A stretch of 64,000 nt of DNA from Negativicutes bacterium (GCA_963665275.2 CAXXIN010000006.1:1-64000), one strand, 5' to 3'; positions 1 through 64,000 are shown, counted from the first letter of the stretch. Notes: generated by a model from the letters alone, not told the origin. Translations and numbers: made by a program.

Positions 1-32
1 AGTAATAGAGTAATATAGAGTAATAAAGATCG

Positions 33-73
33 GTTTTCAACCCGTGGATTTCACTAACCCACGGGTTGAAAAC
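33..73. repeat. 15-bp perfect inverted repeat (hairpin; terminator or REP-like)
   Basis: GTTTTCAACCCGTGG (33-47) and CCACGGGTTGAAAAC (59-73) are exact reverse complements. Confidence 0.6.
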
Positions 74-131
74 AAATTAACCCAGTATGGATGTCCGGTA
101 TAAAAAAAACAGAGACGGAGGAGGGTCGACA

Positions 132-1310
132 ATGCATGAGGTGTGGATTGTTGGAGCAAAGCGGACACCCATCGGTGATTTACTCGGAAAATTAAAAGAT
201 GTCAGTGCAGTTGATCTGGGAGTGACGGCCGTAACCGCAGCCCTTGGGCAGGCCGGCGTTTCCCCCGCAGAGGTGCAGGAACTTGCCTGTGGTCAGATCT
301 ACAAGGCAGGCGCGAAGGGGAATCCCGGACGGCAAGTACAACTGAAATGCGGAATGCCTGTGGAAGGCTATGCCTGCACGATCGACCAACAGTGCGGCTC
401 AGGAATGAAAGCCTTTGAAATTGCCAGTCAGTCGATCATGCTGGGCAAAAGCGATGTGGCTGTCGCCGTCGGTATTGAAAGCATGAGCCAGGCGCCCTAT
501 TTATTGAAGGGAGCGCGTGAAGGCTATCGCATGGGGAACGGTGAGCTTCTGGACAGTATGCTGTATGACGGTCTGGTCTGTGCCATTATGGGCTATCACA
601 TGGGCAATACGGCCGAGAATCTGGCGCAAAAATACAACATTACCCGGCAGGAACAGGATGAATTGGCCCTGCTGAGTCATCAACGCGCCGTCAAAGCCAT
701 CCAGGGCGGTGTTTTTGATGCGGAAATCGTGCCGGTCACGATTGAATCCCGCAAAGGGCCCGTAATCGTCGACCGCGATGAGCATCCCCGCGCAGATGTC
801 ACCCTGGAAAAACTGTCCGCAATGAAGCCGGCCTTCAAAAAAGACGGCACGGTGACCGCAGGCAACGCCTCCGGTGTTAATGACGGTGCAGCTGCTCTCG
901 TGCTGGTATCCGCCGAAAAAGGCAAAGCCCTGGGGTTGAAACCGATGGCGAAACTGCGCTCGACAGCCAATTTTGGCGTACCGCCCGAAGTCATGGGCAT
1001 CGGGCCGGCCTATGCAGTACCCAAGGCTATTGCGTTGGCGGGGTTAACAGCTGCGGATATTGGCTACTACGAAATCAACGAGGCTTTTGCCGCGCAGTTT
1101 CTGGCGGTGAATCGCGAGCTGAAACTCAGTATGGATCAGGTGAATGGCAATGGCTCCGGAATTGGACTGGGTCATCCCGTGGGTTGTACGGCTGCCCGGA
1201 TCATTGTCTCCCTAATTTATGAGATGCAGCGGCGCGATGCTCGGTTTGGGCTTGCTTCACTATGTGTCGGAGGCGGTCCGGCCATAGGAACAGTCATAGA
1301 AAAAATGTAA
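132..1310 (+). CDS. Acetyl-CoA C-acetyltransferase (thiolase)
   Basis: Thiolase motifs QQCGSG, NEAFA, GHPVG, CVGGG; GGAGGAGG RBS before ATG 132. Confidence 0.95.
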   Translation: MHEVWIVGAKRTPIGDLLGKLKDVSAVDLGVTAVTAALGQAGVSPAEVQELACGQIYKAGAKGNPGRQVQLKCGMPVEGYACTIDQQCGSGMKAFEIASQSIMLGKSDVAVAVGIESMSQAPYLLKGAREGYRMGNGELLDSMLYDGLVCAIMGYHMGNTAENLAQKYNITRQEQDELALLSHQRAVKAIQGGVFDAEIVPVTIESRKGPVIVDRDEHPRADVTLEKLSAMKPAFKKDGTVTAGNASGVNDGAAALVLVSAEKGKALGLKPMAKLRSTANFGVPPEVMGIGPAYAVPKAIALAGLTAADIGYYEINEAFAAQFLAVNRELKLSMDQVNGNGSGIGLGHPVGCTAARIIVSLIYEMQRRDARFGLASLCVGGGPAIGTVIEKM

Positions 1311-1330
1311 AAATTAAGGGAGGGACTATC

Positions 1331-2089
1331 ATGCGAGGGTTGAAGGATAAGGTCGTGATTATCACTGGAGCAGCCGGCGGTATCGGCAAAGCAACGGCAC
1401 TGCGGTTTGCTGAAGAAGGCGCAAACATTGTCGTGGCCGATTTTGCCGATGGCTCGGGTACTGTTGCGGAAGTCTTGAAGACAAAGGACAAAAAGCGATT
1501 TATGTTCAGACGGATGTCACCAAGCATTGATAGCGCCGTAAAGCTCTAGTCCAGCCAAGGCAGTGGAGGCTTTTGGCCGCATGTAGACGTACTCATTAAC
1601 AACGCCGGCATCACCAAAGACGCCATGATGAAAAAAATGGCGAAAGATGCTTGGGATTCCGTCATATCCGTCAATTTGACCGGCGTATTTTTTTTCAACT
1701 GTACGTCGGCTGTGCTGCCGACGATGTTGGAGCAGAAGTTTGGTGTCGTATTGACGACTTCCTCCATTGTCGGCATTTACGGTAATATTGGGCAAACCAA
1801 CTATGCAGCAAGTAAATGGGGCGTAATCGGCATGACTAAGTCATGGGCCAAGGAAATGGCTAAAAACGGATTGCGCTTTAATTGTGTCGCTCCGGGTTTT
1901 ATTGGCACCGATATGGTCCGAAAAATTCCGGCCGATGTTCTGCAGGAGAAAGATCATCGTTAAAATTCCGGCAGGGCGTCTGGGCGAACCGGAAGAAGTT
2001 GCAGCCGCCTTTGCTTTCCTGGCTTCGGACGATGCCAAATTCATCAATGGAGCCGTGCTTAGCATGTCGATGGGGCGTGCACCATTTAA
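1331..2089 (+). CDS. SDR 3-oxoacyl-ACP / acetoacetyl-CoA reductase (FabG/PhaB-like), frameshifted in this sequence
   Basis: TGAAGGIG, NNAGITKD, YAASK and GRLGEPEEVA motifs spread over several frames; likely native end VDGACTI* at 2087-2089. Confidence 0.85.
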
Positions 2090-2257
2090 GCAACGAGCCA
2101 AGTTTAGGGTGCGGACTGAAGCGCAATTTTAGTGAATAGGCTCCGTGCATTAACGCGGAGTCTATCAGATTTGTGCTACAATATACAATGGGATGTCTAA
2201 TGCTATTGGACAATATGTCGTGCCAGGTCTGAGACGAGTAGGGGAGGGATTCAGTTG

Positions 2258-4382
2258 ATGCGTGTCCGCGATTTAATGAGTAAGAAGCTGATTCACATTA
2301 AATTCCAGTGCTGTCTCTTGGCTGATGCAGCCCGCATTTTTTTTGAAAACAATATTGACGGCGCTCCGGTGAGTTGATGACGATGGAACGCTGATCGGTC
2401 TTCTGACCAAAACTCATTTGATTGAGTGCGATTGCGCAGAAGCATGCCGATGTATCTTTGCCCGACCGGTTCGCGAGGTCATGACCTCTGAAGTTGTTCA
2501 GCCTTAAGGATACCATGCCGATCAAGGAACTGCAGAACAAACATAGCCTGATTTTTCAGCTACGGACGTTTCCCTGTGGTAAACTCGCCAACAACAAACC
2601 GATCGGATTCGTTACCAGAACCGATATGGTGCGTTATCTCTCGGAACAGTCTGCTTCGGTGGCGGAGGAATTCGAGGCTGTTCTCAATTCTGTAAGCAAT
2701 GGGGTCATGGCGATTAATTCAGTTGGAATCGTGACGATTTTCAATCCGGCAGCCCAGGCGATCACTGGCATGAAGGCGGACAATGTCGTAGGGCGGCCTG
2801 CCATCGACATGATGCCGAATGACACGGGACTGATGAGTGTGCTGGAAACCGGCACGACACAGATGAATCAAAAAACCATCTTTGGCAACTCGCAGATCAT
2901 CACCAAGCGCTCGCCGATCGTGAAGAATAACAAAATTGTTGGGGGCAGTGGCTATTTTTCAGGACGTTACCGAGTTGCGAAAAATGGCATCGGAACTTGA
3001 AGAAGTCAAAGATCTTAAGAGCACGCTGGATTCCATCGTGAACAGCAGTCTGGATTGTATCGTCGTGGTGGATAAAAACGGCTTCATAACGATGATGAAC
3101 GAAGCCTATGGTGAGTTTTTTGCAGACTGATCCCAAAAAGGCCTTGGGGAAACATATCACCGAAGTGATTGAGAATACCCGCATGCATATCGTCGCCCAG
3201 ACCGGCAAGGCGGAGCTCTGCGACATGCAGAAAATTGGGCAAGCACAACGCGGTGGTCACCAGGATACCGATTCTCAAGGATGGAGCAGTGACCGGCGCC
3301 GTCGGCAAAATGCTGTTCCGCGAGCGTGAAAGATTTGCGGGTGCTTGCCCGCAAACTGACATCCCTGCAGTCGGAACTGGAGTATTACAAAGAGGAACTG
3401 CAAAAGGTTCAAGGCGGCAAGTATACGATCGACAGCATCATCGGCTCCGGGGAAAAAATCCAATGGTTGAAGACACTTGCATTGCGTGCGGCCAAGGGGA
3501 ATTCGACGGTTCTGATCACCGGTGAAAGTGGCACAGGCAAGGAGCTTTTTGCGCAAGCCACCCATTATGCGAGCGGTCGCCGCCACGGACCCTTCATAAA
3601 AATAAACTGCGCGTCCATTCCGGAAAATCTGTTGGAGTCGGAGTTGTTCGGCTATGAAGAAGGCGCCTTTACCGGCGCCAGAAAAGGCGGCAAACCCGGG
3701 AAGTTTGAATTGGCCAACGGGGGTACCATTTTTCTTGACGAGATCGGCGATATGTCGATGCCGATGCAGGCGAAACTGCTCAGAGTACTGCAGGAGCGCG
3801 AGATCGAGCGCGTGGGCGGGACCAAGACCAGCCCAGTGGATGTGAGGGTAATTGCAGCGACCAATCAGGATCTCGAAGACATGATGAACCGTGGAACCTT
3901 TCGGCAGGATTTGTTTTACCGCCTGAATATCATCGCGTTGCACATCCCGCCCTTGCGGGAACGCCGCGAAGATTTGCCTGAACTGTGTGAGGCATTGCTG
4001 CGCAAGATCAATCGGAACTTGCAATTCGACGTGGAAGGCGTTTCCAAAGAAGCCTTGTTTCGCCTGATGGAGTACGATTGGCCCGGGAATGTGCGCGAAC
4101 TGGAAAACGTATTGGAGCGTTCTGTTAACTTGATGGATGATGTCGGGGAAATACAGACGGAGCATCTGCCGCCGACCATGAAGCGGGCAATCAATAAGGG
4201 CGAGACGATGAGTCAGGAAAAGAAACAGGAGCTTGCAGGAATAATGGAGGATGCAGAGAAACAAGCTATATATAAAGCATTGGAAGCTGCCGGTGGAAAC
4301 AGGAGTCAGGCGGCGAAGCTGCTGGGAATTCATCGTTCAGGATTTCTATCAGAAATTGACTAAATACCAGATTAAATTATAA
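2258..4382 (+). CDS. Sigma-54-dependent Fis-family transcriptional activator with N-terminal CBS and PAS domains (frameshifted)
   Basis: [12 protein letters not shown]-like start, PAS segments, [22 protein letters not shown] and C-terminal HTH across ORFs 2494-3000, 2936-3130, 3108-3329 and 3326-4363. Confidence 0.88.
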
Positions 4383-4397
4383 CCGGAGGGCAGCGAA

Positions 4398-4599
4398 ATG
4401 TGGACAGTTATTCATATTGCGGCAAACCGGGCGCAGGCCGACATGATGAAAGGTCTGCTCGAGAGTGAAGGGTTGATGGCCGAGGTTCGTCCGGCAGGAA
4501 TCTCCATGTTGGGAGACGGTTTGTTCGAAGTGATGACCCTCGAATCTGAGGGCGGAAGAGGCACGGGAAATTCTGTGCGAGACAGGAGGGTGCCAATGA
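4398..4599 (+). CDS. Small conserved hypothetical protein (DUF2007-like), one frameshift
   Basis: MWTVIHIAANRAQADMMKGLLESEG...; GGAGG RBS; likely stop TGA 4597-4599 overlaps the pyk ATG. Confidence 0.6.
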
Positions 4600-6355
4600 A
4601 AAAAGACGAAGATAGTCTGTACGGTAGGTCCGAGCACCGATAAGCCCGGTACATTGGAAGCGATGTTGAGTGCGGGCAAGGATGTTGCCCGGGTTCAATT
4701 TTTTCGCATGGAAACCATGAGGATCACGCCTTGCGCATGAAACAAGTCCGCGATGCGGCTGCTGCCGTTAATGCGCCTGTGGCCATTATGTTGGACACCA
4801 AAGGTCCTGAACTCCGTATGGGAACTTTTGTGGATAAGAAAGTCGTATTGCAGGCAGGAGCTCCTTTTACGATCACGACCCGGGATGTTCCGGGCACTGC
4901 GGAAATCGTTTCGGTCAATTACAAGGGTCTGCCGCAGGAAGTGAAGGCGGGGCAGGTCATTTTGCTGGCCGATGGGCTACTCAGCCTTCGTATCGAAAAG
5001 GTCGACGCGACAGATATCCTGACGATCGTAGAAAATTCGGGCGAGATCAGCAATTTCAAACGGGTGGCTGTGCCGGAAGTGCAGCTGGGATTGCCGTTTT
5101 TATCCGAGCAGGATATTCAGGACATTATATTCGGCATTGATCAGGGCATTGATTTCATCGCCGCCTCTTTCGTGCAAAAAACCGCCGATGTGCTGGGCGA
5201 TTCGCCGCGTTCTAGAATCCAAGGGTGCGGAGTGCCATATCATCGCCAAGATTGAAAACGCCGCCGGAGTCAAGAATATCGACGAGATCCTGAAAGTCGC
5301 CGATGGTGTCATGGTGGCGCGTGGCGATCTGGGCGTTGAGATACCGACCGAGGACGTGCCGATTGTCCAGAAAATGTTGATCCGGCGCTGTAATGAGGCT
5401 GGAAAACCTGTAATTACAGCAACCCAGATGCTGGAGTCTATGATGACGAATCCCCGTCCGACCCGGGCGGAAGCTACGGATGTGGCCAATGCGATCATGG
5501 ATGGGACGGACGCTATCATGCTCAGCGGCGAAACTGCCTCTGGAAAATATCCGGTGGAAGCGGTCACGATGATGGCTACTCTCGCCAAACGCACTGAAGC
5601 TGCGTTGAGTTTCAAGGACATGACCGTTGCGCGATCCGAGTCCTGTGCCTTGATCACGACGACTGACGCCATCAGTCATGCAACGGTACAGGTAGCGCAT
5701 GAACTGAATGCTGCCGCCATTGTAACGTCGACCGAGTCGGGTTATACCGCCAGGATGGTTTCCAAATACCGGCCGCAAGCGACTATCGTCGCCGTGACTC
5801 CCAAAGAAAAATATGTGCGGCGAATGTTGCTGTTATGGGGCGTAATGCCTGTGTTTGTTCCCCAGTCTTCCAATACGGATGAAATGATGTCCAACGCCAT
5901 CGAAGGCGCAATGCAATCCGGCTGGGTTAAAAACCGGAGACCTGGTCGTGATCACCGCCGGCGTTCCAGTGGGTATCACCGGAACGACCAATATGATCCG
6001 CGTGCACACCGTAGGGCAGATTCTGTTGCGTGGTGTCGGCATCGGACAGCAGAAAGCAACCGGTTCGGTCTGTATCGTGAGATCGATGGACGATATCATC
6101 AATAAGTTCAAACCGGGGCAAATCCTGGTTGTCGAGAGTCTGATGGATGAGATGGCGCCCTATGCAGCCAAAGCCTTGGCGATCATTGCCGAGGAAGGGG
6201 GTCTGACATCTCATGCAGCCATTATTGGGGTGAGCTACGGCCTCCCGGTTGTCGTCGGTGTTGAGGGAGCGATGGAAAGCCTGACTGATGATATGATGAT
6301 TACCGCTGATACGGAGCGCGGTCTGATCTACAAAGGGGAGATCCATGTCCGGTAA
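4596..6355 (+). CDS. pyk: Pyruvate kinase with C-terminal PEP-utiliser domain (frameshifted)
   Basis: [46 protein letters not shown] and GGLTSHAAI motifs in consecutive frames. Confidence 0.95.
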
Positions 6356-7553
6356 CGCAGTGGGCCTTCTGCGTCAGCAGATAGCCCGTGGCGAATTCGA
6401 AGAGGCGCTAAAGGCAGCTCCCCATATTGCTGAAGCAAAGGCGGCGACCTTCACGGACTCCGTCAGTCTTATCCAGCATTCGCTAAGTGCGCGCCAGTCC
6501 GAGCTGGCAGTGGCTTTGCTTGAAGGGAGCCGCCTCTTTTTTGTCACCGCCGATCCGACTGACGTGCATCAACTGGTCGAGGAAATGACAGCGGTGCTGG
6601 CATCCTGTTGGCGTGAAAAACTTGATGCGCCTGCGAGGAAGGCAGTGTCATTGGTTTTGGAATTGCTGGAGTCTCCGAACTGCCCGGCAGGAAAGCCTGA
6701 TCGTTCGACAGTCGCGCATTTCGCCGGCTGGGCCGGACGGTTTGCTCTGCGGCGAAATGACGAGGTCTGGTTTGGAGAAATTGCTTTGCAGACGGCAGCC
6801 TGGGCTGCACGGGATATGGATGGACAGGACGGCGAGTCTTTTTTGCCGGCTTTTGATTCCTGGCTGCACCGGATTTTGCGTCACGACCGCACAGAAGCGA
6901 TCCCGGTTCTGTTCGAAGCGATGTCCCTTCTATTCGCGGCAGAGACCGATAAAGCATCTTTTATGGCGGAGTTCCTGAAGGAATGGCGCGCTGTTGCTGC
7001 GACAGCCTGCCTCAATCCCGACAGCCCGGTGGCCTCCGAACTGGTCGAGCAATTACTGCTGTTTACGGTTCGAGCCGGCAGTGCGGAACTATGGTCGCCG
7101 GTCACGGAGAGAATCAGTGAGGTTGCGGCATTGACTGTGGCCAAACACGGCGTATCGGTTGGATTTCTAGTTTTTCGGCCGATGCTCGATGTTGGCCGGG
7201 TCAATCTCGGCGACGAATTGAAATTCGGGACGGGTCCGGATCCTGACAGCATGCGTCAACGGATTATTCGTCTTGTGTGTGCTGAGGCGATCTGGATTGC
7301 CGATATGGCGGCGCATTCGGATTTTTCCAAGGTTGCGGGTGATAAAATCGAAGAGATGTACCAAAGCTGGATCAAGGATCCACAGTACGAACCTCATATT
7401 CGCCCGATCCAGCGGTTTTGTCAGTTGCTGCTGATTTATTGGTCCAACAACAGAAAACGGGCCGCCAAACGATGGACGCCCCGTGAAAAATGCCTTTCGG
7501 AACCATTGCTGTTAACAGAAGAAGATCAGGCGAAATTGACTTTTTTACTCTGA
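6345..7553 (+). CDS. Hypothetical alpha-helical protein (402 aa)
   Basis: Long ORF with GGGGAG RBS, overlapping the pyk 3' end; no recognisable motif. Confidence 0.75.
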   Translation: MSGNAVGLLRQQIARGEFEEALKAAPHIAEAKAATFTDSVSLIQHSLSARQSELAVALLEGSRLFFVTADPTDVHQLVEEMTAVLASCWREKLDAPARKAVSLVLELLESPNCPAGKPDRSTVAHFAGWAGRFALRRNDEVWFGEIALQTAAWAARDMDGQDGESFLPAFDSWLHRILRHDRTEAIPVLFEAMSLLFAAETDKASFMAEFLKEWRAVAATACLNPDSPVASELVEQLLLFTVRAGSAELWSPVTERISEVAALTVAKHGVSVGFLVFRPMLDVGRVNLGDELKFGTGPDPDSMRQRIIRLVCAEAIWIADMAAHSDFSKVAGDKIEEMYQSWIKDPQYEPHIRPIQRFCQLLLIYWSNNRKRAAKRWTPREKCLSEPLLLTEEDQAKLTFLL

Positions 7554-8627
7554 ACGGAGCTTGCGCAGCGCCTCACCGGCGACTAGGGTGACGAGGAGAC
7601 TGGCGATTGCCGTGGCCACATAGAACAGTATCGTGACCGGAATCGTCATCACCCACCCGAGCGCAGACAAGGCTTCATGAAAGTAGTACATTAGCAGGGG
7701 ATGAATCCAGAAAACACCGTAGGAATGTCGTCCAAAGATTTTGAGGCAGCTTTGCAGCGCTGGGTGGAAGGGTTCCTCCAACCGCTGCATCAGGTACAGG
7801 CAGGCTGCGAGGGTGTAAAACAGACCGGCGGGGCTGAGCTGGTGAACGGTGTTGACGGCCTGCTCCAGCGCGTAATGGCGGGAAAACAGCAGGAAATAGT
7901 AATGGATGAGCATTGCACATAGCGACAACAGGAAAAACAACCAAACTTGCCGGCGATATCGGCGCAGCAGCGACATGACCGGATCGTACCGGACAGCGAA
8001 CACGCCGCCCAAGAGGAACAGGAACAGGTAATGCAACAGCCACCAACTCATGCGGTATTGGATTCCCAGGTTGAAGTAAAAGTTCGCGAAGGTTGGCCGC
8101 AAAATATAGCTGGAATAGTAATTGAACAGCAATTGGGCTCCGAACAGCAGCCCCAGCCAAAGTATGGGCCGTTTCAGGATGAGACGGACCCACTCCCGCC
8201 AAAGCGGCATAAACAGATAGAACCATAGTAACAGGACCAGAAAATAGAGCTGGTAGGAGGCCATCCCGAAAAAGAAAAACTGGTAGATGAGGATGGGAAA
8301 CCAGATGCTCCAGTCGCTGGTCAGATAAGAATAGTGAAGCATGTACAGGATGGAGCCGACGATATAGGGGAAGAGCACGCGGGTAAATCTGCGCTGGTAG
8401 AATCGCCCGGCGTCAAAAGGGAGGTCCATTGGATACTGTCGGAACAGCGAAAAGGCCGATACGAAGAAGAAAATCGGCACACTGAAACGGCTGATAATCT
8501 CCAGCAGGGCAAACAGATGCGGATTGGCGCCCGGATTCGACAGCAGCACGGCGCCTGTATGGATGCCGATAACGCCCAGCATGGCGAGGCCGCGGATATA
8601 TTCGATGGATTCAATTCTGTTTTTCAT
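7545..8627 (-). CDS. Membrane acyltransferase family 3 (OafA/IcaC-like)
   Basis: RIESIEYIRGLAMLGVIGIH, FSVPIFFFVSAF, SYGVFWIH; many transmembrane segments. Confidence 0.88.
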   Translation of the reverse strand: MKNRIESIEYIRGLAMLGVIGIHTGAVLLSNPGANPHLFALLEIISRFSVPIFFFVSAFSLFRQYPMDLPFDAGRFYQRRFTRVLFPYIVGSILYMLHYSYLTSDWSIWFPILIYQFFFFGMASYQLYFLVLLLWFYLFMPLWREWVRLILKRPILWLGLLFGAQLLFNYYSSYILRPTFANFYFNLGIQYRMSWWLLHYLFLFLLGGVFAVRYDPVMSLLRRYRRQVWLFFLLSLCAMLIHYYFLLFSRHYALEQAVNTVHQLSPAGLFYTLAACLYLMQRLEEPFHPALQSCLKIFGRHSYGVFWIHPLLMYYFHEALSALGWVMTIPVTILFYVATAIASLLVTLVAGEALRKLRSE

Positions 8628-8681
8628 AGGATCCTTTCCAGGTTGACACCCTGCAATTATAATCACTGAGGAGGGAAAAGC

Positions 8682-9161
8682 ATGACAGATATTCAAACCG
8701 GAACCAAAGCGCCGGATTTCACTTTGCCGGGAACCGGAGGCACAACGAGCCTATCGGATTTTCTGGGGAAGAAAAAGGTGGTTTTGTACTTTTATCCCAA
8801 AGACAATACCCCTGGTTGAACGGATGAAGCTCGCGAGTTTCGCGAGATCTACACTGAACTGGCGTCCCTAGATACCGAAGTTCTGGGGGTCAGCCGCGAC
8901 GATCTGAAATCACATGAAAAATTCATTTCCAAACTGGAAGGCTTGCCCTTTCCGTTGTTGTCAGATACTGAAAGCAAAGTTTGCACCGCCTATGATGTGA
9001 TCAAGGACAAGAACATGTACGGCAAGCTGGTCAAAGGGATTGAACGATCTACTTTTTTGATTGATGAGTCAGGAATCGTCACCGCACTGTGGCGCAAGGT
9101 CAAAGTGACCGGACACGCCCGGGAAGTACTCGCGGAAGTGAGAAAACTAGCTCACGCGTGA
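8682..9161 (+). CDS. bcp: Bcp/PrxQ peroxiredoxin, probable selenoprotein (in-frame TGA 8817-8819 at the peroxidatic position)
   Basis: [16 protein letters not shown]...[22 protein letters not shown]...[10 protein letters not shown] in one frame; GAGGAGGG RBS; hairpin just after the TGA. Confidence 0.88.
8830..8846 (+). promoter_or_regulatory. Putative bacterial SECIS element
   Basis: CTCGCGA-GTT-TCGCGAG stem-loop starts about 11 nt after the TGA; apical loop begins with GU. Confidence 0.6.
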
Positions 9162-9211
9162 ATGGTACTATCATAAACTATTTTTGGTGTGAAGTGAAGG
9201 AGGACATTTGA

Positions 9212-10069
9212 GTGGGAGCCTTAGGTTTTATTGATGGACGGATCGTGGATCTGAAGGAACTGGTCATTGCGATGGAAGATCGCGGGTATCAATTTGGGGA
9301 CGGCGTGTATGAGTACACCAAAATCTATAACGGGAAGCTTTTCTCATTGAAACCCCATATCGACCGACTCTATCGGTCTCTGCGCGAGCTGCGGATTCCG
9401 GCGGTATTCACTTTTGATGAGATGGCGGGAATTCACGAACGCCTGATCGCTGAGAGCGGCATCACCAGCGGCGGCATATACTTGCAGATCACCCGGGGTT
9501 GGGCGCCTCGGGCCCATAATTTTCCCGATGCGATCGTTCCCTGTCTAACGATGACCATCCGTCCCAGCAACTTCAATGCCGCGCAATGGGATACAGGCGT
9601 CGGAGTCATGGCGGTTCCCGACGAACGCTGGCTGCGCTGCGACATCAAATCGCTGAACTTGCTGGCGAATGTATTGGCTAAGCAAAAGGCGAAAGAAGCC
9701 GGCTGTTATGAGGCGCTCCAGATCCGTGACAAGATGGTGACCGAGGGAAGCAGCAGCAACTTTTTCATCGTGAAGGACGAAGTTCTCTGGACTTATCCGG
9801 CTAGTCATCTAATCCTGAAAGGTGTGACCCGGACCCGGCTCGTGGAAGAAGTCCTGCCTCTGCATGGATTGTCTGTCCTCGAAAAAGCGTTCCCGCTGGA
9901 ATTTGCGCTTGGCGCCGATGAAGCGTTCCTCAGTGGTACAACGACGGAGATCATGCCGATTGTTTCGATTGATGGCAAACCGGTGGGCGGCGGTAAGGTC
10001 GGCCCGATTACCCGGAAGATCCAAAAAACGTATAAAGAAATGATCGCCAAGGAGTGCGGACTGGCGTAA
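9212..10069 (+). CDS. dat: D-amino-acid transaminase (class IV PLP)
   Basis: EDRGYQFGDGVYE, RWLRCDIKSLNLL, EGSSSN, ILKGVTR. Confidence 0.9.
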   Translation: MGALGFIDGRIVDLKELVIAMEDRGYQFGDGVYEYTKIYNGKLFSLKPHIDRLYRSLRELRIPAVFTFDEMAGIHERLIAESGITSGGIYLQITRGWAPRAHNFPDAIVPCLTMTIRPSNFNAAQWDTGVGVMAVPDERWLRCDIKSLNLLANVLAKQKAKEAGCYEALQIRDKMVTEGSSSNFFIVKDEVLWTYPASHLILKGVTRTRLVEEVLPLHGLSVLEKAFPLEFALGADEAFLSGTTTEIMPIVSIDGKPVGGGKVGPITRKIQKTYKEMIAKECGLA

Positions 10070-10108
10070 TGGCCTTAGAGAAAATACGGAAACGGAGGAG
10101 GTAGCAGC

Positions 10109-10654
10109 TTGGCTGACAATCATCTCAGGAAGCTTTCCCGGTCAGCCTTGTTGCTGGCTTTGACGCTTGTGTTTCAGTCGTTGCGGTTTGTGGTTCCCGT
10201 ACCGCCGATCGCATCGACCTTTTTAATAGGTTCGCTGGTGAATGCCAGTTTGCTGGTGGCCTTGCAAACTGTGGGCCTCAGCCCGGCCTTGCTGATCGCC
10301 TGCGTGACTCCCATTGTTGCCTATCTCCAACAACTGTTGCCGCTGCCGGTCTTTATCGTTCCGGTAGCGATCGGCAACTGCCTGTTCGTGTGGCTGTTTT
10401 TTAAACTGCTGCGGATCGGCCCGGTTTGGCCGGCTATTGGCGGGGCAGCTCTCGGCAAGGCGGCATTTTTTTATCTGGCCTTTTCCTGGATTTTGACTTT
10501 TATTAAACTGCCGCCAGCCATAACGACCGGTTTGCTGTTCGTGATGGGCTGGCCGCAATTGGTCACGGGTATATTCGGCGGAGTTCTGGCATGGTGGATC
10601 GGCAAAAAACTGCAGCCGATTCTGGGAAATGACTCGAAAAAAACAAAAAGATAA
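10109..10654 (+). CDS. ECF transporter S component
   Basis: Hydrophobic 181-aa ORF with ALLLAL, IGSLVNA and WPQLVT patterns; TTG start after GGAGGAGG. Confidence 0.75.
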   Translation: MADNHLRKLSRSALLLALTLVFQSLRFVVPVPPIASTFLIGSLVNASLLVALQTVGLSPALLIACVTPIVAYLQQLLPLPVFIVPVAIGNCLFVWLFFKLLRIGPVWPAIGGAALGKAAFFYLAFSWILTFIKLPPAITTGLLFVMGWPQLVTGIFGGVLAWWIGKKLQPILGNDSKKTKR

Positions 10655-10660
10655 GGGGAA

Positions 10661-11119
10661 ATGCTGACGATGATTCAGACGGAGAAAGAAAAAGCCTTGT
10701 ACGAAGCGGCAAGCCGCAACTACAAGGCCGGGTATAATTGTGCGGAATCCGTATTCCGGGCTTTTTGTGAAGTGCTGCCGCTCGACGTGACAGCAGATGC
10801 TAAGAGAACAGCTGCTGGTTTTGGCGGCGGGATTTATTCCAAGGAGGGTCCGTGTGGCGCAGCTACCGGCGGGGTCATGGTGTTGGGGATTTTGGCGGGT
10901 CGAACGGATCCGACCCAAGACAAAAAACCGATGAAAGAGCTTGCCAGGGATTACATTGCGCAGTTCACGGAAAAATTCGGCGCGCTCAGTTGCGGTTGCC
11001 TGAACAAGTACGAACCGAACACGCCGGAGCAAAAGGAAAACTGCCACGCCATTACGGCGGAAGCTGCGGCTCTATTGATGCGGTTTATTGAAGACCGGGG
11101 CCTTCATAACGGCATTTGA
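10661..11119 (+). CDS. C_GCAxxG_C_C family putative redox protein
   Basis: GYNCAESV, GFGGG, CGAATGG, FGALSC, C-terminal Cys. Confidence 0.88.
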   Translation: MLTMIQTEKEKALYEAASRNYKAGYNCAESVFRAFCEVLPLDVTADAKRTAAGFGGGIYSKEGPCGAATGGVMVLGILAGRTDPTQDKKPMKELARDYIAQFTEKFGALSCGCLNKYEPNTPEQKENCHAITAEAAALLMRFIEDRGLHNGI

Positions 11120-12188
11120 GCCCCAATGGATTGAAGCAGGCATTGCAGGACACGCAGGTTGCCCTTGCCTGTCCAGCCTGCAACTTGTTGATCAGGTCTG
11201 GTTCACGAACGAAGGGGCGGCTGAGAGAAATCATGTCTGCTGTTCCATCGGCGATCAGACCCTCCATCACAGCAGTGGAACGCAGGCCGCCTACCAGAAT
11301 GACGGGAACTTTGACCGCGGCCTTGATTTGTTTGGCTGCCGGGGCGAAGTACGCTTCCTGTTCGGGTTTCAGAATGCCGGGTTTAGCCATGACAACACGG
11401 CTTTCCTTGATGGTTCCGCCACTGGTTTCGATCGCATCGATACCATGCTCGGCGATCATCTTTGCCGCGTAGATCGCATCTTCTGAGGACAGCTGTGTTT
11501 CGGCCGTTATGCCGTCAGTCGTGTTCAGTTTGGCGAAAACCGGAAACTGTTTGCCAACTGCCATTTTTACCCGATACGCCACTTCGCAGAGAAGGCGGAT
11601 TCTCTTATCGACGGATCCTCCGTATTCATCCTCTCGGTGGTTGGTGAACGGGGACAGGAATTGGGCCATTAGATATCCGTGGGCCATATGGATCTGAACT
11701 CCGTCAAACCCCGCCCGTTTAGCCCGCATGGCAGCTGCTTCGTAGTCTTCGAGCAGACGCTCGATTTCGTCGACTGTCAGGGCGCGAGCCGTTTGCTGCC
11801 CTTTTTCATCGAACATATCAGACGGAGCAACAGGCATTTGGCCATCGATGAGCTCGGGCACAGTCTGACGGCCGGCATGGGCCAGCTGTAAAAAGATTTT
11901 GGCGCCATGCTGATGCACGACATTCGTCATTTTTTTATAACCATCGATGAATTTTTCATGATAAATTCCATTCTGCGGGTTCGCAGCTCGTCCGAGCGGG
12001 TGGGACACATAGGAATGACCGGTCATGATCAGACCGGCGCCGCCGGCAGCGAGCTGTCCATAGAGTTCCAGTTGCGCGTCGGAAACTTGTCCGTCGCTAT
12101 GATTCAACCAGTCCTGGGTGGCGGAGCGGACGAAACGGTTGCGGAAAGTGGTCGTTCCGATCTGAAATGGTTCAAATAATTTGCTCAT
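11085..12188 (-). CDS. NADH:flavin oxidoreductase (Old Yellow Enzyme family)
   Basis: NRFVRSAT, QLAHAGRQ, GFDGVQIHMAHGYL, NHREDEYGG, C-terminal CVSCNAC. Confidence 0.92.
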   Translation of the reverse strand: MSKLFEPFQIGTTTFRNRFVRSATQDWLNHSDGQVSDAQLELYGQLAAGGAGLIMTGHSYVSHPLGRAANPQNGIYHEKFIDGYKKMTNVVHQHGAKIFLQLAHAGRQTVPELIDGQMPVAPSDMFDEKGQQTARALTVDEIERLLEDYEAAAMRAKRAGFDGVQIHMAHGYLMAQFLSPFTNHREDEYGGSVDKRIRLLCEVAYRVKMAVGKQFPVFAKLNTTDGITAETQLSSEDAIYAAKMIAEHGIDAIETSGGTIKESRVVMAKPGILKPEQEAYFAPAAKQIKAAVKVPVILVGGLRSTAVMEGLIADGTADMISLSRPFVREPDLINKLQAGQARATCVSCNACFNPLGLKCRYEGPGLQ

Positions 12189-12283
12189 GGGATGGGCCTC
12201 CTTTCTTTTTGGGGAGAGTTGTTTTGGAGTAGATTCAGTCAATATAAGTCAATACTAGAGAAACAAATGGGGGAGGATTTCAG

Positions 12284-12721
12284 ATGACGGATAAAGCAAT
12301 GGAAGCGAGAAATGCCGCAGGACAATACTTCAAGGACGGGTATAATTGTGCGGAATCGGTACTGCGGGCAGCAGCTGATGCAATGGGAATTCCGGTCGAG
12401 GCGCAGGCGCTGCGTATGACGACGGGCTTCGGCGGAGGGCTCGGCCATGCGGGCTGTGTCTGCGGGGCATTGGCAGCTTCAGTCATGGTGCTGGGACTAC
12501 TGAAAGGCCGGACGGATGCCGCTCAGAGCCGTGAAGAGGCCTATGCCCTATCCGAAGAATTTCACCACCGTTTTCAGGAAAAGTTCGGCGCCACCTGCTG
12601 CCGGGCTCTCAATCCACATGAATTCGAAACCCGGGAACATCTGGTGAATTGCGTGAAGATCACCGGCAATACGGCCAAGTTACTGATGGAATTTCTGGAA
12701 GAGAAGAAACCAACTATCTAG
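12284..12721 (+). CDS. C_GCAxxG_C_C family putative redox protein (second paralog)
   Basis: GYNCAESV, GFGGG, CGALAAS, FGATCC. Confidence 0.88.
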   Translation: MTDKAMEARNAAGQYFKDGYNCAESVLRAAADAMGIPVEAQALRMTTGFGGGLGHAGCVCGALAASVMVLGLLKGRTDAAQSREEAYALSEEFHHRFQEKFGATCCRALNPHEFETREHLVNCVKITGNTAKLLMEFLEEKKPTI

Positions 12722-12762
12722 ATTGCTAATCCGGACATCGGATGGGGATGGTGGATGGGTGA

Positions 12763-13539
12763 ATGGGTGAAAATTCCGATCAAGGACAGATTCTCTCTTC
12801 GGTAAAAAATTCCCTGCGTATTTTGCGCAGCTTTTCCCTGACTGAACCGGAAAAGAAAGTGACAGATCTGGCACTTGAACTGGGTATCGGGAAAAGTACG
12901 GTCAGCCGTTTACTGACGACTCTCTCCAGCGAAGGATTTGTGATCAAGGACAAGGAAACACAAAAATTTCGTCTGGGGTTGTCGATACTGAACCTGAATA
13001 CGATTCTGACATCCAGTCTTGAAATCAACCAGGAATCACTGCCGGTTCTCCAGAAACTGGTGCATGAGGTGGAAGAAACTGCCCATATCGCGGCCTTTGC
13101 AGGTACGGACGTAGTCTACCTGAATATCGTCGAGTGCAAACACCCAGTACAGATATTATCGCACATTGGACGCAGAAATCCGGTCCATTGTACGAGTTCA
13201 GGAAAAGTAATGCTGGCTTTTCAGAATAAGACGGTCATTAATCAATTTATCGATCGGGGGCTGGAGAAATACACAGCCAGTACGATAACGGATCCTGATG
13301 AATTTCGTGCGGTTCTGACAACCATCAGAGAGCAGGATTTCGCGACCAGTGTCGGAGAAATCCGTGAAGGAATTGCATCGGTGGCAGCACCGATTCGTGA
13401 TTACACAGGCAGGGTCTCTTATGCGGTGACGGTCATCGGTCCGGCCTATCGGATAACTTCTCACAACTTGGTTATTGCTAATAAAGTGAAGAATGCGGCG
13501 CGGGAAATCTCGCGACGTCTGGGCTATTTAAAAAAATAA
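12763..13539 (+). CDS. IclR family transcriptional regulator
   Basis: N-terminal HTH (KSTVSRLLTTL), HCTSSGKVMLA, SVAAPI. Confidence 0.92.
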   Translation: MGENSDQGQILSSVKNSLRILRSFSLTEPEKKVTDLALELGIGKSTVSRLLTTLSSEGFVIKDKETQKFRLGLSILNLNTILTSSLEINQESLPVLQKLVHEVEETAHIAAFAGTDVVYLNIVECKHPVQILSHIGRRNPVHCTSSGKVMLAFQNKTVINQFIDRGLEKYTASTITDPDEFRAVLTTIREQDFATSVGEIREGIASVAAPIRDYTGRVSYAVTVIGPAYRITSHNLVIANKVKNAAREISRRLGYLKK

Positions 13540-13557
13540 TTGGTGAGTAATGATCGA

Positions 13558-13590
13558 CAGGGATAGCGACGACTATCCTTGTTTTTTTTT
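13558..13590 (+). terminator. Intrinsic terminator after IclR
   Basis: CAGGGATAG...CTATCCTTG stem followed by a T-run. Confidence 0.7.
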
Positions 13591-13616
13591 GCGCTGATTT
13601 TTGAAAAGTTTGGTTT

Positions 13617-13633
13617 GTTGCGCATAGCGGAAC
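13617..13633. promoter_or_regulatory. Putative IclR operator
   Basis: Near-palindrome GTTGCGC-ATA-GCGGAAC about 85 bp upstream of the hydrolase. Confidence 0.5.
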
Positions 13634-13717
13634 GCCGTGATTGTGTGGTCGTTGTTTCGAAGCTAGTATTATATTCAGAACATTTCCAAAGTGAATTTAT
13701 TATGAGGAGGAATTGCA

Positions 13718-14542
13718 ATGACAGATGTTGAGAAAGGCTTATTTATTGACGCGGGGGGAATCAATACTCATTATCATGAGGATGGGCAGGGAGAGGCGCT
13801 CGTCTTGCTTCACGGTTCGGGTCCAGGGGTATCGGCCTGGGCCAATTGGCGACCGGTATTCCCGATTCTGGCGAAACATTATCATCTCTACGCGCCGGAT
13901 GTGGTCGGCTTCGGATATACCGACCGCCCGGCAGGCGTCACTTATGGCATGGATCTCTGGGTGAAGCACATCGTTGATTTTTTGGAACACAAAGGACTGA
14001 AAAAAGTCTCGATTGTGGGAAACTCCATGGGTGGTGGCGTGGCGATCAACTTGGCGCATCAGCGGCCGGACCTCATCAATAAGCTCATTTTGATGGGTAG
14101 CATGGGAATCTCGTTTCCAATCACCAAGGGCCTTGACGATGTATGGGGATATACGCCCAGCGTTAAAAACATGCAAGCCATGCTGAAAACCTTTGTCTCG
14201 AACCCAGCCATAGCCAATCAGACGGGTTTGGCGGAAATGCGCTATAACGCCAGCATACAGCCGGGTTTTCAGGAATCCTTCTCAGCAATGTTCCCGGCGC
14301 CTCGCCAACAAGGCGTAGAAGGCATGGCCCTTTCGGAAGATAAGATCCGCAAAATCATGATACCCACTTTGTGCGTGCATGGTCGTGAAGATCAAATTAT
14401 TCCCATTGTTGAAACAAGCTGGCGGCTTGCGAACCTTATGCCCAATGCTGAACTTCATGTTTTTTCAAATTGCGGCCACTGGACACAAATTGAAAAAACA
14501 GTTCCCTTCGCCAGCGTAGTGCATGAGTTCCTGAGTCGGTAA
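13718..14542 (+). CDS. Meta-cleavage product hydrolase (2-hydroxymuconate-semialdehyde hydrolase, DmpD/BphD/MhpC-like)
   Basis: HGSGPGVSAWANW, GNSMGG nucleophile elbow, CGHWTQ. Confidence 0.9.
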   Translation: MTDVEKGLFIDAGGINTHYHEDGQGEALVLLHGSGPGVSAWANWRPVFPILAKHYHLYAPDVVGFGYTDRPAGVTYGMDLWVKHIVDFLEHKGLKKVSIVGNSMGGGVAINLAHQRPDLINKLILMGSMGISFPITKGLDDVWGYTPSVKNMQAMLKTFVSNPAIANQTGLAEMRYNASIQPGFQESFSAMFPAPRQQGVEGMALSEDKIRKIMIPTLCVHGREDQIIPIVETSWRLANLMPNAELHVFSNCGHWTQIEKTVPFASVVHEFLSR

Positions 14543-14549
14543 TGTCATC

Positions 14550-14586
14550 CGGAGTGAACGTTCTGTGCGCTTAAGCGTTCACTCCG
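14550..14586. repeat. Intergenic hairpin between hydrolase and MFS
   Basis: CGGAGTGAACG...CGTTCACTCCG, no strong U-tract. Confidence 0.5.
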
Positions 14587-14692
14587 CCTTCTGATCCTGC
14601 GTGATTAGAAGCAGTGCCAGGTCAAGTTGCCCCCTGAGTCCTCTGCATGAATCTAGATTATATGTCTACCAAATTAGAGGAGGAGTAATGTA

Positions 14693-15988
14693 ATGAATGC
14701 CACCGCGAAAGAACTCGCCTCCGGATCCATAGCCGAAACTCCGACCCGTACGCGCATCCTGCTGGCGGTTATACTCTTCATTACCCTAATGGTGTCATTT
14801 CTAGACCGCGTGAATGTATCGGTACTGGTGGCTGATCCCAAGTTTCTTGACGATATGGGGATCACCGGACAACCCGTGAAAATGGGTCTCTTAATGACTA
14901 CCTTCTTATTTGCGTATGGAATTTCAAATATTATTACCGGCCCGATCGGTGATAAATTGGGACCTCGCAAAGCCATGACGCTGTCGATCGTATTGTGGGC
15001 TGTATCAACCGCTATTGGTGGTTTGGCCGGATCCTTCGGAGTTATGGTTGCTGCCCGCATTATCCTTGGCATCGGCGAAGGCATGCACTGGCCCATGCAA
15101 AGTTCGTTTGTGAAAAATTGGTTTCCTCCTAGTGAAAGGGTGCGAGCAAATTCTGCTTGGCTTGTGGGCATAATGGTGGGTCCGGCTCTGGCCATGCCGA
15201 TGATTTCTAGTTTTGTCGGCAGCGTCGGCTGGCGAGCCAGTTTCTTTTTTCTCATCGGGATCAGTATTATTCCGATGGCGCTCATCTGGTTTCTTACCTC
15301 CGACCAGCCGCGACAAAGTAAGTTGGCCAACAAATTGGAAGTGGATTATATCGAAAGAGGGTTAAAGATTGAGAGCGATGCGCATGCCGCAAGAATTGCC
15401 GCTGCCGGTGGAACAAACAAGAAATTTTATCGTGATTACCAATATTGGATGATCACTTTCGCATTCTTGTCTTCCGCGAGTATGTTTTGGGGAAGCATGG
15501 CCTGGCTGCCATCGTATCTGAAAGTAGCGCGCGGTTTTACCTGGGCGCAGATGGGTTCTCTGGCATCCTTGCCTTATGTTTTGGGGACCCTCACCGTTCT
15601 GGCTTTCGGATATATCGCCGACCGCTCCAGTCGAAAAGGTGTTTTTCCCATGGTTGCGCTGAGCGGCGCCTCTGTATGCGTTTATATGGGCGCCAATGTA
15701 GTTGATAATATAACCAGCGCCTATCTCCTGTCTGCGGCTATCGGTTTTCTTGGCGTTGGGCTGGCTTCGTACTGGGCCATCATGCAAGGCATCGTAGCTT
15801 CTGCCTCTATTGGAGCCGCTGCCGGCGTTATGAACGGCGTGGCCAGTATCGGTTCGGCCTTTGTTCCGACTATTGTAGGCGTTTTTATCCAAATGACGGG
15901 TTCTTATGTGGGAGGCCTCATGGTTTTAGTTGGCATGGGTGCGCTTGGCGCGATTTGCATGTTAATACTCACAATAAAGAAGATATAA
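14693..15988 (+). CDS. MFS transporter (anion:cation symporter family)
   Basis: SFLDRVN, DKLGPRK, RIILGIGEG, WFPPSER; about 12 transmembrane segments. Confidence 0.9.
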   Translation: MNATAKELASGSIAETPTRTRILLAVILFITLMVSFLDRVNVSVLVADPKFLDDMGITGQPVKMGLLMTTFLFAYGISNIITGPIGDKLGPRKAMTLSIVLWAVSTAIGGLAGSFGVMVAARIILGIGEGMHWPMQSSFVKNWFPPSERVRANSAWLVGIMVGPALAMPMISSFVGSVGWRASFFFLIGISIIPMALIWFLTSDQPRQSKLANKLEVDYIERGLKIESDAHAARIAAAGGTNKKFYRDYQYWMITFAFLSSASMFWGSMAWLPSYLKVARGFTWAQMGSLASLPYVLGTLTVLAFGYIADRSSRKGVFPMVALSGASVCVYMGANVVDNITSAYLLSAAIGFLGVGLASYWAIMQGIVASASIGAAAGVMNGVASIGSAFVPTIVGVFIQMTGSYVGGLMVLVGMGALGAICMLILTIKKI

Positions 15989-16003
15989 GGGAGGCAATAG
16001 GGC

Positions 16004-16798
16004 ATGGACCTCAAGCTGCGACAATCTTTAGGTATCGAAATCTATCATGCAGGAAAAACAGGGAAAGTGGTTGCTCCGCTTACCGAACGATTCCCGGATA
16101 TTGCGATGGAAGATGCCTACGCTATTCAACTGCAGGTCCTGGAGCAGTATACCATGAACGGTAGTAAGGTGACAGGCAGAAAAATCGGTTTGACTAGCAA
16201 AGCCATGCAGGAGATGTTTGGTGTGTTCGAACCTGATTTTGGCAGTTTGCTGGATCATCTGGCTTTTAATTCGGGTGACGCGATACCGGCGGGGTTGCTC
16301 ATCCAGCCTAAGGTGGAGGCGGAAATTGCCTTTGTACTGAAAAATGATCTGGCAGGCCGCCGCATAACCACACGGGATGTGCTGGATGCGACCGCCTATG
16401 TTACGGCCGCTATCGAGGTGGTGGACAGCCGTTTTCACAATTGGAAAATCAAATTACCGGATACGGTTGGTGATAATGCTTCTTTTGGTGCGTATGTGCT
16501 TGGAAATCAGACTTTCCCTGTGGAGCAGATGGATCTGCGGCTGCTGGGCATGGTGCTGGAACGCAATAATGTTGTCATGAATACCGGCGCCGGCGCGGCC
16601 TGCATGGGACACCCGGGCAACTGTGTAGCCTGGCTGGCCAACAAAATGAACGAACTGAACAACCCATTACGCAAAGGAGACGTGCTTCTCTCTGGTGCTG
16701 TGGCGGCAGCGGTGGAAGCCAGGCCGGGAGATTATTTCCGTGTGTGCTTCGATCGTTTGGGTGAAGTAAGCATTTCCTTTGGCTCTTTGGAATCATAG
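16004..16798 (+). CDS. mhpD: 2-keto-4-pentenoate hydratase
   Basis: [36 protein letters not shown]. Confidence 0.88.
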
Positions 16799-16823
16799 CA
16801 ACGGGAAACAAGGCGAGGGAGGA

Positions 16824-17708
16824 ATGAAATTGGCAAAAATACGCGCAGGTATTATCGGTTCAGGCAATATAGGCGCCGACCTGATGTTCAAATTACTGCG
16901 GAGTACGATTTTGACTCCGACATTGATGGCAGGAATCGATGCCGGATCATCGGGCATGCAGCTGGCAATTGAAAAAGGGCTGGAAGTTACGGCGGATGGG
17001 ATCCAGGGCGTAGTTGAACGTGCTGATCTGGTGGATGTGGTATTTGATGCGACAAGCGCCAAAGCTCATCGGGTCCATGCCCCGATTTTGAAAGAACTGG
17101 GGAAACTGGTAATCGATCTGACGCCGGCGGCCATAGGGCCTTATGTCGTACCGGCTGTCAACATAGACGAGTTGCAGATGGCCGATAACGTCAACATGGT
17201 TACGTGCGGCGGGCAGGCAACCGTGCCAATGGTGAAGGCGGTCAGTCGGATTGTGAATGTCACGTATGCGGAAATTGTGGCTTCCATTTCCAGCAAATCG
17301 GCCGGTCCGGGAACCCGGGCCAATGTGGACGAATTCACAGAGACGACGGCGCTGGCCCTCGAAAAAGTTGGGGGCGCACAACGAGGCAAGGCCATCATTG
17401 TTTTGAATCCGGCCGAGCCGCCTGTGATGATGCGTAATACTGTGCGCTGCATCATGGAAAAATCAGATTCTGCCACGTGTGAGGCGGTCAAAGCTTCGAT
17501 TGAAGCGATGGTTCATGAAGTACAGCAATATGTGCCGGGCTACCGGCTGAAACATCAACCGTTATTCGAAAACAACATGGTTACCTTATTTGTCGAAGTG
17601 GAAGGCTTGGGGGATTTCCTCCCCAAATATTCCGGCAACCTGGATATTATCACCTGTGCTGCGGTGAAGACGGCAGAAAAATTGGCAAAGGCCCGCTTTG
17701 GAATATAG
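16824..17708 (+). CDS. mhpF: Acetaldehyde dehydrogenase (acetylating)
   Basis: [42 protein letters not shown]. Confidence 0.95.
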
Positions 17709-17736
17709 CGGAAAGTTTAGAGAAAGGAGTGATTTT

Positions 17737-18756
17737 GTGGGACAGAAGAAAATCAGTTTTACCGATGTGACTCTGCGTGATGGGATGCACGCGGTTTCCC
17801 ACCAGCTGACAGTGGACGACATGGTCAGAGTGGCCACTGCTCTGGACGAAGCGCAGGTGGATATCATTGAGGTGACTCATGGCGACGGTTTGGGAGGCAG
17901 TTCCCTGCAATATGGGCTGGGCAGACACACAGACGAAGAATATCTGGCGGCTGTCGTGCCCAGGATGAAACATGCAGGAATATCGGTCCTGCTTATACCG
18001 GGAATCGGCACGATCGAGATGCTGGAAAAAGTTATGCCCCTGGGTATTAAAACTGTCCGCGTCGCAACTCACTGCACGGAAGCAGACGTAAGCGCCCAGC
18101 ATATCAGTTTTTGCCGGGATCACAAACTCGATACCGTAGGTTTTTTGATGATGGCTCATATGATTTCGCCGTCTGAATTGGTGGAACAGGCAAAAAAAAT
18201 GGAATCCTACGGCGCAAACTGCATCTATGTTACCGATTCTGCCGGGGCCCTGCTGCCTGACGGGGTGAGTGAGAGGGTCGCTGCAGTGCGGCAGGCTGTT
18301 AGTGTGGAAATGGGTTTCCATGCTCACAATAATCTCTCTCTGGCGGTGGCCAACAGTCTGGCTGCCATTGAAGCCGGAGCGACTCGCATCGACGCGTCTC
18401 TGGCAGGAATGGGCGCAGGTGCGGGCAATACTCCGCTGGAAGTGATGGCGGCAGTGCTGTCGAAGAAGGGCGTTGATACGGGAGTGGACCTCTATCACCT
18501 GATGGATGCAGCGGATGATATTGTCCGACCCTTAATGCGTCAGCCGATCCAAGTGGATCGTGTATCTTTGTCGATGGGCTATTCAGGCGTGTATTCCAGT
18601 TTTTTGCTACATGCCCGCAAGGCGGCAGTTCAATTTGGTGTTGATGCAAGAGATATTTTGCAGGAACTGGGCCGACGCAAAATGGTAGGCGGCCAGGAAG
18701 ACATGATCATCGATGTGGCGCTTGAATTGGCGAAACAAAAAAGGATCCTGGCATAA
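17737..18756 (+). CDS. mhpE: 4-hydroxy-2-oxovalerate aldolase
   Basis: [40 protein letters not shown]; GTG start after AAGGAG. Confidence 0.95.
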
Positions 18757-18775
18757 AAATTACACCAGGTATAAT

Positions 18776-19510
18776 TCATACAGCGAGAATTTTGGAGAGC
18801 AAGGTTCCATTCAGGCGCAACCAGCGGCGCTGATTCCGGCAGTTGGGATCCCACCGGCCCACTTCTGTCCAAAAAGCGGCGGAATGGTTGGGATGCAGCA
18901 TGTGGCAGAGCTCGTGGATGACGAGATAGTCGAGCACTTCCGGCGGAGCCATGATGATGCGCCAGTTGTAGTTGATGGAGCCACGGGAAGAGCAGCTGCC
19001 CCAGCGGGTTTTTTGATCCCGGAGGGAGATCCGGCTTGGGCGTACGCCGATCTGCGAGGCCCAGTAGTGTGTTCGCTCTACCAGACGATCCAGGGACTGA
19101 TCCACATACCATTTCTTCAGTGAACGATAAACGGCGGGGTCGTTATCTTGTCCGACGAGTTCGGACAGATGAACGGATATGGAGCAGTGTGCGTAAGTCA
19201 CGTGCGGTTTTCCCTTGCCGTCCGCCAGCAATAGCAGGGTGTGTGGCGCTCCCTGATATAAGAGCGTCGCGCCGTGGGTAAGCGACGAATTCGCAGGGTT
19301 GGCGGCAACGGTTTCCAGTCGGCGGATCTGCAACCTGATCCAGGGATGTTTGGATTCGATCAACTGCTGGATTTTATCCCAGGACATCCCGGACGGTGCG
19401 GCGATTTCCAGGCAATCCGGCTTGGAAAGACGGATCTGGACCGTCCGCCTCCGTGCACTGTAGCGTAGTGTGCAGGCGAGAATATGGTTATCAATTTTCA
19501 AGGTTTTCAT
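18776..19510 (-). CDS. M48/YgjP (DUF45) family metal-dependent hydrolase
   Basis: KTRWGSCS, YLVIHELCH, NHSAAFW. Confidence 0.88.
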   Translation of the reverse strand: MKTLKIDNHILACTLRYSARRRTVQIRLSKPDCLEIAAPSGMSWDKIQQLIESKHPWIRLQIRRLETVAANPANSSLTHGATLLYQGAPHTLLLLADGKGKPHVTYAHCSISVHLSELVGQDNDPAVYRSLKKWYVDQSLDRLVERTHYWASQIGVRPSRISLRDQKTRWGSCSSRGSINYNWRIIMAPPEVLDYLVIHELCHMLHPNHSAAFWTEVGRWDPNCRNQRRWLRLNGTLLSKILAV

Positions 19511-19550
19511 AATCTATATATTTTCCACCGAACGTTATTTTTCCTGCTTC

Positions 19551-19579
19551 TTGACAAGGTAATACGTCGATGATATGAT
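19551..19579 (+). promoter_or_regulatory. Sigma-70/A promoter of tRNA-Leu
   Basis: TTGACA (19551-19556), 17-bp spacer, TATGAT (19574-19579). Confidence 0.75.
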
Positions 19580-19608
19580 ATTACTTGCCTGTAAGGGCAA
19601 CTGAACGT

Positions 19609-19695
19609 GCCGAAGTGGCGGAATTGGCAGACGCAGCAGACTCAAAATCTGCCGTCAGCGATGGCGTGCCGGTTCGAGTCCGGCCTTCGGCACCA
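19609..19695 (+). tRNA. tRNA-Leu (anticodon CAA)
   Basis: GCCGAAG/CTTCGGC acceptor stem, GGCAGA D-loop, GCAGA-CTCAAAA-TCTGC anticodon arm, long variable arm, GGTTCGAGTCC T-loop, encoded CCA. Confidence 0.97.
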
Positions 19696-19704
19696 GCGAA
19701 AATT

Positions 19705-19739
19705 AAGGCTTCCGACGATATTCGTCGGAAGCCTTTTTT
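19705..19739. terminator. Intrinsic terminator between tRNA and integrase
   Basis: AAGGCTTCCGACGA-TAT-TCGTCGGAAGCCTT followed by T-run. Confidence 0.85.
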
Positions 19740-19755
19740 CACAGTCTGCCGTCAA

Positions 19756-19774
19756 TTGAACATATTTTGAACAC
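19756..19774 (+). repeat. 19-bp direct repeat, copy 1 (putative integrase arm-type site)
   Basis: TTGAACATATTTTGAACAC, identical to 36670-36688; contains internal tandem TTGAACA. Confidence 0.7.
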
Positions 19775-19790
19775 TTCCTGAATTTTCCTG

Positions 19791-20911
19791 TTATTTTCGG
19801 GTTTCCAGTTTTTCTTTGATCCCATCCATCATAGTTTCAGTTTTATGGATGTAAGTGTCCATTGTGAATGTAGCCGAAGCGTGGCCCATCAGTAATTGGA
19901 TTTTTTTTGCCGATACATCCATCTCTTCCAACGTGCTGGCATACGTGTGCCGGAGATCGTGAAAATGGAGTTTGGCAGGGAGGCCGAGTTCGCGTTTTAT
20001 GTTTCCCCAGTCTCTTGATGCGTTGGCCGGATCTTGCGGCGATCCATCCAGTTGCGGAAAGACCAGATCAAATTCAGCGTGATATTTTAGTCCACATGAC
20101 AGGCGATGTTCGGCCTGCCTTTTTTTATGCGCTTTTAGTGCGAGGGCGGCGCCGTCGGTCAGCGGCAAAACACGCTTTGCATTATCGCTTTTCAGCGTTT
20201 TGGACAAGTGTACGCCCTTTGTCTTGGTTCGGCGAACCGTTTGTTCAACGGTGATGGTGGATTTTTTGTAGTCGATAGCCGACCAGGTGAGTCCCATGAG
20301 TTCACCCAGGCGCATGCCAGAATCCCAAGCAAGGGTTGTGAGCGGCTGCAGCGAAGAGTTGGCTACAGCTTTGAGCACGGTTTCGTATTGCTCTTTGCTG
20401 ATCACGATATACTGACGCTTTTCGCTGGTCGGCTTTTTGACTGCCTTACAGGGATTCCACAGGATCATCCGGTCGTTTTCTGCTTGCGTCAACGCCATAT
20501 TCAGAACGGTATAAATGTACTGGACTCGGCGACCGGATAAGCCGCCCTTCAATTTGGCTTTGATAATGCTGCGTATGTTTGACGGTTGCAGGCTTTGCAT
20601 TCGGATCGATTCCAACCGCGGTTTCAGATGCAGCCGGATCACATCGCGTAGGTATCATAGGTCCGTTCGCTCAGCGTTTCTTCATCGACATCCATTTGCC
20701 TTATCCGCAGCCATTCATCCAGCCATTCGCCAACCGTGGCAGTTGCGAAATTACCCAGCCCGGCCAACTTTTTTGCATTATCTTTGGCGGCAGTCAATTC
20801 GGCTTCCGTGTTGCCATAAACACGTTTGATTATCACTTTGCCTTCGGCATCATAACCCATTACTACATTGGCCTGATAGCGGCCATCTACACGTTTTTTG
20901 AGACGGGGCAT
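19791..20911 (-). pseudogene. Tyrosine recombinase/integrase with one frameshift near 20640
   Basis: N-terminal arm-binding region (KRVDGRYQA), GMRLGEL, FHDLRHTYAS, LMGHAS, TMDTY; split into ORFs 20639-20911 and 19791-20642; may be a sequencing indel. Confidence 0.85.
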
Positions 20912-20965
20912 TTGGATCACCTCCGGGTTAAATTTTTACCGGCAGTAATCATGGTTTGAATTTGT

Positions 20966-21547
20966 TCAGTGATGGCATGGCAAGTGCGGATCGTCGTTTG
21001 CATTATGTGATGGATTGTTCCCATCCATCTTGTATGAATCATGAGAAAGAGGATTGAAATGAATGCCTAAATGCTGCAAACGATTTTTCATGGTATCCGG
21101 ACTTACGGAGAACATTTCGACCAGGGCGACAAGGCTGTCCTCGTTGACAGACTTGCCGTGACCGCATGCTGAGCGTATCCAATCTGCCGGCATCAATAGG
21201 TTTTCTGCAAAATGATCAGCTTCATGTTTCAACAGTTGAAACTGTGGTGTTGTTAGGCGTGTATTGTCAAAGTGCAGATGATTCATGAATAAATGTCCCA
21301 TTTCGTGAGCATGGATAAAACTAGGGCTCCGCTTGGATAGTTTGCTGTTAATGAATACGTACCATATTGAATCTTGCTCCAAACAGAAACTCATTTCTGT
21401 CGGATGCTCAAACGGTGAAACAACGGCATATTGCTTCAATAATTCTTTGACTGGCACTGGCGGCTCCATGATTCGCTCGTGCAGCAGAATTCTTTGGGCG
21501 GTCGCATCTGCCAATGCCAGTCTTGCCTGGTCCGGCGAAGTTTTCAT
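20966..21547 (-). CDS. ImmA/IrrE family metallo-endopeptidase
   Basis: FIHAHEMGH HExxH, EADHFAENLLMP, FSVS..MKNRL. Confidence 0.88.
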   Translation of the reverse strand: MKTSPDQARLALADATAQRILLHERIMEPPVPVKELLKQYAVVSPFEHPTEMSFCLEQDSIWYVFINSKLSKRSPSFIHAHEMGHLFMNHLHFDNTRLTTPQFQLLKHEADHFAENLLMPADWIRSACGHGKSVNEDSLVALVEMFSVSPDTMKNRLQHLGIHFNPLSHDSYKMDGNNPSHNANDDPHLPCHH

Positions 21548-21572
21548 GCTACTCTCCTTCTTCCAAAGATGT

Positions 21573-21670
21573 GTCAACGGCGCACAGTATGAGGTCGACC
21601 GGGTAACGGACGTGAGGCGGGTAGCGGCGCTGAAAACCGGTGGGTTGGGGATGCGGCACGGTGAGGGTAC
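21573..21670 (+). pseudogene. Fragment of a small mobile-element hypothetical gene (YEVDRV..VR..A.LK.GG.G.R type), copy 1
   Basis: Translation VNGAQYEVDRVTDVRRVAALKTGGLGMR; shares an identical 19-mer with 34855-34873. Confidence 0.5.
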
Positions 21671-21830
21671 AGGGGAAAAAGGTTTAGTTGTTTGGGGATG
21701 AGGGTAGGTGGTTTTTGGAGGCGTAGAAAAAAGCATATTTTATGATAGGAAATTACAAGGGATTATATAAACAATCCAGAAGATAAATTAATAACGAAGG
21801 TACATCATTTTTTTGAAATGGAGACGTTTT

Positions 21831-22700
21831 ATGGATGAGCATGATTGGCGTTTGCTAAAAACATTATTTGAGAAAAAGAGCATTACTAAAACTGCGGCAG
21901 CATTGTTTGTGTCGCAACCAGCATTGTCCAGCCGGTTGCAACAGATTGAAACCCGCTTCGGTACGACAATTGTAGTAAGAAGCAAAAAAGGAGTGCAATT
22001 TACACCAGAAGGTGAATATCTGGTTAGAGGCGCCTGTGAAATTCTGAAACGGATACAAATTTTTGAAGAAGTTGTTCAAAATATGCGTAATCAAGCGACA
22101 GGAACTTTGCGTATTGGTGCATCAAATTTTTCTACCAAGTACTTGTTGCCGGAATTATTGAGGCGATTTAAGGAGTTGTACCCGGGGATAGAGTTTAAGG
22201 TTACTACGGGCTGGAGTAAAGATATCGCCAATCTTGTATATAATAATGATGTCCATATTGGTTTTGTTCGGGGTGAATACAGTTGGCCGGGTGAGAAACT
22301 GTTATTGTTTGAAGAAAAAATGTATGTTTCTTATAACAAAACAATTTCGATGCTTGAATTACCGCATATACCAAGAATTGACTACCGCAATGATTATTCC
22401 GTTCAATTGTTGCTGGATAAATGGTGGAATGAGAAATTTTCAGTACCTCCATTCATTGGGATGGAGGTCGATAAGGTTGATACATGCAAAGAAATGGTCA
22501 TGAAAGGGTTAGGATATGCCTTTTTGCCGGAGATGATTATCAAACATGATGACGACCTGCACAATATTGAGATGGGGCACCGGAATGGAAAACCAATATT
22601 ACGCAGCACCTGGATGTTTTACCATAGAGAAACTATGGAATTGAATCTGGTCAAGGCGTTTTATGATTTTGTTCGAAATGTGGATTTTAAACGTCTATAA
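21831..22700 (+). CDS. LysR family transcriptional regulator
   Basis: SITKTAAALFVSQPALS HTH, GTLRIGAS, GLGYAFLP. Confidence 0.93.
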   Translation: MDEHDWRLLKTLFEKKSITKTAAALFVSQPALSSRLQQIETRFGTTIVVRSKKGVQFTPEGEYLVRGACEILKRIQIFEEVVQNMRNQATGTLRIGASNFSTKYLLPELLRRFKELYPGIEFKVTTGWSKDIANLVYNNDVHIGFVRGEYSWPGEKLLLFEEKMYVSYNKTISMLELPHIPRIDYRNDYSVQLLLDKWWNEKFSVPPFIGMEVDKVDTCKEMVMKGLGYAFLPEMIIKHDDDLHNIEMGHRNGKPILRSTWMFYHRETMELNLVKAFYDFVRNVDFKRL

Positions 22701-22752
22701 ATTTAAAATTAGTTATGCGGGCCTCTTGATGAGGCCCTTCTTTATTGCTGAT

Positions 22753-22777
22753 TATCCATAATTAAAAACTATGGATA
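22753..22777. promoter_or_regulatory. Putative LysR binding site
   Basis: Perfect inverted repeat TATCCATA-N9-TATGGATA (contains T-N11-A) upstream of the DASS operon. Confidence 0.65.
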
Positions 22778-22890
22778 GTTAAAATTTTTTTGTATTAACT
22801 AAATGGTTGGAATTGTATTTATAATTTGATTGTAGGGAAATTTGACCAGCCGGCAGGGAAATACAGCAAAAAATCTTGGGAGGTATGATT

Positions 22891-24294
22891 ATGAACGGTA
22901 AATTGACACGTGCATTGGTCGTTGTTTTGGTTGGAGCAATCATTTGGTTCTTACCGGTTCCAACTGGAGTCAAGCCTGAAGCATGGCACTTGTTGGCAAT
23001 TTTCGTTGCAACGATTTTAGGTTTTATCCTTCAACCGATTCCCATTGGCGCCATAGCATTTATGAGTTTAACATTTACCGCTTTAACCGGAGTATTGAAA
23101 ATAGGGCAAGTGCTTAGTGGCTTTTCTCAAACGGTAGTGTGGCTCATTGTTGCGGCATTCCTGTTCTCTCGTGGTTTTGTAAAAATCGGCGTTGGGCGGC
23201 GGATTGCCTTTCAATTGATCAAGTACTTTGGCGATAGCAGTCTGAAATTATCGTATGTGCTTATTATCAGCGACCTTTTTATTGCGCCGGCGACACCTTC
23301 CAATACGGCGCGCGCTGGTGGGATACTATTCCCTGTTGTTCGTAGTTTGGCAAGTTCTTTTGGATCTGAACCAGGTGTGACTTCAAAAAAAATTGGTTCG
23401 TTTCTGATACAGGCCGTCTATCACGGGGACACGATTACGTCCGCAATGTTTATGACAGCAATGGCTGGAAATCCATTGATGGTGGCATTGGCTGCAAAAG
23501 CTGCCGTAGTGGACGTGAGTTGGGGAACATGGTTTGTTGCGGCAAGCGTACCTGCCATTATATCCCTTGCGATCATTCCTTACTTCATTTATAAATATGA
23601 ATCGCCGGAAATCAAGAAAACGCCGGAAGCAAGGCATATTGCCGAACAAGAGTTGTCAAAAATGGGCCCGATGCGACGGGAAGAAAAATATTTATTAGCG
23701 ATTTTTGCGGGGGCATTGATTCTTTGGGCAACTTCTCAATTTACAAAATTAGATGCAACATTAGTTGCCATGATGGCGGTTTCAGGCATGATCGCTACAG
23801 GAGTTCTTGATTGGAGTGACGTGACGGAAGAAAAAGGCGGCTGGGACACGATGATATGGATGGGCAGTCTAATTTGTCTGGCAGGCTTCCTCAACACTCT
23901 CGGATTAATTCCGTGGTTTGCCAAAGTCATGAGTGCATCTGTTACAGGTATGCCTTGGCACTATGCATTTATCGTCATTGTACTGGTCTATACTTATGCA
24001 CATTATGCCTTTGCCAGTTTAACGGCCCATATTGCCGCTATGTTTTCGGCTTTCTTGGCGGTAGCGGTGGCGGTGGGAACTCCGCCTTATTTGGCGGCGT
24101 TGTCTTTGTTTTTTGCATCCTCCATATCGCAAGGAATAACGCATTATGCAGCAGGTCCGGCACCGATATTTTTTGGAGCGGGCTATGTCAGCCAAGCAAC
24201 GTGGTGGAAGTTAGGCTTTATGGTTTCAGCAATTAACCTCGTAATCTGGATTGGTCTTGGGTCTATTTGGTGGAAAGTATTGGGCTTATGGTAA
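22891..24294 (+). CDS. DASS family di/tricarboxylate transporter (CitT/TtdT-like)
   Basis: WLIVAAF, PATPSNTARAGG, MFMTAMAGNPL, HYAFASLTAH, ITHYAAGPAP. Confidence 0.92.
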   Translation: MNGKLTRALVVVLVGAIIWFLPVPTGVKPEAWHLLAIFVATILGFILQPIPIGAIAFMSLTFTALTGVLKIGQVLSGFSQTVVWLIVAAFLFSRGFVKIGVGRRIAFQLIKYFGDSSLKLSYVLIISDLFIAPATPSNTARAGGILFPVVRSLASSFGSEPGVTSKKIGSFLIQAVYHGDTITSAMFMTAMAGNPLMVALAAKAAVVDVSWGTWFVAASVPAIISLAIIPYFIYKYESPEIKKTPEARHIAEQELSKMGPMRREEKYLLAIFAGALILWATSQFTKLDATLVAMMAVSGMIATGVLDWSDVTEEKGGWDTMIWMGSLICLAGFLNTLGLIPWFAKVMSASVTGMPWHYAFIVIVLVYTYAHYAFASLTAHIAAMFSAFLAVAVAVGTPPYLAALSLFFASSISQGITHYAAGPAPIFFGAGYVSQATWWKLGFMVSAINLVIWIGLGSIWWKVLGLW

Positions 24295-24356
24295 AAATGA
24301 CACTCAATCTTTATAGTGGGGGAGAGAAATTGGTGAATTTGAAGGGGGGATTCGAT

Positions 24357-25250
24357 ATGAAAAAGATAATTTCCGGGTCATCCGTCGGTATTCAGGTACC
24401 CTATTCGGCTGGAAGAATGGGAGCGTCCATGACGATTCCCAGTAACGCTTGCGACAGCCATCACCATATTTATGACCCTGTGCGTTTCCCATATTTGCCG
24501 ACTGACGTTCGAAATCAGCCACCGGCAACAGTGGATGCCTATCGATTGCTGCAAAAAAGGCTGGGCCTTGAGCGCAACGTGATTGTCACTCCATCCGCCT
24601 ATGGCACGGATAATGGCTGTACGTTGGAAGCATTGAAACTAATGGGGCTGAAATCACGCGGAGTGGTTGTTGTCGATAATACTGTCTCAAATGATGAATT
24701 GGAGAGGATGCATGCAGCCGGGGTGCGTGGCGTCCGATTCAATATTGCAACAGGTGGCTCGAATGACCGGAATCTGATCCTGTCGCTTTCGCACCGAATC
24801 AACGAGTTGGGTTGGCATGTGCAATTTTGGATGAGTGCAACCCAAACTGTAGAGATGGAAGATTTTTTATTTTCAGTGCCTTCTCCCATTGTGTTTGATC
24901 ATCGGGGACACATTCCACAACCGGAAGGAGTGGAGCACCCGGCGTTTGGAGTTATTTGCAGACTGCTGGACACAGGCAAGGCATGGGTGAAATTGTCCGG
25001 TCTTTATCAGGATAGCCAAATTGGAGATCCAACCTACGCGGATACTGTGCAGGTCGGCAAGGCTTATGTTGCATATGCGCCGGAGCGTATGGTGTGGGGG
25101 ACGGATTGGCCCCATCCGACAATTTTTTCCGAGCGAAAGCCCTGGCCGGACGATGGCTCTATGCTGGAGTTTTTGAGCGTGCAAGCTCCTGATGAAGTGA
25201 TTCGTAACAAGATATTAGTGGATAACCCTGCAGTGTTGTATGGGTTTTAA
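24357..25250 (+). CDS. Amidohydrolase_2 family lactonase/isomerase (LigI / 2-pyrone-4,6-dicarboxylate hydrolase-like)
   Basis: DSHHHIY, PSAYGTDN, GVRGVRFN, FDHRGH, WVKLSG, WGTDWPH. Confidence 0.85.
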   Translation: MKKIISGSSVGIQVPYSAGRMGASMTIPSNACDSHHHIYDPVRFPYLPTDVRNQPPATVDAYRLLQKRLGLERNVIVTPSAYGTDNGCTLEALKLMGLKSRGVVVVDNTVSNDELERMHAAGVRGVRFNIATGGSNDRNLILSLSHRINELGWHVQFWMSATQTVEMEDFLFSVPSPIVFDHRGHIPQPEGVEHPAFGVICRLLDTGKAWVKLSGLYQDSQIGDPTYADTVQVGKAYVAYAPERMVWGTDWPHPTIFSERKPWPDDGSMLEFLSVQAPDEVIRNKILVDNPAVLYGF

Positions 25251-25287
25251 GAATTAAGCAAAGTATTAATTATAGGAGGCGGTTTTT

Positions 25288-26430
25288 ATGTCACAATTTT
25301 CGACACCTTGTAGTGTATATCGTGGAGGAACCAGTCGAGGGTTGTTTTTTCAAAAAAAAGACTTGCCGGAAGATATTCAGAAGCGAAACATAATTTTTCT
25401 TGAAGGAATTGATTGTTATAACCCTTCACAAGTAAATGGCTTGGGGGGGACAACTTCTTCAACTAGCAAGGTTTGCGTCATTTCACCCTCATCTCATGAC
25501 GGCGCCGATGCTGACTGGACTTTTTACCAACTCGGAGTTGCAGAAGTCGTAGTGGACGACAAGGGTACTTGCGGCAATTTGATGGCGGCGGTGGGAGCTT
25601 TTGTTGTTGATGAAGGATTGGCAACTGTTGATCCTACAGCTGATATGGCCGAAGTGTTTGTGTATAACACGAATATCAAAAAAATGTTGCAAATGGAAAT
25701 ACCGGTCGTCAACGGCAAAGCTAAAGTTGATGGAGACTATTTGATGCCGGGTGTTGTAAAACCAGGGGCGATGTTCCGTGTTTCAATCATGAATCCTGGG
25801 GGAGAATTGACGGGAAAGCAATTATTATTGGGAACTACAGCCGAAGTCAAAATGGATAAAGACACCTATTCATTGACGTTCTCGGACCTCATAAATCCCT
25901 TTGTATTTTTAGCGGGGCAAGATGTGGGATTGTCCGGGAACGAATCGCATCAAGAAGTTGCCGCAAATCAAAAGGTTTTAGATGAACTAAACTTGATTCG
26001 GGACAAAGTGGCTGTTATCGCCGGTATGGCAAAAACAGAACAAGATGCAAGACAAAATAAACCGAACGTTCCTAAAATCGCTGTGGTTAGCCCCGCACAG
26101 GATTATGTAACTACCAACGGCGAGTTGATTCATAAAGATGACGTAGATATTCTTGTCAAAGTCGTTTCAATGGGAAAGCTGCATCGTACAAGTCCGGCCA
26201 GCTGTCTGTACAATTTAGCGGCCACGACCCTGCTGCAAGGAACAATTCCCAATCAAATCGCCGGACTCCGCGCTGGAGTAAAAGATCAAATGATTCGAAT
26301 CGGGCATCCCGAAGGAATTGTTCAAGTCCGAGTCACGTTAGGCGAAGATGGCCAAAAGGTTGCAAAGGTTGGCATGGAGCGGACGGCAAGAAGGATTATG
26401 AAGGGTGAATTATACACCCCTGTAATGTAA
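25288..26430 (+). CDS. PrpF family isomerase (LigU/GalD/aconitate isomerase-like)
   Basis: RGGTSRG, TSKVCVI, CGNL, HPEG, RTARRIMKG. Confidence 0.9.
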   Translation: MSQFSTPCSVYRGGTSRGLFFQKKDLPEDIQKRNIIFLEGIDCYNPSQVNGLGGTTSSTSKVCVISPSSHDGADADWTFYQLGVAEVVVDDKGTCGNLMAAVGAFVVDEGLATVDPTADMAEVFVYNTNIKKMLQMEIPVVNGKAKVDGDYLMPGVVKPGAMFRVSIMNPGGELTGKQLLLGTTAEVKMDKDTYSLTFSDLINPFVFLAGQDVGLSGNESHQEVAANQKVLDELNLIRDKVAVIAGMAKTEQDARQNKPNVPKIAVVSPAQDYVTTNGELIHKDDVDILVKVVSMGKLHRTSPASCLYNLAATTLLQGTIPNQIAGLRAGVKDQMIRIGHPEGIVQVRVTLGEDGQKVAKVGMERTARRIMKGELYTPVM

Positions 26431-26443
26431 GGAAGGGCGATTT

Positions 26444-27061
26444 ATGGAAGAAATAATTGCAAAGATCCAAAAAGTGCCTAGTACGTGTGTGGCAGATGCA
26501 ACAGACGGAATGAATAATATGGATACTGCCATAAAGCCACTCAAAGCGGGATATAAAGTATGCGGCAGAGCGGTTACGGTCAAAATGCCTGCTGGCGATA
26601 ATTCAGCCGTACTTCGTGCTATTCGTGCGGCAAAGCAGGGGGATATACTGGTTATTGATTCTAAAGGATACACTTCACGAGCGGTTGCAGGCGACTTCGT
26701 GGCAGGCCTGGCCCAAATCTTGGGATTGGGAGGAATGGTAGTGGACGGCAGTATTCGTGATGCTATAGGGATTGGCAACATTGGATTTCCAGTCTTTTGC
26801 AGAAGTGTTACGTCTTCTGCCAGTACCAAAAATGATGGAGGGGAAATCAATGTACCCATAGTCTGTGGCGGTGTTGCTGTCAACCCCGGGGATATTGTTG
26901 TCGGTGATGATGATGGGGTAGTTATTGTTCCGAAAGACCGCGAACAGGAAATCTTGCTGGCGGCTGAAAAAAAATTACTGAAGGATCAAGAACGTGCCGA
27001 AGCAGTGCTGCAAAGTCCAGACACTGCACGAGATTACCTGGATAAATTATTGGGAAATTAA
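26444..27061 (+). CDS. RraA-family protein / HMG-CHA aldolase-like
   Basis: VADA, GRAVTV, GDN, VVDGSIRD, PGDIVVGDDDGVV. Confidence 0.88.
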   Translation: MEEIIAKIQKVPSTCVADATDGMNNMDTAIKPLKAGYKVCGRAVTVKMPAGDNSAVLRAIRAAKQGDILVIDSKGYTSRAVAGDFVAGLAQILGLGGMVVDGSIRDAIGIGNIGFPVFCRSVTSSASTKNDGGEINVPIVCGGVAVNPGDIVVGDDDGVVIVPKDREQEILLAAEKKLLKDQERAEAVLQSPDTARDYLDKLLGN

Positions 27062-27099
27062 CAAAATGATGAATTTTATTTGAGATAGGAGCGAAGAAC

Positions 27100-29031
27100 A
27101 TGGGAAAAAATTTGATGGAAAAAATTATCGCTTCTCATATAGTGTCGGGCGAAATGATACCCGGCAATGAGATTGAAATTCGCGTCGATCAGACCCTGAC
27201 CCAGGATGTGTTGGGAACGATGGCATATCTGCAATATGAAGCTCTGGGAGGTGGACAGGTTAAAACAAATTCCGTGTCCTACATTGACCACAATACTCTA
27301 CAAGATGGGTTTGAGAATGCGGATGATCACCGCTATCTGCAAACCGTAGCTGATAAACATGGAATAAAATGCTCAAAACCAGGGAATGGCATTTGCCATC
27401 AGGTTCATTTGGAAAGATTCAGCAGGCCGGGTGAAGTGCTGGTTGGCGGCGATAGTCATACTCCCACCTGTGGAGCCGTGGGAATGGTGGCGGTTGGCGT
27501 GGGTGGCTTGGAAATCGCCGGAGCTATGGCAAGTGGAAAGTGTTTTTTAACCTATCCCAAAACTGTCAAGATCAATTTGGAAGGCGAACTGAAACCGTGG
27601 TCTTCTGCTAAAGATATAGCACTTGAAGCTTTGCGTATTTTTACGACAAAAGGGAATGTCGGGACTTCTATCGAGTATGGTGGCAGTTGCATCAAGAGCC
27701 TTACTGTACCTGAACGGGCGACAATAACTAATATGGGCGCGGAAATGGGGATTACCACGTCGATATTTCCAAGTGATGAAGTAACCCAAGCTTTTTTCAA
27801 GGCACAGTCACGTTTGGAAGACTGGAAAGAAATAAAACCGGATGCTGATGCAACGTATGAAAAAATTATCACCATCGATGTCAGCAAGATAGTACCGAAT
27901 GTTGCCTGCCCACATTCCCCGGACAATGTTAAAACAGTCAAAGAAATGGAAGGCTTGCCGGTAAATCAAGTTCTGGTGGGAAGCTGCACTAATTCTTCTT
28001 ATCGAGACCTGTTGCTTGTGGCATCCATGCTCAAAGGGAAACGTGTACATCCGAATGTAAGCTTCGGGATTGCGCCGGGAAGCCGTCAAGTCCAAGCGAT
28101 GATCGTCAAAAATGGGTTAATGGATATTTTCCTATCAGCGGGAGCCCGTATTTTTGAAAGCGTCTGCGGTTTTTGCTGTGGAGCAGGCCAGTCACCCCAA
28201 AGCAATGGAGTATCCTTGCGTACAAACAATCGAAATTATGAAGGGCGTAGTGGGACCAAAGATGGGCAAGTTTATTTAGTTAGCCCCGAAACTGCGGTAG
28301 CGGCTGCGTTGACTGGAAAGATAACGGATCCGCGCGATCTCGGGTTGGAGTATCCGACGATTTCGTTGCCGGAAGTGTATCCTATAGATGACAACTTGAT
28401 TTTTACGCCATCTTGCGACCCTGCCGTCGAAGTTTTCCGGGGCCCAAATATTGGCGCTCCGCCCCAAAATACCAAAATTCCTGAGACTATTAAAGGAAAA
28501 GTTGCCATTAAGTTGGGGGATAAAATTACGACGGATCATATTACTCCCGCTGGGTCTCTGCTAAAATATCGATCCAATGTTCCCAAATACTCTGAATATG
28601 TATTTCGAGATGTGAAACCTGAATTCGCTAAAGAGTGCATGAAAAATAAAGAAATGAACTTTTCTTCAGTGATTGTGGCTGGACAAAGTTATGGACAAGG
28701 ATCGTCGCGAGAGCATGCAGCGCTTTGCCCAATGTTTCTAGGGGTGAAAATTTTGCTCGCGAAAAGTGTGGAACGTATTCATGCGGCCAATCTGATCAAC
28801 TTTGGCATTCTTCAATTGGTCTTTGCCCAAGAAAGTGATTATGACCGATTACAGGATGGTGATGAACTTTTGATTGAAAACGTGTATGCGGGTGTCGAAC
28901 AGGGAAACGTGATTGTACGCAATGTTACGCAGGACTATGAATTTCCCACGAATTGCTCTTTGACACAAAGGCAGAGAGAAATTGTCCTTAACGGCGGATT
29001 GCTAAATTACATGGTCAGAGATAGCCAATAG
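27100..29031 (+). CDS. Aconitate hydratase family enzyme (single chain, about 640 aa)
   Basis: YIDHN, GICHQVH, GDSHT, GSCTNSS, CGFCCG, NRNYEGR, TTDHI, GQGSSREHA. Confidence 0.92.
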   Translation: MGKNLMEKIIASHIVSGEMIPGNEIEIRVDQTLTQDVLGTMAYLQYEALGGGQVKTNSVSYIDHNTLQDGFENADDHRYLQTVADKHGIKCSKPGNGICHQVHLERFSRPGEVLVGGDSHTPTCGAVGMVAVGVGGLEIAGAMASGKCFLTYPKTVKINLEGELKPWSSAKDIALEALRIFTTKGNVGTSIEYGGSCIKSLTVPERATITNMGAEMGITTSIFPSDEVTQAFFKAQSRLEDWKEIKPDADATYEKIITIDVSKIVPNVACPHSPDNVKTVKEMEGLPVNQVLVGSCTNSSYRDLLLVASMLKGKRVHPNVSFGIAPGSRQVQAMIVKNGLMDIFLSAGARIFESVCGFCCGAGQSPQSNGVSLRTNNRNYEGRSGTKDGQVYLVSPETAVAAALTGKITDPRDLGLEYPTISLPEVYPIDDNLIFTPSCDPAVEVFRGPNIGAPPQNTKIPETIKGKVAIKLGDKITTDHITPAGSLLKYRSNVPKYSEYVFRDVKPEFAKECMKNKEMNFSSVIVAGQSYGQGSSREHAALCPMFLGVKILLAKSVERIHAANLINFGILQLVFAQESDYDRLQDGDELLIENVYAGVEQGNVIVRNVTQDYEFPTNCSLTQRQREIVLNGGLLNYMVRDSQ

Positions 29032-29130
29032 AGAAGTAATTGAGTTGCCAATGCCGGTATAACTTTGCACAATAGTGGATACGGATGGTTTCTTAGACTG
29101 AACCGATATTCTCAAATTAAATGATGCCTA

Positions 29131-29221
29131 AACAAAAAAAGTCGGGATGGATTTGTCCATGGCCGCAGTGATTCCAAAGAATCTGCATGGACATCTCCAT
29201 CTCGGCTGACTATTTTTTGTT
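29131..29221. repeat. Long imperfect inverted repeat (about 90-nt hairpin)
   Basis: AACAAAAAAAGTCGGGATGGA..TGTCCATG..GCAG.GATTC-CAAA-GAATCTGCATGGACA..TCCATCTCGGC.GAC.ATTTTTTGTT. Confidence 0.6.
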
Positions 29222-29295
29222 GTGGCAGGCGATTTTTAGCGGTAGTCAGGATAATACGGCTATACTTGTCAGAAATCTTGATAAATGAGGGTGTT

Positions 29296-29362
29296 GACTG
29301 TCAACGGCAATGATAAAATGCAAAAAGGCAAATTTAGACTGGCGTTGACAGTCTTTTTTTTT
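29296..29362 (+). terminator. Terminator-like hairpin with large loop
   Basis: GACTGTCAACG...CGTTGACAGTC followed by a T-run. Confidence 0.5.
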
Positions 29363-29433
29363 GCGCTTTTAGTGCGGGGGCGGGCCTCGGAACATGACGG
29401 CATAGTGGTGGTAGGCTGAATGATGGCAGAGAG

Positions 29434-30168
29434 TTAGCTGGAGAAACAAAGCGCAGGCAACTCGGTTGAGGGCTTGCCTGCGGGGCATATTTCGCGGCAT
29501 TTCCAACACTGCAGTACAGGGAATCCTCTGGGCAGCTTCGTCCAGCAATGACTTCTGCAAGAGGATTGATGGATGGAATGGTTATTCTTTAGAGCTTTTC
29601 CAGGACATGCGTCGATGCATAGTTGGCAACTCGGTGGGCATAGTTCGTTCGTAAGTACGGCGTCGGGTTCGATTTCAAGGTCAGTAACGATGGAAACAAG
29701 GTTCACACGATTTCCGAATTGTGGCGTAATCAGCAGAGTGTTTTTCCCCAGCACACCTAGCCCAGCGGCTACGGCTGCATGCTTGTGCGACAGATCGCCG
29801 GCCGCATACTGAGTTTCTTCATCCCAATGGAAGTAGGGCGTCATGGCGGGTACCGGAATCGCGCTGGCTGCAAAAGTTTCTTCGAGGAACAGAGATAGAT
29901 GATACGCATCATGATCCAGTCGAACAACATTACCGTCGTGAACCGTAGTGTAGCTGGTCCATTTTTTGTTTTTCACCGGGCCGGTCAGGATTCTTCGGGC
30001 CAATACGATAATGGATTTCGCCTCGACCATGATATCTTGCGGTTTGTGATTTTCCGGCGCCGCCGCAAATCTTTCGACGGGAGCTACGCCGATCAATTCA
30101 ATACCCAAGCTCTGGGCCTTGTCTAAAAGATTTTTTTTAACATCGGCTGGTTGAAAAATATAGATCAA
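29434..30168 (-). CDS. QueG/reductive-dehalogenase-like Fe-S protein (epoxyqueuosine reductase family); start uncertain
   Basis: SHKHAAVAAGLG.LGKNTLLITPQFG.RV.L, CPPSCQLCIDACP, CWKCREICP. Confidence 0.8.
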   Translation of the reverse strand: MIYIFQPADVKKNLLDKAQSLGIELIGVAPVERFAAAPENHKPQDIMVEAKSIIVLARRILTGPVKNKKWTSYTTVHDGNVVRLDHDAYHLSLFLEETFAASAIPVPAMTPYFHWDEETQYAAGDLSHKHAAVAAGLGVLGKNTLLITPQFGNRVNLVSIVTDLEIEPDAVLTNELCPPSCQLCIDACPGKALKNNHSIHQSSCRSHCWTKLPRGFPVLQCWKCREICPAGKPSTELPALCFSS

Positions 30169-30408
30169 CTCCTTTACTAAGACAATTATAGATTCAGGAG
30201 CCTGTGTGTGTCTTATCGATTTTCGCCATGTAATTCGGTGGTGGCAAAGCAAAGGAGATGGAGCAAGCTATGAAAACAAAATTCGGCAAGAAGCACTTTC
30301 ATCAGAAGTGTTTGCGTCGGGTTATCTTCTTCATTTCGTAAGTTTCTTCTACCAGGCAACCTCCCCAGTAGGCACTCAGAGGAGAAATTCATTTAGCTTG
30401 CAGGAGTT

Positions 30409-31326
30409 TCAAGGTTTTGGCTGATGAACAATGAGTCCTTCAAATTCCGATTTGATCACCTGTTCCAGGTAGTGGTCGAATATTTTCAGGCTAGCAATCG
30501 TGCTAGATTTCGGCTGCTTATGGGTGAGTTTGTAAACAATCCTGTCAGGTGGCGGATCGGACAGGAAAAACATCACATAGTTTCCCAGCTTTTGCGATGC
30601 TATCGCCATTGACAATGGCATGATGGCCCATTGTTCGGGCTCCTGCAGACCCAGAACCAAAAGTCGTGCGGTATCGAATTGGGCCATGCACGGCATCGAT
30701 GGATCCCACCTTTTATCATGCCAAAGTTGAAAACTTGTTGACCATCGGACATAAAGCTCATGACTGCGATCCAATTCGCCGGGATGGAGCAAACCAGATT
30801 GGGAAAACGGTGTGGGCGCGAGTTTCAAAACCACCATCGGTTCGGAATAGCATGGAGATACGATTACATTGGGATGATTTCGTTCTAATTGAGAAAAAGC
30901 AACATTGACATGTCGCCTGTCCACTTCTTCGTAAGCTTCAACCGAATGAGATGTAATTACATTGAGCTGTATTTTCGGTTTGTGGTGGCTAAGTGCCGTA
31001 TATAGCGCAGGGAAAATTGAACTGACAATGCTATCAAGCATAAGGATGGACAAAGATAGGTGGGGCCCGGAAGACAGTGCGACCTGGGTTTCTCGAAAAA
31101 GCAAATCCCAGCGCTCGGCCAGTGCAACGAAATTTTCTCCGGCCGGGGTGAGACGAATCGTCTTTAAGCCTTTTCCTCTCTCGAAAAGAACAGTTGTCAC
31201 TTCCTGCTCTAATACACGGATCCTTTTGCTGACAGTTGTTTGAGATAAATGGAGCTGTTCGGCGGCCTTGCTGATGTTCTGGGTCCGAACTACCGCCAAA
31301 AAAGCTTCAATTCCGCGATTGTACAT
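30409..31326 (-). CDS. LysR family transcriptional regulator
   Basis: NISKAAEQLHLSQTTVSKRIRVLE, LFER, LTPAGE; divergent from the RraA operon. Confidence 0.9.
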   Translation of the reverse strand: MYNRGIEAFLAVVRTQNISKAAEQLHLSQTTVSKRIRVLEQEVTTVLFERGKGLKTIRLTPAGENFVALAERWDLLFRETQVALSSGPHLSLSILMLDSIVSSIFPALYTALSHHKPKIQLNVITSHSVEAYEEVDRRHVNVAFSQLERNHPNVIVSPCYSEPMVVLKLAPTPFSQSGLLHPGELDRSHELYVRWSTSFQLWHDKRWDPSMPCMAQFDTARLLVLGLQEPEQWAIMPLSMAIASQKLGNYVMFFLSDPPPDRIVYKLTHKQPKSSTIASLKIFDHYLEQVIKSEFEGLIVHQPKP

Positions 31327-31519
31327 GCTGCACCTCCTCTTTGGAAATAGCAATAAAGGTAATATATATTCGCACAAATAGTCATTTTACTTGCATTTTA
31401 AATTGGCTTAATATTAGCACAAAAGATGCAATTGCGGCAATAAAACTTTCAATTCGCTTAATCTATCCGGGATGCATACCGGATGATGAACTAATAAAAA
31501 GATAGGGAGGGTTCTATTA

Positions 31520-32197
31520 ATGTCAAATGTTAACTTCCGAATTTACTCAAAAATTGAAAGACCTTCAAAAGAACTCGTGAATGCTTTTGCAGGAATCCCT
31601 GTGGCGAACATTGGAGACTGTATGAACCGAATGTCCTGTATCGATGCCGGACTCCGTCCACTAAACAGCGCACCTTTGCTCGGAACCGCATTTACCGTCA
31701 AGACGCGCCCCGGTGACAATCTTCTTCTGCACAAGGCGATCGACATGGCAGCGCCTGGCGATGTCATTGTTGTGGATGCCGGGGGGGAAACGAGCAATTC
31801 GATCACCGGCGAATTGATGATTCTTTGGATGCAGGGTCGCGGTGTTGCCGGACTAATCGTTGACGGGGCAATTCGAGATCTTGGTTCAATCCAAAAGATG
31901 AAATTTCCGGTCTATGCCGCGGGTGTTCAGCCCAAAGGACCCTATAAAGATGGCCCGGGTGAAATCAATGTTCCGGTTTGCTGTGGCGGCGTGGTTATAA
32001 AACCCGGCGACATCCTGGTGGGTGATGAAGACAGTGTCATTGTGATCGATCCTAAAGATGCCCCTGAAGTTCTGGAAAAAGCCAAAGCAACGGTAGCCAA
32101 AGAAGCAGGAATGATGGAGGCTATCAAAAACAAGACCTGGGATCGCAGTTGGGTTGACAAAGCGCTCAAAGAAAAAGGTTGCGAATTTATTGACTGA
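31520..32197 (+). CDS. RraA-family protein / HMG aldolase-like (second)
   Basis: VANIGD, GTAFTVKTRPGDNL, IVDGAIRD, GPGEINVP. Confidence 0.9.
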   Translation: MSNVNFRIYSKIERPSKELVNAFAGIPVANIGDCMNRMSCIDAGLRPLNSAPLLGTAFTVKTRPGDNLLLHKAIDMAAPGDVIVVDAGGETSNSITGELMILWMQGRGVAGLIVDGAIRDLGSIQKMKFPVYAAGVQPKGPYKDGPGEINVPVCCGGVVIKPGDILVGDEDSVIVIDPKDAPEVLEKAKATVAKEAGMMEAIKNKTWDRSWVDKALKEKGCEFID

Positions 32198-32281
32198 AGC
32201 ATGACCTGGTTGAATCGGAAGTGTACAACATATAAGCGTTAAAAAAGTAAAGTGGCGCAAGCCCTGAGGGAGAAAACATAA

Positions 32282-33154
32282 ATGAAACTGGGTTTTATCG
32301 GATTCGGTGAAGTGTCTTTTGAAATATCAAACGGGCTAAAGATGGAGGGCTTGCAGGAAATCGTTGCCTTTGATCCAATGCAGAATGATCCCCAATTCGG
32401 TTCTTTTGTGAGGCAAAGAGCGATAACTGCAGCGGTAACCTTGCTGGATACGCCGGGAGCGGTGATCGCCGCAGCTGATTTGATTATTGCCGCAGTTCCA
32501 GGCAGCAAAGCGCTGCAAGCTGCGGAATCGATCCTCGGAGATTTGAATGAATGCAAAATATATGCGGACGTATCCACTTCATCACCCACGACCAAACAAA
32601 AAATCGCGACGCTTATTGCTTCGACCGGTGCTCTCTTTGTCGATGGAGCGCTCATGGGCGGTTTGCGGTTGCAGCAGCACAAAGTCCCCACCTTGCTCAG
32701 TGGCAGCGGCGCCGATAAATTTATCGAGCTGATGCGACTCTATCACATGTCGTTGGAAAAAGTGAGTGACAAAGCCGGCGATGCCATCGCAATCAAATTG
32801 GTGCGAAGTGTCTACATGAAAGGGATTGCATCGTTGCAGGTAGAAATGTTGGAAGCAGCAACGAAACTACAGGTGGAAGACAAAGTGCTCGCTTCAATAT
32901 CCAACACCATGGATGCGGGTTCCTTCATGAAAACCATGAATTTTTTAGTCACTGCCGGTGCTATTCATGCAGAGCGGCAGTCCCATGAGATGAAAGACTG
33001 CATGGTGATGCTCCAAGATCTTGGAATCCAGCCTACAATGACCGAGGCAACCATGATGCACCTGCAGGGGTTGGCAAGCAAAAAACTGAAAGATAGGTTT
33101 CAGGGAAATGTTCCCGCAAAATGGGAAGATGTCATACAGAATTTAGCGGGATAA
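32282..33154 (+). CDS. NAD(P)-dependent beta-hydroxyacid dehydrogenase-like protein (DUF1932 type)
   Basis: GFIGFGE Rossmann motif, FVDGALMG, AIKLVRSVYMKG, HAERQSHEM. Confidence 0.82.
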   Translation: MKLGFIGFGEVSFEISNGLKMEGLQEIVAFDPMQNDPQFGSFVRQRAITAAVTLLDTPGAVIAAADLIIAAVPGSKALQAAESILGDLNECKIYADVSTSSPTTKQKIATLIASTGALFVDGALMGGLRLQQHKVPTLLSGSGADKFIELMRLYHMSLEKVSDKAGDAIAIKLVRSVYMKGIASLQVEMLEAATKLQVEDKVLASISNTMDAGSFMKTMNFLVTAGAIHAERQSHEMKDCMVMLQDLGIQPTMTEATMMHLQGLASKKLKDRFQGNVPAKWEDVIQNLAG

Positions 33155-33214
33155 AGAAACAAAACCCGATTGGAAACAAAAAATACGAGAAGCATGTGTT
33201 GGGAGAGATTGAAA

Positions 33215-34549
33215 ATGACAAACACGATTCAGGATACAGCTTCATTTGAATCAAATACAATGAAAAAAGTTAGAAACCGACTCATTCCATTTCTTACACT
33301 ACTGTATTTCTTTGCCATGTTGGACAGAGTAAACGTTGGGTATGCCGCTCTGACGATGAATAAGGAGCTTGGAATCTCTAGCGCGCAATTCGGACTTGTG
33401 GCAGGTATTTTTTTCATAGGATATTTTATATTTGAAGTTCCCAGCAATATAATCATGACCAAGGTCGGGGCGCGTCAGTGGATCGGCCGAATCCTCATTA
33501 CCTGGGGAATTGCTTCTGCGGCGTGTGGCCTGATTCAAAATGCAACGCAGCTTTATATTGCGAGATTCATTCTCGGCGTGATGGAAGCTGGATTTTATCC
33601 TGGAGTTATGTTGTATCTCACTTACTGGTTTCCTGCGAAGGAGCGCGGAAAAGTGATTTCGTTATTTATGCTGGCGCTTCCCATTTCGTCAATTTTAGGC
33701 GCGCCGATTTCAGGGTTAATTCTTGATCATATACATTGGGCAGGAATCTCAAGTTGGCGCTGGTTGTTTTACTTTGAAGGATTGCCTACTCTTATTTTTG
33801 GTGTCATTACGATTCTTATGCTTCCGAATACTCCGAGTGATGCAAAATGGCTCTCGACGGAGGAAAAAACATGGCTGGAAGACAAAATCAAACGTGAGCA
33901 CGAAGCAGTCGCCAGCAAGCATAAACATTCCATGTGGAGCGCTTTGGCCGGGAGTACAGTGTGGTTATTGGCCATAATTTACTTTAGTAAAACAATGGCC
34001 GTATATGGAGTGACTTTCTTTGCCCCAACGTTGATCAAAGGTCTGACAGTGGGCTTGTCTAACTTCCAAATCGGGTTAATTAATGCGATTCCGTTAGTTT
34101 TTGCCTCGTTCTTTATGGTTTGGTGGGGCAATCATTCTGACAAGACAGGGGAACGCCGCTGGCATACGGCACTTTCAGTATTGCTCTGTGGAATAGGTCT
34201 GTTAGGGTTAGGATTTACAAGTAGCCCAATACTGGCAGTGGTTTTCCTCACCGTCGTATATTGTGGTGCTTATAGTATTTACGGTGCATTTTGGTCGCTG
34301 ACGGCTATGGTATACACTGGGAAGTCGGCAGCAGTGGCTATGGCATCCATCAATTCCATAGCAAATTTGGGAGGATTTATCGGTCCGGTTGGGATCGGGG
34401 CATTAAAAACGGCAACCGGCGGCAGTAATTATGCTGGTTTTTATGCTTGCGCGGCACTCCTGTTCATTGCGTTTGGAATTACGCTTTCGCTGAAGTTCGC
34501 AAAAAAAGACGACACAATCGTTGAAGCAAAAGTGGCGGCGGCAAAGTAG
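33215..34549 (+). CDS. MFS transporter (ACS family, tartrate/nicotinate-like)
   Basis: LDRVNVGYA, FEVPSN, EAGFYPG, WRWLFYFEG. Confidence 0.92.
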   Translation: MTNTIQDTASFESNTMKKVRNRLIPFLTLLYFFAMLDRVNVGYAALTMNKELGISSAQFGLVAGIFFIGYFIFEVPSNIIMTKVGARQWIGRILITWGIASAACGLIQNATQLYIARFILGVMEAGFYPGVMLYLTYWFPAKERGKVISLFMLALPISSILGAPISGLILDHIHWAGISSWRWLFYFEGLPTLIFGVITILMLPNTPSDAKWLSTEEKTWLEDKIKREHEAVASKHKHSMWSALAGSTVWLLAIIYFSKTMAVYGVTFFAPTLIKGLTVGLSNFQIGLINAIPLVFASFFMVWWGNHSDKTGERRWHTALSVLLCGIGLLGLGFTSSPILAVVFLTVVYCGAYSIYGAFWSLTAMVYTGKSAAVAMASINSIANLGGFIGPVGIGALKTATGGSNYAGFYACAALLFIAFGITLSLKFAKKDDTIVEAKVAAAK

Positions 34550-34601
34550 CGGAGCAGCACCGAACGAAAGAGATGGCACTAAATTGTCTTTCGCCAAGAA
34601 T

Positions 34602-34648
34602 CGCAGCACCCCCGGATACGATGCACTGTCGTGTCCGGGGGTGCTGCG
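34602..34648. terminator. Strong GC-rich hairpin after MFS
   Basis: CGCAGCACCCCCGGATACGAT...GTCGTGTCCGGGGGTGCTGCG. Confidence 0.65.
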
Positions 34649-34787
34649 TAACAAGATTTACTTGTTGTCGAGTTCACCCAGTCAGATTTTATTGCCACAT
34701 TGCAATACTTGCTTATTGGACCGGCTATTTGAATTAAAGTTTCGCAGATTATCCACCACCGGGAAAAAGTACGCAATTTGTTCGCTG

Positions 34788-34925
34788 GTGACGGCACAAC
34801 ATGATGCGGAAGCCAAAACAAAGCCTCCGGCTCTGACCTGGACAAACGGCAAGTAGTATGAGGTCGACCGGGTGGTAGATGCAAGGATATAGTGGCCTGG
34901 GAATGCGGCATACATGCAGGGTATG
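34788..34925 (+). pseudogene. Degenerate small mobile-element hypothetical gene, copy 2
   Basis: VTAQHDAEAKTKPPALTWTNGK*YEVDRVVDAR with an internal stop; identical 19-mer with 21586-21604. Confidence 0.5.
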
Positions 34926-35064
34926 AGGCTTTTGTTCAGCTGCAGTAACGAAACGCCTTTATATTTTCATCATGGCAGGAAATATCCAATCGACAAAGGA
35001 AATAATGGTTGTATCATGAATCAATAAGCTGAGATAAAAAAATCGCAAGAAAGGGTGATTTAGA

Positions 35065-35214
35065 GTGACCAACCCACAGATTGAACTTCCAAATTCTCCA
35101 GTTAGTGACGAAGCACGAGAAAAGTTCGAGGCGGAAGTCCGACTGATCCGCACCTATCCTATGCCGCGCGACATAGAACCCCAAATTTGTCGGGGCAAGC
35201 AGGTAAGGCTATGA
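35065..35214 (+). CDS. Small 49-aa protein, putative amidase accessory subunit (GatC/AtzG-like)
   Basis: GTG after AAGGGTGA RBS; MTNPQIELPNSPVSDEAREKFEAEVRLIRTYPMPRDIEPQICRGKQVRL; TGA overlaps the amidase ATG (ATGA). Confidence 0.55.
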   Translation: MTNPQIELPNSPVSDEAREKFEAEVRLIRTYPMPRDIEPQICRGKQVRL

Positions 35215-36575
35215 ACAATATTGGGATAGAAACTCTTACTCTAAATAAAGCGTCGACGTTGCTCCGCTCGCGGAAACTATCGCCGGTTGAACTGGTTCAG
35301 GCATGCCTGGATAGGATTGAACAGGTAGAGGGCCGAGTAAAAGCTTGGGTTACATTGCTCCCGGATCAGGCCCTCGCTCAGGCCAAACAGGCGGAACATG
35401 AAATTGTTCACAACCAATATCGGGGTCCCCTTCATGGGATTCCCTATGGGGCCAAAGATATCATCCATACGGCGGGGATTCGCACCAGCGGAGGATCTCA
35501 GGTGGAGCCGAATTTTGTGCCCCGTGAGAATGCGACCATTATCCATAAACTGTCGAGCGCCGGAGCGATTTTGCTTGGGAAAACAACCACTACCGAATTC
35601 GCTTTTCTTGGCGGCGAGCCGGCTACGCGTAATCCTTGGAATTTGGCGCATACGCCAGGGGGATCTAGCGCCGGATCGGCTGCGGCGGTGTCTGCATCCA
35701 TGGCGCTGTTTGCCCTGGGAACGCAGACGGTTGGTTCCTTGCTCCGCCCTGCGTCTTTTAACGGTCTAACCTGTATTAAATCTACCTATGGGCTTGTGAG
35801 CCGAAGGGGCGTAATTCCTGCCAGCTGGAGCTTGGACCACCTGGGGGCCTTTACCCATACGGTGGAGGATAACGCGACGGTATTGTCTGCGATTGCCGGA
35901 TACGATCCGCTGGATCCCGCCTCACTTGAGGTCAACATCCCTTCCTATGCCGATTCGCTCGGAATGTTGCTCGAGGGAAAGACGATTGGACTGCCCACTT
36001 CTTTTTTCCTTGCAGAAGATCCGAGGATTATGCAAGCTGTGGAACAGGCGGTTAAAGTGCTGGAAGAATTAGGATTCCAAGTTCGAAAGATAGATTTGCC
36101 GACATGCCTGGCTGAAGCAAATGCCTCTTTGCAAATTGTGATGCGCTCAGAAGCGGCATCCTATCATCAAACGCAGTATTCAAAGGCGCCGGAAAATTTC
36201 GGTCCGTATATTCGAGAACAGATTGCCTTGGGAAGACAAACCCTTGCGGTTGATTATCTGCAGGCTCAGCGGATTCGGACCATGTTCCGTAATGAAATGC
36301 TGAAACTGTTTGATAAGGTGGATATCCTTCTTACCCCGTCGACAACTACGGTTGCACCCATCGGCTATGGCACCGGAAATCCTATTTTCAACGGACCCTT
36401 TACGAATGCTGGACTGCCGGCCCTGACTGTTCCTGTCGGGTTTGATGCATCAACCGGTCTGCCGATTGGTATGCAATTGGTGGGGCCGCTGTTGGCCGAA
36501 CCGTTGTTGCTGGCAGTCGGCGCCCAATATCAAAAGGTGACTGATTGGCATCAACAACGCCCTGGACTTGATTAG
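35211..36575 (+). CDS. Amidase-signature family enzyme (GatA/AtzE-like)
   Basis: PLHGIPYGAKD, GKTTTTEFA, TPGGSSAGS, GTQTVGSLLRPA, GLPIGMQL. Confidence 0.92.
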   Translation: MNNIGIETLTLNKASTLLRSRKLSPVELVQACLDRIEQVEGRVKAWVTLLPDQALAQAKQAEHEIVHNQYRGPLHGIPYGAKDIIHTAGIRTSGGSQVEPNFVPRENATIIHKLSSAGAILLGKTTTTEFAFLGGEPATRNPWNLAHTPGGSSAGSAAAVSASMALFALGTQTVGSLLRPASFNGLTCIKSTYGLVSRRGVIPASWSLDHLGAFTHTVEDNATVLSAIAGYDPLDPASLEVNIPSYADSLGMLLEGKTIGLPTSFFLAEDPRIMQAVEQAVKVLEELGFQVRKIDLPTCLAEANASLQIVMRSEAASYHQTQYSKAPENFGPYIREQIALGRQTLAVDYLQAQRIRTMFRNEMLKLFDKVDILLTPSTTTVAPIGYGTGNPIFNGPFTNAGLPALTVPVGFDASTGLPIGMQLVGPLLAEPLLLAVGAQYQKVTDWHQQRPGLD

Positions 36576-36669
36576 GTGCGTCGCCTCAAATGATAAGGAC
36601 GTTGAAAATTGCAGAAAGGAATAAATTTGGTGATGCCTATTGAAAATTGGAAGTTCTTTCATGCAATGT

Positions 36670-36688
36670 TTGAACATATTTTGAACAC
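36670..36688 (+). repeat. 19-bp direct repeat, copy 2 (putative arm-type site near the right island end)
   Basis: TTGAACATATTTTGAACAC, identical to 19756-19774. Confidence 0.7.
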
Positions 36689-36758
36689 ACAGTGCCAAAA
36701 CGGCATGGGATGAGATGGGACGGAATACGCAGTTAAAAACGGCCTTCGCCTGGCGCCG

Positions 36759-36830
36759 TCAGTTGACTACTTGCTTTTTTGCCTTATTTCGAGTTTCCAA
36801 ATTTTCTTTGATTCCATCCATCATTGTTTC
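36759..36830 (-). pseudogene. 3' tail of a second, related integrase
   Basis: ETMMDGIKENLETRNKAKKQVVN* matches the end of the 19791 integrase (ETMMDGIKEKLETRK*). Confidence 0.75.
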
Positions 36831-37169
36831 CCACATTTTAGATGCAAGCTTAAAAAGTTTATTTAACTGGTAAATGGTAACAATAACATCATAGGCTGCG
36901 TATATTTTCATAGCGCCCTTCTCCCGAACTCCAGACACTTCCTCTCTGATTTGCGTTGCGTTTCAGAGGGGATTTTTGTTTTCAGAGTTGAAAAGATTGT
37001 CAATGCTTCTACAGCTTGTTATTGATTTGCAAATATTCATGGGCGAAAAAGGGAGTATAATAAGGTGACCTAATTAAATTGAATATTTATTAAATTTAAT
37101 TATTGACCCAAAATAGAATTTAATAAATATTATTCACGATTCTATGATAAGAAATACCGGAGGTGCATC

Positions 37170-39635
37170 ATGCGCCAGACTCCTACAATAACTATGCAAG
37201 TACTACGTACGATACTTGATAGTGTTCACGATGCGATCATTCTGCATGACATGGATGGAATAATTATTGACGTCAATAATCGAATGTTGGAGATGTTTCA
37301 GGTTGAATATGATGAATCCTTGAAGCTAACCATCGGCCAGGGTTATTCCGGGCCCGAAAACGACATTGCTTCATTGCCTGACAGCTGGAAAAAAGTAGTT
37401 CAGGGCGAGCCTATGTTGTTTGATTGGGTAGCGCGTCGACCCCATGACCACTCGTTGTTTGATGCTGAAATTTACTTGTGCCGAGTAAAAATCTATAACA
37501 CTGATGCCATCCTTGCAACGGTTCGGGACATTACGGCGAGAAAAAAAACGGAGCAAGCGTTGAACAACAGTGAAAAGAAGTTCCGCAAATTGATTCAATC
37601 GGCGCCGGAAGCGATGGTCTTCGTTGACCCTCAGGGTAAGATCGTATTGGTCAATGACCAAATGAAGAAGATGTTTGGATATGAAGAGGTTGAAATGAAG
37701 GGAAAAGCGGTGGAAATGTTAATTTCTCTAAATCATATTGACCATGCTGGACTTCGCGCCGATTTCTTCGCCAACGCTTCAATTAAAGCTATGAAGGGTG
37801 GCGCAGAGCTGCTTGCTGTGCATAAGGATGATCATGAGTTTCCCGTAGCTGTAAACTTGAGCCAGATTGCAACGGAGGATGGGTTGGTAGTATGCGTAGC
37901 GGTCCGGGATATTACCGAGAACAAAAAAACCGAGCAACAGTTACGGTTGTGGGCTGAGATATTAAAAAACAGTGGCGAGGGAATGTTTGTCACGGATGTA
38001 GAGGCTAACATTATCCTGACCAACGATTCCTTTGTCCGCATATCAGGATACTCAACAGAGGAGATTATTGGCCAAAAGCCAAGTCTTTTCAAATCTGACC
38101 GGCATGGCAGAGAATTCTACCAGCGTATGTGGAACTCTTTGCGGCAAACCGGATATTGGCAGGGGGAAATATGGGACCGGCGTAAAGACGGCACGGTTTA
38201 TCCAAAGTGGTCTACGATCAGTCGAGTCATCGATGATAAGCAAAAGGTGACTCATTATATTGCTATTTTCAACGATATCACCGATCGTAAAAAGGCGGAA
38301 GACCGCATCCGTTATCTTGCATTTTACGATGACCTGACAGGCCTTCCGAACCGGAGTCTATTGCAAGACCGACTACAATCCGCGATCGAACACGCCAAAA
38401 GATTCGAAGAAAAATTAGCCGTGATGTTCATGGATCTGGATAACTTTAAAATTATTAATGATTCGTTGGGGCATTCCGCCGGAGATGATTTATTACAACA
38501 AGTGGGGAAACGGCTGGAGGGCATTTGCCGTTCATCAGACACCATTAGCCGATTCGGCGGAGACGAGTTTGTCATCATCCTGCCAAGCAGTGAACATCCG
38601 CTTCACGCCGTTCATGTTGCTGAAAGAGTGGCCCAAGCCTTGAACACGTCTTTTGATATCAACGGTTTTTCGCTACGAATGACGGCAAGCATAGGGATCT
38701 GTTTGTATCCCGAAGATGGCGGCGATGTTGACAGCCTCATCCGAAATGCGGATGTCGCTATGAACAATATCAAGGAGAACGGGCGTGGCAATTATCGGTT
38801 TTATTCAATGGAACTTAATGCCATGGCAGCTGAACGTCTTTCTTTGATCAATGACCTGCGCCTGGCGCTGGAACAAAATGAATTTGTGCTACATTATCAG
38901 CCAAAAGTAAATGCCATCAGCGGGAAAATGACCGGAGTCGAGGCGTTGCTTCGCTGGAATCACCCGAAGAAAGGGATGGTACCGCCACTGGCGTTCATTG
39001 CCGAACTAGAGGAAACGCGGCTCATCATTCCTGTCAGTGAGTGGATATTGCAAGAGGTTTGTCGGCAACAAAGAGAGTGGGCCCAAATGGGCCTTGGACA
39101 AATTTCCGTTGCGGTCAATATATCTGCTGTCCAGTTTCAACAGCCTGCGTTTCTCGAAACAATTAAGGCGTTTATTGGCACTTGTGAAACTTGGCAATGC
39201 ATCGAATTCGAGGTTACAGAGGGGGTTGTTTTGAAGAATCCCGCTGAAGCCATAGAAATAATGGAAAAACTTAAAGATATGGGGTTGCTTTTATCCTTGG
39301 ATGATTTTGGCACAGGCTTTTCAAGCCTGAGTTATTTGCGCAGGTTGCCGATCGATAAATTAAAAATTGATCAAACTTTTGTACGGGAAATGATGGGGAA
39401 TCCGAAGGATATTGTTATCATCAAAGCAATCCTGGATCTAAGTAAGGGACTGAATTTAAAGACGATTGCCGAGGGTGTGGAAACGGAGGAACAACTGTCG
39501 ATCCTTCGTTCAATGGGCTGTGATGAAATTCAGGGATATTATTTCGCCAAACCCATGCCTGGCGAGGCCTTTGTGCGTTGGCTGGATAGCCGGCCTGTTC
39601 TGGAAAAGCGGCTCCGGGTTGCGCAATGGAGGTGA
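37170..39635 (+). CDS. Multi-PAS GGDEF/EAL c-di-GMP signalling protein
   Basis: Three PAS/PAC repeats, YDDLTGLPNR, RFGGDEF, EALLRW, DDFGTGFSS, QGYYFAKP. Confidence 0.95.
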   Translation: MRQTPTITMQVLRTILDSVHDAIILHDMDGIIIDVNNRMLEMFQVEYDESLKLTIGQGYSGPENDIASLPDSWKKVVQGEPMLFDWVARRPHDHSLFDAEIYLCRVKIYNTDAILATVRDITARKKTEQALNNSEKKFRKLIQSAPEAMVFVDPQGKIVLVNDQMKKMFGYEEVEMKGKAVEMLISLNHIDHAGLRADFFANASIKAMKGGAELLAVHKDDHEFPVAVNLSQIATEDGLVVCVAVRDITENKKTEQQLRLWAEILKNSGEGMFVTDVEANIILTNDSFVRISGYSTEEIIGQKPSLFKSDRHGREFYQRMWNSLRQTGYWQGEIWDRRKDGTVYPKWSTISRVIDDKQKVTHYIAIFNDITDRKKAEDRIRYLAFYDDLTGLPNRSLLQDRLQSAIEHAKRFEEKLAVMFMDLDNFKIINDSLGHSAGDDLLQQVGKRLEGICRSSDTISRFGGDEFVIILPSSEHPLHAVHVAERVAQALNTSFDINGFSLRMTASIGICLYPEDGGDVDSLIRNADVAMNNIKENGRGNYRFYSMELNAMAAERLSLINDLRLALEQNEFVLHYQPKVNAISGKMTGVEALLRWNHPKKGMVPPLAFIAELEETRLIIPVSEWILQEVCRQQREWAQMGLGQISVAVNISAVQFQQPAFLETIKAFIGTCETWQCIEFEVTEGVVLKNPAEAIEIMEKLKDMGLLLSLDDFGTGFSSLSYLRRLPIDKLKIDQTFVREMMGNPKDIVIIKAILDLSKGLNLKTIAEGVETEEQLSILRSMGCDEIQGYYFAKPMPGEAFVRWLDSRPVLEKRLRVAQWR

Positions 39636-39753
39636 AGGATACAATACGAATATCAGGCAGACATTCGTTCTACAATGCAAGCAAACGAGAATATAGCGGG
39701 GGCTTTCGAAAAACACATCTGGTACTACATGGATAACAAGAGAAATAGAATGA

Positions 39754-39813
39754 AGCAGAACGTGAAAGTCTCTTGTCACCAGAAACGGCGGCGGGGGCTT
39801 TCACAATTCTGCT
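39754..39813. repeat. Imperfect long hairpin downstream of the GGDEF/EAL gene
   Basis: AGCAGAA.GTGAAAGTCTCTTGTC...GGCGGGGGCTTTCAC..TTCTGCT with G-U pairs. Confidence 0.45.
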
Positions 39814-40165
39814 GACAACTTCTTCTGTGGTGATGAACATTTAGCGGTTATCAAAATAAATCAGGAAAATCTATAGCTTATGCCACAATCAAATCCATTA
39901 TATTAGTGCTATGCAACATAGTTTATATATAAAGGCCCGGGAAGTTTATAATGTTTATGATCCTAGATATTGTTGAAGGACGTGTCACTGTAATACACGT
40001 AGGGTAAGAAAGCTGCGGCAGGATTTCGATTTTAAATATCGAAATGATTATAAAAGCTTGAAACAATACGGACAGGCGAATGTGATTGAAACTTAAGGTC
40101 GGTCAACAGTTGGAACTAAAGATGGCAAATGGTTGTTTTGTTCAATTCGCAGAGAGGTGCTTTTG

Positions 40166-40915
40166 ATGAAGGCGATAGACTTGCAAGTCGGAGAGGAACA
40201 GTATGGGCAATCGGCGGAAGTGTCTGATGATGCCGACATCAAGACGTCTGAAGAACTATCACACGAAGCAATGTTACAGCTGATCCATGAATTGCAGGCG
40301 CAGAATAAACACCTGCTGCGCACGCAGGCGGAGCTGGCGGAAACATTGCGTGCTAAGGACGTTTTGCTGGAAAAGGCCGATACTCTCATGGCGGATAATC
40401 GGCAAACTGTACCCAGTCACGCGACTCATGATCCATTGACCGGCCTGCTTAAACTTCGCGGTGCACTGAAGCTGTTGTCCAAAGAACTGGCGCGTAACAA
40501 AAGAAATGGGGAAGAACTAGCCATCGGACTCTGTGATATTGATGGTTTCAAAGAGCTTTACGATACCTACGGACATCGGGCCAGAAATGAAGTGTTGTGC
40601 TGGGTTGCCCAGACACTAACAACATGTCTCAGGGAGTATGATACTGTAGCACGAATCGGGGGAGAAAAATTTTTGTTGATAATGCCACTTCAGCCCGGAG
40701 GTGATGCCGAATCCGTCTGCGAGCGTATTTGTGAACAAATCAGCAAAAGCAAAATAGCAACTGTACGCGGAGATCTTAGTGTTACCGTTAGTATCGGCAT
40801 TGCCTATGCCGCACAAGGCAGCGTAATTAATATTCTAAGGGCGGAGGCGGATGCCGCTTTGTCTCATGCAAAGAAACTGGGATGCAACCGAACTGTTTTT
40901 TTTGCAAAAGCTTAA
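40166..40915 (+). CDS. GGDEF-domain protein with degenerate active site (GGEKF) and N-terminal coiled coil
   Basis: HDPLTGL, DIDGFK, REYD..ARIGGEKF, SVTVSIG. Confidence 0.85.
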   Translation: MKAIDLQVGEEQYGQSAEVSDDADIKTSEELSHEAMLQLIHELQAQNKHLLRTQAELAETLRAKDVLLEKADTLMADNRQTVPSHATHDPLTGLLKLRGALKLLSKELARNKRNGEELAIGLCDIDGFKELYDTYGHRARNEVLCWVAQTLTTCLREYDTVARIGGEKFLLIMPLQPGGDAESVCERICEQISKSKIATVRGDLSVTVSIGIAYAAQGSVINILRAEADAALSHAKKLGCNRTVFFAKA

Positions 40916-40981
40916 AGATGGCTTCATAGCGGATTAGAAATGTTTTTTGGGCATTGCCGAGAGTTACTGGATATATATATA

Positions 40982-42224
40982 GGGAAATACTGATTTAATC
41001 TCCCTAAGAACAGGCATTTTATCAATCCGCGCCGAATATATGGTAATAGGAAACGCCATATAGATTAAGGCGCGGAGGGATCGAGGATGGAAAAGCAGAC
41101 CTCGTTCAGTGAATGGGAATACAACGGTAAGAAAAAGCAAACTCGTCGAGATTTGTTCCTGGGAAAAATGGAAACCTTGGTTCCCTGGCAAGAATGGGTG
41201 GCACTTATTGAACCTCACTATCCGAAGGGAGAACGTGGACGCCCGCCCATTGGATGTGAACGAATGCTTCGCCTGTATCTGCTCCAAGCTTGGTACAATT
41301 TGTCGGACGAAGGGATGGAAGATGCTGTTTACGACAGCCAAGCCCTCCGGCAATTTAGTCGGATTGATTTGGCGCACGAATCTGTTCCAGATGCCACGAC
41401 CTTGTTGGAATTTCGCCATCTGCTGGAGAAATATAAACTACCGAAGCAGATGTTTGAAGAACTGCGCACCCGCCTTGGCAACCAAGGCGTTTTCATGAAA
41501 GAGGGAACCATCGTGGATGCCACAATCATTGAATCATCCGGCTCAACAAAGAACGAGCGCCACGAGAGAGACCCCCAAATGCACCAAACCAAGAAGGGCA
41601 ACGAATAGCATTTTGGCATGAAAGCCCATATCGGAGTGGACGCTGCGAGTGGGCTGGTCCATACGTTGGTGACAACGCCAGCCAATGTCGCCGATATTGC
41701 GAAGACCACTGAATTGCTGCACGGGGAAGAAGAGATCGTATATGCGGATGCAGGTTACACAGGGATCGAAAAAAGGGAGAACATCAAAGAACAATGGGGC
41801 AAGATCACCTGGTTGGTAGCTAAAAGGCGCGGCGGGATTCAAAAGCTGGTTGAGAGTTTGGAAAAGGAAGCTGTGCTGGCGGAGGAATACGCGAAGTCCT
41901 CGGTTCGATCCCTGGTCGAGCACCCGTTTCACTACATCAAGAACTTATTTGGATATGCCAAGGCGCGTTACCGGGGTCTGGAAAAGAACGAATCACAGTT
42001 GTTTGTGCTCTTTGCTTCAACCAACCTGTTGATTGCCGGACGCAGAAATGTTCCGGTGACCAGTTGATGTCCGCATAGAGGAAGAAGTCTGCTCCGAAAC
42101 CGGAATAACCGGTTGGCGCAGGCGAAACAACTACTGTTTTACGTGACCGAAGGCAAGCTTTCATCAAAACAAATGAGCATTGCACAGTTGAATTTGTGAC
42201 AACATCGATTATTCAGTAGTTCCT
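40982..42224 (+). mobile_element. IS5 family insertion sequence
   Basis: Imperfect terminal inverted repeats GGAAATACTGATTTAATC / GATTATTCAGTAGTTCC, TA on both flanks, IS5 transposase inside. Confidence 0.88.
41087..42067 (+). pseudogene. IS5 transposase with in-frame TAG (41606-41608) at a conserved Trp
   Basis: KQTRRDLFL, YNLSDEGMED, PDATTLLEFRH, VDATII, KKGNE*HFGMKAHIG, VEHPF, RYRGL; both ORFs are in the same frame. Confidence 0.88.
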
Positions 42225-42248
42225 TAGTTTGCAGACTTTTCATTACAA

Positions 42249-43193
42249 CTATCCACTTCTGTCTATTTGATCGTTTTCATTTTGCCTAACCATATTTCTC
42301 GACATTGTGCAATTTCTTCCAGCTTGTTTTGCCAAATATAAATATTTATCTACTATACTTAACAATTGCTGCATATTGACATCTTCTCCGTTAAAGGTAT
42401 GCACGCCAAAGCTTGCAGTAATGCTGATAGGCCCAGCCGTTGTTTCCGTAACTGTTTTTTCAACGTGAATCCGCATTCTCTCGGCAACTTCATAAGCTTC
42501 ACGCTCTTGACAATTGGTTAAAAAAATCAGAAATTCTTCTCCCCCATACCTAGCCACGCAATCTCTGCCGTTTTGCCGAATGTACTTACTAATTACATCT
42601 GCAAATGCAATTAGTATCTCATCTCCAACCCCATGTCCGTACTGGTCGTTTACTTTCTTAAAATGGTCAATATCAGCCATTACGAGAGATATGGGTTGTT
42701 GGTTCATGCGCGTAGTTCCCATTTCCATAGGAAGAGTGTTCGCTATATATCTTCTGTTATAAATATTTGTCAACTCATCCATATTGGCAAGATTGTACAG
42801 ATTAGCAAAAGCATCGTGATTATTATCTTTCAACTCTTGAAAGAGTCTTTCAACGCTCTGATCGTTAATACATTTTACAAGCTCTATCGCAACAAGTTCC
42901 TGCCCAAAACGAACAGGCATAGCGATTACTATGAAAACATCTCCATGTAGTTGCACTATGTTAAAAAGGGTCTCATTAAGCTCTGCTGCTTTTAAAGCAA
43001 TACAACATTTACATTTTTCTCCTCCATGAGACAAGCAAAAGCAATCCTCTTTATTATTCTGCCGCTTTCTGGAGTTTGAACTATTAGCTTTTGTCTCTAA
43101 CGGCTTAATTACTTGAACAAAATCAAAATACCCGCTAAACACTTTCAAATCTTCAAGGAATTTCCCTTTTATTTCCACACGCCTCCTCAACAT
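42249..43193 (-). CDS. Diguanylate cyclase with Cys-rich N-terminal domain
   Basis: DELTNIYNRR, DIDHFKKVNDQYGH, RYGGEEF, AKQAGRN; CFC...CKCC in the N-terminus; AT-rich. Confidence 0.9.
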   Translation of the reverse strand: MLRRRVEIKGKFLEDLKVFSGYFDFVQVIKPLETKANSSNSRKRQNNKEDCFCLSHGGEKCKCCIALKAAELNETLFNIVQLHGDVFIVIAMPVRFGQELVAIELVKCINDQSVERLFQELKDNNHDAFANLYNLANMDELTNIYNRRYIANTLPMEMGTTRMNQQPISLVMADIDHFKKVNDQYGHGVGDEILIAFADVISKYIRQNGRDCVARYGGEEFLIFLTNCQEREAYEVAERMRIHVEKTVTETTAGPISITASFGVHTFNGEDVNMQQLLSIVDKYLYLAKQAGRNCTMSRNMVRQNENDQIDRSG

Positions 43194-43226
43194 ATAATCT
43201 TTTTCATTAACATTGCGACGAAAAAT

Positions 43227-43254
43227 AAAAAACCTCCATCAACAAGATGAAGGC
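43227..43254 (-). terminator. Intrinsic terminator just upstream of the DGC gene
   Basis: Minus strand CCTTCATC-TTGTT-GATGGAGG-TTTTTT, about 35 nt before the ATG. Confidence 0.55.
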
Positions 43255-43429
43255 TTTTCATAAGGCAGCTAAAAATAACAATACTTTACTGCATAACTTT
43301 GCCACTAACAAGCATATTAAAATCTATGAATTTTGTTCATGCGATGAATACTGCTTGTACTACCTGCTCCACCATCGTGATCAGTGTGCAATAGAAGCTG
43401 CAAGCTTTGCAAAGTAAACCAATCCTCAA

Positions 43430-44194
43430 TTAAGATATCACATCATTATCGCATTGTCTAGCAATCACTACTGCAATTAAAAGGTTTTTTTCAAAATCAA
43501 CCTTGATACGTTTATCAGGAATATAATTATATTCTGAATGGAATACATGATCAATTACTTCACTGAGCAAACTTGCCAGCAATTCACGAACAGAAAGACC
43601 TTCATCGCAGCTGTTTGAAACATAGTTATTTATATACAACGGTATAATCCCAAAAACACATATTACCATGTACTGATTGCCTAAAATCGCGGTTGTTATC
43701 CGCTCTGGCCCCCTGCCCGACAAATAACGAATATGGCTTGATGCCATTCGTGTCAACTTATCTTCCAAATTTCCGTTGTGTATTCCAACAGCCTTAAATA
43801 TGGGCCTATCAAATATTTTGACACTATAAGCACAGACCTCATCGTTGATAGTGCTGGGGCAAGCGTTGGGGCAAAACATGTACCAAAAATCTATTTTTGC
43901 CTTATAATACTCTTCCAGTTTTTCGCGCATATGGGAGCAAGTTATTTCCATTATAAACTGCACGTATTTTTCGACTGATATTGTTTGTAAATATTCAATT
44001 TTGACCCGCTCCCATTTTTCACGAGAAGTCGTCATCAAGAAAAGCTGAATGTCTTTCCGGCAAATGCACTGCGTAAGCTTAAACACCCCAGGTAATTTAT
44101 ATTGTTTTTGCATTGCCTCCATTAATTGCCCGTGAGTATTTACAAATTGTTGAGGTTCATACCTTTCCGCCGAAATTTCATCATATGTCATCAT
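43430..44194 (-). CDS. DUF2294 / MpsC-like domain protein
   Basis: C-terminal half has the LSGRGPERITTAIL...VICVFG pattern typical of DUF2294; AT-rich. Confidence 0.6.
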   Translation of the reverse strand: MMTYDEISAERYEPQQFVNTHGQLMEAMQKQYKLPGVFKLTQCICRKDIQLFLMTTSREKWERVKIEYLQTISVEKYVQFIMEITCSHMREKLEEYYKAKIDFWYMFCPNACPSTINDEVCAYSVKIFDRPIFKAVGIHNGNLEDKLTRMASSHIRYLSGRGPERITTAILGNQYMVICVFGIIPLYINNYVSNSCDEGLSVRELLASLLSEVIDHVFHSEYNYIPDKRIKVDFEKNLLIAVVIARQCDNDVIS

Positions 44195-44397
44195 AATATC
44201 GGCCCCCAAAAAAAGAATCCTTCTTACGTAAAACGTTAGATAATGTAGGATTTGCGGAAACAAATATAAAGCTACTGCTCTACAACTGAATAACTTGCCA
44301 TATAATATTTTCTTCATTTGTTGCACAATACCTTCCTGCTATAAAAACGAGCGACTTTACCAAGATTTGATGGACAACCAGAATGCCTCTATAATAA

Positions 44398-45643
44398 GAT
44401 AGCGTACAATTAAGTTCGCAAAAGTGAAAAAGGAATAGCCATCGATGACTCCGAAAAGGTAAGTGCTCAGCAAACCAAGAAGGAGAGTGTATCATCGATG
44501 GCTTACCCAAATTTTAACGTACCTTTTGAAAAAATGCTAATGAAATTTATGTCAGAAGAAGATCCCATGCTATCCATGCTCAAGTGGCTCTGCGAAAGGC
44601 TCATGGAAGCAGAAGTGGATGAAAAGATCGGCGCCGAAAAATCTGAGAGAGCATCAAACCGACAAGGCTATCGATCTGGATATCGGATTCGCCGATTCGA
44701 CACACGGATGGGGACGATGTATTTGATGCGCCAAAGGCGTATCCACTCGAAAAATCGAAAAACTGACTAAGACCTTGGGCATTGAATCGATCTCCCTCAG
44801 CCAGGTATCGATCATTACGAAGGACCTAAATGAACAGGTCGAAGCCTTTCGCAATCGACAAATTGAAGCTACCTATCCAGTCCTGTGGGTCGATGCTCTG
44901 TATGAAAAAATTCGCGACAACCGTAGTGTCAAAAACATGGCGGTATTAGTTGTAAGTGGCATTACCGTGGAAGAAAAACGAGATATTTTGGCCATAGAAC
45001 CCATGTGTGAGGAATCAGCTACCACTTATAGCGAACTCTTTGAAAATCTCAAAGCACGCGGTCTGGAAAAGGTATGGTTGGTAGTTTCGGATGCCCACAA
45101 GGGCCTAATTAAAGCAGCCCGGGAATCTTTTGTCGGTTGCTCCTGGCAACGGTGCAAGGTGCATTTCATGCGCAATATTCTGGCGCATATCTCTGGCAGG
45201 GATAAGAAATCCTTTGCTGAAAAACTCAAGCAAATTTGGCTCCAGCCCGATTACGACAGTGCTAAAAAGTACGCCAATTCACTGATGGACGAGTATGAAT
45301 CCAAGTATCCCGAGGCCGTGGCCATTCTGGAAGAGGGGTTAGAAGATTCACTGCAGTTTTTCAGTTATTCCGAGATTGACTCCCGCAAGATCGCGTCAAC
45401 CAACATCTTGGAACGGTTAAATCGAGAAATCCGCAGAAGAACCAAGGTTGTAGGAATATTCCCCAGCATGGATTCTTATATTCGACTAGTGACCAGTTAT
45501 TTGATTGAGTACAGCGAAGACTGGCATAGTGGTCGTTCCTATATTAACCCGAAAATAATCGATGCAATCCAGCAGGCACATGAACAGGCTGCATTATCCT
45601 TGAAGAGTCAAGATGGTTTTTGCGAACATTTATTGACACTATC
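44398..45643 (+). mobile_element. IS256 family element with internally deleted transposase
   Basis: Inverted repeats GATAGCGTACAATTAAGTTCGCAAAA / TTTTGCGAACATTTATTGACACTATC; YRSGYRIR.FDTRMG, LWVDALY, VSDAHKG, WQRCKVHF, TNILERLNREIRRR; frame break and missing segment near 44730; no target duplication. Confidence 0.88.
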
Positions 45644-45799
45644 AAGCGAGGCTCCATGCAAACGAAGTCGCGCCTGTCGGCGAAAATATTCGAAAACATC
45701 GAAGTTACCGGAGAGATCGTTTCGACCATGGTGCGCGGGACTTTCGTGAAAGAAAATGGAGCCATGGTAGCAGAAAAAAAGGGTTTGGGCAAATATTGA
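45644..45799 (+). pseudogene. 3' fragment of a dihydroorotase/allantoinase-type cyclic amidohydrolase truncated by IS256
   Basis: MQTKSRLSAKIFENIEVTGEIVSTMVRGTFVKENGAMVAEKKGLGKY* resembles the family C-terminus (G.v..TmvRG..v...g....g.G.y). Confidence 0.55.
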
Positions 45800-45951
45800 A
45801 GCCGTTAGGGCGGCGTACGGCAAATTAATTGAATGGAAGGCGATTCTTGGAGCATTGAATGAGCATAAAGCAGTGAAATAAGTGCAGGGAAAGTTGGCGT
45901 TGCGCTGTTACACAGCTGTGCAAAAAAAATGCTTTTTAGAATTCGCCTTTC

Positions 45952-45980
45952 TTGACAAAATATAACTTTGGTTTTATACT
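45952..45980 (+). promoter_or_regulatory. Sigma-70/A promoter of marR
   Basis: TTGACA (45952), 17 bp, TATACT (45975). Confidence 0.75.
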
Positions 45981-45986
45981 AAACAA

Positions 45987-46006
45987 ATAATAAGCTGGCT
46001 AACTAT
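45987..46006. promoter_or_regulatory. Putative MarR operator, copy 1 of 3
   Basis: ATAATAAGCTGGCTAACTAT; related copies at 46555-46574 and 46688-46707. Confidence 0.65.
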
Positions 46007-46027
46007 ATTGTTGGAGGAGTTGTTATT

Positions 46028-46519
46028 CTGGATATTCAGAAAAAAGCATTTCCAACTCGTGAAGCTCTGCGTCAGTTTGCTAACCAAGCACCGGGACTTG
46101 ATGTCTCGGCTGCGGAAGTGATGCTGCAAATTTTGCAGACTTCCCATGAAATTCACCAACAGGTCTTTGACATACTGGAAAAAAAACACAAGGTATCCAA
46201 AGGAAAATTGATGGTCATGATGATCCTTTATCAGTCGCTAGAGGGGATTGCACCCTCAACATTAGCTGAAAAAGCCGGTGTAACTCGTGCTACGATTAGT
46301 GCCATGCTGCGACGGATGATTCGAGACAAGCTTGCCTGCTCTTTTTCAGACTCGGCAGACGGGCGCAGAAAACTTGTCGGACTCACAGAGAAAGGCCGAG
46401 CATTTCTGGACGAGATTTTGCCTGATCATTTTAAGCGCGAAGCTCGATTGATGAATAATGTTTCGGAAGAAGAGCGAATTACGTTGGTTCAGTTGCTGAA
46501 AAAAATTAAAGCAAACTGA
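46028..46519 (+). CDS. MarR family transcriptional regulator (probable CTG start)
   Basis: PSTLAEKAGVTRATIS, DGRRKLVGLTEKG; frame is open back to CTG 46028 after a GGAGGA RBS. Confidence 0.85.
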   Translation: MDIQKKAFPTREALRQFANQAPGLDVSAAEVMLQILQTSHEIHQQVFDILEKKHKVSKGKLMVMMILYQSLEGIAPSTLAEKAGVTRATISAMLRRMIRDKLACSFSDSADGRRKLVGLTEKGRAFLDEILPDHFKREARLMNNVSEEERITLVQLLKKIKAN

Positions 46520-46554
46520 CCTTTGAGAAACTAAACAAGAGAAATCTTGCCTAT

Positions 46555-46574
46555 ATAGTTAGCGGACTAATTAG
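46555..46574. promoter_or_regulatory. Putative MarR operator, copy 2
   Basis: ATAGTTAGCGGACTAATTAG. Confidence 0.55.
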
Positions 46575-46687
46575 TGTCGCTGAACATTGCGTTTGCAAGG
46601 AGGGATCCTATTATAGTTGGAGTAATATATTGAGCGAAAGAGCGATATACAATAAGTTAAGCTATAGGAACAATATTTTTCGCGCCG

Positions 46688-46707
46688 ATAATTAGCTGGC
46701 TAACTAT
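46688..46707. promoter_or_regulatory. Putative MarR operator, copy 3
   Basis: ATAATTAGCTGGCTAACTAT. Confidence 0.65.
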
Positions 46708-46757
46708 TGGTGCGAAAAATATTTTTAACAAAACAACATGGGATTGGAAGTGCTTTA

Positions 46758-47960
46758 ATGATATTGAACAAAAAGTCGATGCGCGTGAAGATGGCTAAAA
46801 TGGTAAGGTTGTTGAAGAATCCGGCAACAACTACAAAAGGAAAATCATTGCGTATGGGAATTGTAGTTCTAGTTGTACTTTTCGTTGGCGGAACAATGTT
46901 GATGCTTATGGGGCATGACGCTGTCTCGGTAGCTTTGGAGAAAAAAGAAGGGATTTTGTCAGCAGAACAGGTTAAAATCGCGTTTGAAAATGTCGGGGGA
47001 CGTTTGGTGAAGGAAGCGGTGCAAGAATCGCAAGAAGTCAAAAAAGGTGACATCCTTATGATCATTGATAGCACTGATATTGATCTGTCAATAGAACGAA
47101 TGAAAACACAAATCGCTCAAGTGGAAGCTAAAATTAACCAGCTAAATGGCAGTATCGTCATTGGATACCAGAAAGCGACTACTACCGAAACACAGACCTA
47201 TCGCCTGATCGAACAACAGAAAATGGCACTGGACGCAGCGAAATCTACCTATAACAATCAGAAAATAAATTATAATCGTAAGCGCGCCTTGTTAGCTTCG
47301 GGCGCTATTTCACAGTCGGAACTTGACAGTGCGACGATGTCGTTGGATGTGGCGTTGGCCAATATGGGACAAGCGCAGCGAATGCTCGACAAAATGCTTG
47401 CAGGCACTGGCGAAGCTGCAAAAGAGCGAGTGTTGACGAGTGGAAATGCTGATAATATTTACTTGGCGGAGATTGATCAACAGCGTCAGGAATTGGAAAA
47501 CAATAAATTGGGTGTTCAAGACTATATTCACCAAAAGGATAACCTGCTTGTACAGCTAAAAGAATTACAGATAAAAAAAGAACGGCTGACTTTGCGCGCG
47601 CCGGAAGATGGCAAAATACTAAGAATCATTGCGAAACAAGGGGAAATGATTTCGGCGAACACTCCGGTCGTTTTGCTCGAGAGCAAGCGTTTTTATTATG
47701 ACATTTACGTGGATGAACAACTGGCTTCACGCCTTGAAGTGGGAGGTAAGATTGTCGGTAGCACCGTTGCCGGAAAAAGAACCATTCCGGGTAATATTCG
47801 CTTCATTACGGCTGCCCCTGGTTTTGCCGATTTGAAAATGAGCCGTGAAAAAGGGCAGGCCGACCTTTCGGCATTTCAGGTCAGGATCTATGTTGACCCG
47901 GCAAATCTGCTGCCCGGAATGACGGTTGAGGTGAGCAGAAATGCATTTCTTAAAGGATGA
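46758..47960 (+). CDS. HlyD family membrane fusion protein (start uncertain)
   Basis: N-terminal transmembrane segment, VKKGDIL lipoyl motif, long coiled coil, LRAPEDG, LLPGMTV. Confidence 0.88.
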   Translation: MILNKKSMRVKMAKMVRLLKNPATTTKGKSLRMGIVVLVVLFVGGTMLMLMGHDAVSVALEKKEGILSAEQVKIAFENVGGRLVKEAVQESQEVKKGDILMIIDSTDIDLSIERMKTQIAQVEAKINQLNGSIVIGYQKATTTETQTYRLIEQQKMALDAAKSTYNNQKINYNRKRALLASGAISQSELDSATMSLDVALANMGQAQRMLDKMLAGTGEAAKERVLTSGNADNIYLAEIDQQRQELENNKLGVQDYIHQKDNLLVQLKELQIKKERLTLRAPEDGKILRIIAKQGEMISANTPVVLLESKRFYYDIYVDEQLASRLEVGGKIVGSTVAGKRTIPGNIRFITAAPGFADLKMSREKGQADLSAFQVRIYVDPANLLPGMTVEVSRNAFLKG

Positions 47961-49122
47961 ACTGACATATTTCTTCTCAGGAAAAGGCATGCCGTATGCG
48001 AAAGTGTCGATTGTAGTCGCGCTGGTTATAACATTGGTATTTACCGCTGTCTTTTCCAATAGCTATATAAAGGACGGAAAAGTAGTTGTCGTGGATCTGG
48101 ACAATTCCAACTATAGCCATGAATTTATCGACACACTTAACTCGTCGCCATATATTAAAGTTCGAGAAATAATCAATACTCCCGTCGATCCAAAAACACT
48201 GCTGTATCGTGATCGTTGCCTTGCGGTCATTTATCTGCCCGCCGGTTTTGAAAAAAACCGCTATAATCAAGCTGCAAATAATATTGGCGTTATTTATGAT
48301 AATATCAATGAAGCGCAAAGTGGCCATCTAAAAGAAGCACTCTTCACAATCGTTGCTGTTGAAAACCTGAAGATTGGTATGCCGCAAGTTCAGGCTATGG
48401 GTATCAACAGTGAACAGGCAGAGGCAATCATGAATAATATATCTCTCAAAGAACGTTTGCTGTTTAACCCAACAAATTCGCATAGCAGTGGAGAAGTCAT
48501 GGGGTTCTTATTCTTTTTTTCCTCAATGTTTTTTGCCTTCGCGACTCTTGGAATGGTCGCCCGGTTGCGATTGGAGCATAAATGGAATGCCCAGCTCTTG
48601 GATGGCAATGTCTTTGGACTTATGATACGTCTTGTTCCATATATTCTCTGCCTGACAGTGGCTATTGTAGTGGGATTGGTCATATTGCGAATCGTTGGCG
48701 ATTTGAGTTTTACCGGGAACTATTTCGCGCTGTTGCTTTCAGTATTGCTGCTTGGAAGTTCCTCTGGCCTGATGAGCTTGCTTTTCGGGTGGAGAGAAGT
48801 TGATCCAGGAGGTGCTGCCAGCAAGATGATTTTGTTTGTGCCGGGCGGCTTTATTCTCGGCGGATTTTCTAATCCGATGGATATTGTGCCTGCTTGGGTA
48901 CAAGTCGTATATAATGTATTTCCTCTTGTTTGGGAATTTCGTCTGATCAGGGATATTATTCTGCGTGGTGCAGCCTTTATGGATATTGCCCGGGATTTCG
49001 GCGGGTATATGATCTATACGGGAGTATTGGCGTTGCTTGTCTCCGCCAGATTTTATCATGACCGCAAAGTGCTGCTCACTCAGGCGGATTCCAGTTCTGA
49101 AAATGGTGAAATTGCAGCATAA
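47941..49122 (+). CDS. ABC-2 type permease (YhhJ/YbhR-like)
   Basis: VVVVDLDNSNYS, IYLPAGFE, LFNP, C-terminal transmembrane segments with GFSNPMD.VP.W. Confidence 0.85.
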   Translation: MHFLKDELTYFFSGKGMPYAKVSIVVALVITLVFTAVFSNSYIKDGKVVVVDLDNSNYSHEFIDTLNSSPYIKVREIINTPVDPKTLLYRDRCLAVIYLPAGFEKNRYNQAANNIGVIYDNINEAQSGHLKEALFTIVAVENLKIGMPQVQAMGINSEQAEAIMNNISLKERLLFNPTNSHSSGEVMGFLFFFSSMFFAFATLGMVARLRLEHKWNAQLLDGNVFGLMIRLVPYILCLTVAIVVGLVILRIVGDLSFTGNYFALLLSVLLLGSSSGLMSLLFGWREVDPGGAASKMILFVPGGFILGGFSNPMDIVPAWVQVVYNVFPLVWEFRLIRDIILRGAAFMDIARDFGGYMIYTGVLALLVSARFYHDRKVLLTQADSSSENGEIAA

Positions 49123-49159
49123 GTTTCCTAGCGTCGGATGAGATAATATTTACCATACG

Positions 49160-49204
49160 GCAGGCGACATTATCCTTGCGATAGAGGATGTTCGCCTGCT
49201 TTTT
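49160..49204 (+). terminator. Intrinsic terminator
   Basis: GCAGGCGACAT.ATCCT...AGGATGTTCGCCTGC-TTTTT. Confidence 0.65.
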
Positions 49205-49554
49205 CTATGTGCTTTCAAGGTTGGTGCTGGCGGCACTGGTCGGCCGGATCATTGCCCAGTATCAGAACTCATAAAGTAAAAGTGCTTAGTATTAAAAAGC
49301 ATTTCTTCCCGTCCCCGAAAGTATGGACATCAAGCGATTTCAAATTTAAATGATCCATGATGTCGCCAGTCATTATACAGTAGCAGGAAAATGTTTGTGT
49401 TCAAGCGAAAAGATAGGCATATTGCAAATGCCATAAACGAGTTCTCACTTCGGCTGTTCACTTTATATTGGGGATCTGTTGCCTTTGATTTTCAAGGACC
49501 GTTGATCACCCCCTGAAGCTTTGGACGCATGAGACGGAAGGAGTTGAATGGTAA

Positions 49555-51192
49555 ATGCAAAATAACGAAAATTTGTCAGGGAACGTTGTAGCAGGTCTTA
49601 CCACTTCGGCGGTTGTGATTCCTAAGGCTATGGCCTATGCAGGCATTGCAGGCTTATCGGTTGAAGCTGGAATGTATGCAGCGCTGATCCCGATGCTCGT
49701 GTATGCTTTTCTGGGCTCGTCCACCAAGCTGAGTGTCAGTACGACCACTACCATTGCGATTCTTACGGGCGCGCAGCTGACGATGGCTGTGCCGGACGGC
49801 GATCCGGCGAAACTAATGTCGGCGGTGGGGGCACTCGGAGTATTGGTGGGAATATTCCTGCTCCTTGCCGGCTTTTTGAAAATGGGATTTTTGGCTAATC
49901 TGATCTCCGATCCCGTTCTTACAGGATTTAAAGCCGGCATCGCTATGGTGATCATAGTGGACCAGTTTCCCAAAATATTGGGTCTGCACATAACCAAGAC
50001 TGGCTTCCTTCGTGACATTTTCTCCATAGGGAACCATGTTCCGGAAACCAGTATTCCAACTTTGCTGTTATCCGTGGTTGTGCTGCTTCTTTTCTTTGTC
50101 ACCGAACGATATTTTCCCCGGATTCCAGCTCCTCTTTTAGCGGTGGCCGTCGGAATCAGTGCAGCAGCTTTCCTTGACCTGAAGGATAACGGAGTGGCAT
50201 TGACCGGGCATATCACGGCAGGATTGCCGATGCCGAAATTGCCTGACCTGAATCTTTTGACGATCTTATGGCCCGGAGCGCTTGGTATTGCCCTCATGTC
50301 CTTTACTGAATCAATGGCGGCTGCTCGCGCATTTATCAAAGATGGAGATCCTCCGGTCAAACCAAATCGGGAATTGATCGCGATTGGCGCGGCCAATCTT
50401 GCAGGCGCCTTATTCCAAAGCATTCCTGCAGGCGGAGGCACTTCACAGACCGCTGTAAACGCCAAAGCCGGTGCTCGGACCAAAGTTGCCGGAGGAGTGA
50501 CCGCGCTGGTTGCACTGGCTACTTTGCTGTTTTTGGCTCCACTGGTCAGCCTGCTGCCCCAGGCCGTGCTTGCAGCCATTGTTATTGTTACCACCGCGCC
50601 CTTATTCAGCCCCAAAGAGTTCAGCGCCATTCGCAAAGTTCGTCGGCGAGAGTTTCGCTGGGCGCTTGTGTCCTGCGCTGGAGTTGTGGTGCTTGGAACA
50701 TTGCCGGGGATCTTGGTCGCAGTGGGAGTAACCTTGCTGACTCTCTTTTACGAGGGCGTCCAACCTAACGTGTATGTTGTCGGGCGCAAACCGGGAACTG
50801 AGTTTTTTCGGCCTCTGCTTGGGGATCATCCCGGAGACGAACAAATCCCCGGGCTGCTTATTCTCAGAATAGAAGGACGCTGGACTTTCGCCAATGCACC
50901 GCAGGTGCGGGACCGCCTACGGACACTCGTACTTGCAGCGAAACCTCGCGTGGTTATTTTGGACTGCAGGGTAATGATTGATCTGGAATATACCGCCTTG
51001 CGCGAATTGACCGAAGCGGAAAAAGGCTTGCGTGAAAACGGTATTCCCTTGTGGCTGGTCGCACTCACTCCCGCCGTTCTCAAAGTCGTGGAAAACTCGC
51101 CTTTAGGAGGGGTTCTTGGACACAAGCGTATGTTTTTTAAATTGCATGATGCGATTGAGGCCTATAAATTAGATTACGCTGAGGTGAAATAA
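49555..51192 (+). CDS. SulP family anion transporter with STAS domain
   Basis: AGLT...IPKAMAYA, PVLTGF, NRELIAIG, GARTKVAG, STAS RIEGRWTFAN. Confidence 0.92.
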   Translation: MQNNENLSGNVVAGLTTSAVVIPKAMAYAGIAGLSVEAGMYAALIPMLVYAFLGSSTKLSVSTTTTIAILTGAQLTMAVPDGDPAKLMSAVGALGVLVGIFLLLAGFLKMGFLANLISDPVLTGFKAGIAMVIIVDQFPKILGLHITKTGFLRDIFSIGNHVPETSIPTLLLSVVVLLLFFVTERYFPRIPAPLLAVAVGISAAAFLDLKDNGVALTGHITAGLPMPKLPDLNLLTILWPGALGIALMSFTESMAAARAFIKDGDPPVKPNRELIAIGAANLAGALFQSIPAGGGTSQTAVNAKAGARTKVAGGVTALVALATLLFLAPLVSLLPQAVLAAIVIVTTAPLFSPKEFSAIRKVRRREFRWALVSCAGVVVLGTLPGILVAVGVTLLTLFYEGVQPNVYVVGRKPGTEFFRPLLGDHPGDEQIPGLLILRIEGRWTFANAPQVRDRLRTLVLAAKPRVVILDCRVMIDLEYTALRELTEAEKGLRENGIPLWLVALTPAVLKVVENSPLGGVLGHKRMFFKLHDAIEAYKLDYAEVK

Positions 51193-51219
51193 AATAATAC
51201 AGTTGGAGGAGGGGGACGT

Positions 51220-52653
51220 ATGAGCAAGAAACAAAAGAAACTAGAACTTGGCTCAATAAACGATAAACCGGACTCTCCAGAGGAAAATTGGACAAAGACG
51301 TATCAGGACCGTTACGCTGCAGGGAAAGCACTACGGCAGACCTGCCCCCGCGATTCGCATGCGGGCTGGGAGCCTCCGACAGACCGACCGGATCCGGTCC
51401 AGCTGGTTCTTTCAGCCGAAAAAGGAAGACTTGAAGATCTGTTGCCACTTCGCCACGGCCGCATGGCAAAGTCCCCATTCACCTTCTACAGGGGCGCGGC
51501 CCTCACCATGGCCAGTGATCTTTCATCCACACCGAACACCGGGATCCACGTCCAGTGCTGTGGGGATGCCCACCTATGCAACTTCGGCGGCTTTGCCACC
51601 CCGGAACGAAAAATCATCTTCGCCCTCAACGACCTCGACGAAACGCATCCGGCCCCGTGGGAGTGGGACGTCAAGCGCCTTGCCACCAGTTTCGTACTAG
51701 CCTGCCGTGACAACGGCCTGAAGGAAGGTGCGGCTAAGGATTGCACCCTGGCGTGCGTTCGATCCTACCGCGAATATATGACCGAGTATAGCCAGATGAA
51801 GACCCTGGATCTCTGGTATGAATCCCTAGGACCCGATGAACTCTTGCCTCCGGGCTCGAACCCCAAGCTTCGCAAACGGATGTTGGAGCGTATCCAGAAA
51901 GAACAGGCAAAGAGTCGCGGCGAAGAAATGTTCCCAAAATTAACGGAACTCAAGGGAGGTATGCCCGTCATAAAGGACCAGCTTCCCACCATCTTCCATG
52001 ACGAGGTAGCTCCTCCGGGGGTTATCCACCAGGTCGTTCTGGAAGCGCTTGCGGGATATCGCGCCACGCTTGCTCCTGCCTATCAGTCACTGTTTGACCG
52101 TTACGAACTGCGGGATGCTGCAGTCAAGGTAGTGGGTGTGGGCAGCGTTGGGACCTATTGCATGGTAATGCTCTTAACGGCCGATGAGAACGATCCTTTG
52201 TTCCTCCAGGTGAAGGAAGCACGCGCTTCGGTTCTGGAAGCTTACACAGGAGCAACCGTATTCCAGAACCATGGTCAGCGTGTCGTGAACGGCTATCGGA
52301 TGATGCTGCCTGCCAGCGATATGTTCTTGGGATGGAGCCAGGGTCCCAAACGCGATTTCTTTTTCCGTCAATTGCGCGACACCAAGATAAGCATCCGTGT
52401 GGAGACGCTCGATTCTTCAGAGATGGAACTCTACGCCACCTGGTGCGGCAGGGCGCTCGCGCTTTCCCATGCACGGTTCGGAAACTCCGCAATTCTCAGT
52501 GGGTACATGGGCAAGAGCGACGAATTCGACCGAGCTATAACGAAGTTCTCTGTTGCCTACGCCGACCAGAATGAGCAAGATTACGCCGCCTTTGACAAAG
52601 CAATTCGTGAGGGCACGGTGAAAGCGATCTTTGAAGAGGAATCGGAAACGTAG
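51220..52653 (+). CDS. DUF2252 family protein (kinase-like)
   Basis: RHGRMAKSPFTFYRGAA, CGDAHLCNFG, NDLDE, WEWDVKRL, KVVGVGSVG, LQVKEA. Confidence 0.9.
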   Translation: MSKKQKKLELGSINDKPDSPEENWTKTYQDRYAAGKALRQTCPRDSHAGWEPPTDRPDPVQLVLSAEKGRLEDLLPLRHGRMAKSPFTFYRGAALTMASDLSSTPNTGIHVQCCGDAHLCNFGGFATPERKIIFALNDLDETHPAPWEWDVKRLATSFVLACRDNGLKEGAAKDCTLACVRSYREYMTEYSQMKTLDLWYESLGPDELLPPGSNPKLRKRMLERIQKEQAKSRGEEMFPKLTELKGGMPVIKDQLPTIFHDEVAPPGVIHQVVLEALAGYRATLAPAYQSLFDRYELRDAAVKVVGVGSVGTYCMVMLLTADENDPLFLQVKEARASVLEAYTGATVFQNHGQRVVNGYRMMLPASDMFLGWSQGPKRDFFFRQLRDTKISIRVETLDSSEMELYATWCGRALALSHARFGNSAILSGYMGKSDEFDRAITKFSVAYADQNEQDYAAFDKAIREGTVKAIFEEESET

Positions 52654-52708
52654 GGGTGGTCGATAAAGAATCAACTAAGTTGTCAGTTGGAGAGGGGAGG
52701 CAGCAGCG

Positions 52709-53584
52709 ATGGGAAAAAAAACCAAGAAAAAGGAAAAACATGAACAGAAATTAGAAGCGAAAAGCAAGGCTCTGAGCTTCCGTAATGCGGAAGTGATTCC
52801 TGCAAACAAAGAGAAGATGGGTAATAAGGCGTACGAAGCTGAAATGTTCAAGCTGCAGGTCGAATTGGTCAAGTTGCAGGACTGGGTGAAACAGACCGGA
52901 GCTCGGGTCGTTATTCTCTTCGAGGGCCGGGACGCTGCAGGCAAAGGGGGCATTATCAAACGGATCATGGAACGGGTTAGTCCGCGCGTTTTTCGACTGG
53001 TTGCACTTCCTTCACCAACAGATCGTGAGAAATCTCAGCTCTATGCGCAGCGCTACATGGCACACATGCCTGCTGGAGGCGAGATCGTCATCTTTGACCG
53101 CAGCTGGTACAATCGAGCTGGTGTAGAGCATGTCATGGGTTTCTGCTCCGAAGAGGAATACCGTAAATTCCTCAAGGGCTGTCCCTTGTTCGAAAATATT
53201 TTGGTTAGCAATGGAATCATTCTGCTGAAATACTGGCTGGATGTTTCCGAGGAAGAACAGCACAAACGCTTCATCGCACGTATTGAGGATCCTTCGAAGC
53301 GCTGGAAGCTCAGTCCTATGGATCTGGAGTCGCACCGCCGATGGTATGATTATTCGCGTGCCCGAGACGTCATGCTGACAGCCACTGATACACCTACAAC
53401 TCCATGGTTCATCGTCCCTTCCAACGACAAGAAGCGCTGCCGACTCAACTGCATCGCTGATATTCTTAGCCGCATCCCGTATGAGGAGATTCCGTACACG
53501 CCACCGGAACTGCCTCCAAGGCAGAAATCCAAAGGATATGTGGAACCAGCGCAGACCCATCAAGTGATCGCGCAGCGTTGGTAA
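52709..53584 (+). CDS. ppk2: Polyphosphate kinase 2
   Basis: FEGRDAAGKGG, FDRSWYNRAGVE, WKLSPMD. Confidence 0.95.
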   Translation: MGKKTKKKEKHEQKLEAKSKALSFRNAEVIPANKEKMGNKAYEAEMFKLQVELVKLQDWVKQTGARVVILFEGRDAAGKGGIIKRIMERVSPRVFRLVALPSPTDREKSQLYAQRYMAHMPAGGEIVIFDRSWYNRAGVEHVMGFCSEEEYRKFLKGCPLFENILVSNGIILLKYWLDVSEEEQHKRFIARIEDPSKRWKLSPMDLESHRRWYDYSRARDVMLTATDTPTTPWFIVPSNDKKRCRLNCIADILSRIPYEEIPYTPPELPPRQKSKGYVEPAQTHQVIAQRW

Positions 53585-53634
53585 GTTAACATAGCTGGCC
53601 GTGACTATTGCTTCACAAATAATATGTAGTATGG

Positions 53635-53655
53635 ATGAACTGGAAACAGAATGCA
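53635..53655 (+). repeat. 21-bp inverted copy of the yitT start (20/21 identical)
   Basis: ATGAACTGGAAACAGAATGCA versus the reverse complement of 54547-54567, ATGAACTGGAAACACAATGCA. Confidence 0.8.
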
Positions 53656-53693
53656 GCCCCGGTCCACGTCAAAAGGTGGACCGGGGCTGCATT
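53650..53693. terminator. Strong hairpin between convergent ppk2 and yitT
   Basis: AATGCAGCCCCGGTCCAC-GTCAAAAG-GTGGACCGGGGCTGCATT, 18-bp perfect stem. Confidence 0.75.
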
Positions 53694-53709
53694 ACATTAT
53701 TTCAACCGT

Positions 53710-54567
53710 TCAATGAATCGCGCGTTTTTTGACACGACCACCCAGCACATCATGCACTTCATGGATGGTTACAAAAGCATTGGGGTCGTTTTCAAAGACA
53801 ATCGACTTCAATTTGGCGACTTCCAGGCGGGTAATGACAGAGTAGAGTACTTTTTTGGGTTCACCGGAATAACCGCCCTCTCCATGGAGGATGGTTACAC
53901 CTCGTCCGAGTCGATGCAAAAGAATATCGGCGATCACCTGGGGATAATCCGTAACGATCATCACTCCTTTGGATTCGTCCAAGCCTTGTATGGTGACGTC
54001 AATCGTCTTGAATGCCACGAAGTAGGCTACGATGGAGTACATGGCTTTTTCCCAGCCGAAAACAAAGCCGGCGCAGGCAAAAATGAACAGGTTCATGAAC
54101 ATAATGAATTCGCCAACCGAAAAGCCGGTTCTTTTTGCGAGGATGATGGCGACAATTTCTGTTCCATCCAAGGATCCTCCATACCGGATGATGAGACCCA
54201 CGCCGATTCCGACCATGATGCCGCCAAAAATTGCGGCCAGAAACAGATCATAGGTGACATTTTCCAGTGGGCGGAACACGGTTGTCCAGTAGGCGAGAGA
54301 GGAAACCGAGAAAATGGTGGCGAAAGCAAAACTGCGGCCGATTTGGAGATAACCCAAATAAAGAAAAGGGATATTCAACGCGATGATATACATCGCAAAC
54401 GGAAAACTGGTAATGTGGCCAAGCATAATGGCGACACCTACCACTCCGCCATCGATGATCTGATTCGGGATGAGAAATTCTTCCAACCCGAATGCGGCGA
54501 TAATCGAACCGAGGAAGAGAATCGCATAAGTCGTGAATTGGTGAAGTGCATTGTGTTTCCAGTTCAT
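53710..54567 (-). CDS. YitT family membrane protein (UPF0750/DUF161 + DUF2179)
   Basis: IIDGGVVG, LNIPFL, GGSLDGTE, LGRGVT, DPNAFV. Confidence 0.92.
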   Translation of the reverse strand: MNWKHNALHQFTTYAILFLGSIIAAFGLEEFLIPNQIIDGGVVGVAIMLGHITSFPFAMYIIALNIPFLYLGYLQIGRSFAFATIFSVSSLAYWTTVFRPLENVTYDLFLAAIFGGIMVGIGVGLIIRYGGSLDGTEIVAIILAKRTGFSVGEFIMFMNLFIFACAGFVFGWEKAMYSIVAYFVAFKTIDVTIQGLDESKGVMIVTDYPQVIADILLHRLGRGVTILHGEGGYSGEPKKVLYSVITRLEVAKLKSIVFENDPNAFVTIHEVHDVLGGRVKKRAIH

Positions 54568-54625
54568 AGAATCCCCCCTGCGCTATTTTATCATGAAAAA
54601 ACAGCGCAGTTCAAACGGGGCGATA

Positions 54626-57076
54626 TTAAATGAACAGGTTCATGTCCGACTGCTCCGCTGACTCGATGTAACTTGCCACTCCGGCAATTTCGACTCCGTC
54701 TATCAACTCGTCCGCCGTAAGCCCCATGACATCCATCGACATCTGACAAGCAATCAGGCGGACTCCCTGCTTCTGTGCATGGTTGATCAGTTCCGGCAGA
54801 GTGCTGACGTTTTTTTGCTTCATGATATATTTCATCATCAGCGTCCCCATCCCGCCCATATGCATTTTCGATAAGCTCAGCTGTGTAGGGCCTTCCGGGA
54901 GCATCCACCCGAACATTTTCGCCAGCAGGTCTTTGCTGACGGCCGGAGGGGGAGTTTTTCGCAGTATGCTGAGTCCCCAGAAAGTGAAGAATAGGGTCAC
55001 CGGTTTCCCTGTAGCGGCTGCCCCGTTGGCAATAATAAACGAAGCAATGGCCTTGTCCAGATCATTGCTGAAAACAACGATGGTTTTTCCGCTGTTCGGG
55101 GAGGATGCATTGGCTGCTGCGTTTGCGGTGGGAACGGATGAACCTTTCCGGACCCGGGCGGTGATGATTCCCTGGCTTGCATTAATTTCGATCAAAGTAT
55201 TGCGAGTGGAGCGGCACCAGGACGCAATATCGTTTTTAAAGCCGGGGTCGGTAGTTTTGACTTCAATGACTGACCCCTCAGCCGCACCTGCCACTGCTTC
55301 CGCCAGTTTCATGATCGGACCGGGACACTGTAGTCCGCAGGCATCGATGGAGAGCGAAATTTCGGCTGGATTCTGCATGTTGCCACGCTCCTGTATTTCA
55401 ATGTTTGAATTATTGACGTTAGCGGCGGCAGTTTCTTTGCCATCGGCCATGATTGGTTTGTAGATGGATAATCCGCCAATCAGGTTGTATATTTCGCTAA
55501 AACCATTCTGCAGCAAAATGCGGCTGGCAAAATAGCCTTTTTGGCCTTTGGCGCAAAATGTAACAACCTTTTTGTTTTTTGGTATTTCGTCCATACGGCC
55601 GCGCAGCTCTTCGAGTGGAATGTTAACGGCATTCTTGATGCTGCCCAATGAAAATTCCAGCGAAGAGCGAACATCCAGCAAAACTGTATTTGCATCCGTC
55701 GGATTGATTTCATTCCAATGAATTGGCTTCATTTTTCCGCTTCGCATATTTTCTGCGATCATTCCAATCACATTGACTGGATCTTTAGCGGAACCAAATG
55801 GCGGTGCGTAAGCCAGTTCCAGATCCATCAAATCGCTTGTCGCGCCGGCAAAAGCCATGGCAGTGGCGAGGGCGTCGATTCTTTTATCAACCCCGTCAAT
55901 GCCGACGATTTGTGCGCCCAGAATTTTCCCGTCGGTAGGGTCAAACAACAGTTTGATCGACATCGCAAAAGGATTCGGGTAATACTCGGCATGCGACCAC
56001 CCGAGGGAATAGGCTTTTTGGCATGCGATATTGAGACGTTTCAGCTGTTTTTCATTATTGCCTGTCGTGGCAACCGTGAGATCAAATACCTTGGCAACTG
56101 AGGTCCCCAATGTGTGCCGATAACGGCTGTCCATGCCGGCAATGTTTTCCGCAACGATCCGGCCCTGTCGGTTGGCTGGACCGGCCAAAGGGATCATCGC
56201 TTTCTGCGTCGATACTGCGCCATTGATTTCTATCGCGTCACCTAATGCGTAGATATCAGGATCGCTGGTCCGCAGGTGCTCATCGACCCAAATCCCGCCG
56301 CTGACTCCAATCGTCAATCCGGCCGCGGTTGCCAGAGTCGTTTCCGGGCGTACGCCGATCGCCAAAATCACCAGATCAGTTTCGATTTGCGTGCCGCTAC
56401 GCAAAACGACTGTTAACGTTTCACCGGCGTTAAAGGCTTGCACACCATCAGACAAGTGCAGCGCGACACCCTGATCACGGATATGCTGGTGTACTTGAGC
56501 TGCCAGTTCTATATCCAGTGGCGCCATCACCTGCTCGGAAAGTTCGACGATGGCAACTTTCAGACCCCGATGCACTAAATTCTCAGCCATTTCCAACCCG
56601 ATAAAGCCGCCCCCGACCACAACGGCCTGAGAGCCGGGCTTGGCAGCCTGTTTGATTTTGACTCCGTCCTCCACAGTGCGCACCGTGAAGATTCTTTCAT
56701 CCCCAATGCCGGGGATGGGAGGGCGAAGCGGCGCGGCGCCGGGAGACAAAACCAGCTTGTCGTAAGTTTCTTCGTATTGCTCGTGGGTCTGATGATTGAG
56801 CGCCGTTACTGTTTTTCGGGTGCGGTCAATTGCAGTTATTTCCGTTTCAGTCCGCACATCCACACTTAGCAGCGCTTTGAATTTTTCGGGTGTCATTACC
56901 AGCAGTTTATTCTCATCCTTGATCACGTCGCCGCAATAATACGGGATACCGCAGTTGGCAAAGGAGATATGTCGTCCCCGTTCGAACATGATGATTTCGC
57001 AGTGCTCGTCCATTCTGCGCAAACGGGCTGCGGTACTCGCTCCGCCGGCAACTCCACCGATGATGATTACTTTCAT
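54626..57076 (-). CDS. CoA-disulfide reductase-rhodanese-TusA/SirA-DsrE/F fusion protein
   Basis: GGVAGGAS, SFANCGIPY, YAPPF; rhodanese DVRS..EF and FCAKG; TusA CGLQCPGP; DsrE FFTFWG and ACQMSMDVMG. Confidence 0.93.
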   Translation of the reverse strand: MKVIIIGGVAGGASTAARLRRMDEHCEIIMFERGRHISFANCGIPYYCGDVIKDENKLLVMTPEKFKALLSVDVRTETEITAIDRTRKTVTALNHQTHEQYEETYDKLVLSPGAAPLRPPIPGIGDERIFTVRTVEDGVKIKQAAKPGSQAVVVGGGFIGLEMAENLVHRGLKVAIVELSEQVMAPLDIELAAQVHQHIRDQGVALHLSDGVQAFNAGETLTVVLRSGTQIETDLVILAIGVRPETTLATAAGLTIGVSGGIWVDEHLRTSDPDIYALGDAIEINGAVSTQKAMIPLAGPANRQGRIVAENIAGMDSRYRHTLGTSVAKVFDLTVATTGNNEKQLKRLNIACQKAYSLGWSHAEYYPNPFAMSIKLLFDPTDGKILGAQIVGIDGVDKRIDALATAMAFAGATSDLMDLELAYAPPFGSAKDPVNVIGMIAENMRSGKMKPIHWNEINPTDANTVLLDVRSSLEFSLGSIKNAVNIPLEELRGRMDEIPKNKKVVTFCAKGQKGYFASRILLQNGFSEIYNLIGGLSIYKPIMADGKETAAANVNNSNIEIQERGNMQNPAEISLSIDACGLQCPGPIMKLAEAVAGAAEGSVIEVKTTDPGFKNDIASWCRSTRNTLIEINASQGIITARVRKGSSVPTANAAANASSPNSGKTIVVFSNDLDKAIASFIIANGAAATGKPVTLFFTFWGLSILRKTPPPAVSKDLLAKMFGWMLPEGPTQLSLSKMHMGGMGTLMMKYIMKQKNVSTLPELINHAQKQGVRLIACQMSMDVMGLTADELIDGVEIAGVASYIESAEQSDMNLFI

Positions 57077-57103
57077 TCTTTGTTTCAATCCTCCATTTCC
57101 TTA

Positions 57104-57433
57104 TTATAAAGTCGCGAATTCGCTTTCAGGATCGTCGGTTGGGCATTGGCCCGTGGCAAGGTTTTGTCCATCAAGCCCTTGCAGCATTCCCCGTACCTCT
57201 TCGTTGACCAGTTTATAACAGATCAGATTTCCCTTCCGGCACCCGATGATAATTCCAGCTGCTTTCAAAACGGTAAGATGCTGCGAAATAACCGGCTGTG
57301 GCAAGCCCATCTTTTCAACCATTTTATTCACATGGCATTCATCTTTTTGCATCAGTCCGGCGACGATCTGAACGCGTACTGGATGGGCCAGGGCTTTGAA
57401 GAGATAGGCCAGTTTCTCAAAATCACAACTCAT
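57104..57433 (-). CDS. ArsR/SmtB family repressor (Cys-containing)
   Basis: FKALAHPVRVQI, QPVISQHLTVLK, several Cys residues. Confidence 0.9.
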   Translation of the reverse strand: MSCDFEKLAYLFKALAHPVRVQIVAGLMQKDECHVNKMVEKMGLPQPVISQHLTVLKAAGIIIGCRKGNLICYKLVNEEVRGMLQGLDGQNLATGQCPTDDPESEFATL

Positions 57434-57455
57434 CTTTTCTATGCAACCCCTTTAA

Positions 57456-57508
57456 ATATTAAAAAATTAGGATATTAGAATTATCTAATATAAAATTGTT
57501 CGTGTCAA
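57456..57508 (-). promoter_or_regulatory. Promoter with overlapping palindromic ArsR operator
   Basis: Minus-strand TTGACA (57508-57503), 17 bp, GATAAT (57485-57480); palindrome ATATTAGAATTATCTAATAT at 57472-57491. Confidence 0.65.
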
Positions 57509-57797
57509 GCATCCTCACGCATTATTTGGATGCAATGAATGGGTGCCTTTTTCAGATATATTTGGTTTCGGGATTTACAGTCGTGATTGTTCATGCTAAA
57601 ATTTAATTATTGATTGGATTTTGGCTTGTTCTTAGTGGCAATGGGGCCTTTGCAGGGAAGTTTTCTCTGCAGAGGCCGTTTTATCTTTTATGAAGGGTTT
57701 TCAAAAAAACAGTTGAGTGCAGAGTGGAGAAATATGCCGGACACTGAGGGGATATGTTATAATTTTTCCAGGTGGAAGGAAAAAATTGGAGGAAATG

Positions 57798-58832
57798 ATG
57801 TCGAATAATTTTGAGAGATTCAGTCCCTTGGCGAACCGCTTGGATCGGTTGATGAGTCTGGACATTGCGTGTCGCGGCGTAATCCAGGTCCTGTATACGG
57901 CTGCTGCCGAACAGCAGGGCGCCCCCTTGGTATTGTCGGCGGCCCAAAATCTGTTGCAACAGGTGCGCCCAGGTGATGCTGTTTTCATCGCCACCGGTTG
58001 GATGGATCAACCGCTTGTAGATCCTGGTCATGGTGAAACGGATGGGCCTCCAGGCGCGATTGCTCTGGCTCGCGCATTGCGGATCACTTGCAAGGCAAGG
58101 CCGATCATCCTCACAGACGCCAGCCTGGTCGACGGCATCGCCACTTTGGCCAGAGCCTCCGGATGTCAGTGCGTGCCACCGGAAAATCTGCACTACTCGA
58201 TTTCTATGAACAAACTGTTGACGTTGTCGGTTCTGCCTTTTCCCGAAGATTGGACAAGCGCCCAGAAAGAAGCGCTCCGCCTATTCGACGAGTTTTCTCC
58301 GACAGCCTGTATCGCATTGGAACGAGGCGCGATGAATGAGCAGGGTGTCATCCACAATATGGCCGGCATGAATACCAACGCTTCGCAAGCTAAATTGGAC
58401 GCAGTGTTTCAGGTCGCAACACAAAAATCCGTTTTGACCCTGGGGATTGGTGACGGCGGTAATGAGATCGGCATGGCGAATATTGCCGACTGTATTCGCT
58501 CCTCCATTCCTTTTGGCCGAGAATGCGCCTGCGGTTGCGGCGGAGGGCTGGCGCCCGCTACCTTGGTTGATCTTCTTATGCCTGCGGCTGTCAGCAACTG
58601 GGGTGCTTATGCGCTGGCATCAATGCTCGCGGCGCTTACCGGCATGAAGGAAGCGCTGCCGGATCCAGTACGAGAACGCCGTGTTTTAGAAGCGTCAGTC
58701 GGCGCTGGATTTCATGATGCCATCTATGGCGAAGTCTGCGGTAGCGTGGATGGGGCTTCCATGGAGACTCAACTGGCGGTTGTGCAGCTAATGCGGGAGG
58801 CAGTACTGCAGGATGCCAAACGTAACGGATGA
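57798..58832 (+). CDS. DUF4392 / glutamate cyclase domain protein
   Basis: ETDGPPGA, ALERG, IGDGGNEIGM, AVSNWG. Confidence 0.85.
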   Translation: MSNNFERFSPLANRLDRLMSLDIACRGVIQVLYTAAAEQQGAPLVLSAAQNLLQQVRPGDAVFIATGWMDQPLVDPGHGETDGPPGAIALARALRITCKARPIILTDASLVDGIATLARASGCQCVPPENLHYSISMNKLLTLSVLPFPEDWTSAQKEALRLFDEFSPTACIALERGAMNEQGVIHNMAGMNTNASQAKLDAVFQVATQKSVLTLGIGDGGNEIGMANIADCIRSSIPFGRECACGCGGGLAPATLVDLLMPAAVSNWGAYALASMLAALTGMKEALPDPVRERRVLEASVGAGFHDAIYGEVCGSVDGASMETQLAVVQLMREAVLQDAKRNG

Positions 58833-58847
58833 ACAGGAGGGGCGATC

Positions 58848-59639
58848 GTGACAGAGCTAATCAATGAATCTCCGCAACAGGTGCGTGAAAAGATCCGCCG
58901 CGGCGAGTGGGTCCGTCCCACTGCCGGTTTATGTCCGGGCCATGTACAGGCGAATCTTGCCATAGTTCCCAAGAACCTAGCCTATGAATTCCTGCTGTTT
59001 TGTCAACGCAACCCGAAGCCTTGCCCGGTTCTGGACGTGACGGACGCCGGATCGCCGGAACCTCGCTTTTTGGCGCCGGGAGCAGATTTGCGCTATGACA
59101 TCCCCAAATATCGTGTCTGGAAACACGGCGAACTGGTTGATGAGCCTACGGATGTTGCCAGCTATTGGCGTGACGATTTGGTGGCTTTTTTGCTCGGTTG
59201 CAGTTTTACGTTCGAATCAGCCTTGCTGAAGGCCGGCGTTCCCGTGCGCCATATCGAGGAAGACCGGAATGTTCCGATGTATATGACCAACATCGCTTGT
59301 CGCCCGGCAGGATTCTTCCATGGATCGACTGTTGTCAGTATGCGGCCAATGCGCCCTGAGTTGGCAATTCGTGCAGTACAGGTAACTTCGCGGTTCCCTG
59401 GAGTCCATGGGGCGCCGCTGCACATCGGGGATCCGGCGGCCATCGGCATCGCGGACGTGCATAAACCGGATTTTGGCGAAGCAGTCACTATGAACTCCGG
59501 AGAAGTACCGGTATTCTGGGCCTGCGGCGTTACCCCTCAGGCGGTTGCGATGGCAGTCAAGCCGGAGCTGATGATCACGCATGCTCCCGGCTACATGTTC
59601 ATCGGCGATATTCGTGATGAAGAACTGGCTGTGTTCTAA
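58848..59639 (+). CDS. Putative hydro-lyase (DUF1445/YcsI, D-glutamate cyclase family)
   Basis: QANL, FCQRNPKPCP, LGCSFTFE, VPVFWACGVTPQ, THAPG. Confidence 0.9.
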   Translation: MTELINESPQQVREKIRRGEWVRPTAGLCPGHVQANLAIVPKNLAYEFLLFCQRNPKPCPVLDVTDAGSPEPRFLAPGADLRYDIPKYRVWKHGELVDEPTDVASYWRDDLVAFLLGCSFTFESALLKAGVPVRHIEEDRNVPMYMTNIACRPAGFFHGSTVVSMRPMRPELAIRAVQVTSRFPGVHGAPLHIGDPAAIGIADVHKPDFGEAVTMNSGEVPVFWACGVTPQAVAMAVKPELMITHAPGYMFIGDIRDEELAVF

Positions 59640-59664
59640 AAAATATTTGGCGCAAAGAACCTCA

Positions 59665-59712
59665 AAGGGCTGTCTCAAAACAGGTTTTTCAATCTGTTTT
59701 GAGACAGCCCTT
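59665..59712. terminator. Bidirectional terminator hairpin
   Basis: AAGGGCTGTCTCAAAACAG...CTGTTTTGAGACAGCCCTT. Confidence 0.75.
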
Positions 59713-59768
59713 CGTAAGAACAACTGTGTTGCCATCGGTCTCTTGCCTGCGGATTAATAGATGAGTTT

Positions 59769-60863
59769 CTAGTGGTGGTGAGCCAGCCGGCTGAGAGCGA
59801 AGACTTCTTCTTCGCCCAATACGCGGCGAATTTCCACTTTGGGATGTTCACGCAGATCCAGCATCGCTTTTTTCGTCAGGATTTTTTTGTGCGAATTGAG
59901 CATCAAGCGTATCGTCGGTCTATTCTGCATGCCCCAGTATAGCGCCACCACCACGCCGATGTCACCTGTCGACAATTCTACAACGCTGCCAACAGGGTAC
60001 ATGGCAAGGCGAGTCAAGAACGCCGTCAGCACTTCTGTGTCAAACTGCTGATTCATAGCATCCGCCATCATCAGGCAGGCTTCGTGAGGGAAACGGGCTT
60101 TGCTGTAAGGCCTGTCACAGGTTACCTCGTCGTAAACATCCGCCACAGCAACGATCCTCGCATATTCGAGAATCTCCGACTTGGCCAGTTGTCGGGGATA
60201 ACCGGTTCCGTCCGGGCGTTTATGATGCTGCAGGGCCATGTGCATCACCGGAGCGGGGATGATCCTCGGACTGGCGGAACGCAGAATGCCAAACCCCAGT
60301 GTCACGTGTTCCATCATAATTTCGTATTCCGCTGTCGTCAAAAGGCCGCGCTTATTGACAATTGCGGGGTCGATGAGCATTTTGCCAACATCGTGCAACA
60401 AACCGCCCAATGCCACATCATGCATCTTTCGGGGCGGATAATCCATCGCCAGGGCGATCACAACACACAACACTGCTACATTGACCGAGTGACTGAAAGT
60501 AGCCTCTTTATACGAACGGGTATCAGTCAGCTGTACCAGCGATCGGGAATTGAGAGTCACTTCGGTCACGATCTGGGCCGCCATATCCATGAACTGGTGC
60601 ACGTTCCAGGGCTTTCCCTCCCGGATTGCCAAAAATTCCTTCTGTAGCGACGAAATCAAACGAATTCGTGTCATTTCGTCAATGATATCGGAAGGAACGG
60701 CATCGGCAAAAAACGGATTATGAACATAAACCGCTGGAATGCCGACCTGCTTCAGCCGTTTGATATAAAGCTCTGTGATTTCCACATTGGCTCTGATCAA
60801 CAGTTGGCCTTCAGCAGTGAAGATGTTTTCCGAAGTCAGCATGCCGGGACGCAGTCTTTGCAA
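59769..60863 (-). CDS. HD-GYP domain phosphodiesterase
   Basis: HSVNVA, LLHDVGK, HHKRPDGTGYP, VADVYD, YPVGSVVELSTG. Confidence 0.9.
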   Translation of the reverse strand: MQRLRPGMLTSENIFTAEGQLLIRANVEITELYIKRLKQVGIPAVYVHNPFFADAVPSDIIDEMTRIRLISSLQKEFLAIREGKPWNVHQFMDMAAQIVTEVTLNSRSLVQLTDTRSYKEATFSHSVNVAVLCVVIALAMDYPPRKMHDVALGGLLHDVGKMLIDPAIVNKRGLLTTAEYEIMMEHVTLGFGILRSASPRIIPAPVMHMALQHHKRPDGTGYPRQLAKSEILEYARIVAVADVYDEVTCDRPYSKARFPHEACLMMADAMNQQFDTEVLTAFLTRLAMYPVGSVVELSTGDIGVVVALYWGMQNRPTIRLMLNSHKKILTKKAMLDLREHPKVEIRRVLGEEEVFALSRLAHHH

Positions 60864-61131
60864 TGTTACTCGTTGTATGACGGCTCAGCTCCCTCTCCCA
60901 CAAAAACATCCGCTTGTTCTAATTTAAGTATATAAGCGGACTTCCGCCTACGCAAGTCCGCACTTGCTCAAGGTAACAATTGTTTGCGATTTTTATCAGC
61001 ATTGTCGGTGTGAATTTTGGCTGATTTCTGGTAGACTATAACCATGGTTCGCAGTAACCTCAAAGGCTCGGAACATGTATCCCGGCAAAGGCCGGATCCC
61101 ATGACAGGATAGCTGGTTAGGGGAGCAGTGA

Positions 61132-64000
61132 ATGGATTTGTCTTTTTTAATCGGCATAGGGAATAATATCACCTTATTGCTGGCGCTTGGCTTTCTCTAT
61201 TCGGTATGCATCCGTCGCTGGGATGTCAAAACGATAAAAGGGAAACTCATCGCTGGCTTTTTGTTTGGCAGTGTGGCTATGATTGGCATGATCTTTCCCC
61301 TGCAATACGCACCTGGGCTTATTTTCGACGGGAGATCTATCCTCATCGGGATCATCGGTCTGTTCGGCGGTGGGATAGCGGCTTCTGTCGCGGTGCTGAT
61401 GACTGGAACCCTGCGCATCTGGCAGGGCGGCAGCGGTATGGGGATGGGGTTGGCGACCATTCTGTCCTCGGCTGCAATTGGTGTGCTCGCTCATATTCTA
61501 AGGCCTCGCTTCAAATGGCTGACGCAAGTGCTTCCGCTATTGGGGTTCGGTTTGGTGCTCCACCTTGCCATGTTGGGTTGTACCCTTTTTTTACCGGCGA
61601 ACCTTCGCGCAGGAGTGGTGGATGAATTAGTCGTGCCGCTACTGGTGCTCTATCCTCTGGCGACGATGCTGTACGGACGTCTGATCGTTGCCCTGGAAGA
61701 ACGGAATCAAACACAAGAAGAGCTTGTACGAAAAGTTGAGGAAAGAACGCAAGAGTTGCAGGCCCAGAACGAAGAGATCACGGCCTTGAATGAAGAAATG
61801 AACGCTCTTAACGAAGAGGCGGTATCACTCAATCAAACCCTCGGAGAAATGAATGAAGCCCTTGAACGCCGGGTTTCGGAAAGAACGGTTGATTTAACTT
61901 CTGCCCATCAGGAATTGACTGCGCAGTATGAAGAACTGGAAATGGCGCAGGAAAAGATGCGGCGCAGCGCTGAAATTCAGACGATATTGCGAAAAATTGC
62001 TGAAGCTGCAGTTCTGGAACGGTCGCTGGATGGACTTTACAAGAGAGTTCATCATCTGGTGGGGCGGGTCTTGCCGGCCAAAAATTTTTATATCGCTCTA
62101 TTGGATGCCCGCGCGAACGAATTTGTGTTTCCGTACCGTGTGGATGAAACGAGTACGATCCCCCTACGGAGAGTAGTGGGGAACGGCCTTTCAGATTATG
62201 TCATGCGGCAGTGCAGGGCTGTTTCCATCACGCCGGCGGAGCTGGCGCGACTGCGGGACCAAGGGGAGGTTCTGATCCGATTGGTCAATTACGACCAGTG
62301 GGTCGGAGCGCCCTTGATCGATTCCAAGGGGCAGGCATTTGGCTGCATGGCTTTGTTTTTGGTCGCTGAAGAAACCAGCTTGCTTCAATCGGAAGATCTG
62401 GACGTTCTCACCATTATCGCGGCGCAGGTCTCGCAAGCGATCGAGCGAAAACGGACGGAGGTCTTTTTGCGGGAAAGCGAAGAACGGTTCCGCCAAGCGA
62501 TGGAGTTCTCGGAGGTGGGGCTGGTTGACGTGGACCTTTTGCGCCAAACTATACTATTATCCTCCCATTGGCGACAGTCTCTTGCACTCCCTGGCGGAGA
62601 GGGGGAGCTATCGTGGGAGTCTTATTTGTCTCTGATTCACCCTGAAGACCGCGCGCGGCAGCAACAATCTCTTTTGTCGCATCTGAGCGGAGATGCGGCG
62701 ATGCATGAATCCGAGTATCGGCTGCGCTTGCCGGACGGCTCCTGGATATGGGTGCTGTCGCGAGCCAAAGCGATGCGGGATGCCGAGCAAGCTCCAGTTC
62801 GCCTGATTGGAACACTCGCGGATATTACCGAATTGAAGACGCGGGAAGGAAAGGAAAAGTTCAAGGCCGAACATGATGAGCTGACTGGACGCTATAATCG
62901 GCAGGGATTTTCGGCAAGAGTGACTGAGTTGTTGGCGATAGACCGCCGAGGCGCGCTGATGCTGATTGACATTGATGATTTCGAACTGATCAACGCCGTT
63001 CACGGGCGTGATATCGGAGATCAATGTTTGCTTGCGTTTGCTCAATTTCTACAAGACTCTTTTGGACAGGAGGCAATCGTGGCCCGCTTTGGCGGCGATG
63101 AATTCCTGCTATTTTTCCACGGAGATCACGATCTGCAGCAACCCAGACAAGTGTTTGGGTCCATGGAATCGGTTTGCCTGGAAACAAAAGCGGGTTCTTT
63201 TTTCGTTCAGATGAGCGCAGGGATATCTCTGTGTCCAATACATGGAGATCAACTGGATTTGCTGCTCCGACAGGCTGATTTGGCCCTCAGTCACGCAAAA
63301 AAGCAAGGGAAATGGTGCTGCAGGGTTTATGAACCCTCTTTGCAGCAAGTGTTCGGCCGTCGTCAAACCATCCGGGAAGAATTGAACAAAGCGATTGCGA
63401 ACCATGAATTTCACCTGGTTTATCAACCGATTTTCAACATTCAGACTGAACCGGAAACGGTTGCCGGCTATGAAGCTCTGCTTCGGTGGACGAGTCCTAC
63501 ACTGGGAGCCGTGTCTCCGGTAGAATTCATACCGGAAGCAGAAAACACCAATCTGATTCTGCCGATTGGAAGATGGGTGCTTGAGGAGGCTTGCCGTTTT
63601 TCTGCTGCTTGCCGACAGTCTGACGGCAAATTTGCCAACGTAGCGGTCAACGTATCCATGCGGCAAATGGCGCTGCCTTCTTTTGCCGGGCAAGTCAAAG
63701 AGGTTCTGCAGAGTTCGGGCGTGCCTGCGGGCGCATTGAACCTGGAAGTGACGGAAAGCGTTCTGATGTCGGATGTGGAAAAAAGCGTGTCGTGCCTGTC
63801 GGAGCTTCGAGATCTGGGCATCGACATTTCACTGGATGACTTCGGTACTGGCTATTCTTCTTTTACCTATTTGGCCAAGTTGCCCATTGCGACGCTGAAA
63901 ATCGATAAGACGCTGGTGGATGATCTAGCGGATGGAACGGAAAATAACAGTGTTCTACTACTTGAGACGCTGCTTAATATGTCGACTCTGCTGGGGTACA
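61132..64000 (+). CDS. Membrane 5TM-LytS / coiled-coil / GAF / PAS / GGDEF / EAL signalling protein (3' end outside window)
   Basis: ATG 61132 after GGGGAG; PGLIFDGRSI 5TM-LYT pattern; HDELTG; GGDEF at 63091 and DDFGTGYSS at 63835 are in the same frame as the ATG; absent from the ORF track because it has no stop. Confidence 0.9.
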   Translation, partial: MDLSFLIGIGNNITLLLALGFLYSVCIRRWDVKTIKGKLIAGFLFGSVAMIGMIFPLQYAPGLIFDGRSILIGIIGLFGGGIAASVAVLMTGTLRIWQGGSGMGMGLATILSSAAIGVLAHILRPRFKWLTQVLPLLGFGLVLHLAMLGCTLFLPANLRAGVVDELVVPLLVLYPLATMLYGRLIVALEERNQTQEELVRKVEERTQELQAQNEEITALNEEMNALNEEAVSLNQTLGEMNEALERRVSERTVDLTSAHQELTAQYEELEMAQEKMRRSAEIQTILRKIAEAAVLERSLDGLYKRVHHLVGRVLPAKNFYIALLDARANEFVFPYRVDETSTIPLRRVVGNGLSDYVMRQCRAVSITPAELARLRDQGEVLIRLVNYDQWVGAPLIDSKGQAFGCMALFLVAEETSLLQSEDLDVLTIIAAQVSQAIERKRTEVFLRESEERFRQAMEFSEVGLVDVDLLRQTILLSSHWRQSLALPGGEGELSWESYLSLIHPEDRARQQQSLLSHLSGDAAMHESEYRLRLPDGSWIWVLSRAKAMRDAEQAPVRLIGTLADITELKTREGKEKFKAEHDELTGRYNRQGFSARVTELLAIDRRGALMLIDIDDFELINAVHGRDIGDQCLLAFAQFLQDSFGQEAIVARFGGDEFLLFFHGDHDLQQPRQVFGSMESVCLETKAGSFFVQMSAGISLCPIHGDQLDLLLRQADLALSHAKKQGKWCCRVYEPSLQQVFGRRQTIREELNKAIANHEFHLVYQPIFNIQTEPETVAGYEALLRWTSPTLGAVSPVEFIPEAENTNLILPIGRWVLEEACRFSAACRQSDGKFANVAVNVSMRQMALPSFAGQVKEVLQSSGVPAGALNLEVTESVLMSDVEKSVSCLSELRDLGIDISLDDFGTGYSSFTYLAKLPIATLKIDKTLVDDLADGTENNSVLLLETLLNMSTLLGY

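What the first reader, a model, noticed from the sequence alone, without database searches (positions are those of the whole stretch)
21831..29031. LigI/LigU/LigK-like catabolic operon with an aconitase in place of the usual hydratase
Seen: a LysR gene with a perfect operator palindrome, followed by a DASS transporter, an amidohydrolase_2 lactonase, a PrpF isomerase, an RraA-fold aldolase and an aconitase, all co-oriented. Established: the lower protocatechuate 4,5-cleavage route uses LigI (amidohydrolase, PDC lactonase), LigU (PrpF family), LigJ (hydratase) and LigK (RraA-fold HMG/CHA aldolase). Three of those four families are here, there is no LigJ/GalB or dioxygenase, and an Fe-S aconitase fills the gap. 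Inference: this is an oxygen-independent pathway for an imported lactone or tricarboxylate (PDC, 4-oxalomesaconate or an analogue) in which the aconitase does the hydration. An alternative is trans-aconitate use through PrpF plus aconitase, but that leaves the lactonase and aldolase unexplained.
Basis: partly seen in the sequence, partly recalled or inferred. Interest (0 to 1): 0.75.

Follow-up and report, generated by a model that had tools for sequence, protein, structure and literature searches.

The report
Anaerobic tricarboxylate and lactone catabolic operon
This gene cluster most likely lets an anaerobic bacterium import and break down plant-type tricarboxylic acids (the aconitate/isocitrate family, including a lactone form), using an ordinary aconitase and not a new lignin-pathway hydratase.

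Summary
Six co-oriented genes are present: LysR, a DASS transporter, a LigI-like Amidohydro_2 lactonase, PrpF, an RraA-like enzyme and a 643-aa aconitase. There is an 8+8 bp palindrome at 22753-22777, and terminators follow lysR and the aconitase.

The Lig-pathway reading, with the aconitase replacing LigJ, is not supported:
- The aconitase matches housekeeping aconitases of relatives at all 20 active-site positions checked.
- Its nearest homologues sit in LysR/aconitase/PrpF-like/DASS clusters, twice inside citDEF citrate-lyase operons.
- The PrpF scores higher against Mii and PrpF than against LigU.
- The RraA gene accompanies this lactonase type in only 3 of 25 copies.

The lactonase belongs to a subgroup with its own signature residues. 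An aconitase-family hydratase or an ICDH-like dehydrogenase lies within 8 kb in 11 of 14 fully flanked loci, against 6 of 85 for other paralogues. Several orthologues carry Tat signals.

Best reading (confidence 0.5): a self-contained tricarboxylate operon. The route is aconitate/isocitrate family to citrate, then citrate lyase encoded elsewhere, then oxaloacetate and pyruvate. A new lactonase for an isocitrate-type gamma-lactone extends it.

The boldest alternative still open is hydroxycitrate lactone to 2-oxoglutarate. No substrate has been tested.

The parts
21831..22700 (+). LysR-type regulator, CcpC-like
   Evidence: Pfam HTH_1 and LysR_substrate. The best NCBIfam hit is CcpC, at 248 bits against a cut-off of 400. 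It is 52% identical to the LysR beside the canonical citDEF operon on contig C3 and 70% identical to the LysR of the L098 cluster. The start at ATG 21831, behind GGAG, was read.
22719..22737 (+). terminator-like hairpin after lysR
   Evidence: Seven pairs, six of them G-C, followed by TTCTTTATT.
22753..22777 (.). candidate LysR operator, TATCCATA-N9-TATGGATA
   Evidence: Read; the 8-nt arms are perfectly complementary. The site lies about 115 nt upstream of the transporter start. It was not found in 148 other loci. Binding is inferred, not shown.
22891..24294 (+). DASS-family di/tricarboxylate transporter
   Evidence: Na_sulph_symp 533 bits, TIGR00785 436 bits. It is 38% identical to E. coli YbhI, 37% to CitT and 35% to TtdT, which does not discriminate between them.
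24357..25250 (+). COG3618-type (LigI-like) lactonase of a distinct subgroup, with no signal peptide here
   Evidence: Amidohydro_2 155 bits. Best solved structures are LigI 4d8l (146 bits) and 4mup (142 bits). The LigI catalytic H31, H33, H180 and D248 are conserved. Subgroup signature residues are, the neighbour statistics, and the start codon and Tat comparison.
25288..26430 (+). PrpF-family cofactor-independent isomerase
   Evidence: PrpF 289 bits. Solved structures: 3g7k 239, 2pvz 195, LigU 6p3j 119 bits. It is 68% identical to the PrpF of the C15 module and 79% to that of L098, but only 33-36% to the PrpF-like genes of citDEF-linked clusters.
26444..27061 (+). RraA-fold, metal-dependent 2-oxoacid aldolase or beta-keto-acid decarboxylase
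   Evidence: RraA-like 145 bits. It falls below every NCBIfam cut-off: PRK06201 177/231, PRK09262 142/179, ligK_PcmE 128/304. Arg123-Asp124 of the HMG/CHA aldolase 3noj are conserved. It accompanies this lactonase type only in the window, L093 and L089.
27100..29031 (+). bona fide Fe-S aconitase (TIGR01342/PRK07229 type)
   Evidence: Above both NCBIfam cut-offs. All the mitochondrial-aconitase active-site residues I recalled are conserved except N170T. The T is shared by the ICDH-adjacent aconitases of relatives.
29336..29354 (+). terminator-like hairpin at the end of the operon
   Evidence: stem of 6 pairs followed by a run of nine T.

Best explanation
This is a substrate-inducible operon for the catabolism of C6 tricarboxylates of the aconitate/isocitrate family by an anaerobe.

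**Proposed steps (all inferred).**
1. The DASS carrier imports the divalent or trivalent anion.
2. The LigI-like enzyme hydrolyses a gamma-lactone whose open form is an isocitrate-type 2-hydroxy-3-carboxy acid. The most economical candidate is isocitrate lactone. Here this happens in the cytoplasm; in several relatives it happens in the periplasm.
3. The PrpF-family isomerase corrects double-bond geometry, for example trans- to cis-aconitate.
4. The aconitase performs its ordinary reaction and converts isocitrate or cis-aconitate to citrate.
5. Citrate is split by the citrate lyase encoded elsewhere in the genome (citDEF-citXG-citC on contig C3).
6. The RraA-fold enzyme acts as the soluble oxaloacetate decarboxylase and gives pyruvate.
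7. The CcpC-like LysR senses a tricarboxylate and acts at the palindrome upstream of the transporter gene.

**Why the operon carries its own aconitase.** No citrate synthase of family PF00285 was found in this genome. No isocitrate dehydrogenase was found beyond a LeuB-like gene. No other full-length aconitase was found beyond a paralogous catabolic copy.

**Shown.** Family memberships, catalytic residues, gene order, neighbour statistics and the genome inventory.

**Inferred.** Every substrate, the direction of flux, and the role of each enzyme.
For: **1. The aconitase is ordinary.**
- It scores above the curated cut-offs of two aconitase models.
- At 19 of the 20 positions I recalled as the mitochondrial aconitase active site, including the three Cys ligands and Arg447, 452, 580 and 644, it has the same residue as 1aco. 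The exception is N170T.
- At all 20 positions it is identical to the aconitases that sit beside ICDH-like genes in relatives (L170-L172).

**2. Context of its nearest homologues in 41 related genomes.**
- Copies at 60-72% identity lie in LysR/aconitase/PrpF-like clusters, most with a DASS-type transporter (L164-L169).
- In L165 and L166 the gene order is citD-citE-citF-aconitase-(EIIC-like)-PrpF-like-DASS.

**3. Known precedent.** LysR plus a PrpF-superfamily aconitate isomerase plus an importer is the experimentally defined trans-aconitate assimilation system TarR/TarA/TarB of Bacillus velezensis (PMC11495376; abstract, section 27 and passages).

**4. Genome inventory.**
- PF00285 gives 0 matches.
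- PF00180 gives 1 match, beside LeuCD-like genes.
- CitF gives 3 loci.
- Contig C3 carries citD, citE, citF, citXG, citC, a CitMHS transporter and a LysR 52% identical to the window's.
- In the genus, this aconitase type was found only in the three genomes that also carry the lactonase (3 of 12).

**5. The lactonase subgroup.**
- Copies linked to an aconitase, to a YbhJ-type hydratase or to an Iso_dh gene share the residues Y21, D25, R27-N-Q-P-P, F-W-M and D-H-R. Paralogues at 44-51% identity lack them.
- Of 25 signature-positive copies, 16 have an aconitase-family or Iso_dh gene within 8 kb (11 of 14 with at least 3 kb of flank on both sides).
- Of 134 signature-negative copies, 6 do (6 of 85 with such flanks).

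**6. The Iso_dh partners.**
- The L101 partner scores best against NAD-isocitrate dehydrogenases in the PDB (6ltf, 229 bits).
- The partners carry polar S-x-N or N-x-S at the site where housekeeping ICDH-like proteins have S-I-N and LeuB has E-K.
- Isocitrate-type acids are what the aconitases and the ICDH-like enzymes have in common.

**7. Tat signals.** Orthologues in L089, L099, L150, L151 and L001, and proteins P0004, P0005, P0022 and P0032, carry twin-arginine signals. This fits ring opening outside the cell followed by uptake of the free acid through DASS, TRAP or 2HCT carriers.

**8. RraA.**
- The catalytic Arg-Asp pair of an enzyme annotated as CHA aldolase/oxaloacetate decarboxylase is conserved.
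- An RraA-family gene follows a CitE-CitF pair and a DctM-like gene on contig C14.
Against: - No substrate was tested.
- In the paper library I found no report of enzymatic hydrolysis of isocitrate lactone. 'Isocitrate lactonase' had 0 occurrences, and 25 papers mention the lactone, mostly as a metabolite.
- The window-type PrpF (a clade with L098 and the C15 copy) is only 33-36% identical to the PrpF-like genes of the citDEF-linked clusters. Their presumed aconitate-isomerase role cannot simply be transferred, and no sequence of TarA was available for comparison.
- A dedicated, divergent Iso_dh (N-x-S instead of S-x-N in L099, L101 and L150) and a dedicated isomerase would be unnecessary for ordinary D-threo-isocitrate. 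This hints at a stereoisomer or a substituted analogue.
- The RraA residues fit an aldolase as well as a decarboxylase. The operon holds no citrate lyase of its own.
- Three fully flanked signature-positive loci (L154, L156, L161) show no hydratase or dehydrogenase partner.
- Loci from related genomes are not independent. L098/L152, L100-L102 and L110/L111 are near-duplicates.
Confidence: 0.5

Rival explanations
1. **Hydroxycitrate route.** The lactonase opens hydroxycitrate lactone (garcinia or hibiscus acid). The aconitase dehydrates hydroxycitrate, which is the 2-hydroxy analogue of 2-methylcitrate. PrpF shifts the double bond as it does for methylaconitate, giving the enol of oxalosuccinate. 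The RraA-fold enzyme decarboxylates this 3-substituted oxaloacetate to 2-oxoglutarate.
For: - Every enzyme has a chemically precedented role: AcnD/PrpF logic (PMC5690661, listing and abstract only) and the oxaloacetate decarboxylase activity of the 3noj family (molecule name).
- A hydroxycitrate-to-2-oxoglutarate enzyme activity was reported in Micrococcus and Hibiscus, with no gene known. ICDH acts weakly on Garcinia hydroxycitrate (review PMC4945632, section 7 passages).
- PrpR_N-type sensor domains sit in two sister clusters. These are an MCP in L093 and a sigma-54 activator in L089. From recall, this domain senses 2-methylcitrate in PrpR.
- Loss of RraA or PrpF in variant clusters is tolerable because oxalosuccinate decarboxylates spontaneously (recalled).
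- Divergent N-x-S Iso_dh partners fit a substituted isocitrate.
Against: - The aconitase shows no active-site change relative to housekeeping aconitases.
- Its closest homologues are tied to citrate lyase.
- Hydroxycitrate is a niche plant product, whereas this lactonase type occurs in many metagenome contigs.
- Clusters made only of a transporter, Iso_dh and the lactonase (L100-L102) would end at a hydroxy-oxoglutarate, which is not a central metabolite.
- No paper linking these families to hydroxycitrate was found.
Confidence: 0.15
2. **First reader's model.** An oxygen-independent version of the lower protocatechuate 4,5-cleavage route. The lactonase hydrolyses 2-pyrone-4,6-dicarboxylate. 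PrpF acts like LigU. The aconitase hydrates the product to 4-carboxy-4-hydroxy-2-oxoadipate in place of LigJ. The RraA enzyme acts like LigK and cleaves it to pyruvate and oxaloacetate.
For: - Three of the four families match.
- The LigI catalytic residues and the Arg-Asp pair of the aldolase are conserved.
- The oxo-adipate product is a citrate analogue. A fungal aconitase is reported to dehydrate the one-carbon-longer homocitrate (PMC3556520, abstract in the listing). Acceptance of a longer arm is therefore conceivable.
- All four enzymes would have a role.
Against: - PrpF scores 119 bits against LigU, versus 239 against Mii and 195 against PrpF.
- The lactonase differs from LigI at R130 (G), Y49 (R) and Y156 (W), and scores equally well against 4mup.
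- Lactonase orthologues at 66-71% identity with the same signature are coupled to ICDH-like dehydrogenases, which cannot use these intermediates.
- The aldolase is missing from the closest non-genus clusters (L098/L152, L104), which would then dead-end.
- The aconitase active site is unmodified.
- No source of PDC in the window: no ring-cleavage or LigC-like gene among the neighbours scanned.
Confidence: 0.08
3. **Another lactone-forming acid, or a mosaic operon.** The substrate could be an isocitrate diastereomer (allo-isocitrate), homocitrate or homoisocitrate, or a branched sugar-derived acid. Alternatively the operon combines two independent functions: aconitase and PrpF for aconitate, and lactonase plus RraA aldolase for a 4-hydroxy-2-oxo-acid lactone.
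For: - In paralogues lacking the signature, lactonase and RraA-family genes are a recurrent pair: 44 of 134 copies, or 32 of 85 with full flanks. Another 18 of 80 proteobacterial loci show it.
- Isomerases of three different families accompany the lactonase: PrpF, YbhH-like and Asp_Glu_race. This suggests a stereochemical problem.
- The G552 locus mixes the lactonase with threonate-type acid-sugar genes.
- The homologous E. coli ybhD-ybhHIJ set is still uncharacterised.
Against: - The window lactonase carries the signature of the aconitase/ICDH-linked subgroup, not that of the RraA-linked paralogues.
- The aconitase keeps Arg580 and the rest of the citrate-binding set.
- The five genes are packed tightly, with 13-62 nt gaps, and have a single terminator.
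Confidence: 0.22

Closest known systems
TarR/TarA/TarB trans-aconitate assimilation system of Bacillus velezensis FZB42 (PMC11495376; abstract, section 27 and passages read)
   Same: A LysR-type activator next to an operon encoding a PrpF-superfamily isomerase and an importer. The operon serves the use of a plant tricarboxylate and has a palindromic operator.
   Different: - The importer here is DASS, not TarB.
- This operon adds its own aconitase, a LigI-like lactonase and an RraA-fold enzyme.
- lysR is co-oriented and separately terminated, not divergent.
- Orthology of the PrpF to TarA was not tested, because no TarA sequence was at hand.
Lower protocatechuate 4,5-cleavage / gallate pathway (LigI, LigU/GalD, LigJ/GalB, LigK/GalC)
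   Same: The same three protein families (COG3618 amidohydrolase_2, PrpF, RraA-fold aldolase). Catalytic residues of the lactonase and the aldolase are conserved.
   Different: - No LigJ or GalB, and no dioxygenase or LigC nearby.
- The PrpF scores higher against Mii and PrpF than against LigU.
- The lactonase has its own signature, and elsewhere it partners with ICDH-like enzymes.
- The aldolase is not conserved with it.
Escherichia coli ybhD-ybhH-ybhI-ybhJ (function unknown; PMC9068703 passages)
   Same: A LysR, a PrpF-family isomerase, a DASS 'putative tricarboxylate transporter' and an aconitase-family hydratase. More distant members of the same lactonase subgroup sit beside true YbhJ orthologues (65-69% identity to E. 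coli YbhJ) in L107, L110 and L111.
   Different: The window proteins are only 25-38% identical to YbhJ, YbhH and YbhI. E. coli has no Amidohydro_2 or RraA gene in the cluster.
AcnD/PrpF branch of the 2-methylcitrate cycle, and the Mii/DmdAB/Dml steps of nicotinate fermentation (the latter recalled; a copy is present on contig C13)
   Same: The same logic: a PrpF-type allylic isomerase paired with an aconitase-family (de)hydratase, followed by a C-C lyase.
   Different: No synthase (PrpC) and no mutase. A lactonase starts the route. The lyase or decarboxylase is RraA-fold and not of the ICL/PEP-mutase family.

Membership tests
Lig/Gal lower pathway (PDC to pyruvate + oxaloacetate) | LigI-type PDC hydrolase: catalytic His31, His33, His180 and Asp248, plus LigI substrate-side residues | tested here: inconclusive
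   The catalytic four and Arg124 are conserved. R130 is G, Y49 is R and Y156 is W. It scores 146 bits against LigI and 142 against 4mup. The role of the three differing residues is recalled; the LigI paper could not be fetched.
Lig/Gal lower pathway (PDC to pyruvate + oxaloacetate) | LigU/GalD-type oxalomesaconate isomerase or tautomerase | tested here: not met
   LigU 6p3j scores 119 bits, against 239 for 3-methylitaconate isomerase and 195 for PrpF. NCBIfam OMA_tautomer scores 214 bits, below its cut-off of 440.
Lig/Gal lower pathway (PDC to pyruvate + oxaloacetate) | LigJ/GalB hydratase, and an upstream ring-cleavage enzyme or LigC | tested here: not met
   None among the window genes scanned. 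The genome has 6 PF04909 and 2 PF02900 matches. None lies beside the cluster apart from the lactonase itself.
Lig/Gal lower pathway (PDC to pyruvate + oxaloacetate) | LigK/GalC aldolase orthologue that travels with the lactonase | tested here: not met
   The Arg-Asp pair is conserved. However, ligK_PcmE scores 128 against a cut-off of 304.5 and PRK09262 scores 142 against 179. An RraA-family gene accompanies 3 of 25 signature-positive lactonase copies.
Aconitate hydratase, TIGR01342/PRK07229 type | Score above the curated cut-offs, three Cys ligands and the citrate/isocitrate-binding residues | tested here: met
   865 against 612 and 805 against 719 bits. Residue table against 1aco. Identical to ICDH-adjacent homologues at 20 of 20 positions. 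The list of positions is recalled.
COG3618 metal-independent lactonases (LigI, Gli, 4-sulfomuconolactone hydrolase) | Amidohydro_2 fold with H-x-H, a third His and the catalytic Asp | tested here: met
   Pfam 155 bits, SlmHylase 180 bits against a cut-off of 500, alignment. It is a member of the superfamily but not of any named equivalog.
Trans-aconitate assimilation (TarRAB type) | LysR regulator + PrpF-superfamily aconitate isomerase + importer in one locus | tested here: inconclusive
   The family composition is met.
E. coli ybhDHIJ-type cluster | Orthology to YbhH, YbhI and YbhJ | tested here: not met
   29%, 38% and 25% identity. The composition is the same but the proteins are not orthologues. 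True YbhJ orthologues accompany more distant members of the lactonase subgroup.

The most novel reading that the evidence does not exclude
The operon encodes the genes, so far unidentified, for bacterial catabolism of hydroxycitrate. A new COG3618 lactonase opens garcinia- or hibiscus-type hydroxycitrate lactone. The aconitase and PrpF act on hydroxycitrate as AcnD and PrpF act on 2-methylcitrate, giving enol-oxalosuccinate. The RraA-fold enzyme is an oxalosuccinate decarboxylase yielding 2-oxoglutarate. The ICDH-like partners in other bacteria would be the alternative second step.
Probability: 0.15. Interest if true: 0.75.

Novelty: new variant of a known kind. Interest (0 to 1): 0.5.

Why it matters
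- **A new enzyme activity.** If the main reading holds, it defines a new activity in the LigI/COG3618 lactonase superfamily: a tricarboxylate (isocitrate-type) lactone hydrolase, exported by Tat in many bacteria.
- **How anaerobes use plant tricarboxylates.** It would show how strict anaerobes with no citric-acid cycle of their own use these acids, by carrying a private aconitase and feeding citrate lyase.
- **A lead for an orphan E. coli cluster.** Relatives of the E. coli ybhD-ybhHIJ genes sit beside the same lactonase subgroup, which gives a concrete hypothesis to test.
- **Hydroxycitrate.** If the hydroxycitrate variant is right, it would assign genes to an activity described biochemically decades ago. 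It would also bear on how gut bacteria handle a widely sold supplement and hibiscus drinks.
- **A caution for annotation.** Three shared families were not enough to infer a Lig-type aromatic pathway.

Tried and rejected
- **Literature.** Searches for a described pathway combining these families found nothing relevant: hydroxycitrate/aconitase/lactonase, PrpF/RraA/amidohydrolase/aconitase, hydroxycitrate lactone names, cog3618/LigI and isocitrate lactone or lactonase. The library lacks most subscription journals, and supplements were not seen.
- **LigI structure paper.** It could not be fetched by PubMed id or by a guessed PMC id. The roles of the LigI side residues therefore rest on recall.
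- **Genome-contig scan.** Only L001, L012 and L070 were useful.
- **Phylum-wide sample.** One of 401 genomes had a close match, and that was the window's own genome. This says only that the gene is rare in that sample.
- **Palindrome.** The exact operator sequence is not conserved elsewhere (0 of 148 loci).
- **Transporter.** Comparison with YbhI, CitT and TtdT gave 35-38% identity to each and does not discriminate.
- **Earlier findings of the scan.** Nothing was found.
- **N170T.** I first took this change in the aconitase as a possible specificity change. I rejected that because the housekeeping homologues share it.
- **Ascorbate-derived carboxy-lactones.** I considered them because of the beta-propeller protein in L089 and the threonate-type genes in G552. 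I set them aside because the aconitase site is canonical.

Full report
**1. What is there**

The window holds six co-oriented genes on the + strand between 21813 and 29031. Pfam and NCBIfam place them as follows.
- A LysR regulator. Its best NCBIfam hit is the citrate sensor CcpC, at 248 bits against a cut-off of 400.
- A DASS anion transporter.
- An Amidohydro_2 protein.
- A PrpF-family protein.
- An RraA-fold protein.
- A 643-aa aconitase. It passes the curated cut-offs of PRK07229 (865 against 612) and TIGR01342 (805 against 719).

A terminator-like hairpin follows lysR at 22719-22737. The palindrome TATCCATA-N9-TATGGATA lies at 22753-22777, upstream of the transporter gene. A second terminator-like site at 29336-29354 follows the aconitase. 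The five enzyme and transporter genes therefore look like one transcription unit under a neighbouring LysR.

Likely starts:
- ATG 21831 for lysR.
- ATG 22891 for the transporter.
- ATG 24357 for the amidohydrolase, behind AGGAGG. This gives 297 aa and includes the conserved QVPYSxGR segment.

**2. The individual enzymes against characterised relatives**

*Amidohydrolase.*
- It scores 146 bits against LigI (4d8l) and 142 bits against the chain 4mup.
- It keeps LigI's His31, His33, His180, Asp248 and Arg124.
- It has Gly, Arg and Trp where LigI has Arg130, Tyr49 and Tyr156. The roles of these residues are recalled, not checked.

*PrpF.* It scores 239 bits against 3-methylitaconate isomerase, 195 against PrpF and only 119 against LigU.

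*RraA-fold protein.*
- It keeps the Arg123-Asp124 pair of the HMG/CHA aldolase/oxaloacetate decarboxylase 3noj.
- It stays below every NCBIfam cut-off, including both LigK models.

*Aconitase.*
- Aligned to mitochondrial aconitase, it keeps Gln72, Asp100, His101, His147, Asp165, Ser166, His167, Asn258, Glu262, Cys358, Cys421, Cys424, Asn446, Arg447, Arg452, Arg580, Ser642, Ser643 and Arg644.
- The only change is Asn170 to Thr. The list of positions is recalled.

**3. The aconitase is an ordinary aconitase used catabolically**

I aligned 19 aconitases from the window, its genome and related genomes.
- The window protein is identical at all 20 positions, including the Thr, to three homologues at 55-56% identity that look housekeeping (L170-L172). 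Two of them sit beside ICDH-like genes and the third beside an HMGL-like gene.
- The closest homologues (60-72%) lie in LysR/aconitase/PrpF-like clusters, most with a DASS-type transporter (L164-L169). In L165 and L166 the order is citD-citE-citF-aconitase-(EIIC-like)-PrpF-like-DASS.
- In a midpoint-rooted FastTree, the lactonase-linked aconitases (window, L093, L098, L104) form a branch next to these. Support values were not printed.
- The aconitase of the sister species G010 (L089, 46%) is different. It has Q72H, N170A and N446P.

In the window's genus, this aconitase type was found in 3 of 12 genomes at E <= 1e-100. These are the same three that carry the lactonase.

The window's genome is 92.6% complete.
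- It gave no PF00285 citrate synthase.
- It gave one PF00180 gene, beside LeuCD-like genes.
- It gave three CitF loci.
- Contig C3 has citD, citE, citF, citXG, citC, a CitMHS transporter and a LysR 52% identical to the window's.

An Re-type citrate synthase was not searched for and cannot be excluded.

**4. The lactonase defines the cluster**

The lactonase has thousands of relatives. In one search, 7691 of the 8000 candidates scored had E <= 0.001. Among the 120 listed, source names include Sporomusa, Veillonella, Negativicutes and Bacillota.

I collected loci from genome contigs, metagenome contigs and related genomes. Partners of the orthologues at 63% identity or more are as follows.
- An aconitase of the same type in the window, L093, L098, L152 (cut by the contig end), L089 and L104.
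- An Iso_dh (PF00180) gene in L099-L102 and in L150/L151, with TRAP, DASS or 2HCT transporters.

Members at 51-57% identity sit with true orthologues of E. coli YbhJ (65-69%) and YbhH-like isomerases. In L110, L111 and L160 an Iso_dh and a 2HCT transporter are present as well.

All these copies share Tyr21, Asp25, Arg27-Asn-Gln-Pro-Pro, Phe-Trp-Met and Asp-His-Arg, numbering from 24432. Paralogues at 44-51% lack these residues.

I grouped 159 lactonase-like copies by the R[NK]QPP motif alone.

| Group | Copies | Aconitase-family or Iso_dh gene within 8 kb | Same, with at least 3 kb of flank on both sides | RraA-family gene nearby |
|---|---|---|---|---|
| Motif-positive | 25 | 16 | 11 of 14 | 3 |
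| Motif-negative | 134 | 6 | 6 of 85 | 44 (32 of 85) |

Caveats on these counts:
- Related genomes are not independent.
- L098/L152, L100-L102 and L110/L111 are near-duplicates.
- L152's truncated aconitase was counted as absent.

**5. What the partners say about the substrate**

The L101 Iso_dh partner scores best against NAD-dependent isocitrate dehydrogenases (6ltf, 229 bits).

At the segment where housekeeping ICDH-like proteins read S-I-N, and where the LeuB-type proteins read E-K, the partners read as follows.
- S-x-N in L110, L160 and L151.
- N-x-S in L099, L101 and L150.

That this segment recognises the gamma-carboxylate of isocitrate is recalled. An acid that serves an unmodified aconitase and ICDH-like enzymes alike is isocitrate or a close analogue.

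Several orthologues carry twin-arginine signals: L089, L099, L150, L151 and L001, and proteins P0004, P0005, P0022 and P0032. The window's copy, L098 and L104 do not. Ring opening can therefore take place outside the cytoplasm, with the free acid imported afterwards. A lactone of a tricarboxylate is itself a divalent anion, which suits a DASS carrier where the enzyme is cytoplasmic.

**6. The variable members**

*PrpF.* It is present in the window, L093, L098 and L152. It is absent from L104. In L089 a seven-bladed beta-propeller 'Lactonase' (PF10282) takes its place.

*RraA.* It is present only in the three genomes of the window's genus.

*Sensor domains.*
- In L093 a chemoreceptor with a PrpR_N sensor domain is inserted between PrpF and RraA.
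- L089 is driven by a sigma-54 activator with the same domain.

*PrpF clades.* The window-type PrpF forms a clade with L098 (79%) and a copy on contig C15 (68%). It is only 33-36% identical to the PrpF-like genes of the citDEF-linked clusters, which are 50-53% identical to the genome's Mii-like gene.

*The C15 module.* It reads LysR / PrpB-like lyase - DASS - aconitase (62%) - PrpF. This is the same design with a different C-C lyase or decarboxylase.

**7. Interpretation**

The best-supported reading is a self-contained tricarboxylate operon.
- It follows the known scheme 'LysR + importer + PrpF-type aconitate isomerase', shown experimentally for TarR/TarA/TarB of Bacillus velezensis (PMC11495376; abstract, section 27 and passages read).
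- It carries its own aconitase because the host lacks a cycle aconitase.
- It feeds citrate lyase.
- It is extended by a lactonase that delivers an isocitrate-type acid.
- The RraA-fold enzyme is most simply the soluble oxaloacetate decarboxylase. An RraA-family gene also follows a CitE-CitF pair and a DctM-like gene on contig C14.

All substrates are inferred.

The Lig-type model is disfavoured for these reasons.
- The PrpF is not LigU-like.
- The aldolase is not conserved with the lactonase.
- The lactonase's other partners could not use oxalomesaconate or CHA.
- The aconitase site is unmodified.

One argument I first made against the Lig model is weak. A fungal aconitase is reported to dehydrate homocitrate (PMC3556520, abstract only), so a longer arm is not excluded on residues alone.

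**8. The open alternative**

Hydroxycitrate is the 2-hydroxy analogue of 2-methylcitrate, and its lactone is a 3-hydroxy-isocitrate lactone.
- AcnD/PrpF-type chemistry on it would give enol-oxalosuccinate.
- An RraA-type decarboxylase would then give 2-oxoglutarate.
- A review describes such a hydroxycitrate-to-2-oxoglutarate activity in Micrococcus and Hibiscus with no gene known, and weak ICDH activity on Garcinia hydroxycitrate (PMC4945632, section 7 passages).

In favour:
- The divergent N-x-S dehydrogenases.
- The dedicated isomerases.
- The PrpR_N sensors.

Against:
- The unmodified aconitase.
- The citrate-lyase link.
- The narrow natural occurrence of hydroxycitrate.

I give this alternative 0.15.

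**9. Comparison and novelty**

The cluster resembles the Tar system and, in composition, the uncharacterised E. coli ybhD-ybhHIJ genes. It is not a member of the Lig/Gal lower pathway.

What appears new is the lactonase subgroup and its systematic coupling to aconitase-family and ICDH-like enzymes. I found no paper on enzymatic hydrolysis of isocitrate or hydroxycitrate lactones, nor on this gene combination. That is within a library that lacks most subscription journals and with supplements closed.

I rate it a new variant of a known kind, with interest 0.5.

Noticed in passing
window 14693-18756: An MFS transporter, an MhpD-like 2-oxopent-4-enoate hydratase (FAA_hydrolase), an acylating acetaldehyde dehydrogenase and a DmpG-type 4-hydroxy-2-oxovalerate aldolase lie in a row. 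This is the lower meta-cleavage module, found here in what looks like a strict anaerobe.
   Followed up: no
window 19791-21736 and about 20000-50000: A tyrosine recombinase (19791-20642) and an IrrE/M78-like gene (20966-21736) lie immediately upstream of the cluster. G+C drops from 0.50-0.55 to 0.38-0.50 between about 20 and 50 kb. The cluster is present in only 3 of 12 genomes of the genus. Together these suggest a genomic island.
   Followed up: partly
window 30409-34549: A divergent LysR, a second RraA-fold gene (PRK06201 299 bits, above the cut-off of 231), an NAD_binding_2/DUF1932 oxidoreductase and an MFS transporter. In relatives this pair recurs with a 50% paralogue of the lactonase, and in most of those loci with an Amidohydro_1/3 gene too (L155, L157-L159, L162). 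In this genome the paralogue and the Amidohydro_1/3 gene sit on contig C18 with CitE and CitF. This looks like a second, uncharacterised lactone pathway.
   Followed up: partly
L089 (G010:C33) 7125-16339; L149 (E. coli K-12): In the sister species a PF10282 beta-propeller 'lactonase' replaces PrpF, and the aconitase is divergent (Q72H, N170A, N446P). In E. coli K-12 the beta-propeller 6-phosphogluconolactonase gene pgl lies directly beside ybhD-ybhHIJ. This may be coincidence.
   Followed up: no
L095 (G000:C13:296000-314000): A complete-looking nicotinate-fermentation set: NAD_binding_2 dehydrogenase, SDH_alpha-like dehydratase, LeuCD-type hydratase, B12-binding mutase, PrpF/Mii, MutL-type protein, ICL-family lyase and a molybdo-flavoprotein subunit. 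Assignment to that pathway is from recall.
   Followed up: no
L097 (G000:C12) 8322-11400 and L096 (G000:C5): DASS paralogues (57-60%) sit beside LeuCD-type hydratases under sigma-54 activators. On C12 there is also a LarA-family nickel-pincer 2-hydroxyacid (malate-type) racemase homologue.
   Followed up: no
L150/L151 (G552:C1:2358000-2391999): A 25-kb acid-catabolism island. It has two Tat-exported lactonase orthologues, three Iso_dh genes, DASS and 2HCT carriers and a PrpR_N-type chemoreceptor. It also has two Asp/Glu-racemase-family genes and a threonate-type set (DUF1537 kinase, class II aldolase, xylose-isomerase-like TIM).
   Followed up: partly
window 29434-30252 (- strand): A 272-aa ORF with weak similarity to the Fe-S proteins QueG (61 bits, cut-off 200) and reductive dehalogenase. 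It has no Pfam hit and lies just downstream of the operon.
   Followed up: no
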